A stretch of DNA of 64,000 nucleotides. It comes from Candidatus Omnitrophota bacterium. Lineage in GTDB: Bacteria > Omnitrophota > Omnitrophia > Omnitrophales > Aquincolibacteriaceae. Of the stretch, positions 1 through 64,000 are shown one piece after another. The position numbers and the translations under genes were made by a program. The DNA is taken from contig DAOPYQ010000005.1 of NCBI GenBank assembly GCA_035352955.1, positions 45,231 through 109,230 on the forward strand, written 5' to 3'. Numbering within the stretch: position 1 is the stretch's first letter; every line of letters starts with the position of its first letter. The notes under the pieces were generated by a model that saw only the letters and a program-made list of their open reading frames with translations, was not told the DNA's origin and ran no database searches.

Positions 1-319
1 TCGCGGGCGTAATAATGCGGGTGACCTTCCGGTCCACAAGGCCCTTCGCCTGCGCCGGATCCCCCATCTGTTCGCAAATCGCGACCTTGAGATTGCAGTC
101 CAGGATCGTCCGGACATATCCCTGGAAAGCATGGTGGGGAAAACCGCACATCGGAACGCGACCGGCTTCACCGCCTTCGCGGCCGGTCAAGGTAATGTTG
201 AGGATGTCAGACGCGCGCACCGCGTCTTCAAAGAACATTTCGTAGAAATCCCCGAGGCGGAAAAAAAGGATCGTCGCGGCGGGCAGGCTCTTCTTGATGG
301 CACGGTACTGCTCCATCAT
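1..319 (-). CDS. mutS: DNA mismatch repair protein MutS, N-terminal part; the gene continues beyond the window start
   Basis: Manual translation of the reverse strand from the ATG at 319 gives [33 protein letters not shown]...[25 protein letters not shown]...KVAICEQ, the canonical MutS domain I. It is missing from the ORF track because it is truncated at the window edge. Confidence 0.85.
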
Positions 320-528
320 GGGCGTAAGTTTTACCTGAGCGTCAAGGCTTGGCGGATCGGTCTGGGTCAAGAGCTGCTCCTGGACAAACTGAATAAATTT
401 GAGGTGCTAGTATACCCAAATCCCCGTGAACCTAAAAGCGCTTTTAGCCAACCCCAGACCGGTTAAGGATTTGCGTCCAAATGACCGACCTGGAGCAGAA
501 TCGGGCCCTTACGACCAGCCGTAAGAAC

Positions 529-1053
529 TCAATCCATCAAGCGGCCGTCAATCCTGACGCGCATGCGCCGCACACCCCATCGCAAGGCAGCTTGGTGGCC
601 GCCACGCGACTGGGGAAAGAAAACATCCAGGTGCCGGCCGTGGATCTTTCCGCCACGATCCTCCACGGTAAAATGCCGGCGATTGTCCATTAAGTTACGT
701 ACCGCGAGCCAATCGCCCGGCATGGCTGGAACAAGCTCCACATCGGAACCGAAAGGGACCGCCTTATCCGCGGCAACACCGCCCCAATAGACCTGATGTC
801 CGCTTGCAAACTTCCCGTCGCGAAAATCCTCAACATTGATACAGATCGGACAGTCGCAATAGGCCGTGATCAAATACCGATGACGGGCCCAAAAAAAATC
901 GTACGCCTTCCAGACAAGCGCCGCCAGAATCAGGATCCAGACCAGCTGAAGCATCCCCCGGAAGATCTTTCTGCGCCGTTGTTCGGGATCAGTCATGTCC
1001 GGAACAAACCCGCCCTGCTTGGGCATTTCAAAAAGAGATCCTTGCGCGGTCAC
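529..1053 (-). CDS. 3D-domain (MltA-like double-psi beta-barrel) membrane-anchored protein, YuiC/YocH-like
   Basis: An N-terminal TM helix, then ITAYCDCPICINVEDFRDGKFASGHQVYWGGVAADKAVPFGSDVELVP...FTVEDRGGKIHGRHLDVFF, typical of a 3D domain. Its stop overlaps the upstream gene by 4 nt. Confidence 0.6.
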   Translation of the reverse strand: MTAQGSLFEMPKQGGFVPDMTDPEQRRRKIFRGMLQLVWILILAALVWKAYDFFWARHRYLITAYCDCPICINVEDFRDGKFASGHQVYWGGVAADKAVPFGSDVELVPAMPGDWLAVRNLMDNRRHFTVEDRGGKIHGRHLDVFFPQSRGGHQAALRWGVRRMRVRIDGRLMD

Positions 1054-2318
1054 GATCGCCCTCCTTCAAGCCCTTCCGCCGGATCTGTTTTAGGAACCGG
1101 AAGGTACGGGATCAGGAAAAGCGCCAGAAGTGAGAAACCCGCCGAGAGAAAAATCAACGGTTCGAGGCCGATCCTCGGGAACAGAAACCCGCCGAAAGCA
1201 CTCGACCCCATCTGGCCAAAATTATAAAAAGACATCAGAAGGGCAAAAACCGTACCCCCCGCATACTGCGGCGAACACCGGGCGGCCAGATTGAGAAGCG
1301 CCAGGAAGATCACGGCGCTGGCGGTCCCGAGAAGAAAATTCATCACAAGCGCGAGGGTTTTGAGAACTGACGCGTGATGGACCAGCCACGGAGCAAAATA
1401 AATAAAATAGGAGAGGGTCGAGACCACCCCGGCCATAACGGCGATCAGCAAAAACTTCCGGACCGGAAATTTCGCAAACAAAAGACCGTAGAAAACACTC
1501 CCCACCAGAGCCCCGGCACTCGTGACCGCCTGAAGGATCCCGAGGAAGGACGCCGAAAACTTCAGTGTATCCACCGTGTAATAAAAAAACGGGGCCCCAA
1601 AAGAAGGAGAGAAATTCCATAAAAAAAGGAAAGCCGAGAGGACCCAGATCCCTTTGTGGCGAAAAACATCCCGAAGACCGGTTTCCGCCGCTCTTTCCAG
1701 GTGCGCCTGCGCGGGCTCCCGGACCATGAAAAAGACGATCATGGCCGTCAGCGCCGGAAACGCGGCCGTGATCGCAAAAATACTCCGGTAAGACATCGCC
1801 CCTTTTTGGGCAAGCTCCGCGACATACCCCCCGGCAAATGCGGTAACGATCATGGCTGCATAGACCGCGGACCATTGGATCGATTGAAACTGTCCGGTCC
1901 GGTCAAGCGCCTGCCCGGATTCAACCATCAGGCCGTCGGTCACCACGTCCTGGAACGCATACGCCATATAGATCAGCGTCATGAGCATCAAAAGAAGCGA
2001 GGCGGCGCCGAGATCCGGCAAAAAAGCTAGGACAAGCCAAGCCGCGCCGGCAACGACCGAAGTAAGGATGAGATAGGACCTGCGCCTTGAACCGAAGATC
2101 GGGAAAAGATCCGAGATAAGCCCCCAAAAAGGTTTGATCACCCAGGCAATCAGCGTGACCGCCTGAAAATAGGCCATCTTTTCAGGGGTCAAACCGGCCT
2201 TATCCTTGAGAAGATAGTTAACGGCCAACGCGGGCAATGATCCGAGGCCGTTCAGGGAAAAAAAATAAACCGAGCCAAAAACGACTGCCAGTGAAAGCCA
2301 ACTTTGTTTTTTTGTCAT
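1050..2318 (-). CDS. MFS-type transporter, folate-biopterin (BT1)-like
   Basis: A polytopic membrane protein of about 12 TM segments with a KPFWGLISD motif. The start is taken at the internal ATG (MTKKQSWLSLAVVF), because the longer track ORF has no plausible N-terminus. Confidence 0.6.
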   Translation of the reverse strand: MTKKQSWLSLAVVFGSVYFFSLNGLGSLPALAVNYLLKDKAGLTPEKMAYFQAVTLIAWVIKPFWGLISDLFPIFGSRRRSYLILTSVVAGAAWLVLAFLPDLGAASLLLMLMTLIYMAYAFQDVVTDGLMVESGQALDRTGQFQSIQWSAVYAAMIVTAFAGGYVAELAQKGAMSYRSIFAITAAFPALTAMIVFFMVREPAQAHLERAAETGLRDVFRHKGIWVLSAFLFLWNFSPSFGAPFFYYTVDTLKFSASFLGILQAVTSAGALVGSVFYGLLFAKFPVRKFLLIAVMAGVVSTLSYFIYFAPWLVHHASVLKTLALVMNFLLGTASAVIFLALLNLAARCSPQYAGGTVFALLMSFYNFGQMGSSAFGGFLFPRIGLEPLIFLSAGFSLLALFLIPYLPVPKTDPAEGLEGGRS

Positions 2319-2435
2319 AAAACGGTCCCAACGCCTGCCAATTTCAACGAAACTGAACCCGGGGTCGCCCTGTCGACTTTCATGAACTCGAGCAAAAACA
2401 TGGACGGTAATATAGCATAAATTTAAAAGCATCTT

Positions 2436-3140
2436 ATGGTAAAATCCCGTTCCATGGAAAAGACCCTTCTCCTATTTGATATCGACGGAACACTTCTCCT
2501 GACCGGTGGCGCGGGGAAAGTTGCATTTGAGGAAGCTTTCGAAGAGGTCTTCGAGATTCCAAACGCCTGGAAAGCCCTCGACCCGCACGGAAAAACGGAT
2601 CCGGCGATCTTCGATGAAGTCGCCCAAAGAGAACTCGGGCGGCTCCTCACTCCCGGCGAATTCGACCTTCTCATGGAACGCTATGAGGAAATCTTTGAGG
2701 GCCGGATCCTCGAATCCCCACGGTTCGAGCTCATGCCCGGGGTCATCGAGATCCTGGAACATCTTTCACGAGACCCAAAGTTTTTCCTTTCGCTCGCGAC
2801 TGGAAATTTTGAAGGGGCGGGATGGATGAAGCTCAAGCGTGGCGGGATCGACCATTATTTCCGGACCGGAGGCTTCGGCAATGACGCCCGGGAACGCGTC
2901 AAGATCCTTCAGGCCGCCGTCACCTATTCGGAAGAACTTGCCGGACACCGGTTTGATAAAAACAGGATCTTCGTAATCGGCGACACCGAATACGACATCG
3001 CCGCCGCCCAAAAAGCCGGCCTCCGCAGCATCGCCGTCCTCACCAACGGAAGAACCCGGAAACATTTCAAACCCAACCCGCCGGATCATATCCTCGACGA
3101 TCTGACCGATATTTCCGCCTTCCTCACCTGCCTCCAATAA
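2436..3140 (+). CDS. HAD-superfamily hydrolase (subfamily IA-like phosphatase)
   Basis: Motif I LLLFDIDGTLL and motif IV VIGDTEYDIAAAQKAG. The start could instead be the ATG at 2454. Confidence 0.75.
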   Translation: MVKSRSMEKTLLLFDIDGTLLLTGGAGKVAFEEAFEEVFEIPNAWKALDPHGKTDPAIFDEVAQRELGRLLTPGEFDLLMERYEEIFEGRILESPRFELMPGVIEILEHLSRDPKFFLSLATGNFEGAGWMKLKRGGIDHYFRTGGFGNDARERVKILQAAVTYSEELAGHRFDKNRIFVIGDTEYDIAAAQKAGLRSIAVLTNGRTRKHFKPNPPDHILDDLTDISAFLTCLQ

Positions 3141-3157
3141 AGGGACCGGATCCTTTT

Positions 3158-3838
3158 TTATAGCGAATTACGCTCGGAAAAACTGAAGTACTGATTCTCA
3201 CCGACGATGATGTGATCGAGAATGCGGATCGAAACCGTCTGGCAGGCGGCCTTGATCTTTTGCGTGATCTCATAGTCTTCCCGGCTGGGCTCGATCTTTC
3301 CGGACGGATGGTTGTGGACTAGAACAAGATTTGACGCGTGGCATTCCAGTGCTGCTTTAACGATCTCCCGAGGATGCACCGCCGCTTCATCGATCGTTCC
3401 GTAAAAAAGATCCCGTTCCCCGAGAATGCGAAGCGCCTTATCAAGAAAGAGGACCTTGAAAATTTCCCGCTTCTGGTCGCGAAGTGCCGCTGAAAGATAA
3501 TCCGTCACGGCCTGCGGACTCCGGACAAAATTCTGCCCGGTGATTTTCTCACGAAGGTGCCTCAGCCCGATCTCCCTCAGGGAATAAAGCATGGCGATCT
3601 TGGCCTGCCCCAGGCCTTTGATCCTGCCGAATCCCGCCGGGTTCTGACTCAGAAGTCCGCGCAACCCTCCGAACTGAAGCAAGAGTTCTCGCGAAAAACT
3701 GACCACGTCCTTCCCACGCATTCCATGGCCAAAGACCACGGCAAGAAGTTCGGCATCGGAGAGGGTTTCCGGCCCCTTTTGCAGCAATTTTTCCCTCGGC
3801 CGCTCATTCAACGGCCAGTCCTTTACACTTTTGATCAT
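3158..3838 (-). CDS. radC: RadC-family JAB-domain protein (UPF0758)
   Basis: DWPLNERPREKLLQKGPETLSDAELLAVVFG and the HNHPSG JAMM motif. The ATG at 3838 was verified in the sequence. Confidence 0.9.
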   Translation of the reverse strand: MIKSVKDWPLNERPREKLLQKGPETLSDAELLAVVFGHGMRGKDVVSFSRELLLQFGGLRGLLSQNPAGFGRIKGLGQAKIAMLYSLREIGLRHLREKITGQNFVRSPQAVTDYLSAALRDQKREIFKVLFLDKALRILGERDLFYGTIDEAAVHPREIVKAALECHASNLVLVHNHPSGKIEPSREDYEITQKIKAACQTVSIRILDHIIVGENQYFSFSERNSL

Positions 3839-3844
3839 GTCGCC

Positions 3845-3872
3845 ATTGTATAGAGGAGAGTACGCTTGTCAA
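3845..3872 (-). promoter_or_regulatory. Near-consensus sigma-70 promoter for radC: -35 TTGACA, 16-nt spacer, -10 TACAAT
   Basis: The minus strand reads TTGACAagcgtactctcctctaTACAATggcgacATG. The -10 ends 6 nt before the radC ATG, which implies a leaderless or near-leaderless transcript. It lies in a 60-bp AT-rich island (3845-3910). Confidence 0.5.
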
Positions 3873-3944
3873 TATATTATTTATATATTTATATTGCTTT
3901 ATTTGCAACATTTATAACCGTACAACAACGCCCGAGACGATCGG

Positions 3945-4370
3945 TCAGGAGATAGAGATGCGCCGTTTGGTGGGACCGAGAATTTCGAAGGAAATATGAC
4001 GGGAGGTCGAAGGGAGGAGATTTTTTGCCTTTTCAGCCCATTCGACGCAGGAAATCGCGTTCGGGTCATTGACAAAATCATCGAGGCCGATCTCCTCGAG
4101 TTCTTCGACAGAATCGAGCCGGTAGCAGTCAAAATGATAGAGCGAAACTTTGGCCTTATAAACATGCATCAGGACAAACGTCGGACTCTTCACCTGTTCC
4201 GGTCGTTTCATCCCCAAGCCTTCCGCGAGCCCTTTCACAAAAGTCGTCTTACCGCTGCCAAGCTGCCCCTCAAGACAGAACACTGTCCCGGGCTTTACGG
4301 TCTTCGCGAATTTCTTTGCGAATTCGATCGTTTCCTTCGCCGACGACGTAAAAAAGGTGCGTTTTTTCAT
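3945..4370 (-). CDS. tsaE: tRNA threonylcarbamoyladenosine biosynthesis protein TsaE (YjeE P-loop ATPase)
   Basis: FCLEGQLGSGKTTFVKGLAEGLG, SPTFVLMHVY, and LYHFDCYRL. The start is at the internal ATG (MKKRTFF), which abuts the thiL stop. Confidence 0.85.
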   Translation of the reverse strand: MKKRTFFTSSAKETIEFAKKFAKTVKPGTVFCLEGQLGSGKTTFVKGLAEGLGMKRPEQVKSPTFVLMHVYKAKVSLYHFDCYRLDSVEELEEIGLDDFVNDPNAISCVEWAEKAKNLLPSTSRHISFEILGPTKRRISIS

Positions 4371-4371
4371 A

Positions 4372-5337
4372 TCAAAAATGCGAGAACCCTTTGTGATAAA
4401 GTTTAGGCTTCGGAATATTTTTTCCGTTCCTCTGCCAAGTGACCACGGGCGTCTTCCCACGGATCTTTCCGACCCATGACAAACGAACTTTCGGAAACTC
4501 TTTCTTCCAGAGCTTCTCAAGCATCACTTTTCGCCACGGCGGGACCGTGAACAAGAGCTCAAAATCTTCCCCGTCACTCAAAGCCATGGCCAAAGCTTTG
4601 TCTCGATCCCCCTTGGCCATTCTTTTTGCATCAGACGAGACGGGAATACCCTCGAGTTCCAACACAGCGCCGACTCCGGAAGCCTTGAGGATATGGCTGA
4701 GGTCTTGAACGAAACCGTCCGAGACATCGATCATCGCCGTCGGTGTGATATGATGCGCCAAAAAAAGCCCCTCACAAACCCGAGGCGAGAAGTCGTGATG
4801 GTGCCTCAAAATCGAACCGCCCAGAGCACCGGTCACGGCGATCCAATCTCCTGCCATAGCGCCGGAGCGCGTTACACAATGACGCGGCAAAACCTCCCCA
4901 AGGATCGTCACGCTGGCGAACATCTCTTTTGCCGAAGAGAAATCCCCGCCGGCACAGGCAACATCGTACCGTCTTGCAAGCTTCAACAATCCCCCGTAGA
5001 AATGTTTCAGCCACGCGGTTGAGATATAGGCGGGTTTACCGACGGTAATCACGAACGCAACAGGCTTCGCCCCCATCGCTGCCATATCACTCAAATTAAT
5101 CGCGAGCGCCTTCCGCCCGATCTGCCCGGGGCTCATCAAGGTGCCAGGCGCCCTTGGGTGTTTGGCACCTTGATGGATTGTGAAATCCACCCCCTCAACG
5201 ATCGCGTCCGTGGAGACGACAAGTCTTTTCCCCGCCGAAACATCAATTACAGCGGCATCATCCCCGATCCCCACCGGGACATGCTTGACCCGGGGCACCT
5301 GGCGCTTCAGATATTCAATAAAAGAAAATTCGTTCAT
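4372..5337 (-). CDS. thiL: Thiamine-monophosphate kinase
   Basis: MNEFSFIEYL...VGIGDDAAVID...VVSTDAIVEGVDF has an AIR-synthase-related fold typical of ThiL. Confidence 0.85.
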   Translation of the reverse strand: MNEFSFIEYLKRQVPRVKHVPVGIGDDAAVIDVSAGKRLVVSTDAIVEGVDFTIHQGAKHPRAPGTLMSPGQIGRKALAINLSDMAAMGAKPVAFVITVGKPAYISTAWLKHFYGGLLKLARRYDVACAGGDFSSAKEMFASVTILGEVLPRHCVTRSGAMAGDWIAVTGALGGSILRHHHDFSPRVCEGLFLAHHITPTAMIDVSDGFVQDLSHILKASGVGAVLELEGIPVSSDAKRMAKGDRDKALAMALSDGEDFELLFTVPPWRKVMLEKLWKKEFPKVRLSWVGKIRGKTPVVTWQRNGKNIPKPKLYHKGFSHF

Positions 5338-6401
5338 TATTTTCCCTTAAGCAATACCGCAACCTTCCGGATCGAACGGTTGAACGGCGCCTTTAAAACA
5401 CCAGCCTCCGTGACAATGCCCCGGATCAGGGCATGCGGCGTCACATCGAATGAGGGGTTGAACGTTTTCATATTCGTCGGGGCGAGCTGCTTACCCTGGA
5501 CATGCGAGATCTCATGCGACGGCCGCTCCTCGATCGGAATATCCTTACCGGTCTTCGCCTTCAGATCGAACGTCGTGCTCGGCGCCGCGATATAGAGCGG
5601 GATCCCGTGATGATGCGCGAGCACCGCTACCCCGTAGGTACCGATCTTATTGGCCGTATCGCCGTTCATCGCGATCCGGTCCGCGCCCACCACAACACCG
5701 TCGATCTTCCCCGCCCGCATCAGGCTCGCCGCCATATTGTCGCAGATCAACGTACACGGGATCTTGCTTTTCATAAGCTCCCACGCCGTGAGCCGCGCCC
5801 CCTGCAAAAGCGGCCGCGTTTCATCCACATAGACCGAAAACGGGATCCTCTTTTCTTTCAGCGCGTAAAAGACCGCAAGCGCCGTCCCGTACCCGGAAGT
5901 CGCCAAACCGCCCGCATTGCAATGCGTAAGGATCCTAGAACCTCTTTTAAAAAGCCCTGCGCCAAACCGCCCGATCCTCCGGCAAATAAGGACATCATCC
6001 AAATGGATCCGGACCGCCTCTTCTAGGATCATCTTTTTTAAATGCTCCACATGCTTGGCCTGGTGAAGCGACACCTTATTCAGAATCCGCTCAAGGGCAT
6101 ACGCAAGATTGCGCGCCGTTGGCCTCGAGGAATCCAGATAGCGGGCTTCCGCGAAAAGCTTTTTCTGAAATCCCGCCGGCGTCCCGCGAAATTTCCGGAC
6201 GCCGAGATAAAGCCCGTAACCGGCCGTCACACCGATCGCGGGAGCCCCCCGCACAACCATTGTGCGAATCGCCCGCCAAACGGCCACGGAAGTCCGGCAC
6301 GGAACCCACACCTCACGCGTGGGCAGCTTCCGCTGATCCAGAAGATACAGCGTTTCATTCTTGAAATAAAGCGGTGCAAAAGGGACTTTCGGTGTTTTCA
6401 T
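5337..6401 (-). CDS. mtnA: S-methyl-5-thioribose-1-phosphate isomerase (eIF-2B alpha/beta/delta family)
   Basis: LYLLDQRKLP...VRGAPAIGVTAGYGL...THCNAGGLATSGYGTAL...VGADRIAMNGDTANKIGTY. Confidence 0.85.
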   Translation of the reverse strand: MKTPKVPFAPLYFKNETLYLLDQRKLPTREVWVPCRTSVAVWRAIRTMVVRGAPAIGVTAGYGLYLGVRKFRGTPAGFQKKLFAEARYLDSSRPTARNLAYALERILNKVSLHQAKHVEHLKKMILEEAVRIHLDDVLICRRIGRFGAGLFKRGSRILTHCNAGGLATSGYGTALAVFYALKEKRIPFSVYVDETRPLLQGARLTAWELMKSKIPCTLICDNMAASLMRAGKIDGVVVGADRIAMNGDTANKIGTYGVAVLAHHHGIPLYIAAPSTTFDLKAKTGKDIPIEERPSHEISHVQGKQLAPTNMKTFNPSFDVTPHALIRGIVTEAGVLKAPFNRSIRKVAVLLKGK

Positions 6402-6439
6402 GATACCCTCATCAATTGATTAAAGATCCGGAATCGTTC

Positions 6440-7534
6440 TTAGAACGCGTTTTCCCCGAGAATGTGTTTTACCAGAAAAAAATACGCAATAAAAAATGTA
6501 TTATGCGTAACGTGCAGGGCAATGCAGGCGACAAGCGAACGCCGTTTCTCATAAACAACCGCCAGCGCCATCCCGAGCACAAAGATCGGCCAGAACACGA
6601 ACCCTGAATAATGGATCCCCGCAAAGAACGCCGCGCTGAGGGCCATCGCCCAAACCTTCCCCCATTTGTTCCGCAGGATAGGATAGCAGAACCCGCGGAA
6701 AAAGACCTCTTCGAGGACCGGACCGGCAACGGCGCCTAAAAAGATCGATACCACGAACAGAAACGGCGCGCGCTTTTCCTCTTCGAGAAAAACGCTGACG
6801 AGCGGGTGCTGCGGCGGCTCATAGTGGAAGATCCCGGCAACGACCAGCAATACTGCCACCACAAGTGCAAAAAGCGGCAGAACCCCCATATAGCCTGCAA
6901 TCCCGAGTCCGATCTCCCGAAGCACTCCTTTGGCCGGCAAATGAAATCCGAGGTCCCGCCAATGGCTTCCGGCCTGCTTCAGAAAGCGGACCATAAAATA
7001 CAGACAGATCAGGTTAAGGATCAGCGTGTGAAAAATCATGAAAAAATTGTCCGTCGGCCACTTCGGAGAAAGGGCCTGGACGATGCCCATCCCGAGGCTC
7101 AGCAGGATCCCCCAAACAACAAAAAGGATCACGACCTTGAACAACATGGAGAACGGCCACGCCTGCGGGACCGGCGGAGGATCCGTCCCAACCGTCAATT
7201 GGGCGCGCAACGCGGGCTTCGTCAGGAAGATCACGTCGAAAACGCCCCCCGCGAGCAGTCCCAGGATGATCAAAAGCGTCATAATCTCAAAAAGCGCTGC
7301 TAACACCGGCTCGCGCGATGCGAACTCCTTGAATGCGCTTTCCCGGTCCATCCTGCCGTTCCATTTTTTTTCGGCCTCCCGCAACGAGGTCGCCTTTCGG
7401 GCGGGAGCATGCGTCTCGCCCTCTCGGGCCGGCCTGGGCCCCAAATAAAGAAAAGCATAGAACGCGAGAACCAGCAGAAAAAGCCAAAAATAGCGCGGCT
7501 CTCTTTTGAAAAAAGCGTGGATCTCTTTGATCAT
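6440..7534 (-). CDS. CPBP-family (CAAX/Abi) intramembrane metalloprotease
   Basis: Multi-TM protein with EEVFFRGFCYP and FFAGIHY motifs. The start is the internal ATG (MIKEIHAFF), which forms an ATGA overlap with the tatD stop. Confidence 0.7.
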   Translation of the reverse strand: MIKEIHAFFKREPRYFWLFLLVLAFYAFLYLGPRPAREGETHAPARKATSLREAEKKWNGRMDRESAFKEFASREPVLAALFEIMTLLIILGLLAGGVFDVIFLTKPALRAQLTVGTDPPPVPQAWPFSMLFKVVILFVVWGILLSLGMGIVQALSPKWPTDNFFMIFHTLILNLICLYFMVRFLKQAGSHWRDLGFHLPAKGVLREIGLGIAGYMGVLPLFALVVAVLLVVAGIFHYEPPQHPLVSVFLEEEKRAPFLFVVSIFLGAVAGPVLEEVFFRGFCYPILRNKWGKVWAMALSAAFFAGIHYSGFVFWPIFVLGMALAVVYEKRRSLVACIALHVTHNTFFIAYFFLVKHILGENAF

Positions 7535-8307
7535 AACCCGAAAAGTCTCCCCGCGTTCGTCGTTGTAAGCTCCGCCATTGCCCCGGCACTCATCCCGTGA
7601 AGCCCGGCCGCGCATTCCGCGGTCTCGGACATATAAATGGGTTCGTTCCGCTGGCCCCGCCGGGATTGCGGTGCGAGATAAGGCGCGTCGGTTTCGAGGA
7701 CCAGCCGGTCCTTGGGACAGACCCGGCAAGCGTCCCGCAACGCGTCATTCTTTTTATAGGTCAGCGCTCCCCCAAAGGCAATGTAAAAACCGAGATCCAG
7801 ATACTGTTTCATGACTTCAGCCGTCGAAGAAAAACAGTGGAGGACTCCCCGGAAAGGAGAACGGACCTCTTCCAAGAGAACGCGCCGCAAATCGTCATAG
7901 GCGTCACGGCAATGGATAATAACAGGCTTGTTGTGTTTGACGTACCAGCCCAGAAAAACGCGGAGGAGTTTTTCCTGAACATCTCGCGGCGAGTGATCAT
8001 GAAAATAATCGAGCCCCACTTCCCCGACCGCGACAACCTTCGGATGCGCCAGCAATCTTTCGACTTCCGCAAGGTCCGCATCGCTCGCCGTTTGGGTCTC
8101 ATTCGGGTGATAACCGACCGCAGCGTAAACCTCGGGATATTTTTCAGCGACCGCAATCGCCTTACGGGAATCTTCAAGATCGGTGCCGATATTCACGAGA
8201 AAGCGAAAACCCGCATGGATCGCACGACGGACAACCTCATCACGATCGGCGTCGTACTGGGGAAAATGAAGGTGGAGGTGGGTGTCAGTAAGCCCCATCA
8301 GACTCAT
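7531..8307 (-). CDS. tatD: TatD-family metal-dependent DNase/hydrolase
   Basis: DTHLHLHFPQYD...GEVGLDYFHDHSPRDVQ...LETDAPYLAPQ; 4-nt overlap with metG. Confidence 0.9.
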   Translation of the reverse strand: MSLMGLTDTHLHLHFPQYDADRDEVVRRAIHAGFRFLVNIGTDLEDSRKAIAVAEKYPEVYAAVGYHPNETQTASDADLAEVERLLAHPKVVAVGEVGLDYFHDHSPRDVQEKLLRVFLGWYVKHNKPVIIHCRDAYDDLRRVLLEEVRSPFRGVLHCFSSTAEVMKQYLDLGFYIAFGGALTYKKNDALRDACRVCPKDRLVLETDAPYLAPQSRRGQRNEPIYMSETAECAAGLHGMSAGAMAELTTTNAGRLFGL

Positions 8308-9833
8308 GACGTCTTCTCGTCAAGACGCGGAAAAAGCGGCTCTCCTTTTTCGATCACGGTCCCGGAAATCGCGAGTGGCTTGCCAAACTCCGCGTCGTTG
8401 CAGACCTTGCCAGGCGCCGCAACCTTCAGACGACCGAGGATCTTCTTCGCCGTATCCGGCATAAAAGCCTGCAGGAGGATCCCGACATGGGCCACACTGT
8501 CGGCCAGGTTAAAAAGTACGTCCGCGAGATCCTGTTTTTTTGCAGAATCCTTGGCAAGCGCCCACGGCTTATTCTCCTCGACGAACTGGTTGGCCCGCAC
8601 GATCACGGCCCAGATCTTCGCCAACGCCTCACGGGGATCATACCCCAGCACCGCGGCAGAAACGTCTTTCCAGAGCCCCGCAGGATCATAAAAACGTTTT
8701 CGCGCATCGCCCTCCGGGACTTTGCCTTCAAAATATTTTTCGATCATCGATGCCGTCCGGTGCCAAAGGTTCCCGAGGTCATTCGCAAGATCGCTTGAGT
8801 AACGCTCGATCAGAAGATCTTCGGAATACGTGCCGTCAAGGCCGAGCGTCACTTCCCGCAGCAAAAAATAGCGGAGGACATCGCTGCCGTATTTCGCGAC
8901 GATCTCGATCGGATCCACGATGTTACCGAGCGATTTCGACATCTTCGCGCCGCCGATCCGCCACCAACCGTGCGCGAAAACGAGCTTGGGCATCTCGATC
9001 CCGCTGGCCTTGAGCATGATCGGCCAAAACACCGCATGCTGCCGCAAAATGTCCTTCCCGAGGAGTTGAAGGTCGGCCGGCCAAAGGGATTTGAACTTTT
9101 TCTCATCCTCAAGGTACGATGCGGCGCTGATATAGTTTAAGAGCGCGTCGAACCAAACATAGACAACATGGTCCGGCGATCCGGGATACTCAATTCCCCA
9201 GGTCAGACGCGCCTTGGGACGCGTGATACAAAGATCCTCCAGCGGCTCTTTCAAAAATCCGAGCACTTCATTCCTGCGGATCTCGGGACGGATAAATTCG
9301 GGATTCTTTTGAATATATTCGATCAGCCACGTCTGGTACGTCGACATTTTAAAGAAATAGTTCTCTTCCTCAAGGCGTTCGACCGCGCGGCCACAATCGG
9401 GACACTTCCCTTCCTTGAGCTGAAGTTCGGTCCAGAACGATTCGCAAGGCGTGCAGTACCAGCCCTTGTACGAAGCCTTGTAGATATCGCCCTTCTTCTC
9501 CAGATCGCTCAAGACCGCCTGGACGACCTTTTTATGGTAACCGTCCGTCGTGCGGACAAAATGGTCGTACTTGATCCCGAGGATCTGCCACAATTCCTTG
9601 AATTTCGGGACAATCTCATCCACAAAATCCTTCGGCGATTTTCCCTGTTCTGCGGCGGCCTTCTGGACCTTGATACCATGCTCGTCCGTGCCGGTCAAAT
9701 AAAAGACCTCGTCTCCGAGCATCCGGCGGAACCGCGAGAACGTGTCACAAAGAATGCTCGTGTAGGCATGGCCGATATGGGGTTTCCCGTTCACGTAATA
9801 GATCGGTGTGGTCAGATAATAGGTCTTCGTCAT
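8304..9833 (-). CDS. metG: Methionine--tRNA ligase
   Basis: YYLTTPIYYVNGKPHIGHAYTS (HIGH), KMSKS, and a zinc knuckle CTPCESF...CPDCGRAV. Confidence 0.95.
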   Translation of the reverse strand: MTKTYYLTTPIYYVNGKPHIGHAYTSILCDTFSRFRRMLGDEVFYLTGTDEHGIKVQKAAAEQGKSPKDFVDEIVPKFKELWQILGIKYDHFVRTTDGYHKKVVQAVLSDLEKKGDIYKASYKGWYCTPCESFWTELQLKEGKCPDCGRAVERLEEENYFFKMSTYQTWLIEYIQKNPEFIRPEIRRNEVLGFLKEPLEDLCITRPKARLTWGIEYPGSPDHVVYVWFDALLNYISAASYLEDEKKFKSLWPADLQLLGKDILRQHAVFWPIMLKASGIEMPKLVFAHGWWRIGGAKMSKSLGNIVDPIEIVAKYGSDVLRYFLLREVTLGLDGTYSEDLLIERYSSDLANDLGNLWHRTASMIEKYFEGKVPEGDARKRFYDPAGLWKDVSAAVLGYDPREALAKIWAVIVRANQFVEENKPWALAKDSAKKQDLADVLFNLADSVAHVGILLQAFMPDTAKKILGRLKVAAPGKVCNDAEFGKPLAISGTVIEKGEPLFPRLDEKTS

Positions 9834-10717
9834 CAGATCGTCGCTTTCGCATTCGGAAAAAGCCGCGCAAGGCGCATAGCAAGCCTCGTCGCGGTCAGTT
9901 TCTGGTTCGTATTCATATCCAGGGCGGCCTTGGAATCATACAGAAGGTCCATCGCCTCCAGCCACCGGCGGACCTCGTCGGCATCGGGATGTTCCCCCGA
10001 AACCATTTGCGACACTTTCTCGCGGCAAACAAGCATCAAGTGATCAAGCTTGCGCTTGGCCTCATCGCGCGGGATCGTGCCGTAGCTTTCAAAGATCTCC
10101 CGGAACGGCGGCGCATCCATCGAGTTCACGCCCGTCGGGACCTGCTGGAACACCATCGGCGTCAAACGGATCTCGAAACACCGCGACTGGATCGTTTCTA
10201 GAAGATTGCTTTTATTCTCGGTCAGAAGGCAGAACACGGTATGTTTCGGCGATTCCTCGAGCGTTTTAAGGAACGCATTGGCCGCTTCTTCGGTCAACCG
10301 CTCCGCCTTCAGCACAATGCATACTTTCCAGGCACCCTCATACGGCCTTGTAAATGCCCAGTGAAGGATCTCGCGAACCGTTCCGGGATCGTTACTGTCC
10401 TTTCCGATCTTGATCGAGCGCTCGGTTTTATCTTCCCCCAGCCACCGCACGTCCGGGTAAAGATGCTTCCAGATCCGCTGCGAGACGGGAGTTTCCTGCG
10501 ATCCAAAAAGTTTCGTATCGCCGTTCTCGAGAGCGCAGGCAAAAGCGACGGCGAATTCTTCTTTGATGTCGGTAGAATTGCGATCATTCGCCATTTCCGC
10601 CATCTCGGAAGCATCCTCCCGCCCGCTGAAGATATAGGCAGAGGCAACACGGCCCGTTTTCATGTGCGCTTCAAGAATGCGTGCGGCCAATTTCTGAGTG
10701 TTATTGGCCAAAAACAC
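9833..10717 (-). CDS. holB: DNA polymerase III delta-prime subunit
   Basis: AYIFSG, KVCIVLKAERLTEEAANAFLKTLEESP, and SRCFEIRL (sensor). It has a GTG start and lies next to tmk, as in many genomes. Confidence 0.75.
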   Translation of the reverse strand: MFLANNTQKLAARILEAHMKTGRVASAYIFSGREDASEMAEMANDRNSTDIKEEFAVAFACALENGDTKLFGSQETPVSQRIWKHLYPDVRWLGEDKTERSIKIGKDSNDPGTVREILHWAFTRPYEGAWKVCIVLKAERLTEEAANAFLKTLEESPKHTVFCLLTENKSNLLETIQSRCFEIRLTPMVFQQVPTGVNSMDAPPFREIFESYGTIPRDEAKRKLDHLMLVCREKVSQMVSGEHPDADEVRRWLEAMDLLYDSKAALDMNTNQKLTATRLAMRLARLFPNAKATI

Positions 10718-11369
10718 GTTCGAGCCTTTCCTGAACCTTCAGACGGATCCATTCCACCGGCTTGCTAGCATCCAGCACGGTCATGCGTTTCGGTTCCTTC
10801 CGGGCGATTGCCAGAAACCCCTGGCGCACCCGCCGGTGAAAACTCATGACCTCCCGCTCGATCCGGTCGTGCCGGCCGCCGCGCTGAAGACCTTTCTCGC
10901 TATCGATATCCAATACGAATGTCAGATCCGGTTTCAGGTTCCCGCGGACCAATCGGCCCGCTTGCTCGATCGCGGCCAGCGAAAGCTTACGCCCGAACCC
11001 CTGGTACGCGCGCGTCGAATCCTCAAACCTGTCACAGATCACGACTTTGCCTTGTTGAAGCGCCGGCAGAATCTTTTCGCGAACGATCTGTGCGCGCGCC
11101 GCAAGATACAGCAGCAACTCGGTCACATGCGCCATTTCGGTATTCTCTTTATCGAGAAGAATGTTACGGATAGCCTCGCTGATCCGCGTCCCGCCCGGTT
11201 CGCGAAGCATCACAACGGAACAGCCCCTCTGTTTCAGGAACGCCACCGCGTTGCGGATCTGCGTGCTCTTTCCCGCCCCTTCCGATCCTTCGAATGTTAT
11301 GAAATAACCCCGATGCTTTTTATCGTCCCGAGCGCAGCGAAGGATTCTCTTAGAGTTTTTCGGCGTCAT
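10701..11369 (-). CDS. tmk: Thymidylate kinase
   Basis: FITFEGSEGAGKSTQ P-loop and the DRF motif (VICDRFEDSTRAYQG). The ATG at 11369 forms an ATGA overlap with the cysS stop. Confidence 0.9.
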   Translation of the reverse strand: MTPKNSKRILRCARDDKKHRGYFITFEGSEGAGKSTQIRNAVAFLKQRGCSVVMLREPGGTRISEAIRNILLDKENTEMAHVTELLLYLAARAQIVREKILPALQQGKVVICDRFEDSTRAYQGFGRKLSLAAIEQAGRLVRGNLKPDLTFVLDIDSEKGLQRGGRHDRIEREVMSFHRRVRQGFLAIARKEPKRMTVLDASKPVEWIRLKVQERLERVFGQ

Positions 11370-12787
11370 TTCTTCACATCCCAAATACGGCGAATCTTTT
11401 TGACGGTGGAAGGCTCACCGGGGCGGCCGTCTTTGACGAGCCAACCAAGCTTTTCAATCTCTTTGCGGAGCGCGTCCGACCTTGAAAAATCCTTCACCTT
11501 ACGGGCCTCGAAGTACTGCCCGAGGGCCGATTTCACCTCGCCGGGGATCAGATCCGCCGAAGCGATGTCGAGACCGAGAAGCCGGTCCGTTTTCCTGAAA
11601 AACTCCACGCATTTCCCAAATCCCTTTTCCGGAATCTTTGGAAGGTTCGCGTTGATATGCGTCACGGCCTCCTGAAAACTCGCGAGCGCACCTGCAACAT
11701 TAAGATCCTCGGCAAGGAACTTCTCCATTTCAGCAAGAACGGAGTCACAGACTTTCAATTCAAACCCGGCTTCTCCTTTTTGCCCGTCCAGTTGCAGACG
11801 GCTCAGACACTGGAAATAGCAGTTGTCCAGTTTCTCGATCACCTCGCGGGCTTCCTTGAGTCCGTCCAGCGTAAAATTAAGCGAATGACGGTAATGGACC
11901 GAAATAAGCGCGTAGCGGATCGCCATGGGATCATAACCCTTGGCCAGGAGATCCCGGAGCGTAAAGAAGTTACCTTTCGATTTCGACATCTTCTCGCCGT
12001 TCACAAGAAGGTGCTTCGCGTGAAGCCAGTATTTAACAAATGGCTTTCCCGTCGCCGCCTCGGATTGAGCAATCTCGTTCTCGTGATGCGGAAACACGAG
12101 GTCTTCGCCCCCCGCATGGATATCGATCGTTTCCCCGAGATGGCGTGTACACATCGCGGAGCATTCGATGTGCCACCCGGGCCGGCCCTTTCCCCAGGGA
12201 GAATCCCACGACGGCTCGCCTTCCTTCGCGGCTTTCCAAAGCACGAAATCCGCGCCTTCTTCCTTATCATACTCGTCCACATCCACCCGCGCCCCGACGA
12301 TGTTGCTTTCAAGCTTCTTCTTGGAAAGTTTTCCGTACTCGGGGAACCCTGCGACGCGGAAATAGACCGAACCTTCCGCCGCGTACGCGATGCCTTTGGC
12401 GACAAGCTTCGCGATCATTTCGATCATGTCCGGGATCGAGTCGGTGGCGTTTGGCTGGATCTTCGGCGGAAGCATATAAAGCGCCTTCATGTCGTCGAGG
12501 AAAGCCTGCGTATAAAAAACGGTGTATTCCTGAAGTGTTTTTTTCTCGCGGTTCGCGCCGGCGATCGTCTTATCATCGACATCCGTGATATTCATCACAT
12601 GATTGACGCTGAAACCTTTGAACTCCAGAAAACGGCGAAGAAGGTCTTCGAAAGCAAACGTCCGAAAATTGCCGATATGCGCGTAGTTGTAGACCGTCGG
12701 ACCGCAGGTGTAGAAAGTCACTTCCCCCGCCTTAAGCGGCCGAAATTCCTCGGCTTTTCCGGAAAGCGTGTTGTGGAACCGGATCAT
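11366..12787 (-). CDS. cysS: Cysteine--tRNA ligase
   Basis: FYTCGPTVYNYAHIGNFR (HIGH) and KMSKSKGN. Confidence 0.95.
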   Translation of the reverse strand: MIRFHNTLSGKAEEFRPLKAGEVTFYTCGPTVYNYAHIGNFRTFAFEDLLRRFLEFKGFSVNHVMNITDVDDKTIAGANREKKTLQEYTVFYTQAFLDDMKALYMLPPKIQPNATDSIPDMIEMIAKLVAKGIAYAAEGSVYFRVAGFPEYGKLSKKKLESNIVGARVDVDEYDKEEGADFVLWKAAKEGEPSWDSPWGKGRPGWHIECSAMCTRHLGETIDIHAGGEDLVFPHHENEIAQSEAATGKPFVKYWLHAKHLLVNGEKMSKSKGNFFTLRDLLAKGYDPMAIRYALISVHYRHSLNFTLDGLKEAREVIEKLDNCYFQCLSRLQLDGQKGEAGFELKVCDSVLAEMEKFLAEDLNVAGALASFQEAVTHINANLPKIPEKGFGKCVEFFRKTDRLLGLDIASADLIPGEVKSALGQYFEARKVKDFSRSDALRKEIEKLGWLVKDGRPGEPSTVKKIRRIWDVKK

Positions 12788-13986
12788 AAAGCGACCTTTT
12801 TCATACTGACCACAGCTTCACACGTAACCGCCAGGCCTTCCCCCTCAGGGCCCAGGCCTTCACGGGTGCGAGCCTTGATAGAAATATCTTTGACGGGAAG
12901 CCCAAGACACCTGGCGACGCTTGCCCGGATCTTTTGCTTACGGGTATAGAGCTTCGGCGCTTCCAGGATAATATTCGTATCGGCGTGATACGGCACCCAC
13001 CCCTGACGTTTTGCTTCGCCCAGGACGGCCGCGACGATCTTCGTGCTGCGCATGTTCTTGAACTTTGGGTCCCGGTCCGAAAACCATTCACCGATATCTC
13101 CGCCACCGATCGCGCCCAGCATCGCATCCGCGACGGCATGAAGCAACGCGTCCCCGTCCGAATGTCCGAGCGCGCCTTTAGGAGACGGGACCACGACCCC
13201 CCCCAGATAGAATTTCCGCCCTTTGACAAGGCGGTGGGTGTCAAACCCGATCCCGACGCGGACTTCCGGAGCAATATTTTTTTCTGTCATCGCTTTGGCC
13301 AACAGCAGATCCGGTAATGTTGTAAGTTTCGGGTTCCAATCCCCGTGCGGCACCACGCGGACTTTCGCGCCGATCGCTTCCAGAAGTCCCGCTTCATCCG
13401 TCGCTCCGAGTGACCGCGGATTATCGCGATAAGCCTTGAACAGAACGTCCCGGCGAACGAGCTGCGGCGTCTCGGCTTCGTAAAGAACGCTTCGGTCCAC
13501 GGTCTCCTGAATCCTTCCGTCTCCGGTCAGGACCCGTTTGATCGTCGGGACCACTTTCCGCGCCAGAATGACCCCGTCCCACCCCTCGGCAGACTGAAGA
13601 ACTTTTTTAATCGACTCCACCGACACAAGCGGCCGCGCGCCATCATGGACCATCACCCAGTCCGAACGGGGGGAAACTTTTTTGAGCGCGTTCAAGACCG
13701 ATCCCGCGCGGGTTTCACCGCCGAGGATCCAGCGAACCTTCTTCCCTTTGAGTGAACGAGACCACCGCTTGACCTCCGAATGCATTTCGGAGCTGACGGC
13801 AACGATCGTTTCCTTCACCTCGGGAAATTGCTGGAACACACGCAGCGTCCGCAAAAGCACCGGCTCGCCGCCCAGGGAATAAAAAAGCTTGGAACGGAAA
13901 GACGACGCTTTTTTTTCTGCTCCGGAAAGGCTTTCGAGAAAGCGGCTACCGAGCCCCGCTGCGGGGATAATGAGAGAAACCCGCAT
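12784..13986 (-). CDS. ispDF: Bifunctional 2-C-methyl-D-erythritol 4-phosphate cytidylyltransferase / 2-C-methyl-D-erythritol 2,4-cyclodiphosphate synthase (IspD-IspF fusion)
   Basis: The N-terminal half is IspD-like (IIPAAGLGSRF). The C-terminal half is IspF-like (GIGFDTHRL...GHSDGDALLHAVADAMLGA). Confidence 0.9.
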   Translation of the reverse strand: MRVSLIIPAAGLGSRFLESLSGAEKKASSFRSKLFYSLGGEPVLLRTLRVFQQFPEVKETIVAVSSEMHSEVKRWSRSLKGKKVRWILGGETRAGSVLNALKKVSPRSDWVMVHDGARPLVSVESIKKVLQSAEGWDGVILARKVVPTIKRVLTGDGRIQETVDRSVLYEAETPQLVRRDVLFKAYRDNPRSLGATDEAGLLEAIGAKVRVVPHGDWNPKLTTLPDLLLAKAMTEKNIAPEVRVGIGFDTHRLVKGRKFYLGGVVVPSPKGALGHSDGDALLHAVADAMLGAIGGGDIGEWFSDRDPKFKNMRSTKIVAAVLGEAKRQGWVPYHADTNIILEAPKLYTRKQKIRASVARCLGLPVKDISIKARTREGLGPEGEGLAVTCEAVVSMKKVAL

Positions 13987-14109
13987 TCACTTTACCCCGT
14001 TAGAGATCGTTAACATATCTTTTTACCTTTTGCCCTTGGCAAGAACGGAAGGTCGCATGAAAACAACCTCATACCCTCCACAGAAGCGTCTGCAAAGCGC
14101 TTCTTATCT

Positions 14110-15312
14110 CTAACGGGGATTACCTCCCTCGTGACCAGTCTGGCCCTGAGGATTCGGCTGATTCGGGTTCTGATATCCTTGCCCCTGATGGCCATTATGC
14201 CGTTCATGACGATCGAAACCGTTCCGCGGACGGCGGGAATCATGCCCGTGCCGGTCCCCGCCCCGGTTGTCGCGCCAACGTTCGCCACGATCGCCACCCC
14301 TCTCCGGACGATGATCATTATCATCCGAAAGCTTCGCGAAGATCATGCGGCCGGCTTGCGTTTGGAGAACGCTCGTGATCGTAACCTTCACGGTCTGACC
14401 CAGGCGACGTTTCCCATTATCCACAACGACCATCGTCCCGTCATCAAGATACGCCACGCCCTGCTCGTGTTCTTTGCCTTCTTTGAGGATCTTGATCTCC
14501 ATCTCCTCACCCGGCATGACAACAGGCTTCAGCGCATTCGCAAGGTCGTTGATATTGAGAACCTTCACACCCTGCAGTTCCGCAACCTTGTTAAGATTGT
14601 AATCATTCGTAAAGACCTTTGCTTCCATCACCTGCCCCATTTTCACGAGCTTCGCATCAACCGTATTGAACTCCGGAAAATCCATCTCGTGGATCTTGAC
14701 CTGGATGTTCGGATTCTCGCGAATGGCGTTCAGCACATCCAAACCCCGGCGGCCGCGGTTTCGTTTGAGTGGGTCCGAGGAATCGGCGATCAGCTGGAGC
14801 TCCTTGAGGACAAAACGCGGAAGGATCAATTTACCGGAAAGAAAATGAGTGTTCGCAATATCCGAGATGCGGCCATCGATAATCACGCTCGTATCGAGAA
14901 GGATCAGCTCCTCGCCCGGCCCCTTGGAATCAAGACGCACGAACGGGATCATCAGGCTAAACTCATCCTGCCCCCGCAGGATCGTAATGATCCCGAGATA
15001 GGAAAAAATAATCGCGGTCGCGATCCCGAAGTTACGATTGGCCTCCGTCGGAAAATTGGCGTAAGTTACGACCATCATGAAAAGACGGTGCGTCAAAAGG
15101 CCAAGCGCGAGACCCGCGATAACGGACAGGATGTTCCGGACGGTATACTGTTTGAAAAAAATATCAATCGAAACAATGAGGACCCCGATCAATGCACCGA
15201 TACCGGCCGAGATCCATGACGCGTAAGGCAATTGAAGACCCGAAAGCCCCTGAGAAAGATACCCGAACAGGGCGCATCCAAGAATAAACACAAGACGGAT
15301 GACAAGAATCAT
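14110..15312 (-). CDS. yacL: YacL-like PIN/TRAM-domain membrane protein with a low-complexity Arg/Gly/His-rich C-terminal tail
   Basis: N-terminal TM helices, then [17 protein letters not shown]...[27 protein letters not shown], co-linear with B. subtilis YacL. It sits directly upstream of ispDF, as in Firmicutes. The start is the ATG at 15312. Confidence 0.8.
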
Positions 15313-15362
15313 GATCGCTGCTCCTTTGGTCACTATGGAATAAATAGTTATTGTTCATCGGT

Positions 15363-16178
15363 TTATGCTAAAAAAAGGAAGTACCACTTGCGGCCTCCCT
15401 GGCCGGAGTCTTTCTTAAGAAGCTTCCACGGATGCGCGCGGACGTCTTTTACAAAGGCCTGCATATCCTTGTAAAGGTCATCCTTCATCAGCAACTCTCC
15501 GAGCGTCCCCTCTCCTTTATTCACTTTCCCGAGGATCGCATCAAGGGACGCGCTGGAAGACTGGATATTCTTAAGACTCCGGGTAACATCACCTTCCGAA
15601 CCCTTGAGAGACGAATTAAGGGCCACGCTCAGTTCCGAAAGATTGTGGATCATATCCTTCAGATCTTTAGCGGTCCCGTCACTCGCCACGCTTTCGCGAA
15701 CGCTCTTCAGAATCGCAGAAAGCTGGTCCGAGATCCCTCGGGCGCGGTCGATGAGCGCTTCCATCGGCATCGGGCTGACCCCTTCCACCAACGCACCCTT
15801 ACGAAGGATGGGGAAACTGCCCTTGACCGGTGTAATCTCGATATGGGGCTCGCTCAGAATATGGGTTCCCCGTATCGTAAACTGGTAGTTCTCTCTGATA
15901 TCTATTCCTTTTTCAATGAAGAGCTTGACCTTCACGCGGGTCTTTTCCTTCGCCGCGTCATAGAGAAGCTGGACACTATCCACTTCTCCGACCTTCACGC
16001 CGGCCATACGCACCGGCGCCCCTTTATTAAGGATACTAACGTATTCGTACATCACGTCGACCGAATACCCGGGACGAAAAAGATAGACCCCGCTGACAAA
16101 GAACAGGACGAGCGTCAGAAAAATAAATCCGATAATGACAAAAACCCCTACCTCGACTTCATTGCCCTTTTTCCTCAT
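15363..16178 (-). CDS. mlaD: MCE-domain protein MlaD
   Basis: Single N-terminal TM helix, then an MCE domain (GAPVRMAGVKVGEVDSV). Confidence 0.8.
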   Translation of the reverse strand: MRKKGNEVEVGVFVIIGFIFLTLVLFFVSGVYLFRPGYSVDVMYEYVSILNKGAPVRMAGVKVGEVDSVQLLYDAAKEKTRVKVKLFIEKGIDIRENYQFTIRGTHILSEPHIEITPVKGSFPILRKGALVEGVSPMPMEALIDRARGISDQLSAILKSVRESVASDGTAKDLKDMIHNLSELSVALNSSLKGSEGDVTRSLKNIQSSSASLDAILGKVNKGEGTLGELLMKDDLYKDMQAFVKDVRAHPWKLLKKDSGQGGRKWYFLFLA

Positions 16179-16945
16179 ACATGCTCCATTTCGGTTTTTC
16201 CCTGATCCGTGATCGGCCCGTGCGCCGAACCGGTAATGAATTGCTGAATAACCGGATCCTTGGAATTTTTTATCTCGTCGGGAGTTCCGGTCCCGATGAT
16301 CTTGCCCTCATAAAGCATGGCGATCCGGTCGCCCACTTTATAAGCACTGGTCATGTCATGCGTCACAACGATCGATGTAACTTTCAGCTGCTCCTGCATC
16401 CGCAGGATCAGGTCATTGATCACATCGGCGTTGATGGGATCCAATCCGGTCGTCGGCTCGTCATAAAGAATGGTCTTGGGCTCGTTGCAGATCGCCCTGG
16501 CCAACCCGACCCGCTTCTTCATACCCCCCGAAAGGCTCGCCGGCATCAATTCCTCGATCCCCGCGAGCCCCACCAAACCCAATTTCTCCCGAACTTTCTG
16601 ACCAATCGCTTCTTCAGCCATTTGGGTATGCTCATGGAGTGAAAAACCGACGTTCCCGCCGACTGTCAGCGAATCAAAAAGAGCGGCCCCCTGAAACAGC
16701 ATGCCAAGCTGCAGCCTGCACTGGTCCTGCTCCTCCGGCGTCATGGTATACATCGAGCGGCCGTCGATCCTGATATCCCCTTCGTCCGGCTCAAGGATCG
16801 CCATGATGTGTTTCAAAAGAACGCTTTTCCCGCATCCGGAGCGCCCGATGATCACAAGCGTCTCACCGTCACGGATCGTAAGATCCACGCCGCGCAAAAC
16901 ATGGTTCCCGCCAAACCATTTCTGGACACCCTTGATCTCGATCAA
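16175..16945 (-). CDS. mlaF: ABC transporter ATP-binding protein MlaF
   Basis: Walker A GRSGCGKS, signature LSGGMKKRV, Walker B ILYDEPTTGLD. The TTG start at 16945 is preceded by AAAGGGGA. The longer track ORF runs into mlaE and was rejected. Confidence 0.8.
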   Translation of the reverse strand: MIEIKGVQKWFGGNHVLRGVDLTIRDGETLVIIGRSGCGKSVLLKHIMAILEPDEGDIRIDGRSMYTMTPEEQDQCRLQLGMLFQGAALFDSLTVGGNVGFSLHEHTQMAEEAIGQKVREKLGLVGLAGIEELMPASLSGGMKKRVGLARAICNEPKTILYDEPTTGLDPINADVINDLILRMQEQLKVTSIVVTHDMTSAYKVGDRIAMLYEGKIIGTGTPDEIKNSKDPVIQQFITGSAHGPITDQGKTEMEHV

Positions 16946-16959
16946 CGTCTTTCCCCTTT

Positions 16960-17772
16960 TTAAATAAAATAGAAAATGGCGGTGAAAAGCGCGTCGGAAG
17001 CGATGACCATGATCAGCGACACCACCACCGCAAGCGTCGTCGCGCGACCCACCCCTTCGGCACCGCCGCGGGCGTGAAACCCGAAATAGCACCCGACCAC
17101 AGAGATGATCCCACCAAAAACGAATGCCTTAATCAGCCCCGTAACGACGTCCTTCACGACCAGAGCATCGAACCCTCGTTTGATATACACGGGGGAACTC
17201 ATCCCCAATTTAAATACAGAAATAAGGTAGCCTCCAAACATCCCGATGATATCCGCGTAGATCGTCAGGATAAAAAGCATGGAAAACCCCGCTATAAAAC
17301 GCGGGATCACGAGATACTGGATCGGATTGGTAGCGAGCGCCTTCAAAGCATCAATCTGCTCGGTCACCTTCATGGTCCCGAGTTCCGCGGCAATCGAAGC
17401 CCCGACACGGCCAGCGACGACCATGGCCGTCAGAACCGGCCCGAGCTCGCGGCAAAGGGAAACCGAAATAAGGTCAGAAGTGAACTGTTCCGCCGAGAAA
17501 AGCCTTAATTGGTAGGTCGATTGCAGCGCCAGCACCATGCCCGTAAAAAGCGAGGTCAAAAAAACCAGCGGCAGAGACGTCACTCCGATCTTATTCATCT
17601 GATCGAGGGTCGCTTTCCAGCGGATCCTCCTCGACACCATCAGCGAGCACGTGTCGACAAAAAGGATAGCGATCCCGCCGGCGCCCTTAAAAATATCCAG
17701 ACAAAGCCGGCCGAATTCCTCCAACCAGGAACGGACAGAAACTGCCTTTTTTAAATCCCCCCATCGCGACAT
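16960..17772 (-). CDS. mlaE: ABC transporter permease MlaE
   Basis: Polytopic permease with the conserved MlaE core (ELGPVLTAMVVAGRVGASIAAELGTMKVTEQIDAL). Confidence 0.8.
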   Translation of the reverse strand: MSRWGDLKKAVSVRSWLEEFGRLCLDIFKGAGGIAILFVDTCSLMVSRRIRWKATLDQMNKIGVTSLPLVFLTSLFTGMVLALQSTYQLRLFSAEQFTSDLISVSLCRELGPVLTAMVVAGRVGASIAAELGTMKVTEQIDALKALATNPIQYLVIPRFIAGFSMLFILTIYADIIGMFGGYLISVFKLGMSSPVYIKRGFDALVVKDVVTGLIKAFVFGGIISVVGCYFGFHARGGAEGVGRATTLAVVVSLIMVIASDALFTAIFYFI

Positions 17773-17785
17773 AAGAATTCTTTCG

Positions 17786-19711
17786 TTAAAATTTTAATCT
17801 TGGACCGACCGTGACCGTCTTTTCGTCTTCGCGTCCGTCTTGGGAAGCATCCGGCGCCACCACCGCGGCCTTTTCATCAGCCTTGGCCTCAAGCGCCGAA
17901 AATTCTCCCCAACCGCCAATCGCGGACCGGTTCACTTCCAGGGTCCGGTCCTTTTCGTGCAAGGCCGCTTCAAGCCCTTTCCAGATCACCAGGTGGTCGG
18001 GGGTCTCTATTTTTACGCCTGCAAAGATATTGTCAAGCTTCAAATCCAACGCTCCGTTCAGATAGAAGATCGTGCGCCCTTTCCAGACCTTGGAATCCTT
18101 CAACGGCAGGTACGGCGGGAACCCACGGATCTGAATGATCCCCCGATCATAACTGAGCCGCCCCCATTTGCCGTCTCGAATATTGAAGGTCCCGATCACC
18201 TCCGGCTTCTCGAGTTCCCCCTCGACCACAAGCTTCCCGTCGACAAAACCTCCGAGCGCCTTAGGAAGTGGCCGTGAAGCAAATTCCTGAACGAGCCCAA
18301 GATCAAAATTCGAAACGCGAACCAGGAATTTTCCCTGCGGCTTCTTGCCGGGAAACGTCATCTGTCCCGTCATCTGGAACTGTTTGCCCCACGAACTCCG
18401 GATCCCGGTAATACCGAACGCGCTGACATCGAACGCCCCGTTCAGATCTTCAAACGGCTGCTTCTGTAAAATAAAATAATCGGTTTCAAAATTCCCTTTG
18501 AACATGAAATTCCGGTCACGCCACCGCCGGGACGTCGAATGGAGGAACATCTTACCCTGCGTAACGATATCCATGCTAAAAATTTTAAGATGATCAAAAT
18601 GGAAATAGACCGCGAAATCCATCCCCAGGAGATTGGAATGCACTGCAAATCGTTTCCGCCCTTGTTCGAACGCTAGTTGGTAGTTCCCGCTCGTAAGATC
18701 GAGTTCGGCCTTTCCCGCCCAGTCCCGGTCCACCCAAAGCGAATCCGCAATAAAACGTTTCCCGTCCTGCCGGACTTTCCCGTTGAACGGGAACACCCGG
18801 TCGCCCATTGGCTGGAACGATCCCTCGAGTTTTTCCAGGGCAAGATTCAAAAGAAAATCAAGTTTGAACCCCAAATTTTCTTTCCCAGCCCGCAGATGAC
18901 ACGCCATTTCCGGAAGACCTGCCTGGTGTTGGAAAGCCCCCGAAAGCTCGGTCTGCCAGCCATAAAGCACCGTTTTCAATTCCTCAAAAAAAAGGTCCTG
19001 CCCAACCCACCGGACCCTGCCCTCGATCTCCCTCAAGGGGATCGGGAGATCCTTCGAAAAATTCACCGCTCCCAGTTCCAGCCAGAGATCGTGGGTATGT
19101 TCGAACGGGCGGACCTGCCCATAGATACGGACCTTTCCTTCCAAAAAACCCGCGGCCTTCGCACGCACATCGATCTGAACGGTACGATCCGGGGATGGGA
19201 AGATCTTTCCGTCAAGACCGCTCAGAAGGATCTCTTTTCCGATTTTGGGAAGAAGATACCGGATCTCGCCGCCGCTGAAATCCAGGGCCGGCATTGAAAG
19301 ACCCGGCGGAGTTTGAGGACCTCCTTCGAAATACCGGTACGGGAACTGATCCGGCTCGATCAAAATGGTCGGGTTCTTCAGCACCACGCCCGCAGGAACA
19401 TCGAACCGCCGCGTCCAGAGCTGACTCAGGTCGTAGCGGAAAATCAAACTCTCCAGCCGGATCATCTGGGACGCGCTTTTCGCGGAGGGTGTTTCAATAA
19501 TGATCTTCTCAAGCGCGATCTGATTGAACCCGTGAGGACGAATCTGGCCGATATTGACCTTGGCCTTCAGGTATTGGCCGATACGCTGCTCCGCGAATTT
19601 ACGGAATTCCTCCGATTTTGCGATACGCCCGAGCAAAAGATTGGCGAGAAACACCACAGCCACAAGCAAGAGTGCCGCGGCCAGAAAAAACTTTTTCAGG
19701 ATCGATCGCAT
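17786..19711 (-). CDS. Large membrane-anchored protein, possibly AsmA/TamB-like (function unassigned)
   Basis: A single N-terminal TM helix (FFLAAALLLVAVVFLANLLLG) followed by about 600 aa of predicted periplasmic, beta-rich sequence. It lies between clpC and mlaEFD. The AsmA-like call is an inference from architecture and context only. Confidence 0.45.
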   Translation of the reverse strand: MRSILKKFFLAAALLLVAVVFLANLLLGRIAKSEEFRKFAEQRIGQYLKAKVNIGQIRPHGFNQIALEKIIIETPSAKSASQMIRLESLIFRYDLSQLWTRRFDVPAGVVLKNPTILIEPDQFPYRYFEGGPQTPPGLSMPALDFSGGEIRYLLPKIGKEILLSGLDGKIFPSPDRTVQIDVRAKAAGFLEGKVRIYGQVRPFEHTHDLWLELGAVNFSKDLPIPLREIEGRVRWVGQDLFFEELKTVLYGWQTELSGAFQHQAGLPEMACHLRAGKENLGFKLDFLLNLALEKLEGSFQPMGDRVFPFNGKVRQDGKRFIADSLWVDRDWAGKAELDLTSGNYQLAFEQGRKRFAVHSNLLGMDFAVYFHFDHLKIFSMDIVTQGKMFLHSTSRRWRDRNFMFKGNFETDYFILQKQPFEDLNGAFDVSAFGITGIRSSWGKQFQMTGQMTFPGKKPQGKFLVRVSNFDLGLVQEFASRPLPKALGGFVDGKLVVEGELEKPEVIGTFNIRDGKWGRLSYDRGIIQIRGFPPYLPLKDSKVWKGRTIFYLNGALDLKLDNIFAGVKIETPDHLVIWKGLEAALHEKDRTLEVNRSAIGGWGEFSALEAKADEKAAVVAPDASQDGREDEKTVTVGPRLKF

Positions 19712-19728
19712 ACCCCGGGCTTTCAAGT

Positions 19729-22194
19729 TCAGGTCGCTTTTTCGAATGCGACCCGCTCGCCCCGGAGTTCCGCCCGTATTTTGTCGCCGTCCTGGAACTT
19801 GCCACCCAGGATCTCCTCGGCCAGGACGTTTTCGATGTAACGCTGGATCGTCCTCTTGAGCGGACGGGCCCCAAACACCGGGTCATACCCCTGGTCGATA
19901 AGAAACTTAAGGACTTCTTCCGACAAGATCAGTTCCATCTTCTTTTCCTTCAGGCGGTCTTTGACCTCCCCAAGCTCGATGCCAATGATCTGCTCAAGGT
20001 CCTGGCGCGTCAGAGGATGGAAAACAATAATGTCATCCACACGGTTCAGGAACTCCGGACGAAAAACTTTCTTCGTCTCATCCAGAAGCTTCTGCTTTAG
20101 GGAATCGTAATTCATTTCGTCTTTTTGCGGCGTAAACCCTAGATCCCCCTGTTTGCGGACAAGATCCGCGCCGACGTTCGACGTCATGATCACGATGGTG
20201 TTCCGGAAATCCACTTTCCGGCCGAAGGAATCCGTGAGTCGCCCCTCTTCCATCAGCTGAAGAAGGATATTAAAAACGTCCGGATGGGCTTTTTCGATCT
20301 CATCCAGAAGGACCACGGAATAGGGACGACGCCGGACCTTCTCCGTCAATTGCCCGCCCTCTTCGTAGCCAACATATCCGGGAGGCGCACCGACCAGCCT
20401 CGACACATTGAACTTTTCGCCGTATTCCGAACAATCCACGACCACCACAGCATCCTCGTCCCCGAACATAAAATCCGCAAGCGCGCGGGCCAAAAGCGTT
20501 TTCCCGACACCCGTGGGACCGAGAAAAATGAACGTCCCGATCGGCCGCCGTGGATTCCGGAGTCCCGAACGCGAGCGACGGACGGCATGGGCGATTGCAC
20601 GAATGGCTTCGTCCTGCCCGATCACGCGGCGGTGCATTTCATCTTCCATTTTGAGGAGCCTCGCGGTCTCTTTTTCCTCAAGACGCGCAAGCGGCACCCC
20701 GGTCCATTTCGAGACAACGAACGCGATATCTTCTTCCGTAACCTGAACTTCGACTTCGGTCTTCGACTCCTTCCAGCTCTTTTTCATCCGCTGAAGCTCT
20801 TCCTTGGCCTTTCTCTCATCATCACGCATCTTGGCGGCCTTCTCAAAATCCTGCGCCTTGATGGAAGCTTCCTTCTCGCGACGGAGCGACTCGATCTCGA
20901 CCTCGACCTTTTTCAGGTCCTTCGGCATCGTCGTCACCGACAAACGCGCGCGAGAGGCTGCTTCGTCGATAATATCGATCGCTTTATCCGGAAGAAACCG
21001 GCCGGTAATGTAGCGGTCAGAAAGTTTCGCCGCGGCTTCGAGCGCCTCATCGGTGATCTTCACACGATGGTGCGCTTCATATTTATCGCGCAAACCTTTG
21101 AGGATCTGGATCGTATCATCCACAGACGGCGGCTCGACGTTCACGGTCTGGAAACGCCTTGCAAGGGCCGCATCTTTTTCGATGTATTTCCGGTATTCAT
21201 CCAGCGTGGTCGCGCCGATGCACTGGATTTCGCCGCGAGAAAGGGACGGCTTCAAAATATTAGACGCGTCGATCGCGCCTTCCGCGCCGCCGGCGCCGAC
21301 CAACGTGTGCAATTCATCAATGAAGATCATCACATTTTCCGTACGACGGATCTCATCCATCACGGCCTTGATGCGCTCTTCGAACTGCCCGCGGTATTTC
21401 GTACCGGCGACCATCAGCGCAAGATCCAACACCACGATGCGCTTGTCCGCGAGGATCTCCGGAATATCGCCGGCAATGATCTTCTGGGCAAGCCCTTCGA
21501 CAATCGCGGTCTTCCCGACCCCCGCTTCTCCGAGCAGCACGGGATTATTCTTTGTGCGGCGCGCCAGGATCTGGATCACGCGTTCGATCTCATCGCTCCG
21601 TCCCACCACCGGGTCCAACTTCCCGTCGCGCGCAAGCTGCGAAAGATCGCGGCCAAACGCGTCGAGCGCCGGTGTTTTTGTCTTGGCTTTGCTTCCCCCC
21701 GGCCCCTGCGGCCCGCCCATACTCGGCGGAGGCGTGCCGGGTTCACCTCCCGGAGTGGTTGAACCTAGAAGCTTAATGACTTCGGCTCGGACCTTGTTGA
21801 GATCGAGCCCGACGTTCATGAGCACATGGCTCGCAACGCCTTCGCCTTCTTTGATAAGGCCGAGGAGCAAATGCTCCGTCCCGATATAATTATGACCAAG
21901 GCGGCGGGCTTCATCCATCGCAAGCTCGATCACCTTCTTCGCCTTGGGAGTAAACGGAATATCTCCGGACACCACAGTGCTGGGGCCGAACTGCACGAGC
22001 TTTTCGACTTCCAGCCGGATCGTATCGAGCGAAAGACCGAGATTTTGCAGCACGGCCGCCGCGACGCTCTCGCCTTCCTTGATCAGCCCGAGCAGGATAT
22101 GTTCGGTACCGATGTAATCGTGGTTGAAACGCTTCGCCTCTTCTTTGGCAAGAATGATGACTTTACGGGCTCTTTCTGTGAAACGGTCGAACAT
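19729..22194 (-). CDS. clpC: ATP-dependent Clp protease ATP-binding subunit ClpC (two AAA+ modules, UVR domain)
   Basis: Clp N-domain repeats, GEAGVGKT and GPTGVGKT Walker A motifs, and a UVR motif. The start is at the internal ATG (MFDRFTERARKVI), verified in the sequence. Confidence 0.95.
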   Translation of the reverse strand: MFDRFTERARKVIILAKEEAKRFNHDYIGTEHILLGLIKEGESVAAAVLQNLGLSLDTIRLEVEKLVQFGPSTVVSGDIPFTPKAKKVIELAMDEARRLGHNYIGTEHLLLGLIKEGEGVASHVLMNVGLDLNKVRAEVIKLLGSTTPGGEPGTPPPSMGGPQGPGGSKAKTKTPALDAFGRDLSQLARDGKLDPVVGRSDEIERVIQILARRTKNNPVLLGEAGVGKTAIVEGLAQKIIAGDIPEILADKRIVVLDLALMVAGTKYRGQFEERIKAVMDEIRRTENVMIFIDELHTLVGAGGAEGAIDASNILKPSLSRGEIQCIGATTLDEYRKYIEKDAALARRFQTVNVEPPSVDDTIQILKGLRDKYEAHHRVKITDEALEAAAKLSDRYITGRFLPDKAIDIIDEAASRARLSVTTMPKDLKKVEVEIESLRREKEASIKAQDFEKAAKMRDDERKAKEELQRMKKSWKESKTEVEVQVTEEDIAFVVSKWTGVPLARLEEKETARLLKMEDEMHRRVIGQDEAIRAIAHAVRRSRSGLRNPRRPIGTFIFLGPTGVGKTLLARALADFMFGDEDAVVVVDCSEYGEKFNVSRLVGAPPGYVGYEEGGQLTEKVRRRPYSVVLLDEIEKAHPDVFNILLQLMEEGRLTDSFGRKVDFRNTIVIMTSNVGADLVRKQGDLGFTPQKDEMNYDSLKQKLLDETKKVFRPEFLNRVDDIIVFHPLTRQDLEQIIGIELGEVKDRLKEKKMELILSEEVLKFLIDQGYDPVFGARPLKRTIQRYIENVLAEEILGGKFQDGDKIRAELRGERVAFEKAT

Positions 22195-22261
22195 GGAAAC
22201 CTCCGGATCAGTGCTGATGCATTTTAATAACTCTAATAATAACGGAACAATACGGCTTTTC

Positions 22262-23326
22262 TTAAAGGGAGACCTTCGCGAAATGTTCGCGAATGCGCGT
22301 CGCACGGCAGCTGTCGCGCTCAGCCGTGCTCAATTCTTTTCCCATCATCTTTTGAAGGTGCGCGGGCTGGATCAGAAGAAAAAGCTGGTTCAGATCCGTA
22401 TGCGTCGCCTGCCCCTCCAGGATCCCAATATCGACCCCGACCTGCACAAGCGAAAGCAGTTGGATCGCTTCCGCGGAAGACATCATCCTCGCCGCCTTTA
22501 GCGCCGCCAGGGCACGCCAAATCTGGTCTTCCATTTTGGCCCTGCGTTTCTTTTTTAAATATTCCCGCGCTTCGCGCTCATGCGTGATCACCTGACGGAT
22601 AACCCCGTCCAGATCGTCGATAATCTCTTCCTCCCGCTGCCCAAGCGTGATCTGATTCGAAAACTGGAAAAAGTTACCGCTCGCCTGCGTCCCCTCGCCG
22701 TAAAGTCCCCGCACCGCGAGGTTGAGCTTCGAAAGAGCCTGGAGGACCTTGTGCACCTGTTTGGTCAGCACGAGGCTCGGAAGATGCAGCATACATGAGG
22801 CACGGATCCCGGTACCGACATTGGTCGGGCACGCGGTAAGATACCCGAGATTCGCATCAAAGGCATACCCAAGCTGCTTTTCGAGCTCGCTGTCGATCTC
22901 GTCGGCGATCCGCCATGCTTCAATGAGACTCAAACCGGACTGGAAGACCTGAAGACGCAAATGGTCTTCTTCGATCACCATCAAACTCACCATCTCATCC
23001 GGCGTAATTGCCACCGCCGTCTTTCCCTCCTCAAGGATCAGCTCACGGCTCACCAGATGCCGCTCCAAAAGGAATTGACGGTCGAGCTCGGAAAGTTCCC
23101 CGGACGAAATATAAAAAGCTTGTTTGAGAAATTTTGATGCGCGAACAGCCTCTCCGACTTCGCGGATGATTGCTTCGCGCTGTTCCGGCACAAGCTTTGT
23201 CAGGAACGGGAACTTCCCCAAATTTCTCGCCATGCGCAGGCGCGAACTGATCACCACATCGTTCTCCGGGCCGGTCGCAAGAAGCCAGCCGACGGGTTGA
23301 TTGAGAAAACCGTCCAGCTCACTCAT
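22262..23326 (-). CDS. mcsB: Protein-arginine kinase McsB
   Basis: Phosphagen-kinase fold (CPTNVGTGIRASCMLHLPSL); mcsA-mcsB-clpC order. Confidence 0.85.
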   Translation of the reverse strand: MSELDGFLNQPVGWLLATGPENDVVISSRLRMARNLGKFPFLTKLVPEQREAIIREVGEAVRASKFLKQAFYISSGELSELDRQFLLERHLVSRELILEEGKTAVAITPDEMVSLMVIEEDHLRLQVFQSGLSLIEAWRIADEIDSELEKQLGYAFDANLGYLTACPTNVGTGIRASCMLHLPSLVLTKQVHKVLQALSKLNLAVRGLYGEGTQASGNFFQFSNQITLGQREEEIIDDLDGVIRQVITHEREAREYLKKKRRAKMEDQIWRALAALKAARMMSSAEAIQLLSLVQVGVDIGILEGQATHTDLNQLFLLIQPAHLQKMMGKELSTAERDSCRATRIREHFAKVSL

Positions 23327-23840
23327 CTTTCGGTTTCTTTCCTTTTCTCAGCTTCTCTTCCATTTGTTTGATCTGGTCGCGGAGCCGCGCAGCGTCCTCA
23401 AATTTCTCGGACTGCACGCTCTGCCGGAGTTTTTCCTGCAGCAACCGGAGATCGTGAACGCTCCGAACCTCACGAGTGATACGGGAAGGTTTCTTGCCGA
23501 TATGGCAACTTGCGCGCTGAACCTGTTTGATCACCACCGCAAGCGGTTTCAGGAAAGCCGCATAGCAACTCGCGCAACCCAATCGGCCGCTCTTGCCAAA
23601 CTCCTCGTACGTCATCCCGCAGCCCTTGCAAACAAGCGGCGTTTTCTTCCCCGAAGACTCGAGCACCTTATCGAGACCTGGAACGCCCGCAAGAAGATCG
23701 CCAAAATTAAAGTAGGTTTTGAACTCAGTGCCTTTCTCCTCCGCGCAAGCCTCGCAAATATGGACTTCCGCCATTTGGCCGTTCACGATCTCGGTCAAAT
23801 GGATGGTCGCCTCTTTGGTGCCACAAACGTTGCAAATCAT
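23319..23840 (-). CDS. mcsA: McsA, activator of protein-arginine kinase (zinc-finger / UVR-motif protein)
   Basis: CNVCGTKEA...HICEACAEEKG and CKGCGMTYEEF...CASCY zinc fingers, plus a C-terminal UvrB/C motif (FEDAARLRDQIKQMEE). Confidence 0.8.
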   Translation of the reverse strand: MICNVCGTKEATIHLTEIVNGQMAEVHICEACAEEKGTEFKTYFNFGDLLAGVPGLDKVLESSGKKTPLVCKGCGMTYEEFGKSGRLGCASCYAAFLKPLAVVIKQVQRASCHIGKKPSRITREVRSVHDLRLLQEKLRQSVQSEKFEDAARLRDQIKQMEEKLRKGKKPKDE

Positions 23841-23909
23841 GCTTCGGTCAGCTCCCCGACTATAAAAAAATCGCCTTTGTTTAAAATCCGATATTGAAAA
23901 TTTTAGATT
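23841..23909 (-). promoter_or_regulatory. AT-rich intergenic region, presumed promoter/5'UTR of mcsA-mcsB-clpC
   Basis: A 69-bp island of about 70% AT in a GC-rich genome, directly upstream of mcsA, with a GGGGAG RBS 8 nt before the ATG. No canonical CtsR box was found. Confidence 0.4.
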
Positions 23910-24815
23910 TTAGAGAGAATAGCGGACGCCGTCTTTGCGGGTCAAACGGTGAAAATTCTTCAGGAGAAGGTTTGTGATCTTCCCGGGTTTCCCGTCACCG
24001 ATCCCGCGTCCGTCGATCTTCGCCACCGGAATGACCTCCGCAGCCGTCCCCGTAAGGAACACCTCGTCGGCATTGAAAAGATCGTGACGCGTGATGATCC
24101 GTTCTTCGAACGGCAGTTTGATCTTCCCCGCGATCTCAAGGATGGCCTCGCGCGTGATCCCCTTAAGGGCCCCAAGATACGTGGGCGGCGTCAACAGCAC
24201 ATGCCCTTTCAACCCGGTACCCTTGCCGGTTTTTTTGATCATAAAAACGTTATCGCCAGTGCATTCGGTCACATATCCCTGATGATTGAGCATCAGGGCT
24301 TCAATACAGCCGCCGTTCTTCGCTTCGATCTTCGCCATGATATTGTTGAGATAGTTCAAGCTCTTGATCGACGGGTTAATCGCCTCCGGAAGATTCCGGA
24401 CCGTGGGAACCGTAATGATCTCAAGGCCTTTCTGATAAAGTTCCTTGGGATAAAGCGCAATCTTATCGGTAATGATAAAAACCGACGCTTTTTTGCAAAG
24501 CCAAGGCGAAAGACCGAGATCCCCCACCCCGCGCGTCACCACCACCCGAATGTAGGAATCCAGAAGACGGTTCTTGCGGAGCGTGTCAACGATCGCTTTC
24601 TTCATCTCCTCACGCGTCATCGGGATCTTTAGCATGATCGTGTTAGCCGACTCCCAAAGACGCTGAAGATGCCCCTCCAGCTTAAAAACAAGCCCCCGGT
24701 ACGCGCGAATCCCTTCAAACACACCGTCTCCGTACAAAAGACCGTGGTCAAACACCGAGATCTTGGCCTCATGCTTCGGATACCACTTCCCGTCCAAATA
24801 CACCTGATAATCCAT
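23910..24815 (-). CDS. ilvE: Branched-chain-amino-acid aminotransferase
   Basis: GLLYGDGVFEGIRAY class-IV aminotransferase fold. The start was moved to the ATG at 24815, which has an AGGAGAA RBS 6 nt upstream. Confidence 0.85.
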   Translation of the reverse strand: MDYQVYLDGKWYPKHEAKISVFDHGLLYGDGVFEGIRAYRGLVFKLEGHLQRLWESANTIMLKIPMTREEMKKAIVDTLRKNRLLDSYIRVVVTRGVGDLGLSPWLCKKASVFIITDKIALYPKELYQKGLEIITVPTVRNLPEAINPSIKSLNYLNNIMAKIEAKNGGCIEALMLNHQGYVTECTGDNVFMIKKTGKGTGLKGHVLLTPPTYLGALKGITREAILEIAGKIKLPFEERIITRHDLFNADEVFLTGTAAEVIPVAKIDGRGIGDGKPGKITNLLLKNFHRLTRKDGVRYSL

Positions 24816-24854
24816 AGAGTTCTCCTGGTTCATGCTGGGGAACGCGCCCCAGAT

Positions 24855-25580
24855 TTATTTCGGATTGATAATATCTTCGGGCTTTAGCGAAACCGGCGGC
24901 CTCGATACAAGCACACCGTCCTGCAAATGATACGACCGTTCGTACTTCGCGGCCATTTCCTCATCGTGGGTTACGATCAAAAACGCCTGGCCTTCCTCTC
25001 GGTTCAATTCGTTGATCAACCCCATCACCGACGCAGCTGTTTCGGCATCCAGGTTCCCGGTCGGCTCATCACACAATACGACCGACGGATGGTTCACAAG
25101 CGCCCGGGCAATCGCCACCCGCTGTTGCTCCCCGCCCGAAAGTTCGGAAGGATAATGCGTGCGGCGGTTCCAGAGACGCACGCGCTTCAAGACATCTTTC
25201 GTCCAGTTCTTGTTCGGCTTCCCCGCGATCAGCGTCGGCAAAAGCACGTTCTCGTAAACCGTCAGCTCCGGAAGAAGATGATAGAACTGGAACACAAACC
25301 CGACATGGCGGTTGCGAACCCGCGCCAGTTCCCGCTCGGACATCTCGGTCATATCCTTACCGTCAAAAAGGATCTTCCCAAAATCCGGACGATCGAGTCC
25401 TCCCAAAAGGTGCAAAAGCGTGGATTTACCGCAACCGGATTTTCCGGTAATAAAAACCATTTCGCCTTTGCGGAGGATCACCTGAACCGACCGGAGAATT
25501 TCCAGTGTCCCGGCAGGGGTTTCATATTTTTTTCTGACATCAAACGCGCTGAGGAGCGGAACTTCTACAAGATTATTCAT
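24855..25580 (-). CDS. lolD: Lipoprotein-releasing system ATP-binding protein LolD
   Basis: GKSGCGKSTLLHLL, LSGGEQQRVAIARAL, VLCDEPTGNLD; paired with a LolC/E permease. Confidence 0.8.
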   Translation of the reverse strand: MNNLVEVPLLSAFDVRKKYETPAGTLEILRSVQVILRKGEMVFITGKSGCGKSTLLHLLGGLDRPDFGKILFDGKDMTEMSERELARVRNRHVGFVFQFYHLLPELTVYENVLLPTLIAGKPNKNWTKDVLKRVRLWNRRTHYPSELSGGEQQRVAIARALVNHPSVVLCDEPTGNLDAETAASVMGLINELNREEGQAFLIVTHDEEMAAKYERSYHLQDGVLVSRPPVSLKPEDIINPK

Positions 25581-26877
25581 AGCGAAGCGCCTCCACAGGC
25601 CGCAAACTTGCGGCACGGTGAGCCGGATAGAACCCGGCAATGACCGCCGCGATCAACGCAAAACCCACGATCATCACAACATCCGGGATGTGAACCTCGG
25701 ACGGAATACGGTCAAAAAGATAGATGTCGCTCGGGAACACTTCAAGCCCCGTGGTCTCCTTCAAAAAATCCGCCACCGGGTTCAGATTGTACGCAAGTAA
25801 AAGCCCGCACACGGCGCCCAGCATGATACCGAGAGAGCCGATGCTGAACCCTTCGAGAACAAAGATCTTCCGGATGTTCATCCGCGTCGCGCCGAGCGCC
25901 CGCAAAATCCCGATATCTTTCGTCTTCTCCATAACCACCATCGTCAGCGTCGAGATAATGTTGAACGCCGCGACCAGAATGATAAGCCCCAAAAGGATCG
26001 TCATCACGCTTTTCTCGACTTTAAGAGCCTGGAAGAAATTCTGATTCATGTCATACCAGGAGCGAAAATAATAATCACTTGTAAAATCTCCGGAGAGGGT
26101 CCACTTCCATTTTTCGGCCTGATCCACGTTCTGAAAACGCATGCTGATCCCGGTCACCTTAGTGCCGAGTTGGTAGACCTTCTGGGCCTGCGAGATGTCC
26201 ACAAGCGCCAGAGACGTGTCAAAATCGTTCATGCCTACACGAAAAACCCCGCGCACCAGGAAGGTCCAGCTCCGCACGTGCGGAAGAGGAAGCAGCGGAT
26301 TGGTTTTTTCCGGAATGGGTGTGATCAGGCTGACCACGTCGCCCACCTGAACGCCCAGCGAATGGGCGAGATTCTCACCGATAAAAACACTGCCGTGGCG
26401 CGTCTCGATCTTCCGCTTGAAGAACCACAAAAACCGTTTCTTCTCTACCTGCACGGAATCCTGGAAGTTAAGGGTTCCCGACACCATATGTTTGTCAAAA
26501 ATGCTAAGGTCCTCGCCGTTCGGGTCGAGACCTTTCACCACCACACCGGACGCGTTTTTTGTGCTACGAAGAATCGCCTGCCCCTCGACAAACCGGGAGA
26601 TAGACACGAGCCCGGGGATATTGTGAGCACGGATCTTTGCGAGATCCGCCCCGGAATCCTCGATCCCGTCCACCTTATCAATCCTGAGGTGCGGCTGAAC
26701 GCCCACGATCTTTGCTTTCAGTTCACGATCGAACCCGCTCATCACGGCCAGCACCACAATCAGCGCCATCACGCCGACCGCCACGCCGCCGATCGATATG
26801 AAAGAAATGAGAGAAATAAAACCGGTCTTGCGCCGACGCGTCAGATGCCGCTTGGCAATGAAAAATTCGAAGCCCAT
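25573..26877 (-). CDS. lolC: Lipoprotein-releasing system permease, LolC/LolE family
   Basis: MacB/FtsX-like topology with a large periplasmic loop between TM1 and TM2. The start is the ATG at 26877, next to the lysS stop. Confidence 0.75.
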   Translation of the reverse strand: MGFEFFIAKRHLTRRRKTGFISLISFISIGGVAVGVMALIVVLAVMSGFDRELKAKIVGVQPHLRIDKVDGIEDSGADLAKIRAHNIPGLVSISRFVEGQAILRSTKNASGVVVKGLDPNGEDLSIFDKHMVSGTLNFQDSVQVEKKRFLWFFKRKIETRHGSVFIGENLAHSLGVQVGDVVSLITPIPEKTNPLLPLPHVRSWTFLVRGVFRVGMNDFDTSLALVDISQAQKVYQLGTKVTGISMRFQNVDQAEKWKWTLSGDFTSDYYFRSWYDMNQNFFQALKVEKSVMTILLGLIILVAAFNIISTLTMVVMEKTKDIGILRALGATRMNIRKIFVLEGFSIGSLGIMLGAVCGLLLAYNLNPVADFLKETTGLEVFPSDIYLFDRIPSEVHIPDVVMIVGFALIAAVIAGFYPAHRAASLRPVEALRYE

Positions 26878-26878
26878 A

Positions 26879-28303
26879 TCAAGCCTCCGTTCCTCTTTGT
26901 TCTTCCGGTTGTCCTTCCACATCTTCAGATTTTTTCTGAGGTTTCAGCTGAGGGAACAGGATCACATCGCGAATCGACGCCTGGTTCGTGAGAAGCATCA
27001 CAAGCCGGTCGATCCCGATCCCGAGACCGCCGGCGGGCGGCATCCCGTATTCCAACGCCATCAAAAAATCCTCATCGATCTCTTTGCTTTCGCCGATCAG
27101 TTCTTTTTGATCGTTCAACCGCTCGCGCTGGACCGCCGGATCGTTCAGTTCGGAAAAAGCATTCGCGATCTCCATCTTCGCCACAAAAAGTTCGAAGCGG
27201 TACACAAGCGCCGGGTCCTCGACCTTCGCCTTCGCGAGCGGCGTCATGACGGTCGGGTAATCGATCACAAACACCGGATCCCAGAAATCCTTCTCGACTT
27301 TCTCCCCAAAAATTTCGTTCAGGATATCGATATCTTCCATGTCTTTATCGACCTCGATATGGAATTTCTTGGCAGCCTCTCGGATATTCGCCGTCCTAAA
27401 ATCGATCCCGGTCGCTTCCTGAAGCGCCCCGTAAAAAGAAACACGCTTCCACGGCGTCTTAAAACTGAGCGTTCTATCACCGTACGGGACCTCGTCCTTG
27501 CCGTAGAGCATCATGACAAGTGAATGCACCATCGTCTCGGTGATCGCCATCATGTCATTGTAGTCCGCATAGGCCTGATAAAGCTCGAGCATCGTGAATT
27601 CCGGATTATGACGAACCGAAATGCCTTCGTTACGGAAATTGCGGTTGATTTCATAAACCTTCTCAAAACCGCCGACCAGAAGCCGCTTGAGATAAAGTTC
27701 CGGCGCCACGCGGAGATAGAGATCGGTGTGAAGCGTGTGGTGATGCGTCACGAAAGGCTTGGCACGGGCGCCGCCGGCCAGGGGCTGCATCATCGGCGTC
27801 TCAACTTCCATAAACCCTTGCTTGTCAAGGAACGCGCGGATCTCGCGGATAATCCGGCTCCGTGCTTTGAACGTCGCGCGAACTTCATCGTTTGAAATCA
27901 GATCCACATAACGGTGGCGGTAGCGGGTCTCAACGTCCTTAAGCCCATGCCACTTTTCCGGAAGCGTTCGAACAATCTTGGAAAGACGCTCGAACTTCTC
28001 GACTTTGATCGTAGGCTCGCCCGTCCGGGATTTGAAAAGTTCCCCTTCAACACCGAGGATATCCCCGAGAGAAAATTCTTTCTGAAAAAGCCTGTAATTC
28101 TCTTCGCCAAGGGTGTCCCTTTTAGCGTACATTTGCATACGCCCTCCCTCGTCCTTCAGATCCCCAAAGGTACTCTTCCCCATATCACGGCGGGTCATCA
28201 GACGGCCTGCCACTCTGACCTTCCGTCCCTCCTGAAAATTCGCGCGAAGATCCGCGATTGAATCGATGGGGAGAAACCTGTGTCCGTAATCAGATGAGCT
28301 CAT
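26879..28303 (-). CDS. lysS: Lysine--tRNA ligase (class II)
   Basis: OB-fold N-domain and class II motifs (FMEVETPMMQ, YEINRNFRNEG, GGLGIGIDRLVMLLT). Confidence 0.95.
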   Translation of the reverse strand: MSSSDYGHRFLPIDSIADLRANFQEGRKVRVAGRLMTRRDMGKSTFGDLKDEGGRMQMYAKRDTLGEENYRLFQKEFSLGDILGVEGELFKSRTGEPTIKVEKFERLSKIVRTLPEKWHGLKDVETRYRHRYVDLISNDEVRATFKARSRIIREIRAFLDKQGFMEVETPMMQPLAGGARAKPFVTHHHTLHTDLYLRVAPELYLKRLLVGGFEKVYEINRNFRNEGISVRHNPEFTMLELYQAYADYNDMMAITETMVHSLVMMLYGKDEVPYGDRTLSFKTPWKRVSFYGALQEATGIDFRTANIREAAKKFHIEVDKDMEDIDILNEIFGEKVEKDFWDPVFVIDYPTVMTPLAKAKVEDPALVYRFELFVAKMEIANAFSELNDPAVQRERLNDQKELIGESKEIDEDFLMALEYGMPPAGGLGIGIDRLVMLLTNQASIRDVILFPQLKPQKKSEDVEGQPEEQRGTEA

Positions 28304-28423
28304 TTACAATTGTCCTTATGCCTTGATTTGAAATGATTTAAGACGATCAGCGGTGCGATTATATGCCAGTTTCAAGATGGGGTCAATCAGCGTCAGGAGG
28401 GAAAGCACGTACGGAGCGAAAAT

Positions 28424-29098
28424 TCAAGCCCGGATCTTCCATAGCCGTACCAGAATGATCTCCTGAGGGCGGGTCATGCGGTCGATCAGAAGTTGGGCGT
28501 CGCGTTCGAAGAATTTTTCGGACTCCCCGCCTCCGAAGTCCTTCATCTTGAGCTTCAGCGACGAAAGCAGGAAATTCGTCTTGTAGGACGCGATCACAAG
28601 CTTCCGCACACGTTCTTCGAAATACCGGATTTGAATGTTCTTTTCGTCCGAAGAATCCGTTTTCTCAAAAACAAAGATAAGGTATTCATCCTGGGCCGAC
28701 TTGATCTGTTGAAAATACTCCCCAGGTTTTGCGTCCTGAAAATAAACCGATTGGGGCATGCTCAAAAAACGCGCACCCCCCTCGGCCTCGCGAAAGATCC
28801 GGTAGACCGTCACGCGCGTTCCCGGCAACCGGGTCTTCCATTGCGCCGCAAGCGAATCTCCTTCGCGAACTCCGAGCGCATAGACCCGGAAAAACTCATA
28901 CCCTCGCGCCTTATTGTTCCGTTTCACTAAAAGCCGGAGAGGCCTCGTACCAAGCCCGGAAAGATCCTGAACCGTCACATTTCCCGGCTTTCCATTCAAG
29001 GATATCTGGGGAGGAGGATAAGCGTTCTCTCCGGCCGCAAGAACATGCGCGCCGGTGAAGAGCCCGAGAAGCATCACAAACACCGTTCGTTTATTCAC
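28424..29098 (-). CDS. Hypothetical secreted protein
   Basis: Signal peptide KRTVFVMLLGLFTGAHVLAAGE. The start is uncertain (GTG at 29098 or ATG at 29071). No recognisable domain. Confidence 0.4.
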   Translation of the reverse strand: MNKRTVFVMLLGLFTGAHVLAAGENAYPPPQISLNGKPGNVTVQDLSGLGTRPLRLLVKRNNKARGYEFFRVYALGVREGDSLAAQWKTRLPGTRVTVYRIFREAEGGARFLSMPQSVYFQDAKPGEYFQQIKSAQDEYLIFVFEKTDSSDEKNIQIRYFEERVRKLVIASYKTNFLLSSLKLKMKDFGGGESEKFFERDAQLLIDRMTRPQEIILVRLWKIRA

Positions 29099-29394
29099 AC
29101 ACCCTCCGCTGAAAGGCACTCTTTTCTCCCGATCATTGTCAGGAAGATTCCTTTTGGATTTATTCCTGCCAAACCCCCGCCGGAAACGTTTCTCAAACCG
29201 GATCTGCAAATTCCCTGTTGGCCGTTTGAAAATCTTCGGATAAATCCCGTCCGATTTCCGGAGCGGGGTGACATTGTGAGACGTGAAACACATGCGCCGC
29301 AAAAAAAATCGCGAAAGAAACGATCTCCATGAAAATCATAACCACGAGCAATATTTTCAACCCGGATGACTTTCTTGATCGGGCGTTTCTTGCT

Positions 29395-29925
29395 CTACTT
29401 CAACTTCGGTATGAAAAACGGGGTTTCTTTTTTGTACTGGCGATAGGCATCGCCGAAACGCGCTTCAAGCTCTTTTTCTTCGATCAGTTTGATCTCCGCA
29501 ACCAGGAGCGCCAACAGAACAAGCGCCCCAAGACAGGCCCCGGCTTGGTTGAAACGAACCGCCCATCCCGCCAGATACAGAAAGAATCCGAGCATCATGG
29601 GATGCCGGCAATACCGGTACGGGCCGGATTGAAGAAATTTCTTCGTCGGAACGGCAGGCACCGGTGTTCCCTGGCCTTTCCATAACTGCCATACAACGGC
29701 CCAGACCAGCCACGGGACGCCAAGCACAAACAAAGCCATGCTGATAACATTTATCGCAGCATCTGAAAAAACCGCGCCCGGGAATAGCCCTCCGATGAAC
29801 CCCACCAAAAAAGGCCACCCCGCGAGAAACAGCGCAGCCCCAAGGATCGTCGCGACCGTGCGATATTTTGCCGAATATTCCTTACCCGCTCGCTCCACCA
29901 AGTAACGAACCAGTTTATCGAACAT
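29395..29925 (-). CDS. Isoprenylcysteine carboxyl methyltransferase (ICMT/PEMT)-family membrane methyltransferase
   Basis: 4-5 TM segments and the family motif SGPYRYCRHPMMLG. The ATG at 29925 has a GGAGGG RBS. Confidence 0.65.
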   Translation of the reverse strand: MFDKLVRYLVERAGKEYSAKYRTVATILGAALFLAGWPFLVGFIGGLFPGAVFSDAAINVISMALFVLGVPWLVWAVVWQLWKGQGTPVPAVPTKKFLQSGPYRYCRHPMMLGFFLYLAGWAVRFNQAGACLGALVLLALLVAEIKLIEEKELEARFGDAYRQYKKETPFFIPKLK

Positions 29926-29967
29926 GCTAGCCCTCCACGCCGACAACTCCTGCGGTTAGAATACAAA

Positions 29968-30588
29968 TTACGGCAATGCGTTCAGATACTCCCGTAGCTT
30001 GCGGCGGATCAAATTAAACTTACCCGTTTCGATCCAGTCCTTACGGAACACGCTGGAACCAACGGCAATGGCACTCGCCCCGCTCCTGAAATAATCTTGC
30101 ATGTTCTTTGGCGTCACACCGTTGCATGCCAGAAGCTCGATCTGCGAAAATGGACCTTTGATATCCTTGAAATAATCCGGCCCGAAACAGCTTGCGGGAA
30201 AAACTTTGACCATAGTGGCACCGGCCTTCCAGGCCTCATAAATATCCTGCGGCGCCAACGCTCCCGGAAAAACAGGGATCCGGTTCTTTTTGCAGTATTG
30301 GATGACGGGTTTGACCACAACAGGACTAACGATGAATGTCGCCCCGGCCTCCAGGGCAACTTTGAGGTCTTTCAGGTCCAGCACCGTGCCGGCACCGATC
30401 ATGAGCTTCTTTCCGTAACCTCGAACGGCTTTTTGAATCAGCTCCGGCGCATTCGTCGAGTTCATGGCGAACTCAACGGTCTCGAGACCACTCGCAACAA
30501 TGGCCTCGAGCAAAGGCTTCAGGGCACTGCTGGAAATGCCGCGCAGGATGCCGAGAACGGGTTTTATGCGGAACCTTGCAAGGTCCAT
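29968..30588 (-). CDS. eda: KDPG/KHG aldolase (2-dehydro-3-deoxyphosphogluconate / 4-hydroxy-2-oxoglutarate aldolase)
   Basis: VLGILRG...GAGTVLD...FIVSP...FPGALAPQDIYEAWKAGA...VKVFPA, an Eda-like TIM barrel. Confidence 0.8.
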   Translation of the reverse strand: MDLARFRIKPVLGILRGISSSALKPLLEAIVASGLETVEFAMNSTNAPELIQKAVRGYGKKLMIGAGTVLDLKDLKVALEAGATFIVSPVVVKPVIQYCKKNRIPVFPGALAPQDIYEAWKAGATMVKVFPASCFGPDYFKDIKGPFSQIELLACNGVTPKNMQDYFRSGASAIAVGSSVFRKDWIETGKFNLIRRKLREYLNALP

Positions 30589-31542
30589 TTATTCGGCCGT
30601 TTCGCTCCCAGCCAGACTGTCCCAGAACTCGCGATAATTCTCCTTTTTGTCACTGTTGCGCAGCTCCAAGGCCGAACGCGGATGCTCATCCAAAATGCCC
30701 GTGATCGCGTACGGGATCACATACCCCCATTCGATCTTTTCGCGCAAAGGAATGAACTCCTTCGAAATCAGGTCGAGGATCGGGCGAATGTCGTACTTGG
30801 GGTTCTTCAGAAATCCGAGCAAAAGCTCCGTCGGACAATTTCCCGCCGCGCGACCGAGGCCATAGACGGTGGAATCGAGATAATTCACGTTATGGATAAT
30901 CGCCTCGATCGTATTGCCGAAAGCAAGCTGCTGATTATTATGTGCGTGGATGCCAATCTCCTTGGTTTTGATAATGCTTTTCGCCTTCTTGACAAGGTAC
31001 TCGGTGGTCTCCTGATAAAGCGAGCCATTCGAGTCGACGAGATACACAACGTTACAGCGGCACTCCTTTTCAAGTTGGGCGAAACATTCGAGCAACTCCA
31101 CTTCGAGGATCTTGGAGATCGCCATCAGGTTCACCGTGGTCTCGTAACCCTTGTCGGCAAAATGATTGGCCATATAGATCGCTTTGTCGACGTCCTTGAC
31201 GTAACACGCCGTGCGGATCATGTCGACGGGACTTTCTTTTTTGGGTTTGATATCGTTCAGGTCGACGCGATCAACGTCTACCATCACAGACAGCTTGGTC
31301 TTCGTCTTGACGTCTCCGACAACCCTTCGGATGTCCTCATCATCGCAAAACTTCCAGACGCCGTACTTATCGCCTGGGAAAAGCCTGCGGGAATTCTTAT
31401 AGCCGATCTCCATATAATCGATCCCAGCGTCAGAGATCGCTTTAAAAACGGCGCGAACGAAGTTTTCGTCGAAATCGTGGTTGTTCATCAGCCCGCCATC
31501 GCGGATAGTGCAATCCAGTACTTTGATCTGCTCTCGAAACAT
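30589..31542 (-). CDS. DRE-TIM metallolyase family aldolase (HMGL-like / 4-hydroxy-2-oxovalerate aldolase-like)
   Basis: KVLDCTIRDGG motif and IGIHAHNNQQLAFGN. The ATG at 31542 is preceded by AAAGGAGA. The substrate is unknown. Confidence 0.6.
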   Translation of the reverse strand: MFREQIKVLDCTIRDGGLMNNHDFDENFVRAVFKAISDAGIDYMEIGYKNSRRLFPGDKYGVWKFCDDEDIRRVVGDVKTKTKLSVMVDVDRVDLNDIKPKKESPVDMIRTACYVKDVDKAIYMANHFADKGYETTVNLMAISKILEVELLECFAQLEKECRCNVVYLVDSNGSLYQETTEYLVKKAKSIIKTKEIGIHAHNNQQLAFGNTIEAIIHNVNYLDSTVYGLGRAAGNCPTELLLGFLKNPKYDIRPILDLISKEFIPLREKIEWGYVIPYAITGILDEHPRSALELRNSDKKENYREFWDSLAGSETAE

Positions 31543-31706
31543 GATTTCTCCTTTAGGATAAAGCCCTAATATATTCAGGGGGAAAAGCGCCAAGATTCTA
31601 GGGCAATCGGCCCGAAATTCAAAACTAAAAATATCCCCCCAAGACAACCGCACGGGCCACGCCCGCGATGGACTTGGGTACGAGCTTTTGTTATGATGCC
31701 CTCCCT

Positions 31707-32855
31707 ATGGAACTTCTTCTGACAGCGTTTCTTGTATGGATCCTTGGCGTTTGGATCTACCGGAGCATCCGCTCCCTTTCCGAACTGGCCCAAGCCCCCA
31801 TCCTCAGAATCTCCTCCACAAATGTTCGCCGCGGCAAAGTTTCGATCCTGATCCCGGCGAAAAATGAGGAGAAAAATATTGCAGATTGCGTACAACCCCT
31901 GCTTGCGCAATTGCACGCAGGCGACGAACTGCTCGTGATCAATAACTGCTCGGCGGACCGGACCGAAACGATCCTTAAAGAACTCGGCGCGGTCGAAATT
32001 TCCGCCGCAGGGACCCCGCCGCAACTCAAAACGGCGCCATCCTTCCGCTATCTTAATACGCCCCAAACCCCGAACGGATGGACCGGAAAGAATTTTGCGC
32101 TACATCTCGGTATCGACCATGCCTCATGCGATTGGATTCTATTCACCGATGCCGACACGCGCCACGCGCCGGGAAGCATCGATGCCTCCGTGGCGTTCGC
32201 AGAGAAAAACAAAGTCGATCTCTTGACCCTCCTTCCCCGAGCGCTGGCCCACGGTTTCTGGGAAAACCTGATTCAGCCCTGCGCGATGGGTTACATGGGT
32301 CTCTGGTTTCCCGTCGCAAAGATCAACGACCCCGCTTCCAAAGTTCATTTCGGGAATGGCCAGTACCTTCTCATCCGTAAAGAGCACTACCAAAAACTCG
32401 GCGGGCATGCCGCAGTCCGGGAAGCGTTCCTCGAGGATTTTGCACTGATGAAAAAAACGAAGGAGATGAACGCCCGCGGCATCTGCGCGTTCGGTATGGA
32501 GATCTACGGGACCCGGATGTACGATTCGTTCGGTGCCCTCTGGCGAGGCTGGCGGAGGATCTATCTTCACGCCTTTGAGCAAGCTCCCTGGCGAATCCTG
32601 AAATGTGTCCTGAGCGTCTTCTTCTTTTCGGTTCTGCCGCTCTTGCTTCTAGGAGCCGCACCGCACGGGATCGAAATCCTGCTCGGTCTTATCATTATGG
32701 CTATCATCCTGACAACCGCGATTAAAGCCGCCACGATCGTAAAAATAAGAAAACGTTACGCCCTGCTCCACCCTCTCGCCGCACTCGTCTTCCTTGGAAT
32801 CCTCGCCGACGCCCTCCACATGGCCCTTCTAAAACGGCCCACTCTTTGGCGATAA
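31707..32855 (+). CDS. Family-2 glycosyltransferase (CrtQ/HpnI/ApeJ-like membrane GT2)
   Basis: VSILIPAKNEE, LLVINNCSADRT, TDADT, and NGQYLLIRKEHY, plus C-terminal TM helices. The start could instead be the ATG at 31668. Confidence 0.7.
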   Translation: MELLLTAFLVWILGVWIYRSIRSLSELAQAPILRISSTNVRRGKVSILIPAKNEEKNIADCVQPLLAQLHAGDELLVINNCSADRTETILKELGAVEISAAGTPPQLKTAPSFRYLNTPQTPNGWTGKNFALHLGIDHASCDWILFTDADTRHAPGSIDASVAFAEKNKVDLLTLLPRALAHGFWENLIQPCAMGYMGLWFPVAKINDPASKVHFGNGQYLLIRKEHYQKLGGHAAVREAFLEDFALMKKTKEMNARGICAFGMEIYGTRMYDSFGALWRGWRRIYLHAFEQAPWRILKCVLSVFFFSVLPLLLLGAAPHGIEILLGLIIMAIILTTAIKAATIVKIRKRYALLHPLAALVFLGILADALHMALLKRPTLWR

Positions 32856-32922
32856 ATTTTGGCGCGAAGCCCTACGATTGAGCTCGAGGAAAAACAGCTT
32901 TTTTCTTCCTGATACGGACTGA

Positions 32923-34017
32923 CTAAAGGACGAGATAGCCGGCTTTCACGGCATAGTGAACGATCGTCTTGAGGAAATCGTAGTCGGTTTTTGGCATCGG
33001 AATACCCGTCCCTTTGAGAATCTCGCAGGTATTCGTTGTATCAAAGGTCAGATGACCGTTCAAGTATCCCAGATACGGCTCCATGATCGCAAATACCATC
33101 TGCTCCTGCGCGTTCATCTTGGATTTCTGGAAATCCTTCGGATGCATCACCTCGACCGGCGGCATATTGGGGTATTCCTCTCTCGCGAGCCTCAAAAGCG
33201 TTCCGATCGAAGGCGGATTCGGCGCGACAAGGTGGTAAGCCTTGTTGATACTCCGAGGATCTTTCACGATCGCCGCGGTGGCCCGAATGACAAAATCGAT
33301 CGGCACAATATTGAACGTATTCTCAAGATGGGTCGGCAGTTTTGAAAGCGCCCCGTGGGCAAAAAGTTTAAAGAACGGATAAATCACGTTAAAATCCGAA
33401 ACCACGCCCGTCTCCGAATGCCCCACCACAATGCTCGGCCGGATGATCGTCGTCGGAAGACCCTTCGCCATCGCCTCACGGACCTTGGTCTCCGCCTTGT
33501 ATTTGCTGGACTCGTAATAATTCGCGAATCCCGGTTTGGCGGGAAGCTCATCCTCTTTGGAACAATGGTTCCAAATGCTCCCTGCTACGAATGCCGTACT
33601 GAAATAGATAAACCTCTCGAGTTTTCCCTTTTTTCGCAAATCCCAAGCCAGCTCAAGCGCGTGCTCGGTTCCGCCCACATTGATCTGTTGACATTCCTTT
33701 TCCGTACCGTTCAGAGCCGTAAGCGCGGCGATATGGTAGAAAACCTTGCACTCCTGCTCCAGGAACTGGAGGTCGTCTTTTTTGATACCGAACTTATGGT
33801 TCGTAACGTCCCCCTCGATCACGCGAAGACGCGCGTTCAGATGGGAATCCAAGCCGATCCCAGTCAAAAGTTTTCTCACGCGTTCGTCGTGGGTCTTCCG
33901 GTTCTTCCCGCGAGCAAGAATCGCGATATCCGCCTTGGTGGTCTCCAAAAGCTCCTTGATGAGGTCCTGCCCGAGAACACCGGTCGCCCCGGTCATGAAA
34001 ATAAGTTCTTTAGCCAT
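32923..34017 (-). CDS. Stand-alone thioester-reductase-type SDR (fatty acyl-ACP/CoA reductase-like, 'male sterility' NAD-binding domain)
   Basis: FMTGATGVLG Rossmann motif and YESSKYKAE catalytic YxxxK. It is the last gene of the KS/ACP operon. Confidence 0.65.
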   Translation of the reverse strand: MAKELIFMTGATGVLGQDLIKELLETTKADIAILARGKNRKTHDERVRKLLTGIGLDSHLNARLRVIEGDVTNHKFGIKKDDLQFLEQECKVFYHIAALTALNGTEKECQQINVGGTEHALELAWDLRKKGKLERFIYFSTAFVAGSIWNHCSKEDELPAKPGFANYYESSKYKAETKVREAMAKGLPTTIIRPSIVVGHSETGVVSDFNVIYPFFKLFAHGALSKLPTHLENTFNIVPIDFVIRATAAIVKDPRSINKAYHLVAPNPPSIGTLLRLAREEYPNMPPVEVMHPKDFQKSKMNAQEQMVFAIMEPYLGYLNGHLTFDTTNTCEILKGTGIPMPKTDYDFLKTIVHYAVKAGYLVL

Positions 34018-35305
34018 GATGCTTCCTTAATGCCAGACAGATGTTCTGGCCGCCAAACCCGAAAGAGTTCGAAAGCGCCACGTTCACATCCGAACGCCGC
34101 GCGGTATTGGGAACATAGTCCAGATCACATTCCGGATCCGGTTCCTCATAATTGATCGTAGGCGGCAGCACCGAATCGCGCATCGCCAGAAGACAGAGGA
34201 TCGCCTCCACCCCGCCCGCGGCCGCGATCATGTGCCCGAGCATGGATTTTGTGGAACTCGCCGGGATCTTCGCCGCGTACTCGCCCATCGCTTTTTTGAT
34301 CGCACGCGTTTCGAGCGCATCATTCACCGCCGTCGACGTTCCGTGCGCATTAATATAATCGATATTTTCCGGTCCGACACCCGTTTTTTCCATCGCGATC
34401 TCGATGGCCCGCGCGGCACCTCGAACTTCCGGATCCATATCGGTCAAACGGTAAGCATCGGCGGTAGAACCGTATCCCGCGATTTCGCCGTAAATATGCG
34501 CTTTGCGCCTGCGCGCGTGTTCAAGCTCTTCCAGGATCAAAACCCCGGAACCTTCGGCGATTACAAACCCGTCACGTTTTTTATCGAAGGGACGCGAAGC
34601 TTTTTCGGGTTCGTCGTTGCGCCGGGACAGTGCCGTCAAAAGGCTGAACCCCGCAACACCCATCGGGTAAATCATCGAATGGGAACCGCCGGCCATGATT
34701 ACATCAGCATCCCCGCGGCGGATCCATTCAAACGCCTCCCCGATTGCCTGGGACGATGCCGCGCAAGCGGTTAAACAATTCGACACCGGCCCGCGGATAT
34801 CAAAAAGCCTCGTCAGATGCGTCACCGTCATGAACGGCTGGCTCTCAAGTTCCTTCAACGCGGTCATGTTCCGGCTCGCGTGATCGAGATAACGGCCCTT
34901 GTCCACAAGTTCCCCGGCACCGGAGTTGAACGAGGCGACGATCGTTTTTACGAAGGGATCGAAATCAATACCGCTGTCGCCAGCGCCGAAATAAATACCA
35001 AAGCGGCGAGAATCCACGGAGAACGGCCGGAGACCCGCATCCTTATAGGCCTCGGCTGCAGCCTGCAACGCAAAAAACGTACTCCGGGTCGCGCACGCAA
35101 GCGGAGGATTACGCTCCAACCATTTCTCGAACGGGAATCCTTTCACCTCACCCGCGATCCGGGTCGCAAACGTCGAAGCATCAAAAAGCGTGATGGGACC
35201 AACCCCGGACTTCCCCTGCGTGACGCGCAACCAAGTGTCCCGTACATTGTTGCCGAGCGGCGTTACGGCACCCATTCCTGTGACGACAATCTTTCGTTTA
35301 GACAT
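34010..35305 (-). CDS. Beta-ketoacyl-ACP synthase II-type ketosynthase (catalytic Cys-His-His intact)
   Basis: IVVTGMGAVTPLGN, active-site TACAASS, and NAHGTST / GHMIAAAG histidines. The ATG at 35305 is 8 nt from the CLF stop. Confidence 0.85.
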   Translation of the reverse strand: MSKRKIVVTGMGAVTPLGNNVRDTWLRVTQGKSGVGPITLFDASTFATRIAGEVKGFPFEKWLERNPPLACATRSTFFALQAAAEAYKDAGLRPFSVDSRRFGIYFGAGDSGIDFDPFVKTIVASFNSGAGELVDKGRYLDHASRNMTALKELESQPFMTVTHLTRLFDIRGPVSNCLTACAASSQAIGEAFEWIRRGDADVIMAGGSHSMIYPMGVAGFSLLTALSRRNDEPEKASRPFDKKRDGFVIAEGSGVLILEELEHARRRKAHIYGEIAGYGSTADAYRLTDMDPEVRGAARAIEIAMEKTGVGPENIDYINAHGTSTAVNDALETRAIKKAMGEYAAKIPASSTKSMLGHMIAAAGGVEAILCLLAMRDSVLPPTINYEEPDPECDLDYVPNTARRSDVNVALSNSFGFGGQNICLALRKHHG

Positions 35306-36584
35306 GTTTGAACACCAGGGATGCGTTCTGTCCGCCAAAACCGAACGTGTTGAGAACGACAGAATTGACCTGACAGGACTCCGCTTTTCCGCGCACGAAA
35401 GGCAACGAGCACAAAGGATCCTGTTTTTCAAGATTTGCAACGGGCGGAACGATCTGCTGTTTCGCGATCAGAGCCGCGATCACCGCCTCCACGCCTCCCG
35501 AACCATAAAGAAGGTTTCCCGTCACCGGTTTTACGGCGGTCACGCGCAACTTTCCGAAATCTTTGGGGTAGAGAGAATGAATGGCCAACGCCTCCTGAAC
35601 ATCCTCCTGCGGGATACCGCTCCCGTTCGCGACAAGAACGTCTACATCCTCCGGATCGAGCGCCGCGTCTTCGAGCGCACGCCGAAGCGCGACACGCTTG
35701 CCCGTAAAATCGTCGGAATCCCGCGGATCGTAATTATGATCTGAGGCAGAACCGTACCCGCTGATCTCGGCATAAATGTTCACGCCGCGCTTCTTGGCAT
35801 GCTCGTAAGATTCAAGAACGAGGATACCCGCGCCTTCGCCGATCACGATCCCATCGTGGTTTTCGTCGAACGGGCAGTAAACCTTTTCCGGAGCCGCGGT
35901 TCGTTTTGAAAGAAACCCGAGCAAATGAAGGCGCGAGATCCCCATCGCATTAACCTTCGAGTCGGTGCCGCCGGCGAGCATGATGTCCGCGTCCCCGCGT
36001 TCGATCACGCGGTAGGACTCCCCGATCGCCTGCGTGCTGGCCGCCGTCGAGGTCGTGATGGTGTTGCTGGGACCCCGGAGCTGGTTCAGAATAGAAACAT
36101 GGCAAGCCGGCATGTTCGGCAGGTATTTGAGGAACCAAAGCGGAAAAAGCGCGCGGATACCGTCCTGACCGAACTTTGTCATGGAAAAATGCCCGTTCGC
36201 GTCGACGCCGTTTTGGAACCCGACCCCCATTTCGTCGAGGTCGTTGTTGATAATGCCGGTGCCGAGCGTGACCCCGATGCGCGTCGGGTCACATTCCGCG
36301 GCAGAAAGTTTTGCGTCCCGGAGCGCGAGACGGCTCGCCGCAACCGCAAACGAAATCTCCCGTGACATCAGTTTGAGGGACTTTCGGTTCTCGACGTAAT
36401 CTTTCGGTTCAAATTCCGTGACACGTCCCACACCGTTCAGCGGAAACCCTCCAAGGTTCAACGCTTCGGCACTGCGAACGGCGGAGCGCGCGTGTACCGC
36501 GGCATCCCAGTAAGACTCCCAACCGTTGCCGCAGGGCGTGATCACGCCAAACCCCGTCACAACAACGCGCCGTCGCGTGCTCAT
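35298..36584 (-). CDS. Ketosynthase-like chain-length-factor partner (KS-beta); catalytic Cys to Thr and both His to Asn
   Basis: KS fold (VVVTGFGVITPCGN), but the active site is TSTAAST instead of TACAASS, and ANGSG / TGNLLYG replace NAHGT / LGHMI. Confidence 0.8.
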   Translation of the reverse strand: MSTRRRVVVTGFGVITPCGNGWESYWDAAVHARSAVRSAEALNLGGFPLNGVGRVTEFEPKDYVENRKSLKLMSREISFAVAASRLALRDAKLSAAECDPTRIGVTLGTGIINNDLDEMGVGFQNGVDANGHFSMTKFGQDGIRALFPLWFLKYLPNMPACHVSILNQLRGPSNTITTSTAASTQAIGESYRVIERGDADIMLAGGTDSKVNAMGISRLHLLGFLSKRTAAPEKVYCPFDENHDGIVIGEGAGILVLESYEHAKKRGVNIYAEISGYGSASDHNYDPRDSDDFTGKRVALRRALEDAALDPEDVDVLVANGSGIPQEDVQEALAIHSLYPKDFGKLRVTAVKPVTGNLLYGSGGVEAVIAALIAKQQIVPPVANLEKQDPLCSLPFVRGKAESCQVNSVVLNTFGFGGQNASLVFKHV

Positions 36585-37075
36585 TGTGAGAGACCGCTTT
36601 GGAATGAGTTTTCGTTCGCCCCCTGCGGTCCACTCTGCGTGACAGGCTGGCTGATCTTCGCGCGAACATTGAAATGTTTCATAAAAGCATCATGGAACGT
36701 GATCGATTTTGTTTGATCCGGCGAAAGGCCCGCCACCGCCATCAGAAGAAGTTTCGCCTTAGCAACCACTTCCCCCGCGGAAGTAATCGTCGCCTCAAGC
36801 CATCCGCCGTCGGTCCCGAGAGCTTCGGACCACGCCTCGATCCGGATCGGCGTTCCCGGAACGGGAACACCCGCGATTGTCGCGCTCTCGATCTTGGCAA
36901 AAATCAGATCTTTCCGGTAATCGCTTTCAGCACCGACGAGAAGCCCGCCGGTCTGCGCCATCATTTCGATAAAAAGAACTTCGCTGGAATACGGGGCTTG
37001 GGGAACTTTGGAGGTTGTGACGGCCCTCCGGCCTTTCAGAATGGAATCGACTTTGTCGAGAAGAAGCCAGCGCAT
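36581..37075 (-). CDS. Hotdog-fold 3-hydroxyacyl-ACP dehydratase (ApeI/FabA-Z-like)
   Basis: Size, operon position and ATGA coupling to neighbours. The sequence is weakly FabZ-like. Confidence 0.55.
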   Translation of the reverse strand: MRWLLLDKVDSILKGRRAVTTSKVPQAPYSSEVLFIEMMAQTGGLLVGAESDYRKDLIFAKIESATIAGVPVPGTPIRIEAWSEALGTDGGWLEATITSAGEVVAKAKLLLMAVAGLSPDQTKSITFHDAFMKHFNVRAKISQPVTQSGPQGANENSFQSGLSQ

Positions 37076-37076
37076 G

Positions 37077-37463
37077 TTATGTCCAGATCATCGCCTGGGC
37101 GCCCACAAGATCGCCGGAACGAAAAAAATGCCCCTCGCCCCGATACACGGTCTTCTGGTTCCGGGTGGATCGCCACTCCATTTCAAAATGATCGCCTGAC
37201 CGGCGCTTGATCCGCATACCCTGGAACCCTTCGAGCCCCATCCATGCCTCGCCGCAAGCTTTAAAAAATGCTTCCTTGGCAGTAAAAAGTTCGGCGAAAT
37301 CCCGGAGGGACAACCGCCGGAACGCGCGGCGTTCGGAGACATTCAGAAAACGCTCGCGGACATACTCTTTGTGGCGAGAAAGAAATTGTTTGACCCGGGA
37401 GCAAGAAACGAGGTCGACGCCGATGCCCCGCAGCGAGGCCGGCTTATTTTTTACGAGCAGCAT
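37077..37463 (-). CDS. acpS: Holo-ACP synthase (4'-phosphopantetheinyl transferase, AcpS family)
   Basis: GIGVDLV...FTAKEAFFKA motifs; 128 aa. Confidence 0.75.
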   Translation of the reverse strand: MLLVKNKPASLRGIGVDLVSCSRVKQFLSRHKEYVRERFLNVSERRAFRRLSLRDFAELFTAKEAFFKACGEAWMGLEGFQGMRIKRRSGDHFEMEWRSTRNQKTVYRGEGHFFRSGDLVGAQAMIWT

Positions 37464-37861
37464 TTATCCGAACAAGAACTCTTTTTATCCAAACGGTCGT
37501 TGAGATAGCGGAGGATCATCTTCACCGTAAAGTAGTCCGCCAACTTCGTGATCTGGGGATCCTTGGTGAACTCGTCGAGTTCGAGGTACGGAAGTTTGGC
37601 ACGGAGCTCCGCGAGACCTTCCGGCGTGACCATGCCCTCTTTCACGAACCGTTCATCATTCAGAAGATGACTCGGAAAAAGGTCCCCGGCGGGGATCTTG
37701 AGATCGAAGGTCTTTTCCAGGCGGAAAATCACATCGATGAAATCGATCGACTCGGCACCAAGGTCGCGCTTCAGGGAAGCTTCCGGGGTGATATCGCTTT
37801 CCTCCACACCGAGGGCGGAAGCAAGGGTCTGCTGAACTTTCGAAAAAATTTCTTTTTCCAT
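37451..37861 (-). CDS. Acyl carrier protein, long form (136 aa) with a Cys-rich C-terminal tail
   Basis: Phosphopantetheine attachment motif LKRDLGAESIDFIDV, and a C-terminus ...DKKSSCSDKCCS. Confidence 0.75.
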   Translation of the reverse strand: MEKEIFSKVQQTLASALGVEESDITPEASLKRDLGAESIDFIDVIFRLEKTFDLKIPAGDLFPSHLLNDERFVKEGMVTPEGLAELRAKLPYLELDEFTKDPQITKLADYFTVKMILRYLNDRLDKKSSCSDKCCS

Positions 37862-37892
37862 GATGACTTTAATCTCCTTTTTCCTACTATCG

Positions 37893-38306
37893 CTATGACG
37901 CTGCTATTGATGTCTGAGGATTCTTTACTTTCGCCACGGTCAGCTTGGCGGACACGGCCACTTCGCCATGATAATACAATTTCGCGTCCCAGGTCGTTTC
38001 GTCCTCCCCCGTCCCGAGAAGCGTCAAACGGCTCTCCCATTCGTCGCCGGGTCGGAGGTACTTGGTGAACCTTGTCGCGCGGATCTGTTTCAAAAAATAA
38101 TGACTTCCGGTATTGTTTTTGACCGACTCAAGATACCGTTCCGCGGTCTGCTTGAGCATTTCAAGTGCAAGAACTCCGGGCAGAACCGGAAAATCCGGAA
38201 AATGATCCTTAAAGAACTCCGAATCCTCGGGGATACGGCCGCACGCCGCGATCCCTTCCCCTTCTCTTACCCAAAGTACCCGTTCGATCGAAAGCACCGA
38301 TATCAC
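37893..38306 (-). CDS. FabZ-like 3-hydroxyacyl-ACP dehydratase
   Basis: HFPDFPVLPGVL, the FabZ active-site motif. GTG start. Confidence 0.75.
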   Translation of the reverse strand: MISVLSIERVLWVREGEGIAACGRIPEDSEFFKDHFPDFPVLPGVLALEMLKQTAERYLESVKNNTGSHYFLKQIRATRFTKYLRPGDEWESRLTLLGTGEDETTWDAKLYYHGEVAVSAKLTVAKVKNPQTSIAAS

Positions 38307-38326
38307 CTTTTCTCTATGCGACTCCT

Positions 38327-38947
38327 TTAGCGGACTTTAAGAACATACAATCCGTTCAGAATCCGGAAACCGGCAAGCCAAGTATAAAAAGGACTGAATG
38401 TCACGGCCTCAAGTTCCTGCCGCTCGAAAAACCCCAACCACTCTTCATGTTTACGGAACTGATGGGGATGGTCGAGCCATTCCAGATTCAACATCCGGTC
38501 GCGAAAGATCGTCCAGAACCGGCCAAGCTTATGATGATATAAATCCTCCACGACGATCACTTTGTCCCGCGTCACTCTTCGAACCTCCCGAAAAAGAGCC
38601 TCGGGGTCCGGCACATGGTGCAACATCGTCACCAGCAACGTCACGTCAAAACTTTTATCCGGGAACGGGATCCGGCCACCGTCATAGATCACCACGGGCG
38701 CCTGCTGATATCCCGGCTTTACCACGTCGACAACGAGATGCTCATGCCCCCGCTTCTTCATCGGCGCCGCGTAAAACCCCCAGCCACCACCAAGATCCAG
38801 AATCCGGCTCTTCGGAGGAATCTGTTTTTCAAAAAGCTGCGCAATTCCTTCGGCTCTCTTCTCGAGAGAGCCGCAAAAACAATGCCTCACAAGCCCGTCC
38901 AGCACACGGCGGAGAAAGGCCTGCAGATCTTTTTTGATAGAAGTCAC
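38327..38947 (-). CDS. Class I SAM-dependent methyltransferase
   Basis: ILDLGGGWGFYA glycine-rich SAM motif. GTG start. It is the first gene of the minus-strand lipid operon. Confidence 0.7.
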   Translation of the reverse strand: MTSIKKDLQAFLRRVLDGLVRHCFCGSLEKRAEGIAQLFEKQIPPKSRILDLGGGWGFYAAPMKKRGHEHLVVDVVKPGYQQAPVVIYDGGRIPFPDKSFDVTLLVTMLHHVPDPEALFREVRRVTRDKVIVVEDLYHHKLGRFWTIFRDRMLNLEWLDHPHQFRKHEEWLGFFERQELEAVTFSPFYTWLAGFRILNGLYVLKVR

Positions 38948-39153
38948 GATAAGAATAGAGACGGCATTAATATTTTGAGCGTGGAATTATAGCACAGCCC
39001 TTCTTCATGCCCCAAGAAATCTTTTTAGCATCGCATGCAAAATATCACCTGCCGTTTTTTTTCTTGCCCCGCACACCGCGACCACGTTTCTCTAGTCCTT
39101 GGAAAGTGAATTGAATATTGATTTTTCGAGAGAATGCGGCTATCGTATCGCCC

Positions 39154-39912
39154 ATGACATCACCTCTTAAAGGCAAAGTTGCTCTTATCACAGGTGCGTC
39201 CCGCGGAATCGGCAAGGCTACCGCCCTCCGTCTTGCGGACGACGGCGTCGCCATCGCGGTCAATTATCTCCAAAACGAGGACGCCGCAAAGAAAACGGTG
39301 GAGGAGCTCCAAGCCAAGGGCGTCAAAGCTGCGGCCTTCCAATGCAACGTCGGAGATCTCGACGCACACAACGAACTGATCGAGGGCGTGGTGAAAACGC
39401 TCGGCACGATCGACATCCTGGTCCACAACGCGGCGCTCGGCGCTTTCAAACCCGTCCACCGCCTCAAGATGAACCAGTGGGACCTCTCGATGAACATCAA
39501 CGCCAAGGCCTTCCTCGCGCTGACCCAGAAGGTCCTCCCCATCATGGAACCCAAAAAGGAAGGCTCGATCATCGCGATCTCGAGCCTTGGTTCGCACCGG
39601 TTCATCCCCAATTACGGTGCGATCGGGATTTCAAAAGCCGCGATGGAATCGGTGATCCGTTACCTCGGGGTCGAGCTGATGCAAAAAGGCATCCGCGTAA
39701 ACGGCGTTTCCGGCGGGTTGGTTGACACGGACGCGCTCAAGGCGTTCCCTTTTTTCGATGCGTTCAAAAATGAAGTGCTGAAGCGAACTCCGGCAGGGCG
39801 CATCGGAAAGCCGGAAGATCTTGCCCGCGTTGTCGCATTCCTCTGCTCGCCCGAATCTTCGTGGATCGTCGGTCAGGTCCTCATCGCCGACGGCGGCCTT
39901 TCGCTCATCTGA
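39154..39912 (+). CDS. 3-oxoacyl-ACP reductase-type SDR (FabG/ApeQ-like ketoreductase)
   Basis: KGKVALITGASRGIGKA and a catalytic YGAIGISKAA (YxxxK). It is divergent from the KS operon. Confidence 0.8.
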   Translation: MTSPLKGKVALITGASRGIGKATALRLADDGVAIAVNYLQNEDAAKKTVEELQAKGVKAAAFQCNVGDLDAHNELIEGVVKTLGTIDILVHNAALGAFKPVHRLKMNQWDLSMNINAKAFLALTQKVLPIMEPKKEGSIIAISSLGSHRFIPNYGAIGISKAAMESVIRYLGVELMQKGIRVNGVSGGLVDTDALKAFPFFDAFKNEVLKRTPAGRIGKPEDLARVVAFLCSPESSWIVGQVLIADGGLSLI

Positions 39913-39930
39913 TCGTTTAAAAATCCCCTG

Positions 39931-40749
39931 TCAAAATCCGTAAGCCGTTGCCGCCATCTGTTCCGCACTCATCTTGTAGACGTCACTGAACGCCCGGCTA
40001 AAAGATTCTCCCGTTTTCATCCTTGCCAGGAGATCCCGGACCGTCCCGAATCCGTATTGATCCACGATATATTTAACGACCGCGTACCCGTGCTCATACA
40101 ACCCCGGAGGATAACTCCCATCTTTGTTCAGTGTCGTTCGCAGTTTAAAAAAATCCTTCGGGGGCAACCGGGCCAACGCCGGTTGCTTCTGGTAAACGTC
40201 CTTCGCGACATCCGGAGTCCGGTTGCGGATGCCAAGATCTTCATACTCCGCCAACCCTTCATTCATCCATCGCGGCAGATCCACACTCCCAAGCGACGCG
40301 ACGGCCAGGTGAGAAAGCTCGTGAATAAAAGTACTCTTGAAAGGATTGGGATCCACAGGCGGTCCCTTGACGCCGCGAAAAAGGATGCGGATCCTTTTAT
40401 CCTGATAAAATCCGCTGCTGATACGGTCCGGCTCATCCACCTTCCGGTAGTTCTCCGGTGAAAGCAGGATCACCTCATAAGCCCCGGACGGCTGGAAATC
40501 AAAATCATCCTTGACGGATCTCAATGATTCTTCGATCTGAAGAACAACCGTTTCTTTTTCGGCGGGAGTAAGCGGACCGTCATACAGGACCTTGAAGTTC
40601 TGGACGGTAAAGCTCTCAAACTGTTCTTTGGTCTTTTTTTCGTACGATAGGCGTTGATACGTTCCCTTGTCAAAACGGATGGCCTGCGCTGAGACAGGAT
40701 TCAAAACGATCGATACGGTCAAAAACAGCAGGGCGACTCCCGTTCTCAT
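39931..40749 (-). CDS. Secreted zinc metallopeptidase, Peptidase_MA-like (HExxH...NEGLAEY)
   Basis: Signal peptide MRTGVALLFLTVSIVLNPVSAQA, then HELSHL followed by WMNEGLAEYED. Confidence 0.6.
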   Translation of the reverse strand: MRTGVALLFLTVSIVLNPVSAQAIRFDKGTYQRLSYEKKTKEQFESFTVQNFKVLYDGPLTPAEKETVVLQIEESLRSVKDDFDFQPSGAYEVILLSPENYRKVDEPDRISSGFYQDKRIRILFRGVKGPPVDPNPFKSTFIHELSHLAVASLGSVDLPRWMNEGLAEYEDLGIRNRTPDVAKDVYQKQPALARLPPKDFFKLRTTLNKDGSYPPGLYEHGYAVVKYIVDQYGFGTVRDLLARMKTGESFSRAFSDVYKMSAEQMAATAYGF

Positions 40750-40805
40750 AAAAAAAATTCTCCCTTTCCGTTTTTTTTCGACCGTCACCCGACTTCCAGG
40801 AAATG

Positions 40806-41393
40806 TTATTTCCAAAGCCAACCGCAGGAAGCGCATTTTTTCTGCCCGGGAAGCATTTCCGCTTCACATTCCGGACAGGCAAACGGCTTTTTCCAGTCCC
40901 ATCCACAGGAAAGACATCCGTCCTGGTCCGGCAATATTTTTACCCCGCACTCAAAACAAAGGACGGTGCCGGGGGCGAGGATCATTTCATCAAGCTCTGA
41001 AATGATCTTATCGATTTCCGGAACAGAAAAAAGCCTCGCCTCCGGGCCAGAATCCCTGTGCTTTTTGAGAACGTCCTTAAGGAATTTGATCAACCCGTCC
41101 CAAAAGAAACGTTCCGGGTCGCCGTACTTTTCGGCATGCAAGTCGACCGCGAGATAGCGTGCCAAAAAGCCCAGGGAAGGATCCATCAAAACGGTTTCGT
41201 CCCGCTTCCGGAGAGCGGTTAAAAGAAGCTCGATGTGCTTCTTGATATATTTCGGAAGGTTTCGCCGCATATGGCTTGCATAAAACCACCAAGCGATCGC
41301 CGCAATACAAATGCCCCCACCCATAAGCATTACTAATGCCACGGGATCCCCATTGGCAAAACGCGCAAAAACCGTATCGAAAGATTCGGACAT
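40806..41393 (-). CDS. Membrane protein with a C-terminal double zinc-ribbon
   Basis: One TM helix; CFECGVKI...CLSCGW and CPECEAEM...CASCGW. Confidence 0.5.
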   Translation of the reverse strand: MSESFDTVFARFANGDPVALVMLMGGGICIAAIAWWFYASHMRRNLPKYIKKHIELLLTALRKRDETVLMDPSLGFLARYLAVDLHAEKYGDPERFFWDGLIKFLKDVLKKHRDSGPEARLFSVPEIDKIISELDEMILAPGTVLCFECGVKILPDQDGCLSCGWDWKKPFACPECEAEMLPGQKKCASCGWLWK

Positions 41394-41404
41394 CGCGCCT
41401 CCTT

Positions 41405-41614
41405 CTAGAACGTAACCTTACCCGGGACAGTAGCTCCGGGAACATACTCGGCCGTATCAAATCCTACTTTTTTTGCTGTTGTTTCGCCGTCCGGACCCGT
41501 GTGCCAATATCCCGCGCCGGCACCAACGCGGACGCAACCCGCGAAACCCAACACGCCAAGCGCAACGATCAATATGACGCCGAAGCATCGACTCCGATCA
41601 GACCTGTTATTCAT
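41405..41614 (-). CDS. Small lipoprotein (69 aa), hypothetical
   Basis: Signal peptide with lipobox LGFAGC. Its start overlaps the lnt stop by 8 nt, which suggests translational coupling. Confidence 0.45.
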   Translation of the reverse strand: MNNRSDRSRCFGVILIVALGVLGFAGCVRVGAGAGYWHTGPDGETTAKKVGFDTAEYVPGATVPGKVTF

Positions 41615-43148
41615 TTGCCAACTTCCGGCGGAGAAAAACCGCGAGAATCAAAAAAAGAGCTGCGGCAACGTACGGAAAAAGGAATCCGCCCCGTCTGTAA
41701 AAAGTAGTTTCTGTTGCGAGCGGCAGGTCCAAAGTCTCATGCCCCAGTTCAAAGATCTCGCCGCCCTTCTCACCGCGAACGGTCGCAAGCAATTCCCCGC
41801 GGCGGGAAATAAACCCGGAAACCCCGGTATTCCCGGCCCGCACAACCGCCACACCGTTTTCGACGGCCCGGAAGACCGAGGCCTGAAAATGCTGGAACGG
41901 AGAACCCGTTTTCCCGAACCATGCATCGTTCGTGATCACGGTCAGGAATTTCGCTCCGCGATCCGCGTATTCGCGAGAAAGATCGGTAAAAACATCCTCA
42001 AAACAGATCAGCACGCCGAACGGCCAATCCTCGCGCGCCCACCGGAAAAGCACCGGCACGGTCCCTGCGCTGAAATCGCTGATCCCGAGAGACTCCGCGA
42101 TCGGTGTCAGCCAGAAAAAAATCGGCTTCAGCGGGATAAATTCCCCGAACGGTACAAGGCGGAGCTTGTCGTAACGGCCAAGACCCACGCCGTTCTTATC
42201 GAGGAGATACGCGCTATTGTAAACCTCCTTCTCCGTCACCCAGTAGAGCGCCCCGATCAAAAGAGGCGTCTGAACTTCCTTGGCAAGCTGCGTGATCCTC
42301 GCCGCGGCAACATCCCCGTTGAAATACCCCGGGAACGCGGCTTCTGGCCAAATGATAAGGTCGGGCTGTTTTACCGCCGCCAACTGCGTCAACTTAATGT
42401 AGATTTCGAGGATCTTCTCCTTCGCCATCAGCTCCCATTTGACCGACTGGGGAATGTTCCCCTGAAGTACCGAAACGCGGAGATATTCCTCCGGCTTTTC
42501 CTCCCGGCCAAGCCGCCGGTCCCCGTAGACCATGAGCCCGATCAAAATCCCAACGCTTACGGCAAAGAGCGCCGCCGGAACCCCCCGCTTGCGCAATTTT
42601 TTCGGAGCAAAAAGTTCGAACACGCACACGTTCACGATTGCGATCAGAAAGCCGAGACCGTACGCCCCCCAAATACTTGCGGACTGGATCATCACCGGGT
42701 ACGGGGCCTGGGAATACCCCAAAAGATTCCATTCCATCCCAAAAATCGGGACTTCCGAACGGAGGATCTCAATGACGGTCCACGCAAGCGCAACCCAAAG
42801 AACCCGGAACCAGAGCGGCGCCTGGGCTTTGCGGACCGCATACGCGAGGCAAGTAAAACCCGTGAGATAAACCGTCTGCATCAACGTCCATAGGATCCAC
42901 CCGGCGGGCGCCACATGCGTCAACCAATGCATCGAAAGACCGAAGAAGACGAGACCAAAAACAACACCGGCTCGTGCGGCTTGAGCCAGTGTCTCCGCTT
43001 TGCGGATGGCAAAAAACAGCGGGACAAGCGCGACCCAAGCAAGAAAACCCCAGGCGGGATGAGGATAGCTTAAGGTGAGAAGAATACCGGAAGAGGCGGC
43101 CAGGAAGGCCCGCGAGCGGAGTCCCAAAGAGAAGGCTCTTTTATTCAT
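41607..43148 (-). CDS. lnt: Apolipoprotein N-acyltransferase
   Basis: 8 TM N-domain plus a CN-hydrolase domain with the catalytic triad conserved (IIWPEAA, YDKLRLVPFGEFIP, VLICFEDVF). Confidence 0.9.
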   Translation of the reverse strand: MNKRAFSLGLRSRAFLAASSGILLTLSYPHPAWGFLAWVALVPLFFAIRKAETLAQAARAGVVFGLVFFGLSMHWLTHVAPAGWILWTLMQTVYLTGFTCLAYAVRKAQAPLWFRVLWVALAWTVIEILRSEVPIFGMEWNLLGYSQAPYPVMIQSASIWGAYGLGFLIAIVNVCVFELFAPKKLRKRGVPAALFAVSVGILIGLMVYGDRRLGREEKPEEYLRVSVLQGNIPQSVKWELMAKEKILEIYIKLTQLAAVKQPDLIIWPEAAFPGYFNGDVAAARITQLAKEVQTPLLIGALYWVTEKEVYNSAYLLDKNGVGLGRYDKLRLVPFGEFIPLKPIFFWLTPIAESLGISDFSAGTVPVLFRWAREDWPFGVLICFEDVFTDLSREYADRGAKFLTVITNDAWFGKTGSPFQHFQASVFRAVENGVAVVRAGNTGVSGFISRRGELLATVRGEKGGEIFELGHETLDLPLATETTFYRRGGFLFPYVAAALFLILAVFLRRKLANE

Positions 43149-43152
43149 AAGG

Positions 43153-44730
43153 CTAGCCTTTCGTCCGCCGCCTCAGGACCGACATAAAAAAAATCCCGAG
43201 CATTATCAAACCAAGCCCGTACGGCAACAACCAACCACCGCGGCGATAAAATGTCCGGCGATCCGTGAGAGGAAGATCGTAAGTGATCTGCCCCTTCACG
43301 GAAACGCTCTGTCCTTTTTCATCCTGGACCATCCCGAGAACCACCCCGCGATCCGAAACGATCCCCGAAATGCCGGTGTTCGCGGAACGCACAACGGGAA
43401 TACCGTTCTCGACGGCACGAAAAATAGAAGTGTACAAATGCTGCAAAGGCGCCCCGCCAACCTCGAACCAGGCATCATTCGTAAGGATCACAAGAAAACG
43501 GCATCCGCAATCGGCCAACTGGCGCACGAGATTCGGAAAAACATCTTCCACACAAATGATCACTCCGAAAGGCCATCCCGCTCCCGTCCACTGAAAGATC
43601 CCGAAATCCTCTCCGGGAAGGGTCGCCTCGATGCCCATCGCGCGTGCAACCGGTGTCATCCAAAAGAGGACCGGACGGGCCGGGATATATTCTCCAAACG
43701 GCACGAGCTTCAGCTTGTCGTAGCGTTCACGGGTCACGCCTTTTTGATCGATAAAATAAGCGCTGTTCCGTACGTTCTGGTCTCCTTCCCATTTTAACGC
43801 GCCCACGACCATCGGAACCCCGATCGAACTCGCGAGATCTTTCACCCTCTGCGTATCAATATCCCGGCCCAGGACCCCCGGGAAAGAGGTTTCGGGCCAC
43901 ACAATCAGATCGGAACGATCCGCGGCCGCCTGTTGCGCAAGCTCTTCATAGACCTGGAGAATGTTTTCCTTCTCCACGGGGTCCCATTTTTCGGATTGAT
44001 CGATATTCCCCTGCAGGACGGACACACGAAGCGAATCTACGGACGGCGCAGCGTGTGCGATCGACCATGATCCGTAACAAAAAAGAGAACCGATCACCGC
44101 AGTCATGGTCAAAAAAAGCGCCGCCATCACCGTCGGCGCAGAAAGTTTCCGCTTCATGAAGGAAGCCTGGCAAGAACCGGGATCCGCGACCAGCACGAGA
44201 GTCTTCGCGACGCAAACGTTCACAGCCATCACAAAAAAACTCAGCCCATAAGCTCCGACAATGTCCGCGATCTGAATGATCGCGCGATACGGCGCCTGGG
44301 AAAACGCCAAGAGGTTCCATCCGAGCCCAAGCACGGGGATCTCCGTCCTGACAAATTCCATAAAAACCCACGCCGCGGACGTCCACACGATCTTAGCCGG
44401 AATACTTTTCAGAGAACGGCTGCCCCAATAGGTCAACGCGGCAAAAATCGCGAAAAAACAGGCCTCCAGCACAAAAAAGAAGATCCAGCCTCCCACGCTC
44501 ACCACGGACATCCAGTCCATCGTCACATTGAAGAAAACCGCGCCGGTGATCCATCCGTACCACACCGCGCGCCAGAGGCTGCGGGCGGAACGGATCGCCA
44601 AAAGAAGGGGCACAAGCGCGATCCATCCGAAGAGGGGCCAACCGGGATAAGGAAATGCGACCAAAAGCATCAGACCACTCAAGAAAGCCAGACGCTTGCA
44701 CATCGGTTTTTGAGGCAGGATCTTACTCAT
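43153..44730 (-). CDS. lnt: Apolipoprotein N-acyltransferase paralog (second, tandem copy)
   Basis: Same architecture with the triad intact ([30 protein letters not shown]). It lies 4 nt upstream of the other lnt, and its start is 4 nt after the secA stop. Confidence 0.85.
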
Positions 44731-47404
44731 TTTTCCCGCAACATTTTTTGTATTTTTTTCCGCTGCCGCAGGAGCAGGGATCGTTACGGCCAACCTTGGG
44801 CTCCGCGCGATGCACGGGCTCCGGTTTTTGATCCGGAGAGCCTCCGCGGGGCGAAAAATGGGTGTCGAAACCTTCCCCCGCTGCGGGCCCCGGCCGGGAT
44901 TTCGGCGCGGTCTCTTTGATCGCCTGGGTTTCGGGATGAAGGTACTGGGCCTTCGGCGTTTCGAGAACGCCTGCGGTTTTTGTTTCGTGAACGACCTGCA
45001 CGCGGAAGAGAAGCTCGATCGCCTCTTCCTTGATACGATCCGTCATTTCATCGAACATATTGAACGCTTCCCGCTTGTACTCAACGAGCGGATCCCTCTG
45101 TCCATACGCCCTCAGGCCGATCCCCTCCCGGAGATTGTCGAGGCCGTAAAGATGCTCTTTCCATTTCGTATCGATCACCTGCAGGAGGATGAATTTTTCG
45201 AGATACTGCGTCTGTGCGGCGCCGAAAACCTTCTCTCGTCTTTGAAACTCCTCCTGAACGGTCTGATTGATCGCCTCAAGAAGCGTATCGATCTCATACT
45301 GGTTGTCCTCCACGCATTTGCGAAAATCCACGCCAAACCGTTCCCCAAGCGCCGCGATCAAACCCTCCGGGTTCTTGTCCTCTTCCCGCATATCGGGATG
45401 GACATATGTCGCGACCATGCCTTCGACCACATTTTCGATCATCTCAAACACATGCTTTTTCAGCTCCTCGGGACTGCCTTTCAGAATGAGATCCCGCTCC
45501 CCGTAGATCAACTCACGCTGGCGGTTCATCACGTCATCGTATTCAAGCAGATGTTTGCGGATCTCGAAATTGTGGGCCTCGATCCGTTTCTGGGCCGTTT
45601 CCATCGCACGGCTCACGAACGGGTGCTGGATCTCTTCCCCTTCCTGAAGACCGAGGCGCTGCATCATGCCGGAAATGCGGTCCGCTCCGAAAAGCCGCAT
45701 GAGCTCGTCCTCGAGCGAAATATAGAATTTCGAGGAACCGGGATCACCCTGACGGCCGCAACGGCCGCGGAGCTGGTTGTCGATGCGACGCGCTTCATGA
45801 CGCTCGGTCCCGATCACGGCAAGCCCGCCTTTGTCCGCGACCCCGGGGCCGAGCACAATGTCCGTCCCACGGCCCGCCATGTTCGTGGCAATCGTCACCA
45901 CCGCAGGCTGACCGGCCTGGGCAACGATCTCGGCTTCCTTTTCGTGATATTTGGCGTTAAGCACGGTATGCGGAAGATTGATCTGATGAAGCATTTTGCT
46001 CAGACGCTCGGACCTCTCGATCGAGATCGTACCCACAAGCACCGGACGCCCTTTTTTATGTTCTTCCACGACCTCGCGCACCACCGCTTCAAATTTTTCT
46101 TTTTCGGTCCGGTAGATACAATCCGCGGAGTCGACTCGGACGCACGGACGGTTCGGCGGCATGACGACCACGTCCAGTTTGTAGATCTTGTCGAACTCGA
46201 CCGCTTCGGTCGCCGCGGTACCGGTCATCCCGCCCAGTTTCTTGTACATGCGGAAATAATTCTGGAACGTGACCGTCGCGAGCGTCTGGTTCTCCCGCTT
46301 GATCTCAACGCCTTCTTTGGCTTCCAGTGCCTGGTGAAGACCGTCCGAAAAGCGGCGGCCCGGCATGAGACGGCCCGTAAACTCATCGACGATCAATATC
46401 TCACCATCTTTGACCACGTACTCGACATCGCGCGCAAAAAATTCCTTCGCCCGAAGCGCCGTGATGATGTGATGGCGTTCGGACACCGTATCGGAGTCGT
46501 GCATATTGCTGACGCCCATCGCGCGCGCGGACTTGGTCTCGCCCGATTCCGTCAGGCGGATCGTCTTCGCCTTTTCGTCGGAGATATAATCGCATTCCTT
46601 TTTAATCTCTTCGAGTTTCGCTTTCCATTCCGGATCGACCTCTTCCTTAGCAATCCGATATCCTTTCAAAGACAGCGCGGCGCGCTGGGCCCTGAAATAT
46701 TTGTCCGTGGAATCTTCCGCGGGACCGGAAATGATAAGCGGTGTACGGGCCTCATCGATCAGGATCGAATCGACTTCGTCCACGATCGCGTAATGGAGCG
46801 GACGCTGGACGCGCATCTCGAGACCAGTAACCATGTTGTCACGAAGATAATCGAACCCGAATTCGTTGTTCGTTCCGTACGTGATGTCGGCGTTGTAGGC
46901 CTTCTGACGTTCTTCCTGCGGGATATCGTGCTGGATCACGCCGACGGTAAGGCCGAGAAATTCATAAATCGGCCCCATCCAATTGCGGTCACGGCGAGCC
47001 AGATAATCGTTCACGGTCACAAGGTGGACGCCCTTTCCTTCGAGCGCGTTCAGATAGACCGGAAGTGTCGCAACCAGCGTTTTCCCCTCGCCGGTGGACA
47101 TCTCTGCGATCTTCCCCTTGTGGAGCACAAGTCCGCCGAGGATCTGCACGTCAAAATGCCGCATCTTGGTCGTTCGACGTGACGCCTCCCGAACCACCGC
47201 GAACGCCTCGGGGAGAATGTCGTCGAGCGTCTGCCCCTCGGCAAGCCGCTTCCTGAATTCGTCCGTTTTGGCGCGGAGTTCGGCATCCGTAAGTTTCTGG
47301 ATCGCCGGCTCGAGCGCGTTGACCTCCGCCACAACCGGCCAGAGGGTTTTAAGGGTGCGGGTATTTTGCGTTCCGAATATTTTCTGCAGAATAAAGTTAA
47401 TCAT
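44723..47404 (-). CDS. secA: Preprotein translocase ATPase SecA
   Basis: DEAD motor, [13 protein letters not shown] and HWD domains, and a C-terminal zinc finger [14 protein letters not shown]. The start is at the internal ATG ([11 protein letters not shown]). Confidence 0.95.
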
Positions 47405-47484
47405 ATGTTTCACGCAACGCGTAAGCCCAACGCGCAACGAAAGAGCCTTATCGTTGAACGTTGCGCCTCGCGCGTTGTGCGCCT

Positions 47485-48282
47485 TTATTGGGTTTGATTT
47501 CTCGTTGCTTCAAGGATCGGAAGACCGTTCTCAGTAGGCACGTAGATCACCTGGTCTTTCGTATCTTTTAAACTGCGGATCCATAGATACTTCAAATACG
47601 AGTCATTGCTTTTCAACGAATCGCCGATGATCTGATTCGACTTAGCCACGCCCTCCGCCTTCGCCACTTCAATCTCGGCGTCTTTCTTCGCCTTCTGGAG
47701 CTCAAATTCCTTCTGCAAGGCTTCCTGCTCCGCCTTGAGTTTCAGCTCGATCGACTGCGAAAACGATGCGGGCAGCTTGACGTCCCTCAAGAGAACGTCC
47801 TGCACCACGATCCCTTTTTCGTCCAGTTTGTTCTTAAGAAACTCGAGCATGTTCTTTCCGATCTCCTTACGCCCCGCTTCGCTGTAAAGCGCTTTCACCG
47901 CATAACCGCTCGCGACGTTGCGGATCGACTCACGAACGTAGGGCTCCAGCACGACCGATACATAGTAGGGACCGATGGTCCTCCGGACAAAACTCGCCTT
48001 CTCCGGCGGGACCAGATACATGATCGAAATGTCGAGCTGGGAGATCAAACCTTCCGACGACGGCACCTGCGCCGTTTCCTTCAGCTCCTGCAACTTGACG
48101 TTCCAAATCTCGATTTGCGTAACGGCCGGGATGAAAAAATGCCATCCCCCGGCAAGAACCTGGTCCTGGATCTTTCCAAAACTGATCTTCACGCCAACCT
48201 GCCCGTCTTCGATTTGCGTCAAGCAGCCGGAGAACATCATGGAAACGGCTATTAACATTACAACCCGTGTAATTCTTTTCAT
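47485..48282 (-). CDS. SPFH/band-7 (prohibitin/HflC-like) lipoprotein
   Basis: Lipobox MMFSGC followed by an SPFH domain. The ATG at 48282 has a GGAGGGGG RBS. Confidence 0.7.
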
Positions 48283-48347
48283 GCCCCCTCCGTCATTGCA
48301 TTTTAAGGGCCGCGAATTCCGCAACGCGAGGCCCGCGGATCATGGCC

Positions 48348-49458
48348 CTAGACTTTAGAAACATTCTGCTTTAAATAAACTTGAATAAATTCATCCAGAT
48401 CCCCGTCCATCACCGCCTGCCCGTTCGAAGTTTCAACGTCCGTGCGGTGGTCCTTCACCATCGTATAAGGATGGAACACATAAGAGCGGATCTGAGAACC
48501 CCATTCGATCTTTTTCTTGGGCCCGTATTTTTTCGCAAGCTCGGACTCCTGCTCCTGGCGGTAACGCTCATAAAGTCGCGCCCGGAGAACTTTCATCGCA
48601 ACGGCTTTGTTCTGACCCTGCGAGCGTTCGTTCTGGCATTGTACCACGATGCCGGTCGGGATGTGGGTCAGGCGGATCGCGCTTGACGTTTTATTCACGT
48701 GCTGGCCGCCGGCGCCGCCCGCGCGGTACGCATCGATACGAAGATCCGCTTCATTGATAACAACTTCCGGAACATCGTCGACTTCGGCGATCACGTCCAC
48801 GGATGCGAACGAGGTGTGCCGGCGCTTGTTGGCGTCAAACGGAGAAATACGCACGAGCCGGTGAACGCCCGCCTCCGCCTTCAAATAACCGTAGGCCTGC
48901 GGTCCTTCAACAAAAAAAGTCGCACTTTTGATCCCTGCTTCCTCCCCCTGCATCATGTCGATCATCTCGACTTTGTAATCGTGCTGTTCGCAATAGCGGG
49001 TATACATACGAAAAAGCATCTGCGCCCAGTCGCAGGCTTCGGTCCCGCCAGCACCGGCATTGATGCTAACGATCGCGTTATTAGGGTCAAAGGGGTCGGT
49101 GAAAAGGCGCTGAAATTCGAGATTCTCGACTTCTTGCGCGACTTTTTTGACCTCCTCGGCAAGCTCTTTGAGGGACTCGGCCTGATTCTCGTCGACCATG
49201 TCGAGGAGTTCCGCGAGATCCTGGCAGGAGCGATTCGCGTGGTGCCAGGGATCGACAACTTTTTTGAGGACTTTGAGCCGCTCGACGGTCTTCTGGGCTT
49301 CCGACTGGCGGTCCCAGAAATCAGGCGCCGTCATTTTTTGATTGATGGATTCTACTTCCTGTTCTCGCCCCGAAAGGTCAAAGATACCCCCTTATCTCTA
49401 GGAGTTTTTCCTTGAGATCCGTGAGGCGGTCCTTGAGCGAGGCGATTTCTTCTTTCAT
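48348..49458 (-). CDS. prfB: Peptide chain release factor 2, requiring a programmed +1 ribosomal frameshift at about 49378-49383
   Basis: Frame 0 reads MKEEIASLKDRLTDLKEKLLEIRGYL, then TGA. Reading resumes in +1 as DLSGREQEVESINQKMTAPDFWDRQ..., with SPF and GGQ motifs. The cassette AGGGGGTATCTTTGAC matches the E. coli prfB shift site. Confidence 0.9.
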
Positions 49459-49610
49459 AGTTCTAACACCTTATGCGGAAAGGAAATAAACACGAGAACA
49501 GAGAGCGTAGTGTACTGAATGAGGAGGGGTTTTACAAGAACGAAACGACCGCGCCGCTCAACGAGGAGCGAAAAGAGTCATCGCTATACGTTACGCCTTG
49601 CGCGTTGAGA

Positions 49611-49799
49611 TCAAAACAGCGGATTCCGTTTGTGCTTGTGGGTCGAAACCTTCCACGCCATGATGAAAAATCCGATCACGACAATGATGCTTTTCGGGTC
49701 AAACGCATGAAACCCGAAAATGATCATATAAAGAACGAGACACAACGCCACGGTCACCGCACTGCTCAAAACCAGCTTATGCCTTTGGGGCTCCGTCAT
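49611..49799 (-). CDS. Small membrane protein (62 aa, 2 TM), hypothetical
   Basis: MTEPQRHKLVLSSAVTVALCLVLYMIIFGFHAF...; the ATG has a GGAGGTG RBS 5 nt upstream. Confidence 0.4.
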   Translation of the reverse strand: MTEPQRHKLVLSSAVTVALCLVLYMIIFGFHAFDPKSIIVVIGFFIMAWKVSTHKHKRNPLF

Positions 49800-49924
49800 G
49801 GGGCACCTCCGCCGTCCGCATTGATAAAAAGGTGCAAACCAAAACCGCCTGACTTCGGCATCTTTCTTTACGACAATTATTATAGACCTCTTGATACCCC
49901 CGGACAATAAAATCGTCGTTTTTC

Positions 49925-50947
49925 TCAGGCGCGCCTGCGGCCGCCCTGTCCTCGGCCGGTCTTTCGACCGATCGATTCGATCCTCCGGGTAAGGCATCCG
50001 TGACATTCCGCGGCGGTTTCCCGAATACAGGCCTTGGCGGGATAAATCTCGTATTGGGCGCGATACTGGACCGGGGTCAGATTCGGCATCACAATGTTGG
50101 CGCCCCGGGACAATCCGAGTTCTCTTCCCCGCGCAAGATTAAGGGTTGCCAGCGCAGTCGTACTCGGGATATTCGCTTCGGGACACACGATCCGGGTCAA
50201 GGCAATCACTTTGTACGTCATAAACTCACTGTTGGGCACTTGTCCTTCACCGGGTTCTTCGGAACCGAGCGGCGTTCCCGGATGCGGAATAAACGGCCCG
50301 ACCCCGATCATATCAAGATCCAACTCGTGAAAAAGTTCCAGATCGTTCACGAGATCTTCATAAGTTTCTCCCGGAATACCGATCATGACGCCGCTCCCCG
50401 CTTCGTACCCCAAAGATTTCAGCTTCCTGAGGATCGCCAAACGGTCTGACAGTTTTCCGGGAAGGCTCGGATGGATTTTCTCATAAAGTTTCGGGTTGGA
50501 AGTTTCGAACCGCAAAAGATACCGGTCCGCGCCGGCTTCGCGCCACGCGACAAGATCATCATCGTCCCTTTCGCCGAGGCTCAGCGTCACAGCCAGCGGC
50601 GTTTCCTTTTTAATGGTCCGGATAATTTCCGCCATCCACTCCCGCTTGGTTCCCATATCCTCGCCGGACTGGAGAACTACCGTCCCGTACCCGAAAGTCA
50701 CCGCCTGCCGGGCGCACGCAAGGATCTCCTCCTTCGTCATCCGGTAGCGTTCAAGTTTCTGGTTGGCCGCGCGGAGACCGCAATAGCCGCAGAGCCTCGC
50801 ACAATAATTGGAGAATTCGATCAGGCCGCGGAGATGGACTTCGTCGCCGACATGCTCGCGGCGAACGCCATCGGCCCGCTGCCAGAGATCTTCAAGAACG
50901 GACGGGTCCTCTTCGCGAAGCCAGTGGAGGATTTCTTTTCGATTCAT
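49925..50947 (-). CDS. hydE: Radical SAM protein of the HydE subfamily ([FeFe]-hydrogenase maturase HydE-like)
   Basis: Identified by the motifs GDEVHLRGLIEFSNYCARLCGYCGL, QSGED and IGRKTGRGQGGRRRA (written from memory, not an alignment). Coordinates come from ORF-track arithmetic; my base-by-base reading of this line was off by 1 nt. Confidence 0.65.
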   Translation of the reverse strand: MNRKEILHWLREEDPSVLEDLWQRADGVRREHVGDEVHLRGLIEFSNYCARLCGYCGLRAANQKLERYRMTKEEILACARQAVTFGYGTVVLQSGEDMGTKREWMAEIIRTIKKETPLAVTLSLGERDDDDLVAWREAGADRYLLRFETSNPKLYEKIHPSLPGKLSDRLAILRKLKSLGYEAGSGVMIGIPGETYEDLVNDLELFHELDLDMIGVGPFIPHPGTPLGSEEPGEGQVPNSEFMTYKVIALTRIVCPEANIPSTTALATLNLARGRELGLSRGANIVMPNLTPVQYRAQYEIYPAKACIRETAAECHGCLTRRIESIGRKTGRGQGGRRRA

Positions 50948-50970
50948 GGCGAGCGTGCGGGAAGGCGGTT

Positions 50971-51213
50971 TTAAAAAAATTCTTTTTGGAGTGCCGAAGA
51001 ACGTTTCCCCAGGGTCTTTTCGGCGGATTTGAAGGAAATGCGTTCCTTGCGAAGGTTTTTGTCGATCCATCGGAAAAGCTCGGCCTTCTTGAACCGGACG
51101 CATTTGCCGAGCTTCACGTACGGGATCAACCCGAGATGCACCCACTGATAAATGGTGGACGGCTTAACTTCGATCAGTTCACTGACCTGCTTAGCGGTCA
51201 TAAGACGTTCCAT
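50971..51213 (-). CDS. Small helix-turn-helix DNA-binding protein (excisionase/AlpA HTH_17-like)
   Basis: TAKQVSELIEVKPSTIYQWVHLGLIPYVKLGKCVRFKKAEL. Confidence 0.55.
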   Translation of the reverse strand: MERLMTAKQVSELIEVKPSTIYQWVHLGLIPYVKLGKCVRFKKAELFRWIDKNLRKERISFKSAEKTLGKRSSALQKEFF

Positions 51214-51221
51214 AAGAACCT

Positions 51222-51434
51222 CTACTCCTGCCTGGGCTGACGGGGTTTAAGGAGTTCGATCACGAGGAACGTTAGCTTCCCGATGAGCCAAACGACCAGG
51301 ACCAGAAGCAGCAACCCGACGAGCAGCCGGAAAAATATTCCGAGCAAAAGAAAGATCGGGAACAACAAAAATCCGATTCCCGAAAGGGCCAGGACCATCA
51401 CAATCATCAGTGAACCGACAAGGAGTTCTTTCAT
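51222..51434 (-). CDS. Small hydrophobic membrane protein (70 aa), hypothetical
   Basis: Two predicted TM helices, Leu/Val-rich. Called only from ORF and hydropathy, so low confidence. Confidence 0.3.
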   Translation of the reverse strand: MKELLVGSLMIVMVLALSGIGFLLFPIFLLLGIFFRLLVGLLLLVLVVWLIGKLTFLVIELLKPRQPRQE

Positions 51435-51618
51435 CGCAACCTCCGTGGAAAATTCATCAAACTCCGCACGCCGTATTATAGAGAGCTTTCTTCCTTCCCT
51501 AAAACACTTTTTTCGATATAATGCCCTCCTGTTTCGATACCTCTCGCTGCGGGCGACAGGATGCGCGCTGCTGACGGCTGTAACCGCAATGGAAGTTTGT
51601 TTGCTTTAAATGTTTCAT

Positions 51619-51697
51619 GGTGGGCGTAGCTCAATCTGGTTAGAGCACAAGATTGTGGATCTTGGGGTTGCGGGTTCAATTCCCGTCGCCCACCCCA
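51619..51697 (+). tRNA. tRNA-His (anticodon GTG) with genome-encoded G-1 and 3' CCA
   Basis: Manual fold: acceptor GUGGGCG/CGCCCAC, D-arm GCUC-AAUCUGGUUA-GAGC, anticodon stem CAAGA/UCUUG with loop UUGUGGA, T-arm GCGGG-UUCAAUU-CCCGU. The extra 5' G pairs with discriminator C73, the hallmark of bacterial tRNA-His. Confidence 0.85.
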
Positions 51698-51700
51698 AAG

Positions 51701-51740
51701 AAATCCCTTTTCGAGTTCATTCCGAAAAGGGATTTTTTTA
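51701..51740. terminator. Rho-independent terminator after tRNA-His: 13-bp perfect stem, 9-nt loop, T-tract; probably bidirectional
   Basis: AAATCCCTTTTCG-agttcattc-CGAAAAGGGATTT then TTTTTA. An A-run precedes it on the + strand, and the minus-strand gene ends at 51741. Confidence 0.7.
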
Positions 51741-52382
51741 TTAGTTCAGGAAATTGATACCCCCAGCAAGCTCAAACGGGACAAAAACAAAGCCCGCTTT
51801 CGTCTCCCCCGGCGCAATCCAGCCGTACCGGATCGCCTGGCGGGTAAAAGCCTCCCTCATCCTGTCATTGGCGGGCTGAACAAAAAAATGATCGATCGGC
51901 ATCGCCAAAAAACCCAGAGGCAAAAGAACCCTCATGAACGGCCGGTCGAAAAGGCGGATCCCCGGCTTGATCTTCACCATGTAAGCCGCTTCGCCGGCAG
52001 GATAATAGTCGGGGTCCACGCCCCGTTCCAAAAAGAAACAAGCCTTCTTCGGATCGCGATTCTCGATCTTGAGCCACAACGGAAGAATCTTTTTCTTGGC
52101 AAGGTTCGCACCGAAAGTTTTTTTGCTTTCACTCGCCCCAAGCCCCACCACAGAGACAGAAACGGCGCCCTGCTCCTGGGTTTGTACTCTCTGAAAATAA
52201 GACGCCTCCGGAGAAAAATCAGGGCGATACCGCGCACAACCGGAAGCCAAAATGACCGTTAAAATGATCCGGAGAAAACGCTTGAGGAGTTCATTTTCCG
52301 GCCTCTGTTGCCGGGGGAAATTTGGCGAGCATCTTCCCGACCGCTTCGTTAATCCTGTTTTTCCGCTTCGCGGGATCGGCAT
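51741..52382 (-). CDS. Hypothetical lipoprotein (start uncertain)
   Basis: Lipobox ILTVILASGC. The only in-frame ATG (52382) gives a 33-aa n-region and a 92-nt out-of-frame overlap with the upstream gene. Confidence 0.4.
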   Translation of the reverse strand: MPIPRSGKTGLTKRSGRCSPNFPRQQRPENELLKRFLRIILTVILASGCARYRPDFSPEASYFQRVQTQEQGAVSVSVVGLGASESKKTFGANLAKKKILPLWLKIENRDPKKACFFLERGVDPDYYPAGEAAYMVKIKPGIRLFDRPFMRVLLPLGFLAMPIDHFFVQPANDRMREAFTRQAIRYGWIAPGETKAGFVFVPFELAGGINFLN

Positions 52383-52911
52383 GGGGATCGAGAACTGCGC
52401 TGACCGTTCCCCTCCAGACAAGCTTCCGCGTCGACGGCTCTTCCATATTAAGGATGAGCGTCCCTTCCTCGTAGGTGAGAGTTTCCACCTGCTGAAGGTG
52501 ATTGTAAGAGCTCCAGGTCCGATCGACCGTGGCCATGCCACCCTGCATCTTGATCGGCGAATACGGATTCCCGACATCAAGCTTTTCCGTCTTCTCCTCA
52601 ACCGCTACCTGATAGCTCACGCGAAGATCCGGCATGCCAGCGTCAACCTTGCGAAGCCCCTTGGACTGAAGCGTCGCCTCGACCGCATCGCGAATACAAA
52701 GATCCGCAAGCTCAGGAACCGGCTTGCTGCCCGGCGGCAAAGGCCCCCAGACGTAGGTCTTTAACGTCGAAAAGTCTTTCGAGGTATCATAATCCGCCTG
52801 GACTGACATCACCGACGCGCACCCGGAACATGCGGCCGCAAAAAGAACAGCCCACAAGAGCCAGCCGGAACAACGCAAAAAGTCAGAACGTCGAAACCGT
52901 GAAGTCACCAT
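52291..52911 (-). CDS. DUF4136-like lipoprotein
   Basis: Signal/lipobox LLWAVLFAAACSGC. It lies downstream of the MCE transporter genes. Confidence 0.55.
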   Translation of the reverse strand: MVTSRFRRSDFLRCSGWLLWAVLFAAACSGCASVMSVQADYDTSKDFSTLKTYVWGPLPPGSKPVPELADLCIRDAVEATLQSKGLRKVDAGMPDLRVSYQVAVEEKTEKLDVGNPYSPIKMQGGMATVDRTWSSYNHLQQVETLTYEEGTLILNMEEPSTRKLVWRGTVSAVLDPHADPAKRKNRINEAVGKMLAKFPPATEAGK

Positions 52912-52983
52912 GGCCCCCACTCCCCTTTCTTCCGAGGCGCGACGCATGCCTGCAATGATCCCGGAAGAACGGCCCGCCTTGTT

Positions 52984-53637
52984 CTATCCGTTCTGCGGGA
53001 TCGTTCCGGCAATCAGCTCTTTCAGATCGCTCTCGAAATCAGCCAGGATCCGGCACAGTCCCAGATTCCAGCCTTCGCTCAAAGCTGCCGGTGAAATATT
53101 TTTCATCGGAACTTCCTGAGAATAGATCTTCTGCAACACCACGTCCGGTCCGCTCTCGTCCGTTTCACTTACCGTTATTTTCAGTCGCAAAACCGCTTTG
53201 GGAGCGTTCGCATCACGGTAGTCCCCATAAATATCCACCAGGGTTCCGTCGATCCCGTAGAAGGGACAGGACGCTTCCCCAGGCTTCAATACGAACCGGA
53301 CCAGCGGAGATCCTTTCAGCCATGTCGCCGCCTGGTCGTGGATCATCTCGGCCGGAGCGGTCATCAGCTGATTGTAGAAATCGGATTCGTAGGCCGTCTC
53401 CCCGGTCCGGTAAAGCAGGTACCGGTCCACCGCCTGCGGCACCGAGGAAAATGAATTGAGCCGCAAAGAAACCGGCAATCCGGCATAGCTCCCATGCCCC
53501 TGCGAACTGACGTCCAGTGAATAGGTCCTGATATCCGGGTACTTCCGTTCAAGTTGAACGCAACCGGCGGCAACAAAACAAAGTCCGGCGCCGATCAGGA
53601 TCGAGCAAAGAAATTTTAATAGATTGGGCTGTTTCAT
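52984..53637 (-). CDS. ABC-type transport auxiliary lipoprotein (PqiC/YmbA, DUF330-like)
   Basis: Lipobox FVAAGC; size and position directly after an MCE gene; ATGA overlap with that MCE gene. Confidence 0.6.
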   Translation of the reverse strand: MKQPNLLKFLCSILIGAGLCFVAAGCVQLERKYPDIRTYSLDVSSQGHGSYAGLPVSLRLNSFSSVPQAVDRYLLYRTGETAYESDFYNQLMTAPAEMIHDQAATWLKGSPLVRFVLKPGEASCPFYGIDGTLVDIYGDYRDANAPKAVLRLKITVSETDESGPDVVLQKIYSQEVPMKNISPAALSEGWNLGLCRILADFESDLKELIAGTIPQNG

Positions 53638-54404
53638 CGGTCAAACCTCGATTTAGGGGGCGCCTCGCCAAAGATCATTTGGGAGGGGTATTTTTTCCCC
53701 GTTGAAGTGATATCTTCCACATTTTTTGCGATCGTCTGCAGACGCGGCAGGGTCTGATCCAGCTTTGCCACGACCGACGGCAGCTCCGCCGAAGCCCGGT
53801 TAAGATTGGCGATCATCGGATAGATATCGCTATCCATCTTGTTAAGCAATTTGTCCACCGCGTCATTAAAACGGCTGGCCACGCTCGGCGCGGACGGAAT
53901 ATAAAGGTTCTCGGGCTTCCAGGGGAACTTCATCGGAGGAGGAACTTCCGCCGGATCCGAAAATCCGAGCTCGAGATAAACAAGCCCGGTAATCCCGATT
54001 CCGACCATTTTCGCGCGAAAAGTATGCTTCGCGACCATGAAATCCAACAACGCCTGAGCTTCTTCCCGGCTTTTATCCTTTAATCGTGGAAAATATTTGG
54101 TTTCAACCTCAAAGACCACTCCGACCATGCGGTAATTCGCCGCCATCGTCTCGGGCGATTGATCTTTCCCGTACTTGTCCTTAAGAAAGACGATCTCCCG
54201 GACTTTTCCGATCTTCACCCCGTTGAGTTTGACTTGGGCTCCCACGTCAAGCCCCTGGACCGATTGTTCGAAATAAGTCTCGACAAGGACCGGCGGCTTT
54301 TCCAGAAAACTTCCCGCGCCGAACAACAACAGTCCGGCACACAGGAACGCCAGCGACGCGAGCGTGAACAGCCCGATCTTAAAATACCGCGTTTTCTCAC
54401 TCAT
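53634..54404 (-). CDS. MCE-domain protein (MlaD/PqiB-like substrate-binding subunit)
   Basis: N-terminal TM helix plus an MCE domain (VQGLDVGAQVKLNGVKIGKV). Confidence 0.75.
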   Translation of the reverse strand: MSEKTRYFKIGLFTLASLAFLCAGLLLFGAGSFLEKPPVLVETYFEQSVQGLDVGAQVKLNGVKIGKVREIVFLKDKYGKDQSPETMAANYRMVGVVFEVETKYFPRLKDKSREEAQALLDFMVAKHTFRAKMVGIGITGLVYLELGFSDPAEVPPPMKFPWKPENLYIPSAPSVASRFNDAVDKLLNKMDSDIYPMIANLNRASAELPSVVAKLDQTLPRLQTIAKNVEDITSTGKKYPSQMIFGEAPPKSRFDR

Positions 54405-54440
54405 GATTATTCTCCGTGATGGTCAGTGGATCCAACGATC

Positions 54441-55214
54441 TTAAAGTTCGTCTTTCGAAACCTGGCGATTAAAGAATTTACGGACGTTCTCATTGCTGGA
54501 ATGATCCTTCAAGTCCTTGGGATCGCCTTCCGCGATGATCTTCTTCGTTTTTTTGTCCAGCATGATCACCCGTCCGGCGATCGAATAAATGCTGTCCAGT
54601 TCGTGGGTCACGATCACAAACGTAATCCCAAGATTCTTTGACAGTTTCAGGATCAACTGATCCAGCTCCGCCGACGTGACCGGATCGAGTCCGGCCGAGG
54701 GCTCATCGAGAAAAAGGATCCTCGGATCAAGCGCCATGGCTCGTGCGATCGCAGCGCGTTTCTGCATGCCCCCCGAGATCTCCGACGGCATATGCTGTTC
54801 AAAACCCTGCAAGCCCACCAACATCAGCTTCAGGGCCGCAACGGACCGGCGCGCCGGCTCCGGGAGCTGCGTAAATTCCTCCAACGGCAGCATCACATTT
54901 TCCAGAAAGTTCATCGATCCAAAAAGCGCCCCGCTCTGGTACATGACGCCGATCCGGTTAAGGATCTCAAGCCGTGCCTTGCCTTCTGCCGCGGCAATAT
55001 CGCTTTGTTCGATAAGGATCTCTCCGGCTCTGGGTTTATAAAGCCCGATCATCTGCTTGAGCAACGTACTTTTCCCGCAACCGGAACCGCCCAGGATCAC
55101 GAAGACTTCCCCTCTTTTCACATCAAAGGAAATATCATCAAATATGATGTCGTCTCCGTAACCCGCCGTCAGGTTCCGGACTTCGATGATATTTTCCGTT
55201 TGTGTCTGGATCAT
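54441..55214 (-). CDS. ABC transporter ATP-binding protein (MlaF/Mkl-like)
   Basis: GGSGCGKSTLL, ISGGMQKRAAIARA, LFLDEPSAGLD. Confidence 0.8.
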   Translation of the reverse strand: MIQTQTENIIEVRNLTAGYGDDIIFDDISFDVKRGEVFVILGGSGCGKSTLLKQMIGLYKPRAGEILIEQSDIAAAEGKARLEILNRIGVMYQSGALFGSMNFLENVMLPLEEFTQLPEPARRSVAALKLMLVGLQGFEQHMPSEISGGMQKRAAIARAMALDPRILFLDEPSAGLDPVTSAELDQLILKLSKNLGITFVIVTHELDSIYSIAGRVIMLDKKTKKIIAEGDPKDLKDHSSNENVRKFFNRQVSKDEL

Positions 55215-55217
55215 GCG

Positions 55218-56348
55218 CTAGATTCCCAAGACAAAGTAGATGGCTGAAATAAGTCCGTCCAGAATAATGATCAGGACCATCCCCGTAACCACAGCAGAGG
55301 TCGTGGACTCGCCCACCGCCGAAGCGCCCGTTTTGGTCTGCAAGCCCCGCAAACATCCGATCCCCCCGACCGCCAACGAAAAAGGGATCGCCTTGAAAAT
55401 GCCGCCCAAGATATCGCTCAGGTCCACCGTCGAAGTGATTTGATTCAGATAGGTCGTCATGGAGTACCCGAAAGACTGAAAGACGAGAGCTCCGCCAAGC
55501 ATTCCAAAAAAATCGGAGATGACCGTCAGAAGCGGTGCGAGAAAAATGATCCCGATCATGCGGCTGACCACAAGGAACCGCACGGGTTCCAGCCCCATCG
55601 TCGTCAGGGCATTGACTTCTTCATTGATCTTCATGGTCCCGATCTCGGCAGCGATGGCAGAACCGGTCCGGCCCGCCAGGATGATCGCCGTAATAAGAGG
55701 GCCAAGCTCTCGCAGAACCGCAAAAGCAACGACATTGGCCACAAAAACGTCTGAGCCCATCTGCTTCAACGGAAGTGCCGACTGGAACGCCATGATCACT
55801 CCGATCAGAAATCCGGCCATCATGATCAGCGGCATGGCATTGACGCCGCCTTTTTCGATAAACACCCAGACGTCCTTCCACCGGATCGATCTCGGGTGAA
55901 GCGCGGCCCTCAAGAGCTGACTCATCGCTTCCCCGACAAATGCGACCTGACCGTAGAGATCCTCGCAAAATTCCGCGACATGCCGCCCCAACGCTTCAAC
56001 GGGGGAAATTCTTGGAAGAACTTGCGGCGACACTTTCTGTCCGGAACGGCGGCTGACGAGATCAAAAAGATTTTGCTGATCGGCCCGGAGCCCAACGAGA
56101 TGAAAGACCGCCCGCGAGGACTCCTGAAGCGTCTTGAGTTCCTGAAAAAAACCTATCCCGGTGATGTCACAGTATTCAAGCGCGCTGACATCCAACACCA
56201 ATTCACGGGGTTTTGCGGTTTCGAGGAGTGGGGTGGCTTCCTGCCAGATAGGGCCTGCGGTCCTCGAACTAAGATGGCCGGTCAGACGTAGCTCAAGCTT
56301 CCCGGATTCGTTTTTCGCTATCTCAAGCTTCAAGACCCGCTCGGGCAT
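55218..56348 (-). CDS. MlaE-like ABC permease fused to an N-terminal STAS (MlaB/anti-sigma-antagonist-like) domain
   Basis: The first ~110 aa are STAS-like (ELVLDVSALEYCDITGIGFF). The remainder is the conserved MlaE permease core (ELGPLITAIILAGRTGSAIAAEIGTMKINEEVNAL). Confidence 0.75.
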   Translation of the reverse strand: MPERVLKLEIAKNESGKLELRLTGHLSSRTAGPIWQEATPLLETAKPRELVLDVSALEYCDITGIGFFQELKTLQESSRAVFHLVGLRADQQNLFDLVSRRSGQKVSPQVLPRISPVEALGRHVAEFCEDLYGQVAFVGEAMSQLLRAALHPRSIRWKDVWVFIEKGGVNAMPLIMMAGFLIGVIMAFQSALPLKQMGSDVFVANVVAFAVLRELGPLITAIILAGRTGSAIAAEIGTMKINEEVNALTTMGLEPVRFLVVSRMIGIIFLAPLLTVISDFFGMLGGALVFQSFGYSMTTYLNQITSTVDLSDILGGIFKAIPFSLAVGGIGCLRGLQTKTGASAVGESTTSAVVTGMVLIIILDGLISAIYFVLGI

Positions 56349-56557
56349 ATTTGCTTTTCCGGAAATCGTTATGAAAGGCGTTTCTCATCAAGATCGCGTT
56401 CGGTACCGCGCCAGGATTTCTTCTCCGGCATTCTAACCCATAATTAAAAAATCGTAATCTAAAATTGATGGGATTTGTCCGCCGCAGAAACATTCGGAAA
56501 CGCTCTAACTCATTATTTTGCTTGAACCTGCGCTGACAAATTCCTAGAATCGTTCCC

Positions 56558-58408
56558 ATGTCATGCCTGCGGATCCATTCCATTCAAAAACAGCTGGTTC
56601 TCGGTGTTTTTCTTTGCATTTTTGTCGCTACAAGCTCCGGCTGCGCCCATCGCCCAGCGGCTACCGTCCCGGCGAAGGGCCCGAATCCAGACGCGAAGGT
56701 CCTTTTCATTTTCGTCGACAGCCTCCGTCCCGATACGGTGGACGACATGGTCCGCGAAGGGAAACTCCCGAACATCAAAAAATTCTTTTACGATCAGGGC
56801 CTCCGTCTTCCAAACTTCTACAGCTCCTTCCCCTCTCTCACGGTCAATGCCTACGGAGAACTGCTGACGGGACAATGGCCGGACCGGACCGGTCTCAAAG
56901 CCCAATCCCTCTTTGAACGTTACCGGACACGCAGAAAAGGTTTCTGGAAACGGCTTTTCCGGATCAACGAGACATTCCCCAAACGTGCCAACATGCTCAC
57001 CGACGTGGAAGCCGCGCCCAACCTTCTGAAACGGAACGGCATCAAAACGCTCTACGATCTGCTCGGCGAAAAATTCCATCCCTCGATCGTTCCCGTCAGT
57101 CCGACCACCGCTCCGATGGCCTGGCCGCACGTGGCCGCCAATGACGTCGAGCACCCCTATCACGCGACCGTCGAAGCCACACAAAAGTTCGATGACATCA
57201 ACGGGAAATACGCCATGCAATACATGGTGAGCGACACACGCGGAAAGCTTTTCATGCTCTGGTTCATGGAAATGGACGAGGAACAACACCACGAAGAAAA
57301 GGGACAGCGCTCTGACAAGACCCGCGAGAAACTGATCAAGATCGATGAGTGGCTCGGAAAGATCCATGAGGGGCTGGTGCGCGAGAACGGCGGCCGCGAG
57401 ATCTATCTCATCCTTTTCTCCGACCACGGCGCCTACACCGGCCCGGGGGAAGTTCATAACCAACCCTATCACATCGCCCGCGATTTTTTCTATGATACCC
57501 TGAAAATGAACACCCGCGGACCAGACTACGCGGTCAATCATCCGGGCACCGACCTTGACCGGTATACCTACATCGACAACATGGGCCGCGGGCAGGCACG
57601 CATTTTCCTCCCCGTCGGGGATGCCCAGTCCGGAAACTGGAACCGACCAAATACCCTTTACGAGCTCGAACACTACGGCCTCGGCCCCAACCGTAAGCCC
57701 GTGAACCTGATCCGGGAACTTCTCCGGATCGATTTGTCGGCCCGCAACAAGTTCCCCGGACAGACCGACCCGCATCCGGTCCGGTTCATTTTTGTCAAAC
57801 TCGCGAAAGACCTCGTTTACATCCTCGGACAAAACGGCGCCGCAGCCCTGCTCAGGATAGAAGAAAACCAGAGCAAGCTCCGGTATCGCTACACGCCGGT
57901 GCGGGACGTCTCCCAGGATGCGGCCGGGAAACTTTCCTGGCAGGAACCTGCGGGAGCGGATCCGTTCGGCTACCTCACCGACCCGAAATTCCATGCACCG
58001 GACGCGTCAAAATTCCTCGCGAATTTCCATGATGACCGGGAATGGCTCGAGGCCACTTACGAAACAGATTTTCCGGAGGCCGTCTCCGCCCTCGCCCACT
58101 CGTTCTCCTGGCGGCCGGACCTCGAACGCCTCGCTCCCTCCGAAGATCCCGATATCTGTTTGTCGGCGACCCCAGGCTGGAATTTTAGGATCGAAGACAC
58201 AAACGGCGTGGACCATGGAGCCATCAACCGCGATGCCATGCGAGCGACGCTGATGCTGTCGGGTCCCAATATCCGCTCGGGAACAGATACGAAACCTCAT
58301 CGCCTTATTGACGTCACACCGACCCTTTTTCAGTTGCTCGGGTATGATTACTCGAAAACCACCCATCTTGATTCCGAACCGATCGAAGGCATCTATGAAA
58401 AGTCTTAG
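56558..58408 (+). CDS. Alkaline-phosphatase-superfamily (type I phosphodiesterase / nucleotide pyrophosphatase-like) lipoprotein, 616 aa
   Basis: Lipobox FVATSSGC; metal-binding motifs FIFVDSLRPD, FSDHG and GVDHG. The C-terminal 250 aa are unassigned. Confidence 0.6.
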   Translation: MSCLRIHSIQKQLVLGVFLCIFVATSSGCAHRPAATVPAKGPNPDAKVLFIFVDSLRPDTVDDMVREGKLPNIKKFFYDQGLRLPNFYSSFPSLTVNAYGELLTGQWPDRTGLKAQSLFERYRTRRKGFWKRLFRINETFPKRANMLTDVEAAPNLLKRNGIKTLYDLLGEKFHPSIVPVSPTTAPMAWPHVAANDVEHPYHATVEATQKFDDINGKYAMQYMVSDTRGKLFMLWFMEMDEEQHHEEKGQRSDKTREKLIKIDEWLGKIHEGLVRENGGREIYLILFSDHGAYTGPGEVHNQPYHIARDFFYDTLKMNTRGPDYAVNHPGTDLDRYTYIDNMGRGQARIFLPVGDAQSGNWNRPNTLYELEHYGLGPNRKPVNLIRELLRIDLSARNKFPGQTDPHPVRFIFVKLAKDLVYILGQNGAAALLRIEENQSKLRYRYTPVRDVSQDAAGKLSWQEPAGADPFGYLTDPKFHAPDASKFLANFHDDREWLEATYETDFPEAVSALAHSFSWRPDLERLAPSEDPDICLSATPGWNFRIEDTNGVDHGAINRDAMRATLMLSGPNIRSGTDTKPHRLIDVTPTLFQLLGYDYSKTTHLDSEPIEGIYEKS

Positions 58409-59549
58409 AGCCCTTCCGGCGATCCTTCTGGCGCTCTGCATCACCCAGCCGAACGCCCTCGCCATGAAAGCCGAAAAAGGATCCTCGGAAGACCTTTACT
58501 GGACCGAGCCGATGACGGTTCACGACTACAAAAAAAATTCGGACCTGCATAATATCTCCGTTTCGATCATGGCCATGACCGAACTGGAATTCGTCCGCCT
58601 TGCCGACGGCCTCTACGGCGTCACACTCCGGACCAAGAAACGCCCGCTCTCGCAGAGCCTGGATTCCCTGGATTACGCCTATCGCAAACTTCCGCGGATC
58701 GAACCGATCCGGCGTTTCGGGCAACTCTTTGATGCGCTTCAGCTCCGTCAGCTTTCCCTCTCCGATGCCCGGACCGTCGGCGTTTTTATGAGCGGCCAGG
58801 GCATGGGCGGCGTCACGCCGATCATGCAGGTCCGCATCTACAAACTTCTCGTATGGCTGGAGGACGTGATCTATGACATCGATGAAACTGCCATGTTCCC
58901 CATCAACTACGGCGTTTCCAGGATCCGTAAGGAACCCACGAAGATCAAGACGTTCAGTTATGCCGCGGACGGGATCGGCGCCGCGCGCTGGGAATTTTTC
59001 GCGGCCCTCAATGTCCTGAACCGGGAGATGGTCCGCATCGGTTCCAAGATCATCACCACGCTCGAAGCGCCGAAAAATTCCTCGATCCGACGCAAACTCA
59101 AAAAACAGAACCGTCACAAGCTGATCTATTCCCGGATGCCGATCGAGGTGTTCCGGAAGAACCAGTCTTTTCTTATCAGCAAGGACAAGAACGCTTTCGC
59201 GGGAACGCTCGGCGACTGGCACCAGTTGATGCTCGACCGGTCGCAGATCCTGCCGCCCGAAGTCCGTCAAGACAACATCCCGGTCAAGGGGACATGGCTC
59301 ACCGACCTCCCTGCCACGGAAGTCGATCGCGGCAGTATCCCTGTTCCGGGTGCCGCCCTGTCACGAAATCCATCCAACGAAGTTCTGGTCGCAGCGGATT
59401 ATGGAACGTGGGAAAAGGTCCCGGCGGAACTCAAGCATTACGTCATCGCGCCGGAAGAACTGGCTGCATTGATCCGGCAGTACGAACCGCCGGCTGAAAT
59501 AGCGGAAAGGCCGCGCACGGAGCCTGTCATTCCTCCGCCGGTCCCGTAA
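58395..59549 (+). CDS. Hypothetical secreted protein (384 aa)
   Basis: Signal peptide MKSLRALPAILLALCITQPNALA. It overlaps the upstream gene by 14 nt, which suggests an operon. The antisense 318-aa ORF was rejected. Confidence 0.55.
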   Translation: MKSLRALPAILLALCITQPNALAMKAEKGSSEDLYWTEPMTVHDYKKNSDLHNISVSIMAMTELEFVRLADGLYGVTLRTKKRPLSQSLDSLDYAYRKLPRIEPIRRFGQLFDALQLRQLSLSDARTVGVFMSGQGMGGVTPIMQVRIYKLLVWLEDVIYDIDETAMFPINYGVSRIRKEPTKIKTFSYAADGIGAARWEFFAALNVLNREMVRIGSKIITTLEAPKNSSIRRKLKKQNRHKLIYSRMPIEVFRKNQSFLISKDKNAFAGTLGDWHQLMLDRSQILPPEVRQDNIPVKGTWLTDLPATEVDRGSIPVPGAALSRNPSNEVLVAADYGTWEKVPAELKHYVIAPEELAALIRQYEPPAEIAERPRTEPVIPPPVP

Positions 59550-59629
59550 TTTTTTTTAAGCTTGTCGTAACCGAGTGAATTGATACACTAAACGTAATCA
59601 CCAGTCATACCCTAAATAAGGAACGAAAC

Positions 59630-60865
59630 ATGAGCGACCCAGCATCCTCTCCCAAAGACACGCTAGCTTCAAGAATGGATATTCTCGACGCGCGGATCCA
59701 ACAGGCAAAAAAGCAGGATCTCTACCCGTACATGCACTCTTCCGACGCCGTTGAAGGCGTCCACGTCACGGTTCAGGGCCGGCCGATGCTCCAGTTCGCC
59801 TCCTATTCCTATCTTGACCTCCTCGGCCATCCGAAGATCAATGCCGCCGCCAAAAGGGCCATCGATGAGTTCGGGACAGGCACGCACGGTGTCCGGTTCC
59901 TTGCGGGAACCACGCGCATCCACGTCGAACTTGAAAAGAAGATCGCCGCCTTCAAAAAAACAGAAACGGCCGTCGCCATCGCCTCGGGCTACGGCGCCAA
60001 TTTCGGAACGATCTCCGCGCTTCTCGGCCGGCACGACACCGTCATCTGCGACAAGATCAACCATGCGAGCATCGTCGACGGCTGCATCCTCTCCCGAGCC
60101 CAGTTCGTCCGCTTTGAGCATAACGACATGGGAGCCCTCGAAAAGGCTCTTTTCGAAGCGCCCAAAACCGGCACGAAGCTTGTCGTCGTCGACGCCGTCT
60201 TCAGCATGGACGGCGACATCATCAACCTTCCTGAAGTCATCCGCCTCTGCCGGAAATTCAGAGCCATGCTCATGATCGACGAGGCACATTCCGTCGGCGT
60301 CCTCGGAAAAAAAGGGCACGGCATTGAAGAACATTTTGGGATCGATCCCAAAGAGGAGCTCATCGATATCAAGATGGGAACGCTGAGTAAAACCATCCCG
60401 AGCGTCGGCGGGTATATCGCCGGCCGGACCAAACTGATCAATTACCTGCGGCACACCATCCGTCCCTTTATTTTCTCGGCGGCGATCCCCCCGGCCTCGG
60501 CCGCCGCGGCCAAAACCGCTTTCGAAGTGATCGAGGACGAACCCTGGCGCGTGGAAAAGCTCCACAAGAACACGGACTATTTCCTTAAAACGCTCCATGC
60601 CCGTGGATTCGACACGCTGAAAAGCCAGACCGCCATCGTCCCGATCATTATCGGTGACGAAGCCAAAGCCCTCGAAATGACGCGGCTGGCAAGAAGCGAA
60701 GGCATTTTCATTGTCCCGATCCTTCCGCCGGCCGTCCAGCCGAATACGGCAAGGATCCGCGCCACCGTCACGGCCGGCCATTCCCTTCAGGAAATCGACC
60801 GCGCGATCAACACGTTCGCGAAAATCGCAGCCTCTATCGGCATCCTGCGTTCCCACACCCCATGA
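59630..60865 (+). CDS. PLP-dependent alpha-oxoamine synthase family enzyme (BioF/Kbl/serine-palmitoyltransferase-like)
   Basis: FASYSYLDLLGHP, GTTRIHVELEKKIAAF, DEAHSVGVLG, and the PLP lysine in GTLSKTI. The AAGGAA RBS is present. No bio or tdh neighbours. Confidence 0.75.
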   Translation: MSDPASSPKDTLASRMDILDARIQQAKKQDLYPYMHSSDAVEGVHVTVQGRPMLQFASYSYLDLLGHPKINAAAKRAIDEFGTGTHGVRFLAGTTRIHVELEKKIAAFKKTETAVAIASGYGANFGTISALLGRHDTVICDKINHASIVDGCILSRAQFVRFEHNDMGALEKALFEAPKTGTKLVVVDAVFSMDGDIINLPEVIRLCRKFRAMLMIDEAHSVGVLGKKGHGIEEHFGIDPKEELIDIKMGTLSKTIPSVGGYIAGRTKLINYLRHTIRPFIFSAAIPPASAAAAKTAFEVIEDEPWRVEKLHKNTDYFLKTLHARGFDTLKSQTAIVPIIIGDEAKALEMTRLARSEGIFIVPILPPAVQPNTARIRATVTAGHSLQEIDRAINTFAKIAASIGILRSHTP

Positions 60866-60973
60866 CCACCCGTCATATCGTCAGTTTCTCTATAGAAATC
60901 ACTTGCAAAATAGTCTCGCATCGGTAAACTTCTTGCGAATTTAAATCCCCAAAGGAGAAGGAGTCATAAAAGA

Positions 60974-62761
60974 ATGGTTACCCCGGTTGAAAAATGGGTC
61001 GAGGAACAGGCAAAACTTACTAAACCCGACAGGATCTATTGGTGCAACGGCTCCGATGAAGAAGCTCACAAACTCATCGAAATCGGCATCAAGGAAGAAA
61101 AACTCAACGGGAAACCCGTTTTTAAAAAACTGAACGACAAGCATTGGCCGAATGCCTATTATCACCGTTCTCACCCCAATGACGTCGCGCGGACCGAGCA
61201 GCTGACGTTCGTCTGCCATCCCAACAAGGAAATGGCCGGACCGAACAACAACTGGATGGAACCCAAGGAAGCCAAGGCCAAAATGGCCGCGCTCTTTGAC
61301 GGCTGCATGAAAGGCCGCACGATGTATGTCATGCCTTACATGATGGGACATCCGAAATCCCCTTACGCCAAGGCCTGTGTCCAGATCACTGACAACTCCT
61401 ATGTTGCCGTCAGCATGCGCATCATGACCCGCATGGGAAAAGAAGCCCTCGACAGGATCGGCAGTTCCAAAAATTTCGTACGCGGTCTGCACTCGATCGG
61501 CGACCTTAACCCGGACCGCCGCTTCATCATGCACTACCCCCAGGACAGCCTTGTCGAAAGTTTCGGTTCGGGCTACGGCGGAAACGCGCTCCTCGGAAAA
61601 AAGTGTTTTGCCCTGCGCATCGCCTCCTGTCTCGGAAAAAAAGAAGGCTGGCTCGCGGAACACATGTTGATCATGGGGATCGAGGATCCCACGGGGAAAG
61701 TTACTTATATCGCCGCGGCGTTTCCTTCGGCGTGCGGGAAAACAAATCTCGCACTCATGCAATCCGCGCTCCCCGGCTACAAAGTCTGGACCGTCGGTGA
61801 CGATATCGCGTGGCTCAACGTCGGCCCGGACGGCCGCCTCTACGCGATCAATCCGGAAGCCGGATTTTTCGGCGTCGCTCCCGGAACATCAAAGAAGACC
61901 AATCCCAAGATGGTCGAGACGCTCCAGAACAATAAATTCTTCCCGACCCTTTTCACCAACACCGCCATTAACCGGGACATGAACGAACCCTGGTGGGAAG
62001 GCCTCGACGGCGCGGTCCCCACAAACGTCGAAGACTGGCAAGGGAATCATCCTTGGGACCCTTCCAAGGGGAAAGCCGCGCACCCGAATTCCCGGTTCAC
62101 GACCTCGATGTACAACTGCCCGAGTCTTTCCAAAGAAGTGGACAACCCGCAAGGCGTTCCGATCTCCGCGATCCTGTTCGGAGGAAAACGCGCCAACCTG
62201 ATCCCGCTCGTCGCAGAAGCCCGTGACTGGCAGCAGGGCGTTTTCATCGGGACTCGCATGGGTTCCGAAATCACGGCGGCCGCTTCTTCTCTCACGGTCG
62301 GCGCGGTCCGCCGCGACCCGATGGCCATGCTCCCCTTCTGCGGGTACAACATGGGCGATTATTTTGGACACTGGCTTGAGGTCGGCAAGAAGCTCAAGAC
62401 CCCCCCGAAGATCTATTCGATCAACTGGTTCCGCAAAGATGATGACGGAAAATTCATCTGGCCGGGCTTCGGTGACAATATCCGCGTGATGAAGTGGATC
62501 ATGCAGAGGATCGATGGCAAGGCCGGCGCAAGGGAAACCGCGGTCGGGATCCTCCCCGAAGCAAAAGACTTTGATCTTTCGGGGCTCACGATCCCGAAAG
62601 AGAAGATCGAAAAACTCTTCTCGGTAGAACCTTCGGAGTGGGCGGGCGAACTCCAGGAAATCGAAAAGTACCTCGGACGGTTTGGTTCCCACATGCCTGC
62701 CGAAATCTGGGCGGAATACAAAAAGCTCGCCGAAAAACTAGGGCAACCCGTTTCAAAGTAA
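60974..62761 (+). CDS. pckG: Phosphoenolpyruvate carboxykinase (GTP)
   Basis: AAFPSACGKTNLAL kinase-1a motif and WLAEHMLIMG. The AAGGAG RBS is present. Confidence 0.95.
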   Translation: MVTPVEKWVEEQAKLTKPDRIYWCNGSDEEAHKLIEIGIKEEKLNGKPVFKKLNDKHWPNAYYHRSHPNDVARTEQLTFVCHPNKEMAGPNNNWMEPKEAKAKMAALFDGCMKGRTMYVMPYMMGHPKSPYAKACVQITDNSYVAVSMRIMTRMGKEALDRIGSSKNFVRGLHSIGDLNPDRRFIMHYPQDSLVESFGSGYGGNALLGKKCFALRIASCLGKKEGWLAEHMLIMGIEDPTGKVTYIAAAFPSACGKTNLALMQSALPGYKVWTVGDDIAWLNVGPDGRLYAINPEAGFFGVAPGTSKKTNPKMVETLQNNKFFPTLFTNTAINRDMNEPWWEGLDGAVPTNVEDWQGNHPWDPSKGKAAHPNSRFTTSMYNCPSLSKEVDNPQGVPISAILFGGKRANLIPLVAEARDWQQGVFIGTRMGSEITAAASSLTVGAVRRDPMAMLPFCGYNMGDYFGHWLEVGKKLKTPPKIYSINWFRKDDDGKFIWPGFGDNIRVMKWIMQRIDGKAGARETAVGILPEAKDFDLSGLTIPKEKIEKLFSVEPSEWAGELQEIEKYLGRFGSHMPAEIWAEYKKLAEKLGQPVSK

Positions 62762-62782
62762 TCCGGTACCGGAAAACAAAAA

Positions 62783-62820
62783 GGGACAGGCCGTCGTTGA
62801 CGCCTGTCCCTTTTATTTTT
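62783..62820. terminator. Bidirectional rho-independent terminator between convergent pckG and metH
   Basis: GGGACAGGC-cgtcgttgac-GCCTGTCCC followed by TTTTATTTTT, with AAAAA preceding on the + strand. Confidence 0.75.
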
Positions 62821-62833
62821 GAAATCTTACTTC

Positions 62834-64000
62834 TTAAACGCTGAAGTATTTCGCCTGTGGGTGATGCAGCACGATGGCCGAGGTAGACTGCTCGGGAGCC
62901 ATCTGAAAAGTTTCGCTCAGGCGCACGCCAATCTTCTCTCCGGGAATGAGCTGAAAAAGCTTCTTCTGGTCTTCAAGGTTCGGGCAAGCCTGATACCCGA
63001 AACTATAACGCGATCCCTGATACCCCTGACGGAAAAGATCCTCTTTTGACTTTTTGTCCTTCAGGTGGATCCCCATTTCGCGACGGATCATCGCATGGAC
63101 ATATTCGGCCAGCCCTTCCGTCGCCTCGACCCCGAGCCCGTGAAGGTAAAGATATTCGGCGTACCTGTTCGCCTTATAAAGTTTCTGTTCCGCCTCGGCC
63201 ACCTGTTTCCCAAGCGTCACCATCTGGACCCCGATCACGTCCGGCTCGCTGCTTCCGCGGGGACGGATAAAATCGGCAATGCACTGATAGGGTTCCCGTT
63301 TCTGGCGCGGAAAACTGAACCGGAGGATCTCCTGCTCGCCCGAGCCGTCCATAATAACCAGGTCGTTCTGTTCGGAGTAGCACTTGTAGAACCCGTAAAT
63401 AACCTTCGGTTCGAAGATCTTCTCGCGAATCGCCAACGCCTTAAAACGTTCAAAGATCGGGTCCACATTCTCCATGAGGTAAAGATCGAATTCCCGCGGC
63501 GTCCGGTCCCCCTGTTTAAACTGCCACTGGCTGCGGTAGAGCGCGATCTTGTTGATCCAGCTGAAGATGTCCTGAGGGCGGATATTCTTCAGGATGCGGT
63601 ACCCCAGGAACGGCACTTCCGGAACCGGGTTGTCGCGGTGAATATGATAGGAAGGCTTGAACGGCGGGATCACCGGAACCGGCTCCGGATTCCTGAAACT
63701 TTCATCGCAGATCTTGGATTCCGGCTCAGGAACCGGCGCTGGCGCGGAATTGACCGGTGCGGGAGGCCCCTGGATCTCTTCCATGATCTTGAGCGCAGAA
63801 AAAGCATCGCGGCCGTAATGGACCTTGCCGTGATAGGTTTTGGCCAGATCCTCCCGGACATAACGCTCGGTCAGGGCCGCGCCTCCGCAGATGACGGGCG
63901 TTTTGACCCCCCGTCGGTTCATCTCCTCGAGATCTTCTTTCATGATCAACGTCGACTTCACAAGCAGGCCCGAAAGCCCGATCGCATCCGCCCGGTGCTC
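62834..64000 (-). CDS. metH: Methionine synthase (cobalamin-dependent), C-terminal part: end of the B12-binding module plus the AdoMet activation domain; the gene continues past the window end
   Basis: VKTPVICGGAALT, then an activation domain (FPRQKREPYQCIADFIRP). The reading frame is open to position 64000. Confidence 0.8.
   Translation of the reverse strand, partial: EHRADAIGLSGLLVKSTLIMKEDLEEMNRRGVKTPVICGGAALTERYVREDLAKTYHGKVHYGRDAFSALKIMEEIQGPPAPVNSAPAPVPEPESKICDESFRNPEPVPVIPPFKPSYHIHRDNPVPEVPFLGYRILKNIRPQDIFSWINKIALYRSQWQFKQGDRTPREFDLYLMENVDPIFERFKALAIREKIFEPKVIYGFYKCYSEQNDLVIMDGSGEQEILRFSFPRQKREPYQCIADFIRPRGSSEPDVIGVQMVTLGKQVAEAEQKLYKANRYAEYLYLHGLGVEATEGLAEYVHAMIRREMGIHLKDKKSKEDLFRQGYQGSRYSFGYQACPNLEDQKKLFQLIPGEKIGVRLSETFQMAPEQSTSAIVLHHPQAKYFSV

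Follow-up and report, generated by a model that had tools for sequence, protein, structure and literature searches.

The ten-gene block described here lies in the window (the whole 64,000-nucleotide stretch of Candidatus Omnitrophota DNA that was analysed) and, on balance, probably encodes a type II fatty-acyl assembly line centred on an insert-bearing acyl carrier protein (ACP*), with reductive off-loading and then, probably, glycosylation and methylation. The chains are most likely released as aldehydes or alcohols. An earlier note on this DNA had described a type II FAS-like lipid cluster for which no characterised pathway could be found; both parts of this description are upheld, and no characterised pathway matches the block.

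According to the ORF coordinates, a minus-strand run of eight translationally coupled genes, not nine as first counted, is flanked by two genes on the opposite strand, encoding a FabL-type reductase and a GT2 (Table 1). The ten ORFs are present where they had been placed, carry the expected domains and agree with the gene calls on three public contigs. Overlaps between gene pairs are likewise borne out by the coordinates: 13 nt for ACP*/AcpS, 8 nt for both dead KS/KS and KS/TR, and 4 nt for HD2/dead KS, where the ATGA was read directly in the sequence.

Table 1. Genes of the block, with positions in the window.
Product	Positions	Strand	Basis
Membrane-embedded GT2, lipid-acceptor type	31668-32855	+	Glycos_transf_2, Glyco_transf_21; convergent with operon
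Stand-alone thioester reductase (TR; extended SDR, NAD_binding_4)	32923-34017	-	PF07993, 186 bits
Active FabF-family ketosynthase (KS)	34010-35305	-	intact Cys/His/His triad
Dead FabF-like ketosynthase, partner subunit (dead KS)	35298-36584	-	both ketoacyl-synthase domains found
Degenerate hotdog protein (HD2)	36581-37075	-	no Pfam match; weak FabZ matches only
AcpS-type 4'-phosphopantetheinyl transferase	37077-37463	-	PF01648, 52.8 bits
Acyl carrier protein with insert (ACP*)	37451-37861	-	PP-binding match, residues 8-62 only
FabZ/FabA-like 3-hydroxyacyl-ACP dehydratase (DH1)	37893-38306	-	PF07977
Class I SAM-dependent methyltransferase (MT), first operon gene	38327-38947	-	Pfam Methyltransf_11/23/25
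FabL-type NADPH enoyl-ACP reductase	39154-39912	+	NF005975 FabL; divergent from operon

The complete order, with the divergent FabL-type gene, then MT, DH1, ACP*, AcpS, HD2, dead KS, KS and TR, and finally the convergent GT2 gene, is found in 35 genome and six metagenome Omnitrophota loci, with TR identity falling to ~47-57%. Such an arrangement is far beyond chance, and the recurrence in related genomes that had been proposed as a check is borne out by some 40 Omnitrophota loci. The GT2 and FabL-type genes are not on the strand of the operon, and the neighbouring housekeeping genes LysS and Lnt are likewise syntenic in Omnitrophota, which makes adjacency weak evidence of a functional link. 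The block holds no ketoreductase (KR) or malonyl transferase gene, and both functions are needed from outside it, so the idea of a self-contained cluster has to be abandoned. Across 1.31 Mb from 123 related loci, fabH, fabD, plsX and a canonical ACP gene never adjoin the cluster.

In ACP*, some 45 extra residues separate helices II/III from helix IV. This insert is conserved in Omnitrophota and Planctomycetota, and the protein scores below every ACP cutoff in NCBIfam (46.9 vs 70.45). The extra helices are ordered in its AF2 model (pLDDT 88.5), and a fold search returned no solved ACP covering the insert (TMq <=0.53). More than 572 relatives occur in metagenomes, and, judged by sequence, the insert-bearing ACP* is a hallmark of a Planctomycetota/Omnitrophota cluster family. 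AcpS also scores below its equivalog cutoff (35.3 vs 59.8, NCBIfam), and the place of its gene after that of ACP* is kept in Omnitrophota as well as in L085, an intermediate locus. The PP-binding and PF01648 domains confirm that the block has an ACP and an AcpS of its own.

Both hotdog proteins proposed earlier are present, the second in a degenerate form. DH1 retains both its catalytic His motif and its acidic residue (DHFPDFPVLPG...LEM, conserved among orthologues), reaches 65.8 and 58.1 bits against FabZ equivalog cutoffs of 113 and 155 in NCBIfam, and matches the best solved FabZ with only 43.5 bits. In HD2, a 12-residue deletion removes the catalytic His motif, while the Glu helix (IEMMAQ) is kept. 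In the alignment of this second dehydratase (DH2/HD2), the Planctomycete proteins have the His intact, L085 has Tyr instead, and the Omnitrophota proteins have the motif deleted. HD2 is likely to be a non-catalytic partner of DH1.

The pairing of a true ketosynthase with a catalytically dead one holds, with Cys/His/His in the former and Thr/Asn/Asn at the triad positions of the latter. Among relatives of the dead KS, Ser, Ala or Thr occupies the Cys position in 116 of 118 and Asn the first His position in 114 of 118, with the Lys retained. KS scores 483.9 bits with TIGR03150 fabF, just below the cutoff of 493.75, and passes the subfamily model PRK07314; its Rubinisphaera orthologue (57% identical) passes the FabF equivalog cutoff. 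The cutoffs of the NCBIfam models PRK09116 and PRK06519, which we take to represent XL-type ketosynthases, are not reached. FabF ranks first for both proteins in NCBIfam and PDB comparisons, the best solved relatives being housekeeping FabF enzymes for KS and FabF enzymes, not CLFs, for the dead KS. KS groups in one clade with the ketosynthases of ACP* clusters; the dead KS forms a separate clade with the Planctomycete partner ketosynthases, in which the Cys is replaced by Asp or Glu. The two proteins are FabF relatives, and neither ApeO/ApeC nor a polyketide KS/CLF pair. Grouping with FabF had been regarded as the sign of a known system; the grouping is essentially what is found, but the system is still not a known one.

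The divergent SDR, previously read as a FabG-like KR, is a FabL-type enoyl-ACP reductase, since it obtains 296.8 bits with FabL NF005975 (cutoff 328) vs 182 for FabG, and its best solved relative, aligned end to end, is B. subtilis FabL (3oic; 225 bits, the next 156). A Tyr-x6-Lys motif (NYGAIGISK) was read in its translation. The gene adjoins the block in most, not all, Omnitrophota loci, and is still adjacent in L026, where MT and GT2 are both gone. Because the supposed KR is an enoyl reductase, the probably polyunsaturated chain predicted earlier is disfavoured.

TR, whose gene overlaps the KS stop codon, matches TIGR01746 over its full length (163 bits), shows GATGVLG and Y-x3-K motifs on direct reading, and has the MxaA terminal reductase (4u7w) as its best solved relative; a homologue lies behind a type I PKS in L035. 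The stand-alone thioester reductase, from which reductive release had been predicted, is supported by these matches. The convergent GT2, also as described before, comes nearest, in NCBIfam, to HpnB (141 bits) and to CruG, a carotenoid glycosyltransferase (122 bits), with both models under cutoff; it adjoins most Omnitrophota loci, distant ones included, and is missing in L026 and L021. For MT, NCBIfam gives weak matches only (DVU_1556 family, MftM, BioC), and its AF2 model (pLDDT 93) resembles generic small-molecule methyltransferases, with no specific class indicated by sequence or fold searches. A database search returned 194 relatives, and all those with an organism name are Omnitrophota.

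Taking these components together, a pathway can be proposed. AcpS, given the coupling of the two genes, would convert ACP* into holo-ACP*. Malonyl loading and beta-keto reduction would be carried out by FabD and FabG encoded elsewhere, because neither is in the cluster, FabG being carried there in the Planctomycete relatives. The active KS and its dead FabF-like partner, as their sequence features suggest, would then elongate acyl-ACP*; KS/CLF and FabF1XL/FabF2XL are the analogies from which heterodimer formation and any chain-length control are proposed. Dehydration of the intermediate would fall to DH1 in a pair with HD2, which lacks the His, and the adjacent reductase, of FabL class, could saturate the resulting enoyl intermediate, in which case the chain would be mostly saturated and not a polyene. 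TR, by its family and its position in the slot that an alpha/beta-hydrolase fills in the Planctomycete relatives, would detach the chain from ACP* by reduction, giving a fatty aldehyde that might then be converted to the alcohol. In the least secure step, GT2 and the Omnitrophota-specific MT would probably tailor the lipid, for example to an alkyl glycoside whose head group is methylated.

This assembly line is consistent with the domains, the active sites, the FabL identity and the homology of TR to MxaA and PKS/NRPS terminal reductases. It is further supported by the eight-gene coupling, the synteny in Omnitrophota and the Planctomycetota ACP* contexts, as well as by "housekeeping-type" proteins (ACP, FabZ, AcpS) that score below equivalog cutoffs in a cluster without adjoining fabH, fabD, plsX or canonical ACP genes. 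Against it, KS is on the edge of the FabF threshold, with the Rubinisphaera orthologue above it, and the fabG-acp-fabF order mirrors the canonical operon. Moreover, FabL, KS, ACP* and AcpS could be the only copies in the cell, because FabI, FabK and FabL are absent among the entries listed in the published KO tables of three Omnitrophota entities, and FabH appears in one.

Reductive release has a parallel in heterocyst glycolipid synthesis and MxaA-like terminal reductases, where a thioester reductase from the TR family detaches the ACP-bound chain and yields an aldehyde or alcohol. In heterocyst glycolipid synthesis, this alcohol goes on to be glycosylated. Those systems are type I PKS/NRPS with a fused reductase domain, whereas the Omnitrophota TR is a separate protein that follows a type II system, and glycosylation is suggested here by gene adjacency only. 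Orthogonal ACP-specific FAS branches, namely amxACP/amxFabZ and AcpXL, may serve as precedents. The very-long-chain fatty acid cluster of Rhizobiales (acpXL-fabZXL-fabF2XL-fabF1XL-adhA2XL-lpxXL) is likewise an auxiliary type II elongation module, with a dedicated ACP and FabZ and two adjacent FabF paralogues, which borrows KR, ER and MCAT from the housekeeping FAS (PMC11901934). In that cluster, LpxXL moves the product to lipid A, whereas the Omnitrophota block has TR and no acyltransferase, a 45-residue ACP insert, and one degenerate ketosynthase and dehydratase.

A possible, although rather unlikely, alternative is that the block is the main and perhaps only FAS elongation module of the cell, with ACP* as the housekeeping ACP, KS, AcpS and FabL as sole copies, and TR, MT and GT2 as a side branch to aldehyde- or alcohol-derived lipids, such as ether-lipid or glycolipid precursors. 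The near-threshold FabF score of KS would fit this, as would the presence of AcpS and a FabL-type enoyl reductase in the cluster. AcpS is usually single-copy. The block is universally conserved and set among core genes, and no second fab locus occurs in the sequence examined (~85 kb of this genome, and related loci). The KO tables in the source data of Seymour et al. give FabD, FabG, FabZ, FabF, ACP, AcpS, PlsX and LpxA for three Omnitrophota entities, with FabI, FabK and FabL absent among the entries listed and FabH in one of three, but they record presence or absence only. Against this alternative stand the sub-cutoff scores of ACP*, DH1 and AcpS, the two pseudo-enzymes (HD2 and the partner KS), the translational fusion of the release enzyme gene to the KS gene, and the thioesterase-like hydrolase of Planctomycete relatives. 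In addition, five FabB/F paralogues are present in R. baltica, and canonical ACP and FabF accompany the special ones in anammox planctomycetes (PMC2649909, PMC10139942).

Very doubtful is an aryl-polyene (APE)/flexirubin-type pigment cluster, in which KS/CLF and two dehydratases would build a conjugated polyene for methylation, glycosylation and anchoring in the membrane. The parts list is similar (KS with a non-catalytic partner, two hotdogs, ACP, MT, GT2), an ApeI-like entry is also listed for DH1 in precomputed Pfam, and the clusters of Planctomycete relatives include a KR and lack an ER. However, BLAST against the E. coli CFT073 cluster (ApeA-R) places both ketosynthases nearer FabF, with identities to E. 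coli FabF of 40% (KS) and 34% (dead KS), vs 33% and 29% to ApeR/ApeO. In the same comparison, the dead KS did not match ApeC, nor the hotdogs ApeI/ApeP, GT2 ApeJ or MT ApeB, and no block protein matches E. coli APE proteins better than housekeeping FAS proteins. Scores with the polyketide KS model PRK07103 and the beta-ketoacyl-ACP synthase model PRK09185, presumably the APE-type models, are far below cutoffs. ApeC is a 240-residue CLF, unlike the full-length FabF-like partner found here, and the gene beside the operon encodes an enoyl reductase instead of a KR. No aryl-acid ligase, thioesterase, LPLAT, LolA or MMPL gene, nor any other APE-type loading or export gene, occurs in the window or in the 10 kb past either end; their lack had been pointed out before, and the search just outside the window did not change it. 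The APE/flexirubin kinship first proposed is thus largely refuted on homology by BLAST, NCBIfam and PDB comparisons.

A ladderane-type cluster, the label that genome-mining software tends to give such Omnitrophota loci, is highly improbable: Omnitrophota MAGs are reported to carry and express antiSMASH 'ladderane' clusters, but ladderanes are known from anammox bacteria only (PMC9902471). The anammox cluster (amxACP, amxFabZ, FabF, dead FabF2), from the same superphylum, does combine an active KS and a dead FabF paralogue with an orthogonal ACP/FabZ pair that ignores canonical ACP, amxFabZ acting on amxACP only (PMC10139942, PMC2649909). It differs in its radical-SAM/phytoene-desaturase genes and ACP type, while TR, MT and GT2 are present in the Omnitrophota block. 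Within the window, neither the block nor its immediate surroundings contain a B12 radical-SAM gene or a phytoene-desaturase-like gene, and the match of DH1 to amxFabZ structures is no better than that to E. coli FabZ. In the Omnitrophota variant L021, three B12 radical-SAM genes do follow TR, but their products are best matched as HpnJ-like and fall far below the rSAM_ladder_B12 cutoff.

The true homologues of the block are in Planctomycetota, including cultured Rubinisphaera, where members comprise a dehydratase, FabG, ACP*, a second dehydratase, an optional degenerate KS, KS and a membrane hydrolase. In the uncharacterised cluster of Rubinisphaera brasiliensis (DH1-FabG-ACP*-DH2-KS-alpha/beta-hydrolase), ACP* is 54% identical and has the same insert, the order around the ACP gene is shared, and a release enzyme follows KS. 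The hydrolase has BAAT-type thioesterase matches, and in several Planctomycete loci it is followed by a GH3 (OlsH-like) acid-amine ligase, so that a released acid would be the product there; DUF1571 is another occasional addition to these clusters. In contrast to these clusters, with FabG, two intact dehydratases and hydrolytic release, the Omnitrophota version has lost FabG, has a degenerate second dehydratase and partner KS, has gained AcpS and MT, and uses TR in the hydrolase slot. The block, as these homologies indicate, is not an isolated oddity but the Omnitrophota branch of a widespread, uncharacterised Planctomycetota/Omnitrophota family.

The ten genes of the block are found at the same coordinates by ORF listing, by Pfam and NCBIfam scans and by independent public gene calls, and a 21 kb stretch of the window recurs on JGI contig Ga0116247_10000081 (178 kb) and on two NCBI MAG contigs. 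The earlier note had described nine minus-strand genes; their order and position are maintained, although only eight are found, encoding a methyltransferase (MT), a FabZ-like dehydratase (DH1), an acyl carrier protein (ACP), AcpS, a second hotdog protein (HD2), a full-length FabF-like protein without catalytic residues (dead KS), an active ketosynthase (KS) and a thioester reductase (TR). The overlaps of ATGA or 4-8 nt attributed to these genes hold for HD2/dead KS (4 nt, with ATGA read directly), dead KS/KS (8 nt) and KS/TR (8 nt), but that between ACP and AcpS measures 13 nt. The ORF coordinates also place the GT2 glycosyltransferase gene convergent with the operon, running towards TR, as had been proposed. 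A scan for promoters and terminators in 31400-40200 gave counts no higher than chance, and an Rfam search of 28-42 kb gave zero matches.

Positions of the block's flanking genes, of neighbouring genes in the window and of features in other loci
Sequence	Positions	Strand	Feature
Window	~15363-17772		MlaE/MlaF/MlaD-type lipid-transport set
Window	~24855-26922		LolCDE-like MacB_PCD/FtsX + ABC pair
Window	29395-29946	-	Small membrane methyltransferase, PEMT/ICMT/DUF1295 type
Window	29968-31545	-	HMGL-like and KDPG/KHG aldolase (Eda) gene pair
Window	31668-32855	+	GT2
Window	39154-39912	+	SDR, FabL type
Window	41607-43148	-	Apolipoprotein N-acyltransferase (Lnt) paralogue
Window	43153-44730	-	Apolipoprotein N-acyltransferase (Lnt) paralogue
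Window	~53634-56348		MlaE/MlaF/MlaD-type lipid-transport set
L021	11168-16718		Radical-SAM variant of the block
L026	5057-13190		Block variant, FabL and seven-gene core
L122	14800-16593		GH3 acid-amine ligase
L127	15556-21788		Giant gene

At the other end of the operon, an SDR gene is divergent from MT, but the assignment of its product as a FabG-like ketoreductase has been ruled out, and it is instead a FabL-type enoyl reductase. It reaches 296.8 bits on the FabL model NF005975, just under the cutoff of 328, versus 182 on FabG (NCBIfam); its best solved relative is B. subtilis FabL (3oic), which aligns end to end with 225 bits, the runner-up having 156; and its translation carries the Tyr-x6-Lys of enoyl reductases (NYGAIGISK) instead of the Tyr-x3-Lys of ketoreductases. 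The presence of a stand-alone thioester reductase has been borne out, with 186 bits on PF07993 (cutoff 20) and TIGR01746 matched along the whole reductase domain (163 bits over positions 2-371 of 371, under the cutoff of 213). Both the Rossmann GxxGxxG and the catalytic Y-x3-K can be read in its translation, and its closest solved relative is the MxaA reductase, an enzyme that performs a four-electron reduction. GT2 is of lipid type, its nearest models in Pfam and NCBIfam being HpnB, CruG and GT21. The class of MT is less defined, since phospholipid N-methyltransferases, sugar O-methyltransferases, UbiG and BioC all appear at similar levels in sequence searches and in Foldseek, where its AF2 model (pLDDT 93) is equally like many generic small-molecule methyltransferases. 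A BioC-like methylation of the primer is unsupported, BioC scores being on par with those of the other classes. The MT family has 194 database matches, and those with a named source organism all belong to Omnitrophota.

The active KS retains its Cys/His/His triad, which in the dead KS of the window is Thr/Asn/Asn. The dead KS is 100% identical to NCBI and JGI entries of Candidatus Omnitrophota. Of its 118 relatives, 116 have Ser, Ala or Thr at the Cys position and 114 have Asn in place of the first His, the Lys being retained. DH1 conserves both the catalytic His motif and the Glu-bearing helix, and HD2 has lost the former, through a 12-residue deletion in Omnitrophota, while keeping the latter. 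HD2 and the partner KS are therefore degenerate and probably act as structural subunits. The ACP, with 136 residues, is matched by ACP models at residues 2-60 only, and a strongly conserved insert of ~45 residues precedes its last helix. In an AlphaFold model built with 30 homologues (pLDDT 88.5) this insert is predicted to form ordered extra helices, and none of the solved ACPs covers it (TMq <=0.53). This protein is referred to as ACP*, and the family of loci containing it as ACP* clusters.

The recurrence of the block in related genomes, which had been suggested as a check, has been confirmed. In a scan of the genome collection, TR retrieved 35 loci; the same gene order is present in 34, which carry the label Omnitrophota or "uncultured bacterium", and tblastn mapping indicates that the arrangement of divergent FabL, MT-DH1-ACP-AcpS-HD2-dead KS-KS-TR and convergent GT2 is kept down to ~47-57% TR identity. 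The remaining locus (L035), considered as an example from outside Omnitrophota, was discarded, as there the TR homologue comes after a type I PKS. FabL is non-adjacent in six loci. The Omnitrophota locus L026 lacks MT and GT2 and keeps FabL and the seven-gene core; this joint absence, a single case, hints that MT and GT2 act together. Downstream of TR in the same locus, a short 91-residue ORF is followed by a pyruvate kinase gene. Within one Omnitrophota sublineage, locus L021 carries, in place of the convergent GT2, three co-directional genes for B12-binding radical-SAM proteins (best match HpnJ-like, 207-353 bits, under cutoff) and a polyprenyl-phosphate-type GT2 directly after TR, a replacement that may represent a different tailoring route.

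The family extends beyond Omnitrophota. Scanning metagenome contigs with the ACP* alignment yielded >572 relatives, whose contexts comprise DH1 (FabA-like), FabG, ACP*, DH2 (the counterpart of HD2), KS, in some cases preceded by a degenerate KS, and an alpha/beta-hydrolase that is anchored in the membrane and has thioesterase-type matches. A database search with ACP* of the family led to Planctomycetota, including the cultured Rubinisphaera brasiliensis and Maioricimonas, and the Rubinisphaera locus is a six-gene form whose ACP* and KS are 54% and 57% identical to those of the window. In the family layout, which the block of the window shares, the ACP* gene has a FabA/FabZ-like hotdog gene on either side; downstream come a FabF-family KS, in some clusters accompanied by a degenerate partner, and an enzyme for chain release. 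In contrast to the Planctomycete clusters, the Omnitrophota block has lost FabG, its DH2 counterpart and partner KS are degenerate, it has gained AcpS and MT, and TR occupies exactly the position of the hydrolase. Locus L085 is intermediate, having AcpS, FabG and the hydrolase, together with a partner KS with Cys/His/Tyr and a DH2 in which His is replaced by Tyr. In several loci the hydrolase is followed by a DUF1571 protein or by a GH3 acid-amine ligase weakly similar to OlsH; the ligase of L122, also present in L060 and L090, reaches 105 bits on the OlsH model (lyso-ornithine lipid synthetase), whose cutoff is 620. The GH3 gene suggests that these Planctomycete-type clusters couple an amine to the acid that they release. 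A further variant (L067, L071, L076 and L105, GC ~0.62) has the order DH1-ACP*-DH2-partner KS-KS, with Glu at the Cys position of the partner, and then a seryl-tRNA synthetase-like gene, without FabG and without a release enzyme nearby.

In a neighbour-joining tree that included three outgroup sequences only, the active KS of all ACP* clusters form one clade, adjoining E. coli FabF, and all the partner KS form a second one, in which Omnitrophota members have Ser, Thr, Ala or Phe at the Cys position, and those of Planctomycete type Asp or Glu. The replacement of the active-site Cys by Asp or Glu has been reported for RB3714 and RB4527 of R. baltica (Rattray et al., PMC2649909), exactly as in the Planctomycete-type partners. 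The existence of the ACP* family thus explains these long-noted Planctomycete FabF paralogues.

The enzyme families, the states of the active sites, the coupling of the genes and the exchange of one release enzyme for another at the same position are observed, and from them we infer the function of the block. AcpS would activate ACP*, while FabD and FabG would be supplied in trans; KS and its partner, as well as DH1 and HD2, would work as heterodimers on acyl-ACP*; FabL would saturate the chain, and TR would release it as an aldehyde or alcohol, which the lipid-type GT2 and MT could then tailor.

Elongation on ACP* and reduction by TR are common to two readings of the block: a dedicated ACP* line with reductive release, which we favour with moderate confidence, and a housekeeping or dual-role FAS, which seems rather unlikely. 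The KS itself stands near the FabF threshold (483.9 bits on the TIGR03150 equivalog, cutoff 493.75; 475 on the PRK07314 subfamily, cutoff 387), that of the Rubinisphaera cluster clears the equivalog cutoff, and the order fabG-acp-fabF is canonical, all of which would fit a housekeeping role, the linkage of FabG being limited to the Planctomycete versions. Against it, and in favour of a dedicated line, ACP*, DH1 and AcpS are divergent, remaining below their NCBIfam equivalog cutoffs (ACP, 46.9 vs 70.45; FabZ, 58.1 vs 155; AcpS, 35.3 vs 59.8). The two pseudo-enzyme subunits and the chain-release enzyme found across the variants, except near the four loci of the L067 type, argue in the same direction. 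The block holds AcpS and the only enoyl reductase seen within ~85 kb of this genome, which again points to a general role, as do the KO lists of Seymour et al. for three Omnitrophota entities, which, as records of presence or absence only, include FabD, FabG, FabZ, FabF, ACP, AcpS, PlsX and LpxA among the entries listed, with no FabI, FabK or FabL and with FabH in one of the three. A dedicated line is favoured, in turn, by the fact that fabH, fabD, plsX or a canonical ACP is never adjacent in 123 related loci, 1.31 Mb in total, where E. coli PlsX, FabH, FabD, FabG, AcpP and FabF as queries retrieved only the cluster's own members and a PKS AT domain. Furthermore, five FabB/F paralogues are present in R. 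baltica, and in anammox planctomycetes canonical sets coexist with special ones (PMC2649909, PMC10139942).

Two precedents for an auxiliary, ACP-specific FAS branch exist. The Rhizobiales AcpXL cluster contains a dedicated ACP, FabZ and two FabF paralogues (PMC11901934), and anammox amxFabZ dehydrates substrates bound to amxACP and not to canonical ACP (PMC10139942). The AcpXL cluster has the acyltransferase LpxXL and AdhA2XL, whereas the block has neither an acyltransferase nor a Zn-ADH, and PRK09116 and PRK06519, which we take to be XL-type ketosynthase models, score 298 bits (cutoff 470) and 84 bits (cutoff 320). Kinship with amxFabZ or with the anammox methyltransferase was discarded, since neither was a preferred match in searches.

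The similarity to aryl polyene (APE) clusters on which the earlier note had drawn is not supported, because the KS pair is closer to FabF and the APE accessory genes are absent. When compared by BLAST with the APE cluster of E. coli CFT073, KS and dead KS are closer to E. coli FabF (40% and 34% identity) than to ApeR or ApeO, the dead KS does not match the 240-residue ApeC, and DH1, HD2, GT2 and MT give no match to ApeI, ApeP, ApeJ and ApeB (for DH1 and HD2 against ApeI and ApeP, none at E <0.01), although precomputed Pfam lists DH1 as ApeI-like. Searches of solved structures likewise place housekeeping FabF enzymes first for both KS and dead KS, above the ishigamide and actinorhodin KS/CLF pairs. 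Presumably APE-type KS models, PRK07103 and PRK09185 score 228 and 221 bits, with cutoffs of 445 and 407. The lack of APE loading and export genes was correctly noted, as there is no ligase, thioesterase, LPLAT, LolA or MMPL in the window or in the 10 kb beyond either end, where fab genes are also missing. The polyunsaturated product that had been predicted is disfavoured because an enoyl reductase lies beside the operon.

Genome mining has reported ladderane clusters in Omnitrophota (PMC9902471). Such a label would be misleading for the locus of the window, because neither the block nor its flanks contain the defining B12 radical-SAM and phytoene-desaturase-like genes of the anammox ladderane-type cluster; in L021, the radical-SAM proteins reach 86-129 bits on rSAM_ladder_B12, whose cutoff is 360. 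A relationship to aromatic type II PKS is dismissed, as the Cys position of the dead KS is Thr, Ser or Ala and never Gln, and the act KS-beta (1tqy_B) scores 148 bits versus 280 for FabF.

The tandem Lnt paralogues of the window lie immediately downstream of SecA, and synteny of one or more Lnt genes with the lipid cluster extends to many Omnitrophota loci. The PEMT-like gene is 1.7 kb from GT2 and is not conserved beside the cluster in other loci; the HMGL-like/Eda pair, between this gene and GT2, appears at the same position only in L015 and L044 among the related loci. The two separate Mla-type sets, one of them with a STAS-domain MlaE, and the LolCDE-like pair indicate, as judged from gene content, that outer-membrane lipid trafficking is clearly maintained by the organism. 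The giant gene of L127, on JGI contig Ga0116247_10000081, starts just outside the end of the window, ~2.4 kb past position 64000, and its predicted product has 10,302 residues and no Pfam match; very long proteins are a known trait of Omnitrophota.

Auxiliary type II FAS-like clusters that combine a dedicated ACP with a KS and its dead partner are a familiar kind of system. The novelty here lies in the ACP with its insert, in a reductase that stands alone on a type II line, in the paired pseudo-enzymes and in the distribution across Omnitrophota and Planctomycetota. NCBIfam provided no equivalog for any cluster-specific member. The family is not described in the literature searched on Omnitrophota lipid synthesis, on clusters combining KS/CLF, TR and GT, and on the Planctomycete cluster, and fatty acid or lipid synthesis receives hardly any mention in two Omnitrophota genome surveys. 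In genome mining, caution is called for when such loci are automatically labelled "ladderane" or "aryl polyene".

The block, conserved across the sampled Omnitrophota lineages, predicts a testable product class, chains built on ACP* and released reductively. Moreover, the ACP* insert, without counterpart among solved structures, marks hundreds of Planctomycetota clusters, some of them in culturable strains, and the family is therefore experimentally accessible. Omnitrophota are widespread and uncultured, and to our knowledge nothing is known of their lipids. It is possible, although we hold it only tentatively, that ACP* represents an ancient, unrecognised second acyl line of Planctomycetota and Omnitrophota, rewired in the latter by a reductase in place of the hydrolase, pseudo-enzyme partners and its own AcpS, and yielding a phylum-characteristic lipid derived from an alcohol or aldehyde, such as an alkyl glycoside or an ether-lipid precursor, maybe even as the sole FAS. 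If true, this lipid would qualify as a candidate biomarker of a phylum that is globally distributed and uncultured.

Follow-up and report, generated by a model that had tools for sequence, protein, structure and literature searches.

Organization of the locus

The window, meaning the whole 64-kb stretch of DNA that was analysed, comes from the Omnitrophota, a phylum that is known, with few exceptions, through metagenome-assembled genomes. It carries a lipid operon on the minus strand that is conserved across Omnitrophota and contains two adjacent ketosynthase (KS) homologues, one with the catalytic triad and one without it. The operon and its syntenic flanking genes are organized as follows:

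39118..39912, plus strand: divergent SDR; best NCBIfam match the enoyl-ACP reductase FabL (297 bits, below the cutoff of 328); syntenic in relatives
38327..38947, minus strand: class I SAM methyltransferase; opens the operon (domain/profile match)
37893..38306, minus strand: FabZ/ApeI-like dehydratase (DH1), with catalytic His (DHFP) and Glu (LEMLKQ) (profile match and motifs)
37451..37861, minus strand: dedicated acyl carrier protein (ACP), 136 aa, of which only residues 8–62 fit the PP-binding model (typical ACP, ~78 aa)
37077..37463, minus strand: AcpS-type phosphopantetheinyl transferase (domain/profile match)
36581..37075, minus strand: second hot-dog protein (DH2), FabZ-like, without the His-bearing loop and with the catalytic Glu (IEMMAQ) kept; overlaps the next gene by 4 nt
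35298..36584, minus strand: triad-less FabF-like protein, 428 aa, T180/N320/K352/N357, a putative KS partner resembling a chain length factor (CLF) (BLASTP, Pfam, NCBIfam, AF2)
35298..35305, minus strand: 8-nt overlap ATGTCTAA joining the triad-less gene (stop ending at 35298) to the KS gene (ATG at 35305), indicating translational coupling
34010..35305, minus strand: active FabF-like KS, 431 aa, C181/H321/K353/H358, the presumed catalytic partner (PRK07314, 475 bits, above the cutoff of 387; KS-partner clade, 99/100)
32923..34017, minus strand: thioester reductase (NAD_binding_4/TIGR01746-like), last gene of the operon; shares 8 nt with the KS gene
31668..32855, plus strand: convergent membrane GT2 glycosyltransferase (HpnB/CruG-like), syntenic in relatives

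The operon ACP scores under every NCBIfam housekeeping-ACP cutoff, and there is no canonical fabF/acpP set within the 64-kb window. No FabH- or FabD-like gene is present in the operon, which would fit a KS/CLF-type system primed by decarboxylation of malonyl-ACP. Radical-SAM and phytoene-desaturase-like domains are absent from the operon and from its immediate neighbours in the window.

Replacement of the catalytic residues

The triad-less protein contains both the N- and C-terminal ketoacyl-synt domains (Pfam) and aligns with the adjacent KS from end to end, with 34% identity over 429 columns (BLASTP, E 9e-85). The residues facing the KS triad are:

36045..36047, minus strand: Thr180 (codon ACG), facing the nucleophile position Cys181 of the KS; the nearest relatives have TCG, TCC or TCA (Ser)
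35625..35627, minus strand: Asn320 (AAC), facing the first catalytic His (His321); Asn in 117 of 121 aligned family rows
35514..35516, minus strand: Asn357 (AAC), facing the second catalytic His (His358); in the family His 89, Asn 31, Asp 1

The corresponding motifs are TSTAASTQAIGE at residue 178, ANGSGIP at 319 and TGNLLYGSGG at 355, matched in the KS by TACAASSQAIGE, NAHGTST and LGHMIAAAGG; K352, the conserved Lys, is kept, as is the GFGG loop. The three residues fall in the same register against FabF structures (phmmer) and against E. coli FabF (MAFFT), and no alternative register that would restore Cys/His/His was found by BLASTP, by phmmer against FabF structures or by MAFFT with E. coli FabF. 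The Cys to Thr, His to Asn and His to Asn replacements given in the preliminary description, including every motif that it quoted, are therefore secure. Since an identical protein is carried by five independent public contigs, a sequencing error is unlikely.

Having no Cys, the protein cannot be acylated, and since both His are Asn it cannot decarboxylate malonyl-ACP. It was not assigned as a canonical FabF (KAS II): the triad is T/N/N, and the scores lie under the cutoffs of both TIGR03150 fabF (345 against 494 bits) and PRK07314 (338 against 387 bits).

Signature block and predicted structure

The AF2 model of the triad-less protein (pLDDT 86, pTM 0.87) has the FabF fold, in agreement with the earlier proposal that the thiolase fold is retained. 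Its best Foldseek matches are FabF structures (TM 0.85–0.89), with B. subtilis FabF among the top. Of the 30 columns that are invariant across Omnitrophota and Planctomycetota, 12 fall in a single block:

36099..36143, minus strand: invariant block PLWFLKYLPNMPACH, residues 148–162, the clade signature, predicted to be a helix-loop-helix at the dimer interface and acyl tunnel (alignment across Omnitrophota/Planctomycetota)

The counterpart of this block in E. coli FabF is SPFFVPSTIVNMVAGH (MAFFT). In the form PLW-x-LKYLPNMP-[AS]-CH it is present in 29/29 diverse clade members, the window protein included. This motif, an insertion of ~18 aa ahead of it, and monophyly were used here to define a PVC ‘KYLPNM’ clade of FabF paralogues, and the window protein belongs to it on all of these grounds. 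No chain in the PDB carries the block, and a query with the 79-aa interface segment returned nothing better than E 0.13. An invariant Lys153 in the triad-less protein aligns, in the sequence alignment, with an invariant Glu154 of the KS.

The confidence of the AF2 model is low only at residues 112–117 and 146–152, the latter overlapping the signature block. A helix-loop-helix is also an element of the anammox amxFabF2/amxFabFmut heterodimer (amxFabFhet, PDB 9s5h/9s5i; Granatino et al., bioRxiv 10.64898/2026.05.19.726425, 2026 preprint), where the tunnel of the active subunit is lined by Phe135, Thr138 and Val139 from the dead one. In amxFabFmut, whose reported closest structural homologue is B. 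subtilis FabF, the element is largely disordered in the homodimer crystal and ordered in the heterodimer (bioRxiv 10.64898/2026.05.19.726425). The low-confidence segments of our model belong to the same helix-loop-helix, and were therefore counted in favour of a heterodimer.

Pairing with the active ketosynthase

The triad-less gene lies directly 5′ of an active KS gene in 40/40 paired loci; 32 of the 40 junctions are at ≤30 nt, comprising 21 overlaps and 11 gaps of 0–30 nt. An adjacent, coupled KS with an 8-nt overlap had been described before, but as the upstream gene; on the coding (minus) strand it is the triad-less gene that comes first.

The triad-less protein, a full-length, FabF-derived pseudo-ketosynthase, probably acts as a CLF-like heterodimer partner of the downstream KS, an association that we infer from the synteny, the coupling of the genes and the conserved interface block. 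The original suggestion of a CLF-type partner thus holds in part: a condensation-incompetent KS homologue beside a coupled KS is the best supported description, given the invariant adjacency and a dN/dS of 0.04–0.12, but the protein falls outside the classical CLFs. It would fold as a normal thiolase-fold subunit and heterodimerize with the KS encoded immediately downstream, giving a KS/CLF-like enzyme with one active site. The helix-loop-helix block PLWFLKYLPNMPACH may form part of the partner’s acyl tunnel and of the dimer interface, where it could determine which substrates or chain lengths are preferred and tip the balance from homodimers to heterodimers; Lys153, facing Glu154 of the KS, is one possible contributor to such a preference, judging from the alignment. 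The pair would act on the dedicated 136-aa ACP, primed by the AcpS-like enzyme of the operon, with dehydration by DH1 and its His-less partner DH2. The terminal thioester reductase would then release an aldehyde or alcohol; the methyltransferase, the GT2 glycosyltransferase and the FabL-like reductase are encoded close by.

It is rather unlikely that the protein acts alone, as a homodimer or with other partners, in a non-catalytic role such as acyl-ACP or ACP binding, sequestration or regulation, and is no obligate KS subunit. Clade members are indeed solitary in many Planctomycetia: for many of the E/D-H-K-N type in Pirellulales and Thermoguttaceae, the surrounding 8 kb contains no KS, which shows that a neighbouring partner is not needed throughout the clade, and in a few Planctomycetaceae (L075, L080) the dead paralogue follows a canonical fabF instead. 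The homodimer crystal of S. brodae amxFabFmut, which counts against the partner reading, illustrates that dead subunits can self-associate (bioRxiv 10.64898/2026.05.19.726425). However, in Omnitrophota and in all paired loci the order and adjacency are invariant and the genes mostly translationally coupled, and the strongest conservation is found in the segment that touches the other subunit of FabF-type dimers.

Variation at the catalytic sites

Among 120 close homologues the Cys site is occupied by Ser in 97 and by Ala in 20; Thr also occurs, and Gln is never found. The wider clade has S, A, V, D, E or G at this site. The second His is retained in 89 of the 120, and the combinations at the three sites are SNH (65 rows), SNN (29), ANH (19) and TNN (2), the last being the window protein and an identical database copy (P0001). 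The Lys352 position is invariant in the family, and the ANGSG motif is invariant within Omnitrophota. The view that Thr is an unusual variant was not upheld, as the norm of the family is Ser, from which Thr is a single TCG-to-ACG step; the Thr/Asn/Asn combination is not important in itself.

The retention of Ser and of the second His in most family members counts against the partner reading in another way, as the ancestral form may hold residual or different chemistry. Together with the invariant Lys352 and ANGSG motif, these residues could be taken to mean that a different catalytic activity was kept or gained in a remodelled pocket, namely Ser/Thr-based acyl transfer, hydrolysis or decarboxylation. 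We regard this as improbable. Ser gives way to Ala in a sixth of the close homologues, and to V, D, E or G in the wider clade, while the window protein, with Thr and two Asn, has no plausible nucleophile-base pair left. Moreover, the first His of KS enzymes, which is needed for decarboxylation, is the very residue that is Asn in nearly all family rows.

Relation to described ketosynthase pairs

The closest characterized analogue of the window pair is the amxFabF2/amxFabFmut heterodimer. The gene of amxFabFmut lies just upstream of amxFabF2, and the proteins co-purify as a heterodimer and show activity only together; in amxFabFmut the Cys is replaced by Val (by Thr in Scalindua) and the His residues by Asn, Glu or Cys (bioRxiv 10.64898/2026.05.19.726425). 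The two triad-less proteins both have the FabF fold at full length with substitutions in the Cys-His-His triad, both are encoded directly upstream of an active FabF-like KS, and both clusters include a dedicated ACP along with a FabZ-like dehydratase; both host phyla belong to the PVC group. The gene content is different, the anammox cluster having a B12-radical-SAM enzyme and a phytoene-desaturase homologue that the window operon lacks, and the window operon having in addition AcpS, a second, His-less dehydratase, a methyltransferase and a thioester reductase.

Membership of amxFabFmut in the KYLPNM clade was considered and rejected. Chain 9s5h_C scores 160 bits with the single sequence and 283 with the clade profile, against 280 and 381 for FabF, and 9s5h_B ranks below ~28 FabFs with the KS-partner profile. 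These are HMM scores, not a phylogeny, and the families may still share a very deep origin. Clade profiles thus favour canonical FabF over both chains, from which PLW..KYLPNMP is missing. For the dehydratase, the 8ay*/7qv0 entries, which we take to be anammox FabZ, rank under E. coli FabZ, and the top match of the operon ACP is likewise not an anammox ACP. These sequence rankings of ACP and dehydratase give no support for an orthologous anammox cluster.

The aryl polyene system, with its ApeO:ApeC and ApeI:ApeP pairs (E. coli CFT073 cluster, L084), has an architecture analogous to that of the window operon. Both contain a KS with a dead partner, a His-bearing dehydratase with a His-less partner, dedicated ACP(s), a methyltransferase and a GT2 glycosyltransferase; orthologues of DH1 bear the Pfam ApeI-like domain. 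ApeO and ApeR, however, are just 28–33% identical to the window-operon proteins, and the ammonia lyase, CoA ligase and LolA-type genes are absent from the window operon, which has a thioester reductase instead. ApeC, which bears the annotation ‘beta-ketoacyl synthase chain length factor’, is truncated at 240 aa compared with the 428 aa of the window protein, and a BLASTP comparison of the latter with E. coli CFT073 ApeC gave no match at E 1e-2; identity with ApeC was rejected on both counts. One relative locus (L001) also contains an MMPL transporter, as does the aryl polyene cluster.

In polyketide synthases, dead ketosynthase partners set the chain length, and the classical type II CLF has Gln at the Cys position. 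The window pair has in common with KS-alpha/KS-beta the presence of an inactive KS homologue beside an active one; in KS-alpha/KS-beta the chain length is governed by a tunnel located where the two subunits meet. The window protein differs in having Thr (Ser in the family) and not Gln at the Cys site, and in being encoded upstream of its KS, whereas the classical CLF (e.g. actinorhodin, PDB 1tqy) is encoded downstream. The operon is also FAS-like, with a dehydratase pair, a FabL-like reductase nearby and no cyclases or aromatases, unlike classical type II polyketide synthases. A comparison with known CLFs had been called for: with phmmer the triad-less protein is closest to FabF (280 bits), followed by the actinorhodin (act) KS (180) and CLF (148); ApeC gave no match with BLASTP. 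With this FabF-affiliated sequence and a clade of its own, it was not assigned as a classical KS-beta CLF.

Orthology to any of these families (KS-beta, ApeC or amxFabFmut) is hence very improbable, even though each of them likewise pairs a triad-less KS homologue with a neighbouring active KS and a dedicated ACP. FabF outscores amxFabFmut and the act CLF in phmmer and with the clade profile (where the act CLF reaches 239 bits), no solved chain has the signature block, ApeC is short and unmatched, and the Gln and gene order of KS-alpha/KS-beta are not found.

Selection and distribution of the clade

At least 567 relatives of the triad-less protein are present in species-representative genomes of Omnitrophota and Planctomycetota. 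A type B cluster is found in a cultured strain, Kolteria novifilia Pan216. The Cys-less, CLF-like FabF paralogues form a clade with 100/100 bootstrap support, separate from the clade of active KS partners (99/100); the support falls to 94/100 when two members that retain Cys-His-His are included. The gene is thus no oddity but a member of a widespread, well supported clade. Its dN/dS is in the same range as that of the active KS (0.04–0.095), and it is under strong purifying selection. That it is a decaying, functionless KS duplicate, as the loss of all three catalytic residues might suggest, is effectively refuted by this selection, the intact reading frame, the relatives in two phyla and the conserved synteny. 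Natural fusions of a KS with a degenerate KS (760–880 aa; representative search) were considered as Rosetta-stone evidence and set aside, since the KYLPNM motif is missing from them.

The arrangement of a KS with a dead partner is of a known kind; the KYLPNM clade is defined here, and no earlier characterization of it was found in the literature on Omnitrophota or Planctomycetes chain length factors or FabF. In the candidate anammox ladderane gene cluster, the dead partner is required for the activity of the FabF homologue pair (bioRxiv 10.64898/2026.05.19.726425). The same design recurs here in a separate, very widespread clade with its own signature interface motif, which offers a testable handle on the repeated evolution of heterodimeric FAS-type ketosynthases from FabF. 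The clade may also bear on the ‘ladderane’-type cluster calls reported in non-anammox phyla, and the locus points to an uncharacterized, conserved lipid pathway in Omnitrophota.

A more comprehensive reading can be offered tentatively. The pair might represent an ancient two-subunit ketosynthase of Omnitrophota and Planctomycetota, with an origin independent of actinobacterial CLFs, ApeC and anammox FabFmut, and its heterodimer specificity might reside in the PLW..KYLPNMP block, with Lys153 facing Glu154 of the KS. With the dehydratase, its His-less partner and the long dedicated ACP it could constitute a second, specialized FAS-like machine, which in Omnitrophota might end in reductive release of a phylum-typical reduced lipid (a fatty alcohol, aldehyde or glycolipid).

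Cys-less FabF paralogues of Planctomycetes have been listed before: R. baltica RB3714 (Asp) and RB4527 (Glu/His/Lys/Asn) appear in a tabulation of active-site deviations that assigned them no function (Rattray et al. 2009, PMC2649909). The E-H-K-N pattern of RB4527 is that of the solitary Planctomycetia members of the clade, a likeness of residue pattern only.

Active site and fold of the triad-less protein

The triad-less FabF-like protein is encoded in an operon of eight genes with four overlapping junctions, of which the following are discussed here:

34010-35305, minus strand: adjacent active FabF-like ketosynthase (KS), 431 aa, ATG at 35305
35298-36584, minus strand: triad-less FabF-like ORF, 428 aa
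36581-37075, minus strand: DH2, second hot-dog protein
37451-37861, minus strand: ACP, 136 aa
37893-38306, minus strand: DH1, FabZ/ApeI-like dehydratase
38327-38947, minus strand: small class I methyltransferase, first gene of the operon

The triad-less protein aligns with the KS over its full length (34% identity, E 9e-85), placing Thr180 (ACG), Asn320 and Asn357 opposite Cys181, His321 and His358. The motifs quoted in the preliminary description were all found at the register given there, and the replacement of the triad was reproduced against the Listeria and B. subtilis FabF proteins (phmmer) and E. coli FabF (three-way MAFFT); in these alignments no Cys/His/His triad is possible in another register. 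The conserved lysine (K352) and the GFGG loop are still present. The 8-nt overlap of the two genes (ATGTCTAA) is real, but their order had been reversed: read along the coding strand, the triad-less gene lies upstream of the KS, not downstream. The identical protein occurs on five public contigs annotated as Candidatus Omnitrophota.

Both ketoacyl-synthase domains are detected by Pfam, while the NCBIfam scores fall below the FabF cutoffs (345 vs 494 for TIGR03150 and 338 vs 387 for PRK07314); the neighbouring KS passes PRK07314 with 475 bits. An AlphaFold2 monomer model, computed from an alignment of 32 family sequences, has a mean pLDDT of 86 and a pTM of 0.87, with low confidence only at residues 112-117 and 146-152. 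The top Foldseek matches in the PDB are the FabF structures 3o04 and 4ls8 (TM 0.85-0.89, 33-36% identity). The protein thus keeps the thiolase fold of ketosynthases, as had been proposed, and the modelled FabF fold rules out another organisation of the thiolase or acyltransferase kind.

Drift of the catalytic positions under selection

Searching 5.8 billion proteins gave 120 close homologues (55-100% identity), whose named members are without exception from Omnitrophota. In this set the Cys position is occupied by Ser (97), Ala (20), Thr (2) or Cys (2), the two Thr rows being this protein itself and an identical database entry; the first His position is Asn in 117, the second is His in 89, Asn in 31 and Asp in 1, and the active-site Lys is invariant. 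From these counts, the T/N/N arrangement is a derived state within a family whose usual state is S/N/H. The threonine, previously singled out as an unusual variant, is trivial, since its ACG codon is a single base from the TCG serine codon of the nearest relatives. The dN/dS of the triad-less gene is 0.04-0.12, and that of the active KS in the same genomes 0.04-0.095; strong purifying selection therefore acts on the gene alongside the drift of its catalytic site.

A conserved block at the predicted interface

Across 29 diverse members of the clade, invariance is limited to 30 columns, and 12 of them lie in one 15-residue block, P148-L-W-x-L-K-Y-L-P-N-M-P159 plus H162; C161 falls narrowly below the threshold of at least 90% (S in 3 of 29). 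The block is aligned with SPFFVPSTIVNMVAGH of E. coli FabF. Just before it, about 18 residues are inserted that the E. coli protein does not have, and a similar insert occurs in the KS partners. One of the two stretches of low confidence in the monomer model falls partly within the block. In the anammox amxFabF2/amxFabFmut heterodimer (PDB 9s5h/9s5i; Granatino et al., bioRxiv 10.64898/2026.05.19.726425), the substrate tunnel in the active subunit is lined in part by Phe135, Thr138 and Val139 from the equivalent helix-loop-helix of the dead subunit, a segment that is mostly disordered in the crystal of the dead-subunit homodimer. At this position the KS partners have a conserved motif of their own, E-L-E-Q/S-E/Q-P. 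Invariant Lys153 of the triad-less protein is aligned with invariant Glu154 of the KS, an arrangement that would fit charge complementarity across the pseudo-twofold axis.

Distribution and phylogeny

One genome per GTDB species was scanned with the peptide patterns G[IV]INNDLD and LKYLPNMP, taken from the family alignment; at least 599 stretches were found and at least 567 of them confirmed. The best 80 of these loci belong to Omnitrophota and many Planctomycetota (Planctomycetia, Pirellulales, Gemmatales, Thermoguttaceae and Phycisphaerae), among them Kolteria novifilia Pan216 and Blastopirellula marina DSM 3645, both cultured, and nearly all of the 80 have S, A, V, D, E or G in place of the Cys. 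In a second search, of 1.84 billion 50%-identity cluster representatives, 42 of the best 150 contain the KYLPNM motif, nearly all of them lacking the Cys. FabF paralogues of Rhodopirellula in which these sites hold Asp or Glu/His/Lys/Asn have already been tabulated, with no function assigned (Rattray et al. 2009, PMC2649909).

In a neighbour-joining tree of 147 sequences the triad-deficient proteins form a single clade on a long stem, and the adjacent KS proteins a separate clade among the canonical FabFs. Bootstrap support (83-taxon subset, 100 replicates) is 99/100 for the KS partners and 100/100 for the triad-deficient clade, or 94/100 when P0131 and L026, two motif-bearing sequences that keep Cys-His-His, are added. 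Omnitrophota locus L018 (3899-5197) encodes a clade member in the upstream position that has the KYLPNM motif and an intact Cys/His/His, which suggests that motif and pairing are older than the loss of the triad; this protein may be an intermediate in the loss of activity. It has GLSG in place of the GFGG loop.

Gene neighbourhoods

Three types of locus surround the genes of this clade:

Type A, most Omnitrophota loci recovered, the window included: divergent FabL-like SDR, methyltransferase, DH1, ACP (128-137 aa), AcpS-like PPTase, DH2, triad-less gene, KS, thioester reductase, then a convergent GT2; mostly adjoining lnt and secA
Type B, other Omnitrophota, Kolteria, Gemmataceae and Phycisphaerae: DH1, SDR, ACP, sometimes PPTase, DH2, triad-less gene, KS; no reductase
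Type C, many Pirellulales and Thermoguttaceae: an E/D-H-K-N protein on its own; or, in a few Planctomycetaceae, an E-H-K-N member directly downstream of a canonical fabF

In the latter variant (L075 8001-10854, L080 8001-10589, L066 and L071) the tree places the preceding FabF near that of E. coli. In all 40 paired loci the triad-less gene precedes the KS; 21 of the 40 junctions overlap and 11 have gaps of 0-30 nt.

The catalytic His and Glu of FabZ are both present in DH1, while DH2 lacks the entire His-bearing loop and keeps the Glu, a residue present in 42 of 42 orthologues. FabZ active sites combine a His from one subunit with a Glu from the other, so a DH1:DH2 heterodimer with one active site, by analogy with ApeI:ApeP, is likely and would be the second pseudo-enzyme pair of the operon. 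The His motif is still found in DH2 of the type B loci L020 and L079. The PP-binding model covers only residues 8-62 of the ACP, which has a long conserved extra segment after the Ser-bearing helix and scores below every NCBIfam cutoff for housekeeping ACPs; its orthologues are 128-137 aa long.

Comparison with known systems

ApeC can be set aside: it has 240 aa in E. coli CFT073 and gave no BLAST match to the triad-less protein. A classical KS-beta chain-length factor (CLF) is rejected as well, since the Gln is absent and the gene order reversed; the protein scores 280 bits against FabF and 148 against the act CLF (phmmer), and the clade profile 381 and 239, respectively. The aryl polyene system follows the same logic as the operon, with a KS and a dead partner, and a His-bearing dehydratase and a His-less one. 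The closest characterised analogue is the anammox heterodimer, which shares gene order, fold and an ACP and FabZ context with the window pair; Scalindua amxFabFmut also has Thr at the Cys site. However, the clade profiles do not rank its chains (9s5h_C and 9s5h_B) above canonical FabFs, a PDB search found the signature block in no solved chain, and the window operon lacks the radical-SAM and desaturase genes found in the anammox cluster; together these results argue for a separate, FabF-derived clade. Expressed antiSMASH 'ladderane' clusters with no known function have been reported from Omnitrophota and other non-anammox phyla in a metagenomic study, and may be the same loci.

Proposed function

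Having neither the Cys nor the His residues, the triad-less protein lacks what the established KS mechanism requires, both for taking up an acyl chain and for decarboxylating malonyl-ACP. The strong selection, the strict coupling to the KS, the neutral-looking drift of the catalytic site and the extreme conservation of the interface and tunnel segment fit best with a non-catalytic heterodimer partner, giving a putative KS/CLF-like enzyme with one active site. The earlier CLF-type interpretation is thus supported in substance, through selection, coupling and interface conservation, and needs correcting as to gene order, the weight given to Thr and any identity with a classical CLF. The clade is a very widespread, unstudied PVC clade of putative KS pseudo-enzyme partners.

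Domain and family searches found no FabH- or FabD-like gene in the operon, which makes it plausible that the chain would be primed by malonyl-ACP decarboxylation in the active subunit. The anammox heterodimer, which needs both proteins for activity, has been seen to prime in this way. With a FabL-like reductase and dehydratases, the product may be a reduced, fatty-acid-like chain, not an aromatic polyketide; a thioester reductase would fit its release as an aldehyde or alcohol, and the methyltransferase and HpnB/CruG-like GT2 suggest tailoring. Among the several models to which the methyltransferase is weakly similar is BioC (malonyl-ACP O-methyltransferase, E 5.5e-5); that it masks a primer as BioC does is pure speculation, and the product would then be omega-functionalised.

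Downstream of the KS pair in Kolteria novifilia Pan216 (L032, 10689-15583) lie genes for an alpha/beta hydrolase, a GH3-family adenylating enzyme, a phosphatidylserine decarboxylase and a CDP-alcohol phosphatidyltransferase, which places that cluster in a membrane-lipid neighbourhood. L001 (13656-20615), from a 58%-identical Omnitrophota relative, has a gene of the membrane fatty-acid desaturase family after the reductase, then one for a 516-aa protein without a Pfam match. Further downstream come genes for a GT2, an MMPL/Patched-type transporter and an FAD oxidoreductase; of all these, the window has only the GT2. Directly upstream of the operon region, the window has tandem Lnt (apolipoprotein N-acyltransferase) paralogues with 44% mutual identity (41607-43148 and 43153-44793, both minus strand), adjoining secA (44723-47437); relatives, too, have lnt and secA linked to the operon. 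In L002, from a 75%-identical relative, a giant ORF of more than 7,691 aa with no Pfam match (1-7423) directly precedes the operon, in the place of the window's divergent FabL-like SDR gene. A complete type B cluster is also found in L044, a record titled uncultured Alcaligenaceae; all its relatives are from Planctomycetota or Omnitrophota, and the label is probably a binning or labelling error, not a sign of transfer.

Follow-up and report, generated by a model that had tools for sequence, protein, structure and literature searches.

Lipoprotein maturation ends with a step carried out by apolipoprotein N-acyltransferase (Lnt), an antibiotic target that is nearly always encoded by a single-copy gene. 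We find that a member of the Omnitrophota encodes two Lnt proteins, LntA and LntB, whose genes are arranged head-to-tail after secA in the 64,000-nt stretch of DNA analysed here (the window), which holds no third lnt copy. The features of the locus are as follows.

44723 to 47437, minus strand: secA, first gene of an apparent secA-lntB-lntA-small lipoprotein transcription unit
43153 to 44730, minus strand: lntB, additional fast-evolving Lnt paralogue, 525 aa from ATG
43891 to 43893, 43714 to 43716 and 43552 to 43554, minus strand: lntB triad codons for E280, K339 and C393
43549 to 43551, minus strand: lntB codon for Val394, at the E. coli Y388 position
43462 to 43464, minus strand: lntB codon for Glu423, at the E. 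coli G417 position
41607 to 43148, minus strand: lntA, conserved (ancestral) apolipoprotein N-acyltransferase orthologue, 513 aa
42342 to 42344, 42165 to 42167 and 42003 to 42005, minus strand: lntA triad codons for E269, K328 and C382
41405 to 41614, minus strand: small lipoprotein gene, 69 aa, lipobox F-A-G-C

The ATG of lntB shares an 8-nt overlap with the secA stop, as ATGAGTAA; 4 nt separate the TAG of lntB from the ATG of lntA, and the lntA stop and the start of the small lipoprotein gene again overlap by 8 nt. A TTG at 44793, within secA, is an alternative lntB start that would give a protein of 546 aa. The best explanation of this arrangement appears to be that lntB is translationally coupled to secA. 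Co-transcription of lntB with secA is likely as well: no promoter-like site was found on the coding strand from secA to the small ORF, and weak terminator-like matches within these genes (23 against 13.9 expected from shuffled sequence) are in only slight excess. The first-pass annotation of this DNA had described two tandem Lnt genes directly after secA; both are full-length, and the gene structure is as it described.

Both proteins contain PF20154 (LNT_N) followed by PF00795 (CN_hydrolase), in the correct order (Pfam E values of 2e-35 and 5e-30 for PF20154 and of 2e-28 and 2e-29 for PF00795), and both pass the NCBIfam equivalog model TIGR00546 'lnt', LntA with 338.6 bits and LntB with 302 bits at a curated cut-off of 132.9 bits. 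They are 44% identical to each other across 509 residues. On alignment the Glu-Lys-Cys triad (E. coli E267/K335/C387) is complete in each copy, in columns that are invariant across 152 homologues and 80 metagenome Lnts, and the motifs that had been quoted for the pair are correct (WPE, YDKL(R/K)LVPFGE and IC(F/V)EDVF). Equivalents of E. coli W237, E343, E389, W415 and F416 are found in LntA and LntB alike; W237, E343 and E389 are also listed as essential in E. coli (PMC3850990). LntA matches Lnt sequences in the PDB with an E value of 4e-35. The AlphaFold2 model of LntB is confident throughout (pLDDT 92.4, pTM 0.93) and has the helix pattern TM1-7, an alpha-beta-beta-alpha domain and a C-terminal TM8. 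When that model was compared with the PDB by Foldseek, the best 24 matches were all Lnt (E ~1e-23, TM-scores 0.75-0.83), and the predicted fold is thus confidently that of an Lnt.

Since the sequence is known from metagenome assemblies only, the pair might in principle be an assembly or binning artefact, in which two strains were collapsed or a chimeric join was made. We consider this explanation excluded for practical purposes, because the arrangement recurs: lntB follows secA in six assemblies (L011-L016), each from a different sample or MAG record. The DNA is identical in L011-L015, and the only differences in L016 are 11 mismatches at that contig's secA end. Four of these contigs (L011-L014), the longest of them 178 kb, cover the complete tandem and agree in every base of it; the two short contigs end 117 nt into lntA or before lntA. 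The identity between the copies lies far outside strain variation, and GC content and codon usage are uniform, with host-like values for lntB.

The tandem is real and unusual. All 16 distinct syntenic relatives in the Omnitrophota have secA with a single lnt and none has the tandem, so the pair is not conserved among relatives, and a second Lnt copy within 4 kb was found at none of 80 diverse metagenomic Lnt loci; tandem lnt is thus rare. No homologue of LntB above 50% identity was found among 5.8 billion proteins, its best non-self match being 50% identical, and LntB is known from one species-level population.

Sequence comparison indicates that LntA is the ancestral orthologue and LntB the additional copy. 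Relatives encode one secA-linked Lnt each, with which LntA shares 56-68% identity. The similarity of LntA tracks SecA relationships: it is greatest to the relative L023, whose SecA is also the most similar (SecA 84.6%, Lnt 67%). Of 122 columns with conservation of 90% or more, LntA differs from the clade at only four. It evolves at the rate of its orthologues (Tajima relative-rate test not significant) and, like the rest of the clade, has Phe (Phe383) adjoining its catalytic Cys. It also keeps the downstream synteny, including the overlap with the small lipoprotein gene. Among 15 loci examined in relatives, 13 have a homologue of that gene after lnt; the mature sequence of these homologues reads C-V-R-[VL]-x-G-x-A-G-Y..VGFDT, and the small lipoprotein matches no Pfam or NCBIfam family. 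The first-pass annotation had taken the lipoprotein genes nearby as a sign that the two enzymes differ in specificity. We reject this argument: relatives with a single lnt have the genes for the SPFH lipoprotein and the small lipoprotein in synteny too, and these neighbours therefore say nothing about the duplication.

The copies had also been described as divergent and not a recent duplicate, and this description stands. Third codon positions of lntA and lntB are 37% identical, that is, saturated, and in neighbour-joining trees (Kimura distances, 100 bootstraps) LntB nests within the Omnitrophota Lnt clade and is sister to LntA alone in 0 of 100 replicates; both results speak against a recent tandem duplication of lntA. 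Gene conversion between the two genes can likewise be set aside, as LntA and LntB have a single rare state in common against a background median of 2. LntB has 16 rare states in common with P0065, a homologue whose lineage (P0065/P0070/P0071) groups with LntB in 81 of 100 replicates. We do not regard a clear horizontal transfer from this lineage as established: LntB is a long branch, only 16 sites discriminate, most of the states that LntB shares with the lineage are ancestral, and lntB resembles its host in GC content and codon usage. No flanking repeats indicative of mobile-element or recombination scars were found around the tandem, and no region of SecA has an affinity shifted toward the P0065-like group. 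The second lnt would have been gained by a secA-lnt-small lipoprotein locus, between secA and the original lnt.

Relative-rate comparisons show that LntB evolves about twice as fast as its orthologues. With outgroups from within the phylum, Tajima tests assign 83-104 unique changes to LntB and 37-53 to LntA (p 3e-7 to 3e-3). An intact ORF of 525 codons has nevertheless persisted despite saturated synonymous sites, and LntB appears to be maintained by selection, because it retains both its domains, the membrane domain of eight helices and the nitrilase-like one, together with the triad and most of the invariant residues. Selection on LntB may still be relaxed, in what is a single population in which the recovered contigs carry no polymorphism in lntB.

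These rates bear on whether LntA and LntB are simply redundant isozymes that perform the same N-acylation on the same substrates, for dosage or robustness. Both pass the equivalog model with a triad in place, and both lie within one apparent operon, as would be expected of such isozymes. However, redundant copies kept for dosage normally remain similar, and the pair here is strongly asymmetric in rate, has diverged to 44% identity with no sign of gene conversion, and includes a member, LntB, with unique changes beside the nucleophile. A plain duplicate is therefore the less likely reading of LntB, and we think it improbable.

LntB keeps 106 of the 122 conserved columns (87%) and deviates at 16. 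Most of these deviations we down-weighted as functional signals: in the diverse metagenomic set, 34 of 80 Lnts carry Asp at the P232 position and 7 of 80 carry Thr at the F365 position, and since several of the LntB states are normal in other phyla, the truly unusual changes are few. A search of Lnt structure papers for roles of F365, P232, G417 and K418 found nothing. Three changes lie at otherwise fixed positions around the active-site cavity. Glu423 stands in place of the Gly that comes directly after the Trp-Phe pair (E. coli W415/F416), a pair which itself follows a conserved Asn-Asp motif; the end of the lid loop is altered; and Val394 lies directly after the nucleophile. LntA has an aromatic residue at this last position and LntB does not: Tyr, Phe or Trp occupies it in every one of the 232 other Lnts checked, with Phe next to the Cys in 150 of 152 clade members and Val in 0 of 152 and in 0 of the 80 other Lnts.

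The equivalent residue in E. coli, Y388, is one of seven reported to be essential (PMC3850990). Neither Y388A nor Y388W is active or complements; in Y388W the acyl-enzyme still forms, which places the residue in the second, acceptor step (PMC5500890). Tyr388 touches Gly145 of loop L1 and helps to position Cys387 (PMC5500888). Val394 may accordingly mean, by analogy with the inactive Y388A, that LntB has lost canonical activity and not that it has gained a new specificity. The triad is complete in each copy, but the earlier statement that both copies are active goes beyond the evidence.

An LntB that is catalytically impaired or non-canonical, whether as a pseudoenzyme or in slow decay, with LntA performing all N-acylation, is a serious rival to the reading we prefer, even if we judge it on balance unlikely. 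LntB would then be comparable to BCG_2279c of Mycobacterium bovis BCG. Besides the loss of the aromatic residue, it would account for the accelerated evolution, the deviating conserved columns and the confinement of LntB to one species, and the known second Lnt copies do not replace the first. Against this, LntB has lost neither the triad nor any of the other essential residues, unlike BCG_2279c (C387S), the ORF has survived saturated synonymous divergence, the great majority of highly conserved columns are retained, the predicted model is confident throughout, and the gene lies immediately behind an essential one, to which its translation is apparently coupled.

The reading we favour, to which we give about even weight, is that the housekeeping role falls to LntA, while LntB is a paralogue with specialised or auxiliary function, as in the Lnt1/Lnt2 pair of Streptomyces. 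A specialised or auxiliary role is suggested because LntB combines a roughly twofold rate with changes at otherwise fixed positions of the active-site cavity. To judge from the domains and residues it retains, LntB probably still forms an acyl-enzyme. Its acceptor or donor preference could then have shifted, or it could support LntA in the manner in which Lnt2 supports Lnt1. Differing specificities, proposed in the first-pass annotation, would fit the pattern of change in LntB.

A stronger form of divergence, in which LntB has become a neofunctionalised acyltransferase of Lnt fold with a different target or a different acyl donor, seems to us doubtful. Val394, the lid loop change and the residue after the Trp-Phe pair would then re-shape the acceptor or donor pocket, and possible targets would be a subset of lipoproteins, for example the conserved small lipoprotein encoded just downstream. 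We note that the host carries lolCE- and lolD-like genes, and that it is probably diderm, because such genes traffic lipoproteins to an outer membrane. If LntB were neofunctionalised in this way, the host, with its lol genes and probable outer membrane, would contain two chemically distinct classes of N-acylated lipoproteins.

As a second copy that occurs in nature, LntB is a natural variant that has kept the triad, has lost an 'essential' aromatic residue beside the nucleophile and appears to be maintained by selection. It could be used to probe the role of that residue, in acceptor recognition or in coupling of the two domains, and could reveal how Lnt specificity drifts. The immediate impact is small, since this is a sequence-based case from one uncultured species, and the pair belongs to a well-known enzyme family with precedents in other bacteria.

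The Lnt enzymes of E. coli and P. aeruginosa, whose structures have been solved (PDB 5N6H, 5VRG, 5XHQ, 5N6M, 8B0K and others), have the same two-domain architecture and triad as LntA and LntB, and the five residues named above (W237, E343, E389, W415 and F416) have equivalents in both window proteins. The solved structures align with the LntB model at TM-scores of 0.75-0.83, with a sequence identity of only about 22-25%. The differences lie in the position of E. coli Y388, which is Phe in LntA and its clade and Val in LntB, in the extra ~13 residues between TM6 and TM7 of LntB, and in gene number: E. coli has one lnt, which is essential, whereas the Omnitrophota host has two. Tandem duplication of a lipoprotein-maturation enzyme within a housekeeping operon is also seen in Myxococcus xanthus, where lspA1 and lspA2 lie in the lgt operon, although the enzyme there is a different one, signal peptidase II; lspA3 and lspA4 of M. 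xanthus are located in the myxovirescin biosynthetic gene cluster (PMC8689077), and no comparable link to a biosynthetic cluster is visible at the Omnitrophota locus.

Precedents for two Lnt homologues in one genome come from Actinobacteria. M. bovis BCG has a functional Lnt and a divergent second homologue that does not compensate for loss of the first; this second homologue, BCG_2279c, has lost the nucleophile and cannot N-acylate lipoproteins (PMC3850990), whereas LntB retains Cys393 and the entire triad. In BCG the two genes do not form a tandem, and one of them, BCG_2070c, is fused to a Ppm domain. Streptomyces scabies likewise has two homologues in its genome, both with catalytic residues; Lnt1 is summarised as necessary and sufficient and Lnt2 as needed only for efficient N-acylation (PMC3850990). 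The second homologue cannot replace the first in either Streptomyces or M. bovis BCG (PMC3850990). Precedent therefore speaks for an auxiliary or impaired second copy no less than for another full enzyme with a different specificity. S. scabies is a monoderm actinobacterium, the host here is an omnitrophote that is probably diderm, and, unlike the S. scabies genes, lntA and lntB are adjacent and apparently co-transcribed with secA. The position of LntB inside the Omnitrophota Lnt clade points to an origin independent of that of Streptomyces Lnt2. The dual-Lnt arrangement, so far described in Actinobacteria, also arises, as this locus shows, in a candidate phylum that probably bears an outer membrane.

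We have found that secA is followed by two tandem genes of the apolipoprotein N-acyltransferase (Lnt) family, lntA and lntB, the only lnt copies in the window. Together with a small lipoprotein gene, secA and both lnt genes form one tightly packed unit:

41607-43148, minus strand: lntA, 513 aa (ORF list)
43153-44793 (TTG start, 546 aa) or 43153-44730 (ATG start, 525 aa), minus strand: lntB (ORF list)
41405-41614, minus strand: small lipoprotein gene, 69 aa, lipobox FAGC

The first-pass annotation had placed two back-to-back Lnt genes here, 4 nt apart; the ORF list has long minus-strand ORFs at exactly these two positions, and four bases run from the lntB TAG to the lntA ATG. The 525-aa form of LntB, also the choice of four independent callers whose annotations are in public data, begins at an ATG that overlaps the secA TAA (ATGAGTAA), and the lntA stop and the small lipoprotein ATG share an 8-nt overlap. 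No promoter-like sites were found on the coding strand from secA to the small ORF, and terminator-like matches inside the unit's genes are weak and only slightly in excess (23, against a shuffle expectation of 13.9).

LntA and LntB are members of the Lnt family, and public records already annotate both as apolipoprotein N-acyltransferases. In each, PF20154 (LNT_N) precedes PF00795 (CN_hydrolase), the NCBIfam equivalog TIGR00546 'lnt' scores above its curated cut-off of 132.9 bits (LntA 338.6 bits, LntB 302 bits), and every solved Lnt in the PDB is matched by sequence (E 4e-35 and 2e-23, respectively). The AlphaFold2 model of LntB, built from a 65-sequence alignment, is confident (pLDDT 92.4, pTM 0.93), and with this model each of the top 24 Foldseek matches is an Lnt structure from E. 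coli or P. aeruginosa (TM-scores 0.75-0.83), soluble nitrilases ranking below them at a query-length-normalised TM-score of about 0.37. Aligning both proteins with E. coli K-12 Lnt (RefSeq record) and 152 homologues bore out the earlier claim of an intact catalytic triad in each copy, E269/K328/C382 in LntA and E280/K339/C393 in LntB (E. coli E267/K335/C387), with codon coordinates verified; equivalents of W237, E343, E389, N412, D413, W415 and F416 are likewise all present in both.

The two copies differ immediately C-terminal to the nucleophile, at the E. coli Y388 position, which is Phe383 in LntA and Val394 in LntB; an aromatic residue here was one of the Lnt criteria tested, and LntB lacks it. 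This position is Phe in 150 and Tyr in 2 of the 152 homologues from the Omnitrophota clade, and Tyr in 40, Phe in 39 and Trp in 1 of another 80 Lnts encoded on diverse metagenome contigs; Val is thus unique to LntB within this set (0/232 other Lnts). Y388 is listed among seven absolutely required residues of the E. coli enzyme (PMC3850990). Neither Y388A nor Y388W rescues an lnt deletion in E. coli, and because Y388W still forms the acyl-enzyme the authors assign Y388 to the second, acceptor-dependent step (PMC5500890). In the E. coli structure Y388 contacts Gly145 of loop L1, links the membrane and nitrilase domains and aids positioning of Cys387 (PMC5500888). The main rival explanation is that Val394 cripples canonical activity and that LntB is a non-catalytic or decaying copy, as the dead Y388A enzyme would suggest; BCG_2279c, the second, divergent Lnt homologue of M. 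bovis BCG, may be a case similar in spirit, although it lacks the Cys that LntB retains.

LntB departs from its relatives elsewhere too. It has Glu423 at the G417 position (Gly in 66/80 and Glu in 0/80 of the diverse Lnts), directly after the Trp-Phe pair (W415/F416 in E. coli), which itself comes after the conserved Asn-Asp motif, its lid loop ends in GIEAT rather than the clade's GISDF, and about 13 residues are inserted between TM6 and TM7. Its identity to the clade consensus is 52.8% in the nitrilase domain and 58.1% in the lid loop, below the lowest values among close clade members (66.1% and 71.0%). Deviations at P232, F365 and Q427 should not be over-read, since they are common in other phyla (Asp at P232 in 34/80 and Thr at F365 in 7/80 diverse Lnts; Q427 is variable). 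We also note that LntA has Glu139 (window 42732-42734) in loop L1, where the aligned E. coli residue is P147 and 144/152 clade members have Gly. In the E. coli structure this loop is the one that pairs with Y388, the position altered in LntB; the two copies may have diverged in a complementary way, or the match may be coincidental.

The evidence points to LntA as the original copy. Identity to the relatives' single Lnt is 56-68% for LntA and 43-50% for LntB; the Lnt nearest to LntA comes from the relative whose SecA is also nearest (locus L023: SecA 84.6%, Lnt 67%), and lntA retains the overlap with the small lipoprotein gene seen in relatives. LntA deviates at 4 and LntB at 16 of the 122 alignment columns in which conservation across the 152 homologues reaches 90% or more (close-relative median 1). 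When seven outgroups of the same phylum are used in Tajima relative-rate tests, LntB has 83-104 unique changes and LntA 37-53 (p 3e-7 to 3e-3), and LntA shows no significant rate difference from its orthologues (p 0.18 to 0.92). LntB is therefore the extra copy, evolving about twice as fast, and this asymmetry makes plain redundancy of the two enzymes the least likely reading.

The origin of LntB is old. As first proposed, the copies are divergent and not recent duplicates: they share 44% identity end to end (E 2e-156), their third codon positions are saturated (37% identical), and LntB is sister to LntA alone in 0/100 neighbor-joining bootstraps. The LntB branch is long (0.56, LntA 0.22) and falls within the same family-level Omnitrophota clade, grouping in 81/100 bootstraps with P0065, P0070, P0045, P0071, P0072 and P0068, single secA-linked Lnts of other species. 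It shares 16 rare residue states with P0065, 11 with P0070, 10 with P0071 and one with LntA; group-discriminating sites number only 16, and the states LntB has in common with the P0065-like group are mostly ancestral. The divergence, tree and rare-state data exclude recent in-place duplication and gene conversion. LntB could have been transferred from a related Omnitrophota lineage, could descend from an older duplication since lost elsewhere, or could reflect duplication followed by strong acceleration, with a long-branch artefact in the tree. In GC content and codon usage lntB matches neighbouring genes, no repeats or mobile-element scars flank it, and a scan of SecA found no region of shifted affinity.

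Taken from sequence and model, these observations argue for long-term purifying selection on LntB as a folded, triad-competent enzyme, because its 525-codon ORF is intact despite saturated synonymous divergence, 106 of the 122 highly conserved columns are kept, codon usage is host-like, the full-length model is confident and the gene is translationally coupled behind secA. LntA would carry out canonical ping-pong N-acylation. Acylation of LntB at Cys393 is probably still possible, with the second step or the substrate preference likely altered, and LntB might be a specialised transferase or an auxiliary partner by analogy with what is reported for Streptomyces Lnt2 (PMC3850990).

The tandem is not conserved, since each relative's locus has a single Lnt region (a pair in 0/16 distinct Omnitrophota relatives; their near-full-length SecA sequences are 80-85% identical). 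This holds at 10/10 loci from GTDB species representatives, 9 with secA immediately upstream, and on the contigs of the closest LntA homologues (P0004, P0003, P0002) and of LntB's nearest tree neighbours (P0065, P0070, P0071). A second Lnt region is likewise missing from the 4-kb flanks of all 80 loci in a broad JGI metagenome sample, and among 5.8 billion clustered proteins LntB has no homologue above 50% identity but its own entry; the best matches of both copies are MAGs annotated Candidatus Omnitrophota or Omnitrophica. An assembly artefact, the concern raised at first pass, is rejected: the arrangement recurs across separate samples and MAGs in near-identical DNA, with exact LntB directly after secA in three JGI samples, two NCBI MAGs and one ENA assembly. 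The whole tandem is contained in four of these six contigs, which reach 178 kb. Over as much as 13.6 kb, five match the window at every base; the sixth has 11 mismatches, all at its secA end.

Relatives keep the order prfB, band-7 lipoprotein, secA, lnt and small ORF, and farther along SDR, methyltransferase, ApeI/FabA-like dehydratase, ACP, ACPS and KS genes. Around the pair lie:

49377-49390, minus strand: RF2 programmed +1 frameshift site (AGGGGG TAT CTT TGA C) upstream of prfB (48348-49334), with a 26-codon leader ORF
40806-41393, minus strand: membrane protein, 195 aa, double zinc ribbon at the C-terminus (Pfam match under the cut-off)
39931-40836, minus strand: Peptidase_MA_2 protein
32923-39912: fatty-acid- or aryl-polyene-like biosynthetic cluster (short-chain dehydrogenase, methyltransferase, ApeI/FabA-like dehydratase, ACP, 4'-phosphopantetheinyl transferase, two ketosynthases, reductase-like gene)

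The frameshift site explains why mechanical ORF calls split prfB in two. The membrane protein and peptidase genes come after the small lipoprotein gene; the peptidase occurs in some relatives (L018), and gene content from lnt to SDR differs among species. The biosynthetic cluster is near lnt in relatives too and is thus unrelated to the duplication.

Nearby lipoprotein genes had been offered as support for two specificities, an argument that fails: two of them, for the band-7/SPFH lipoprotein (lipobox FSGC) and the small lipoprotein, hold the same positions beside relatives' single lnt. A homologue of the small lipoprotein, with C-V-R-[VL]-x-G-x-A-G-Y..VGFDT as its mature sequence, directly follows lnt at 13 of 15 Omnitrophota relatives' loci examined. 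No Pfam or NCBIfam family is hit by the small lipoprotein; this conserved, uncharacterised, lnt-coupled protein could be a dedicated substrate or partner. Two further loci concern lipoproteins:

24855-26922, minus strand: LolD-like ATPase and single LolC/E-family permease, adjoining lysS
52984-54404, minus strand: lipoprotein with a weak, below-cut-off profile match to 'ABC-type transport auxiliary lipoprotein, LBF_0736 family'

The permease (TIGR02212, 378 bits, cut-off 362) and ATPase indicate outer-membrane lipoprotein-trafficking machinery, and the single adjacent permease gene resembles a LolDF-type arrangement. Some LolDF-bearing bacteria can dispense with lnt. Within the clade Lnt identity is about 62% against about 82% for SecA, and a LolDF-like arrangement might be linked to this fast evolution. 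The LBF_0736-like lipoprotein adjoins an MlaD-domain protein and ABC components; the match is consistent with the earlier 'PqiC-like' remark, but these genes are 8 kb away and unrelated to the lnt pair.

In the literature searched, dual Lnt is not described for Omnitrophota or other outer-membrane-bearing lineages. Myxococcus lspA1/lspA2 is also a tandem duplication, but of another lipoprotein-pathway enzyme (PMC8689077). Two Lnt homologues per genome are documented for Streptomyces and M. bovis BCG (PMC3850990).
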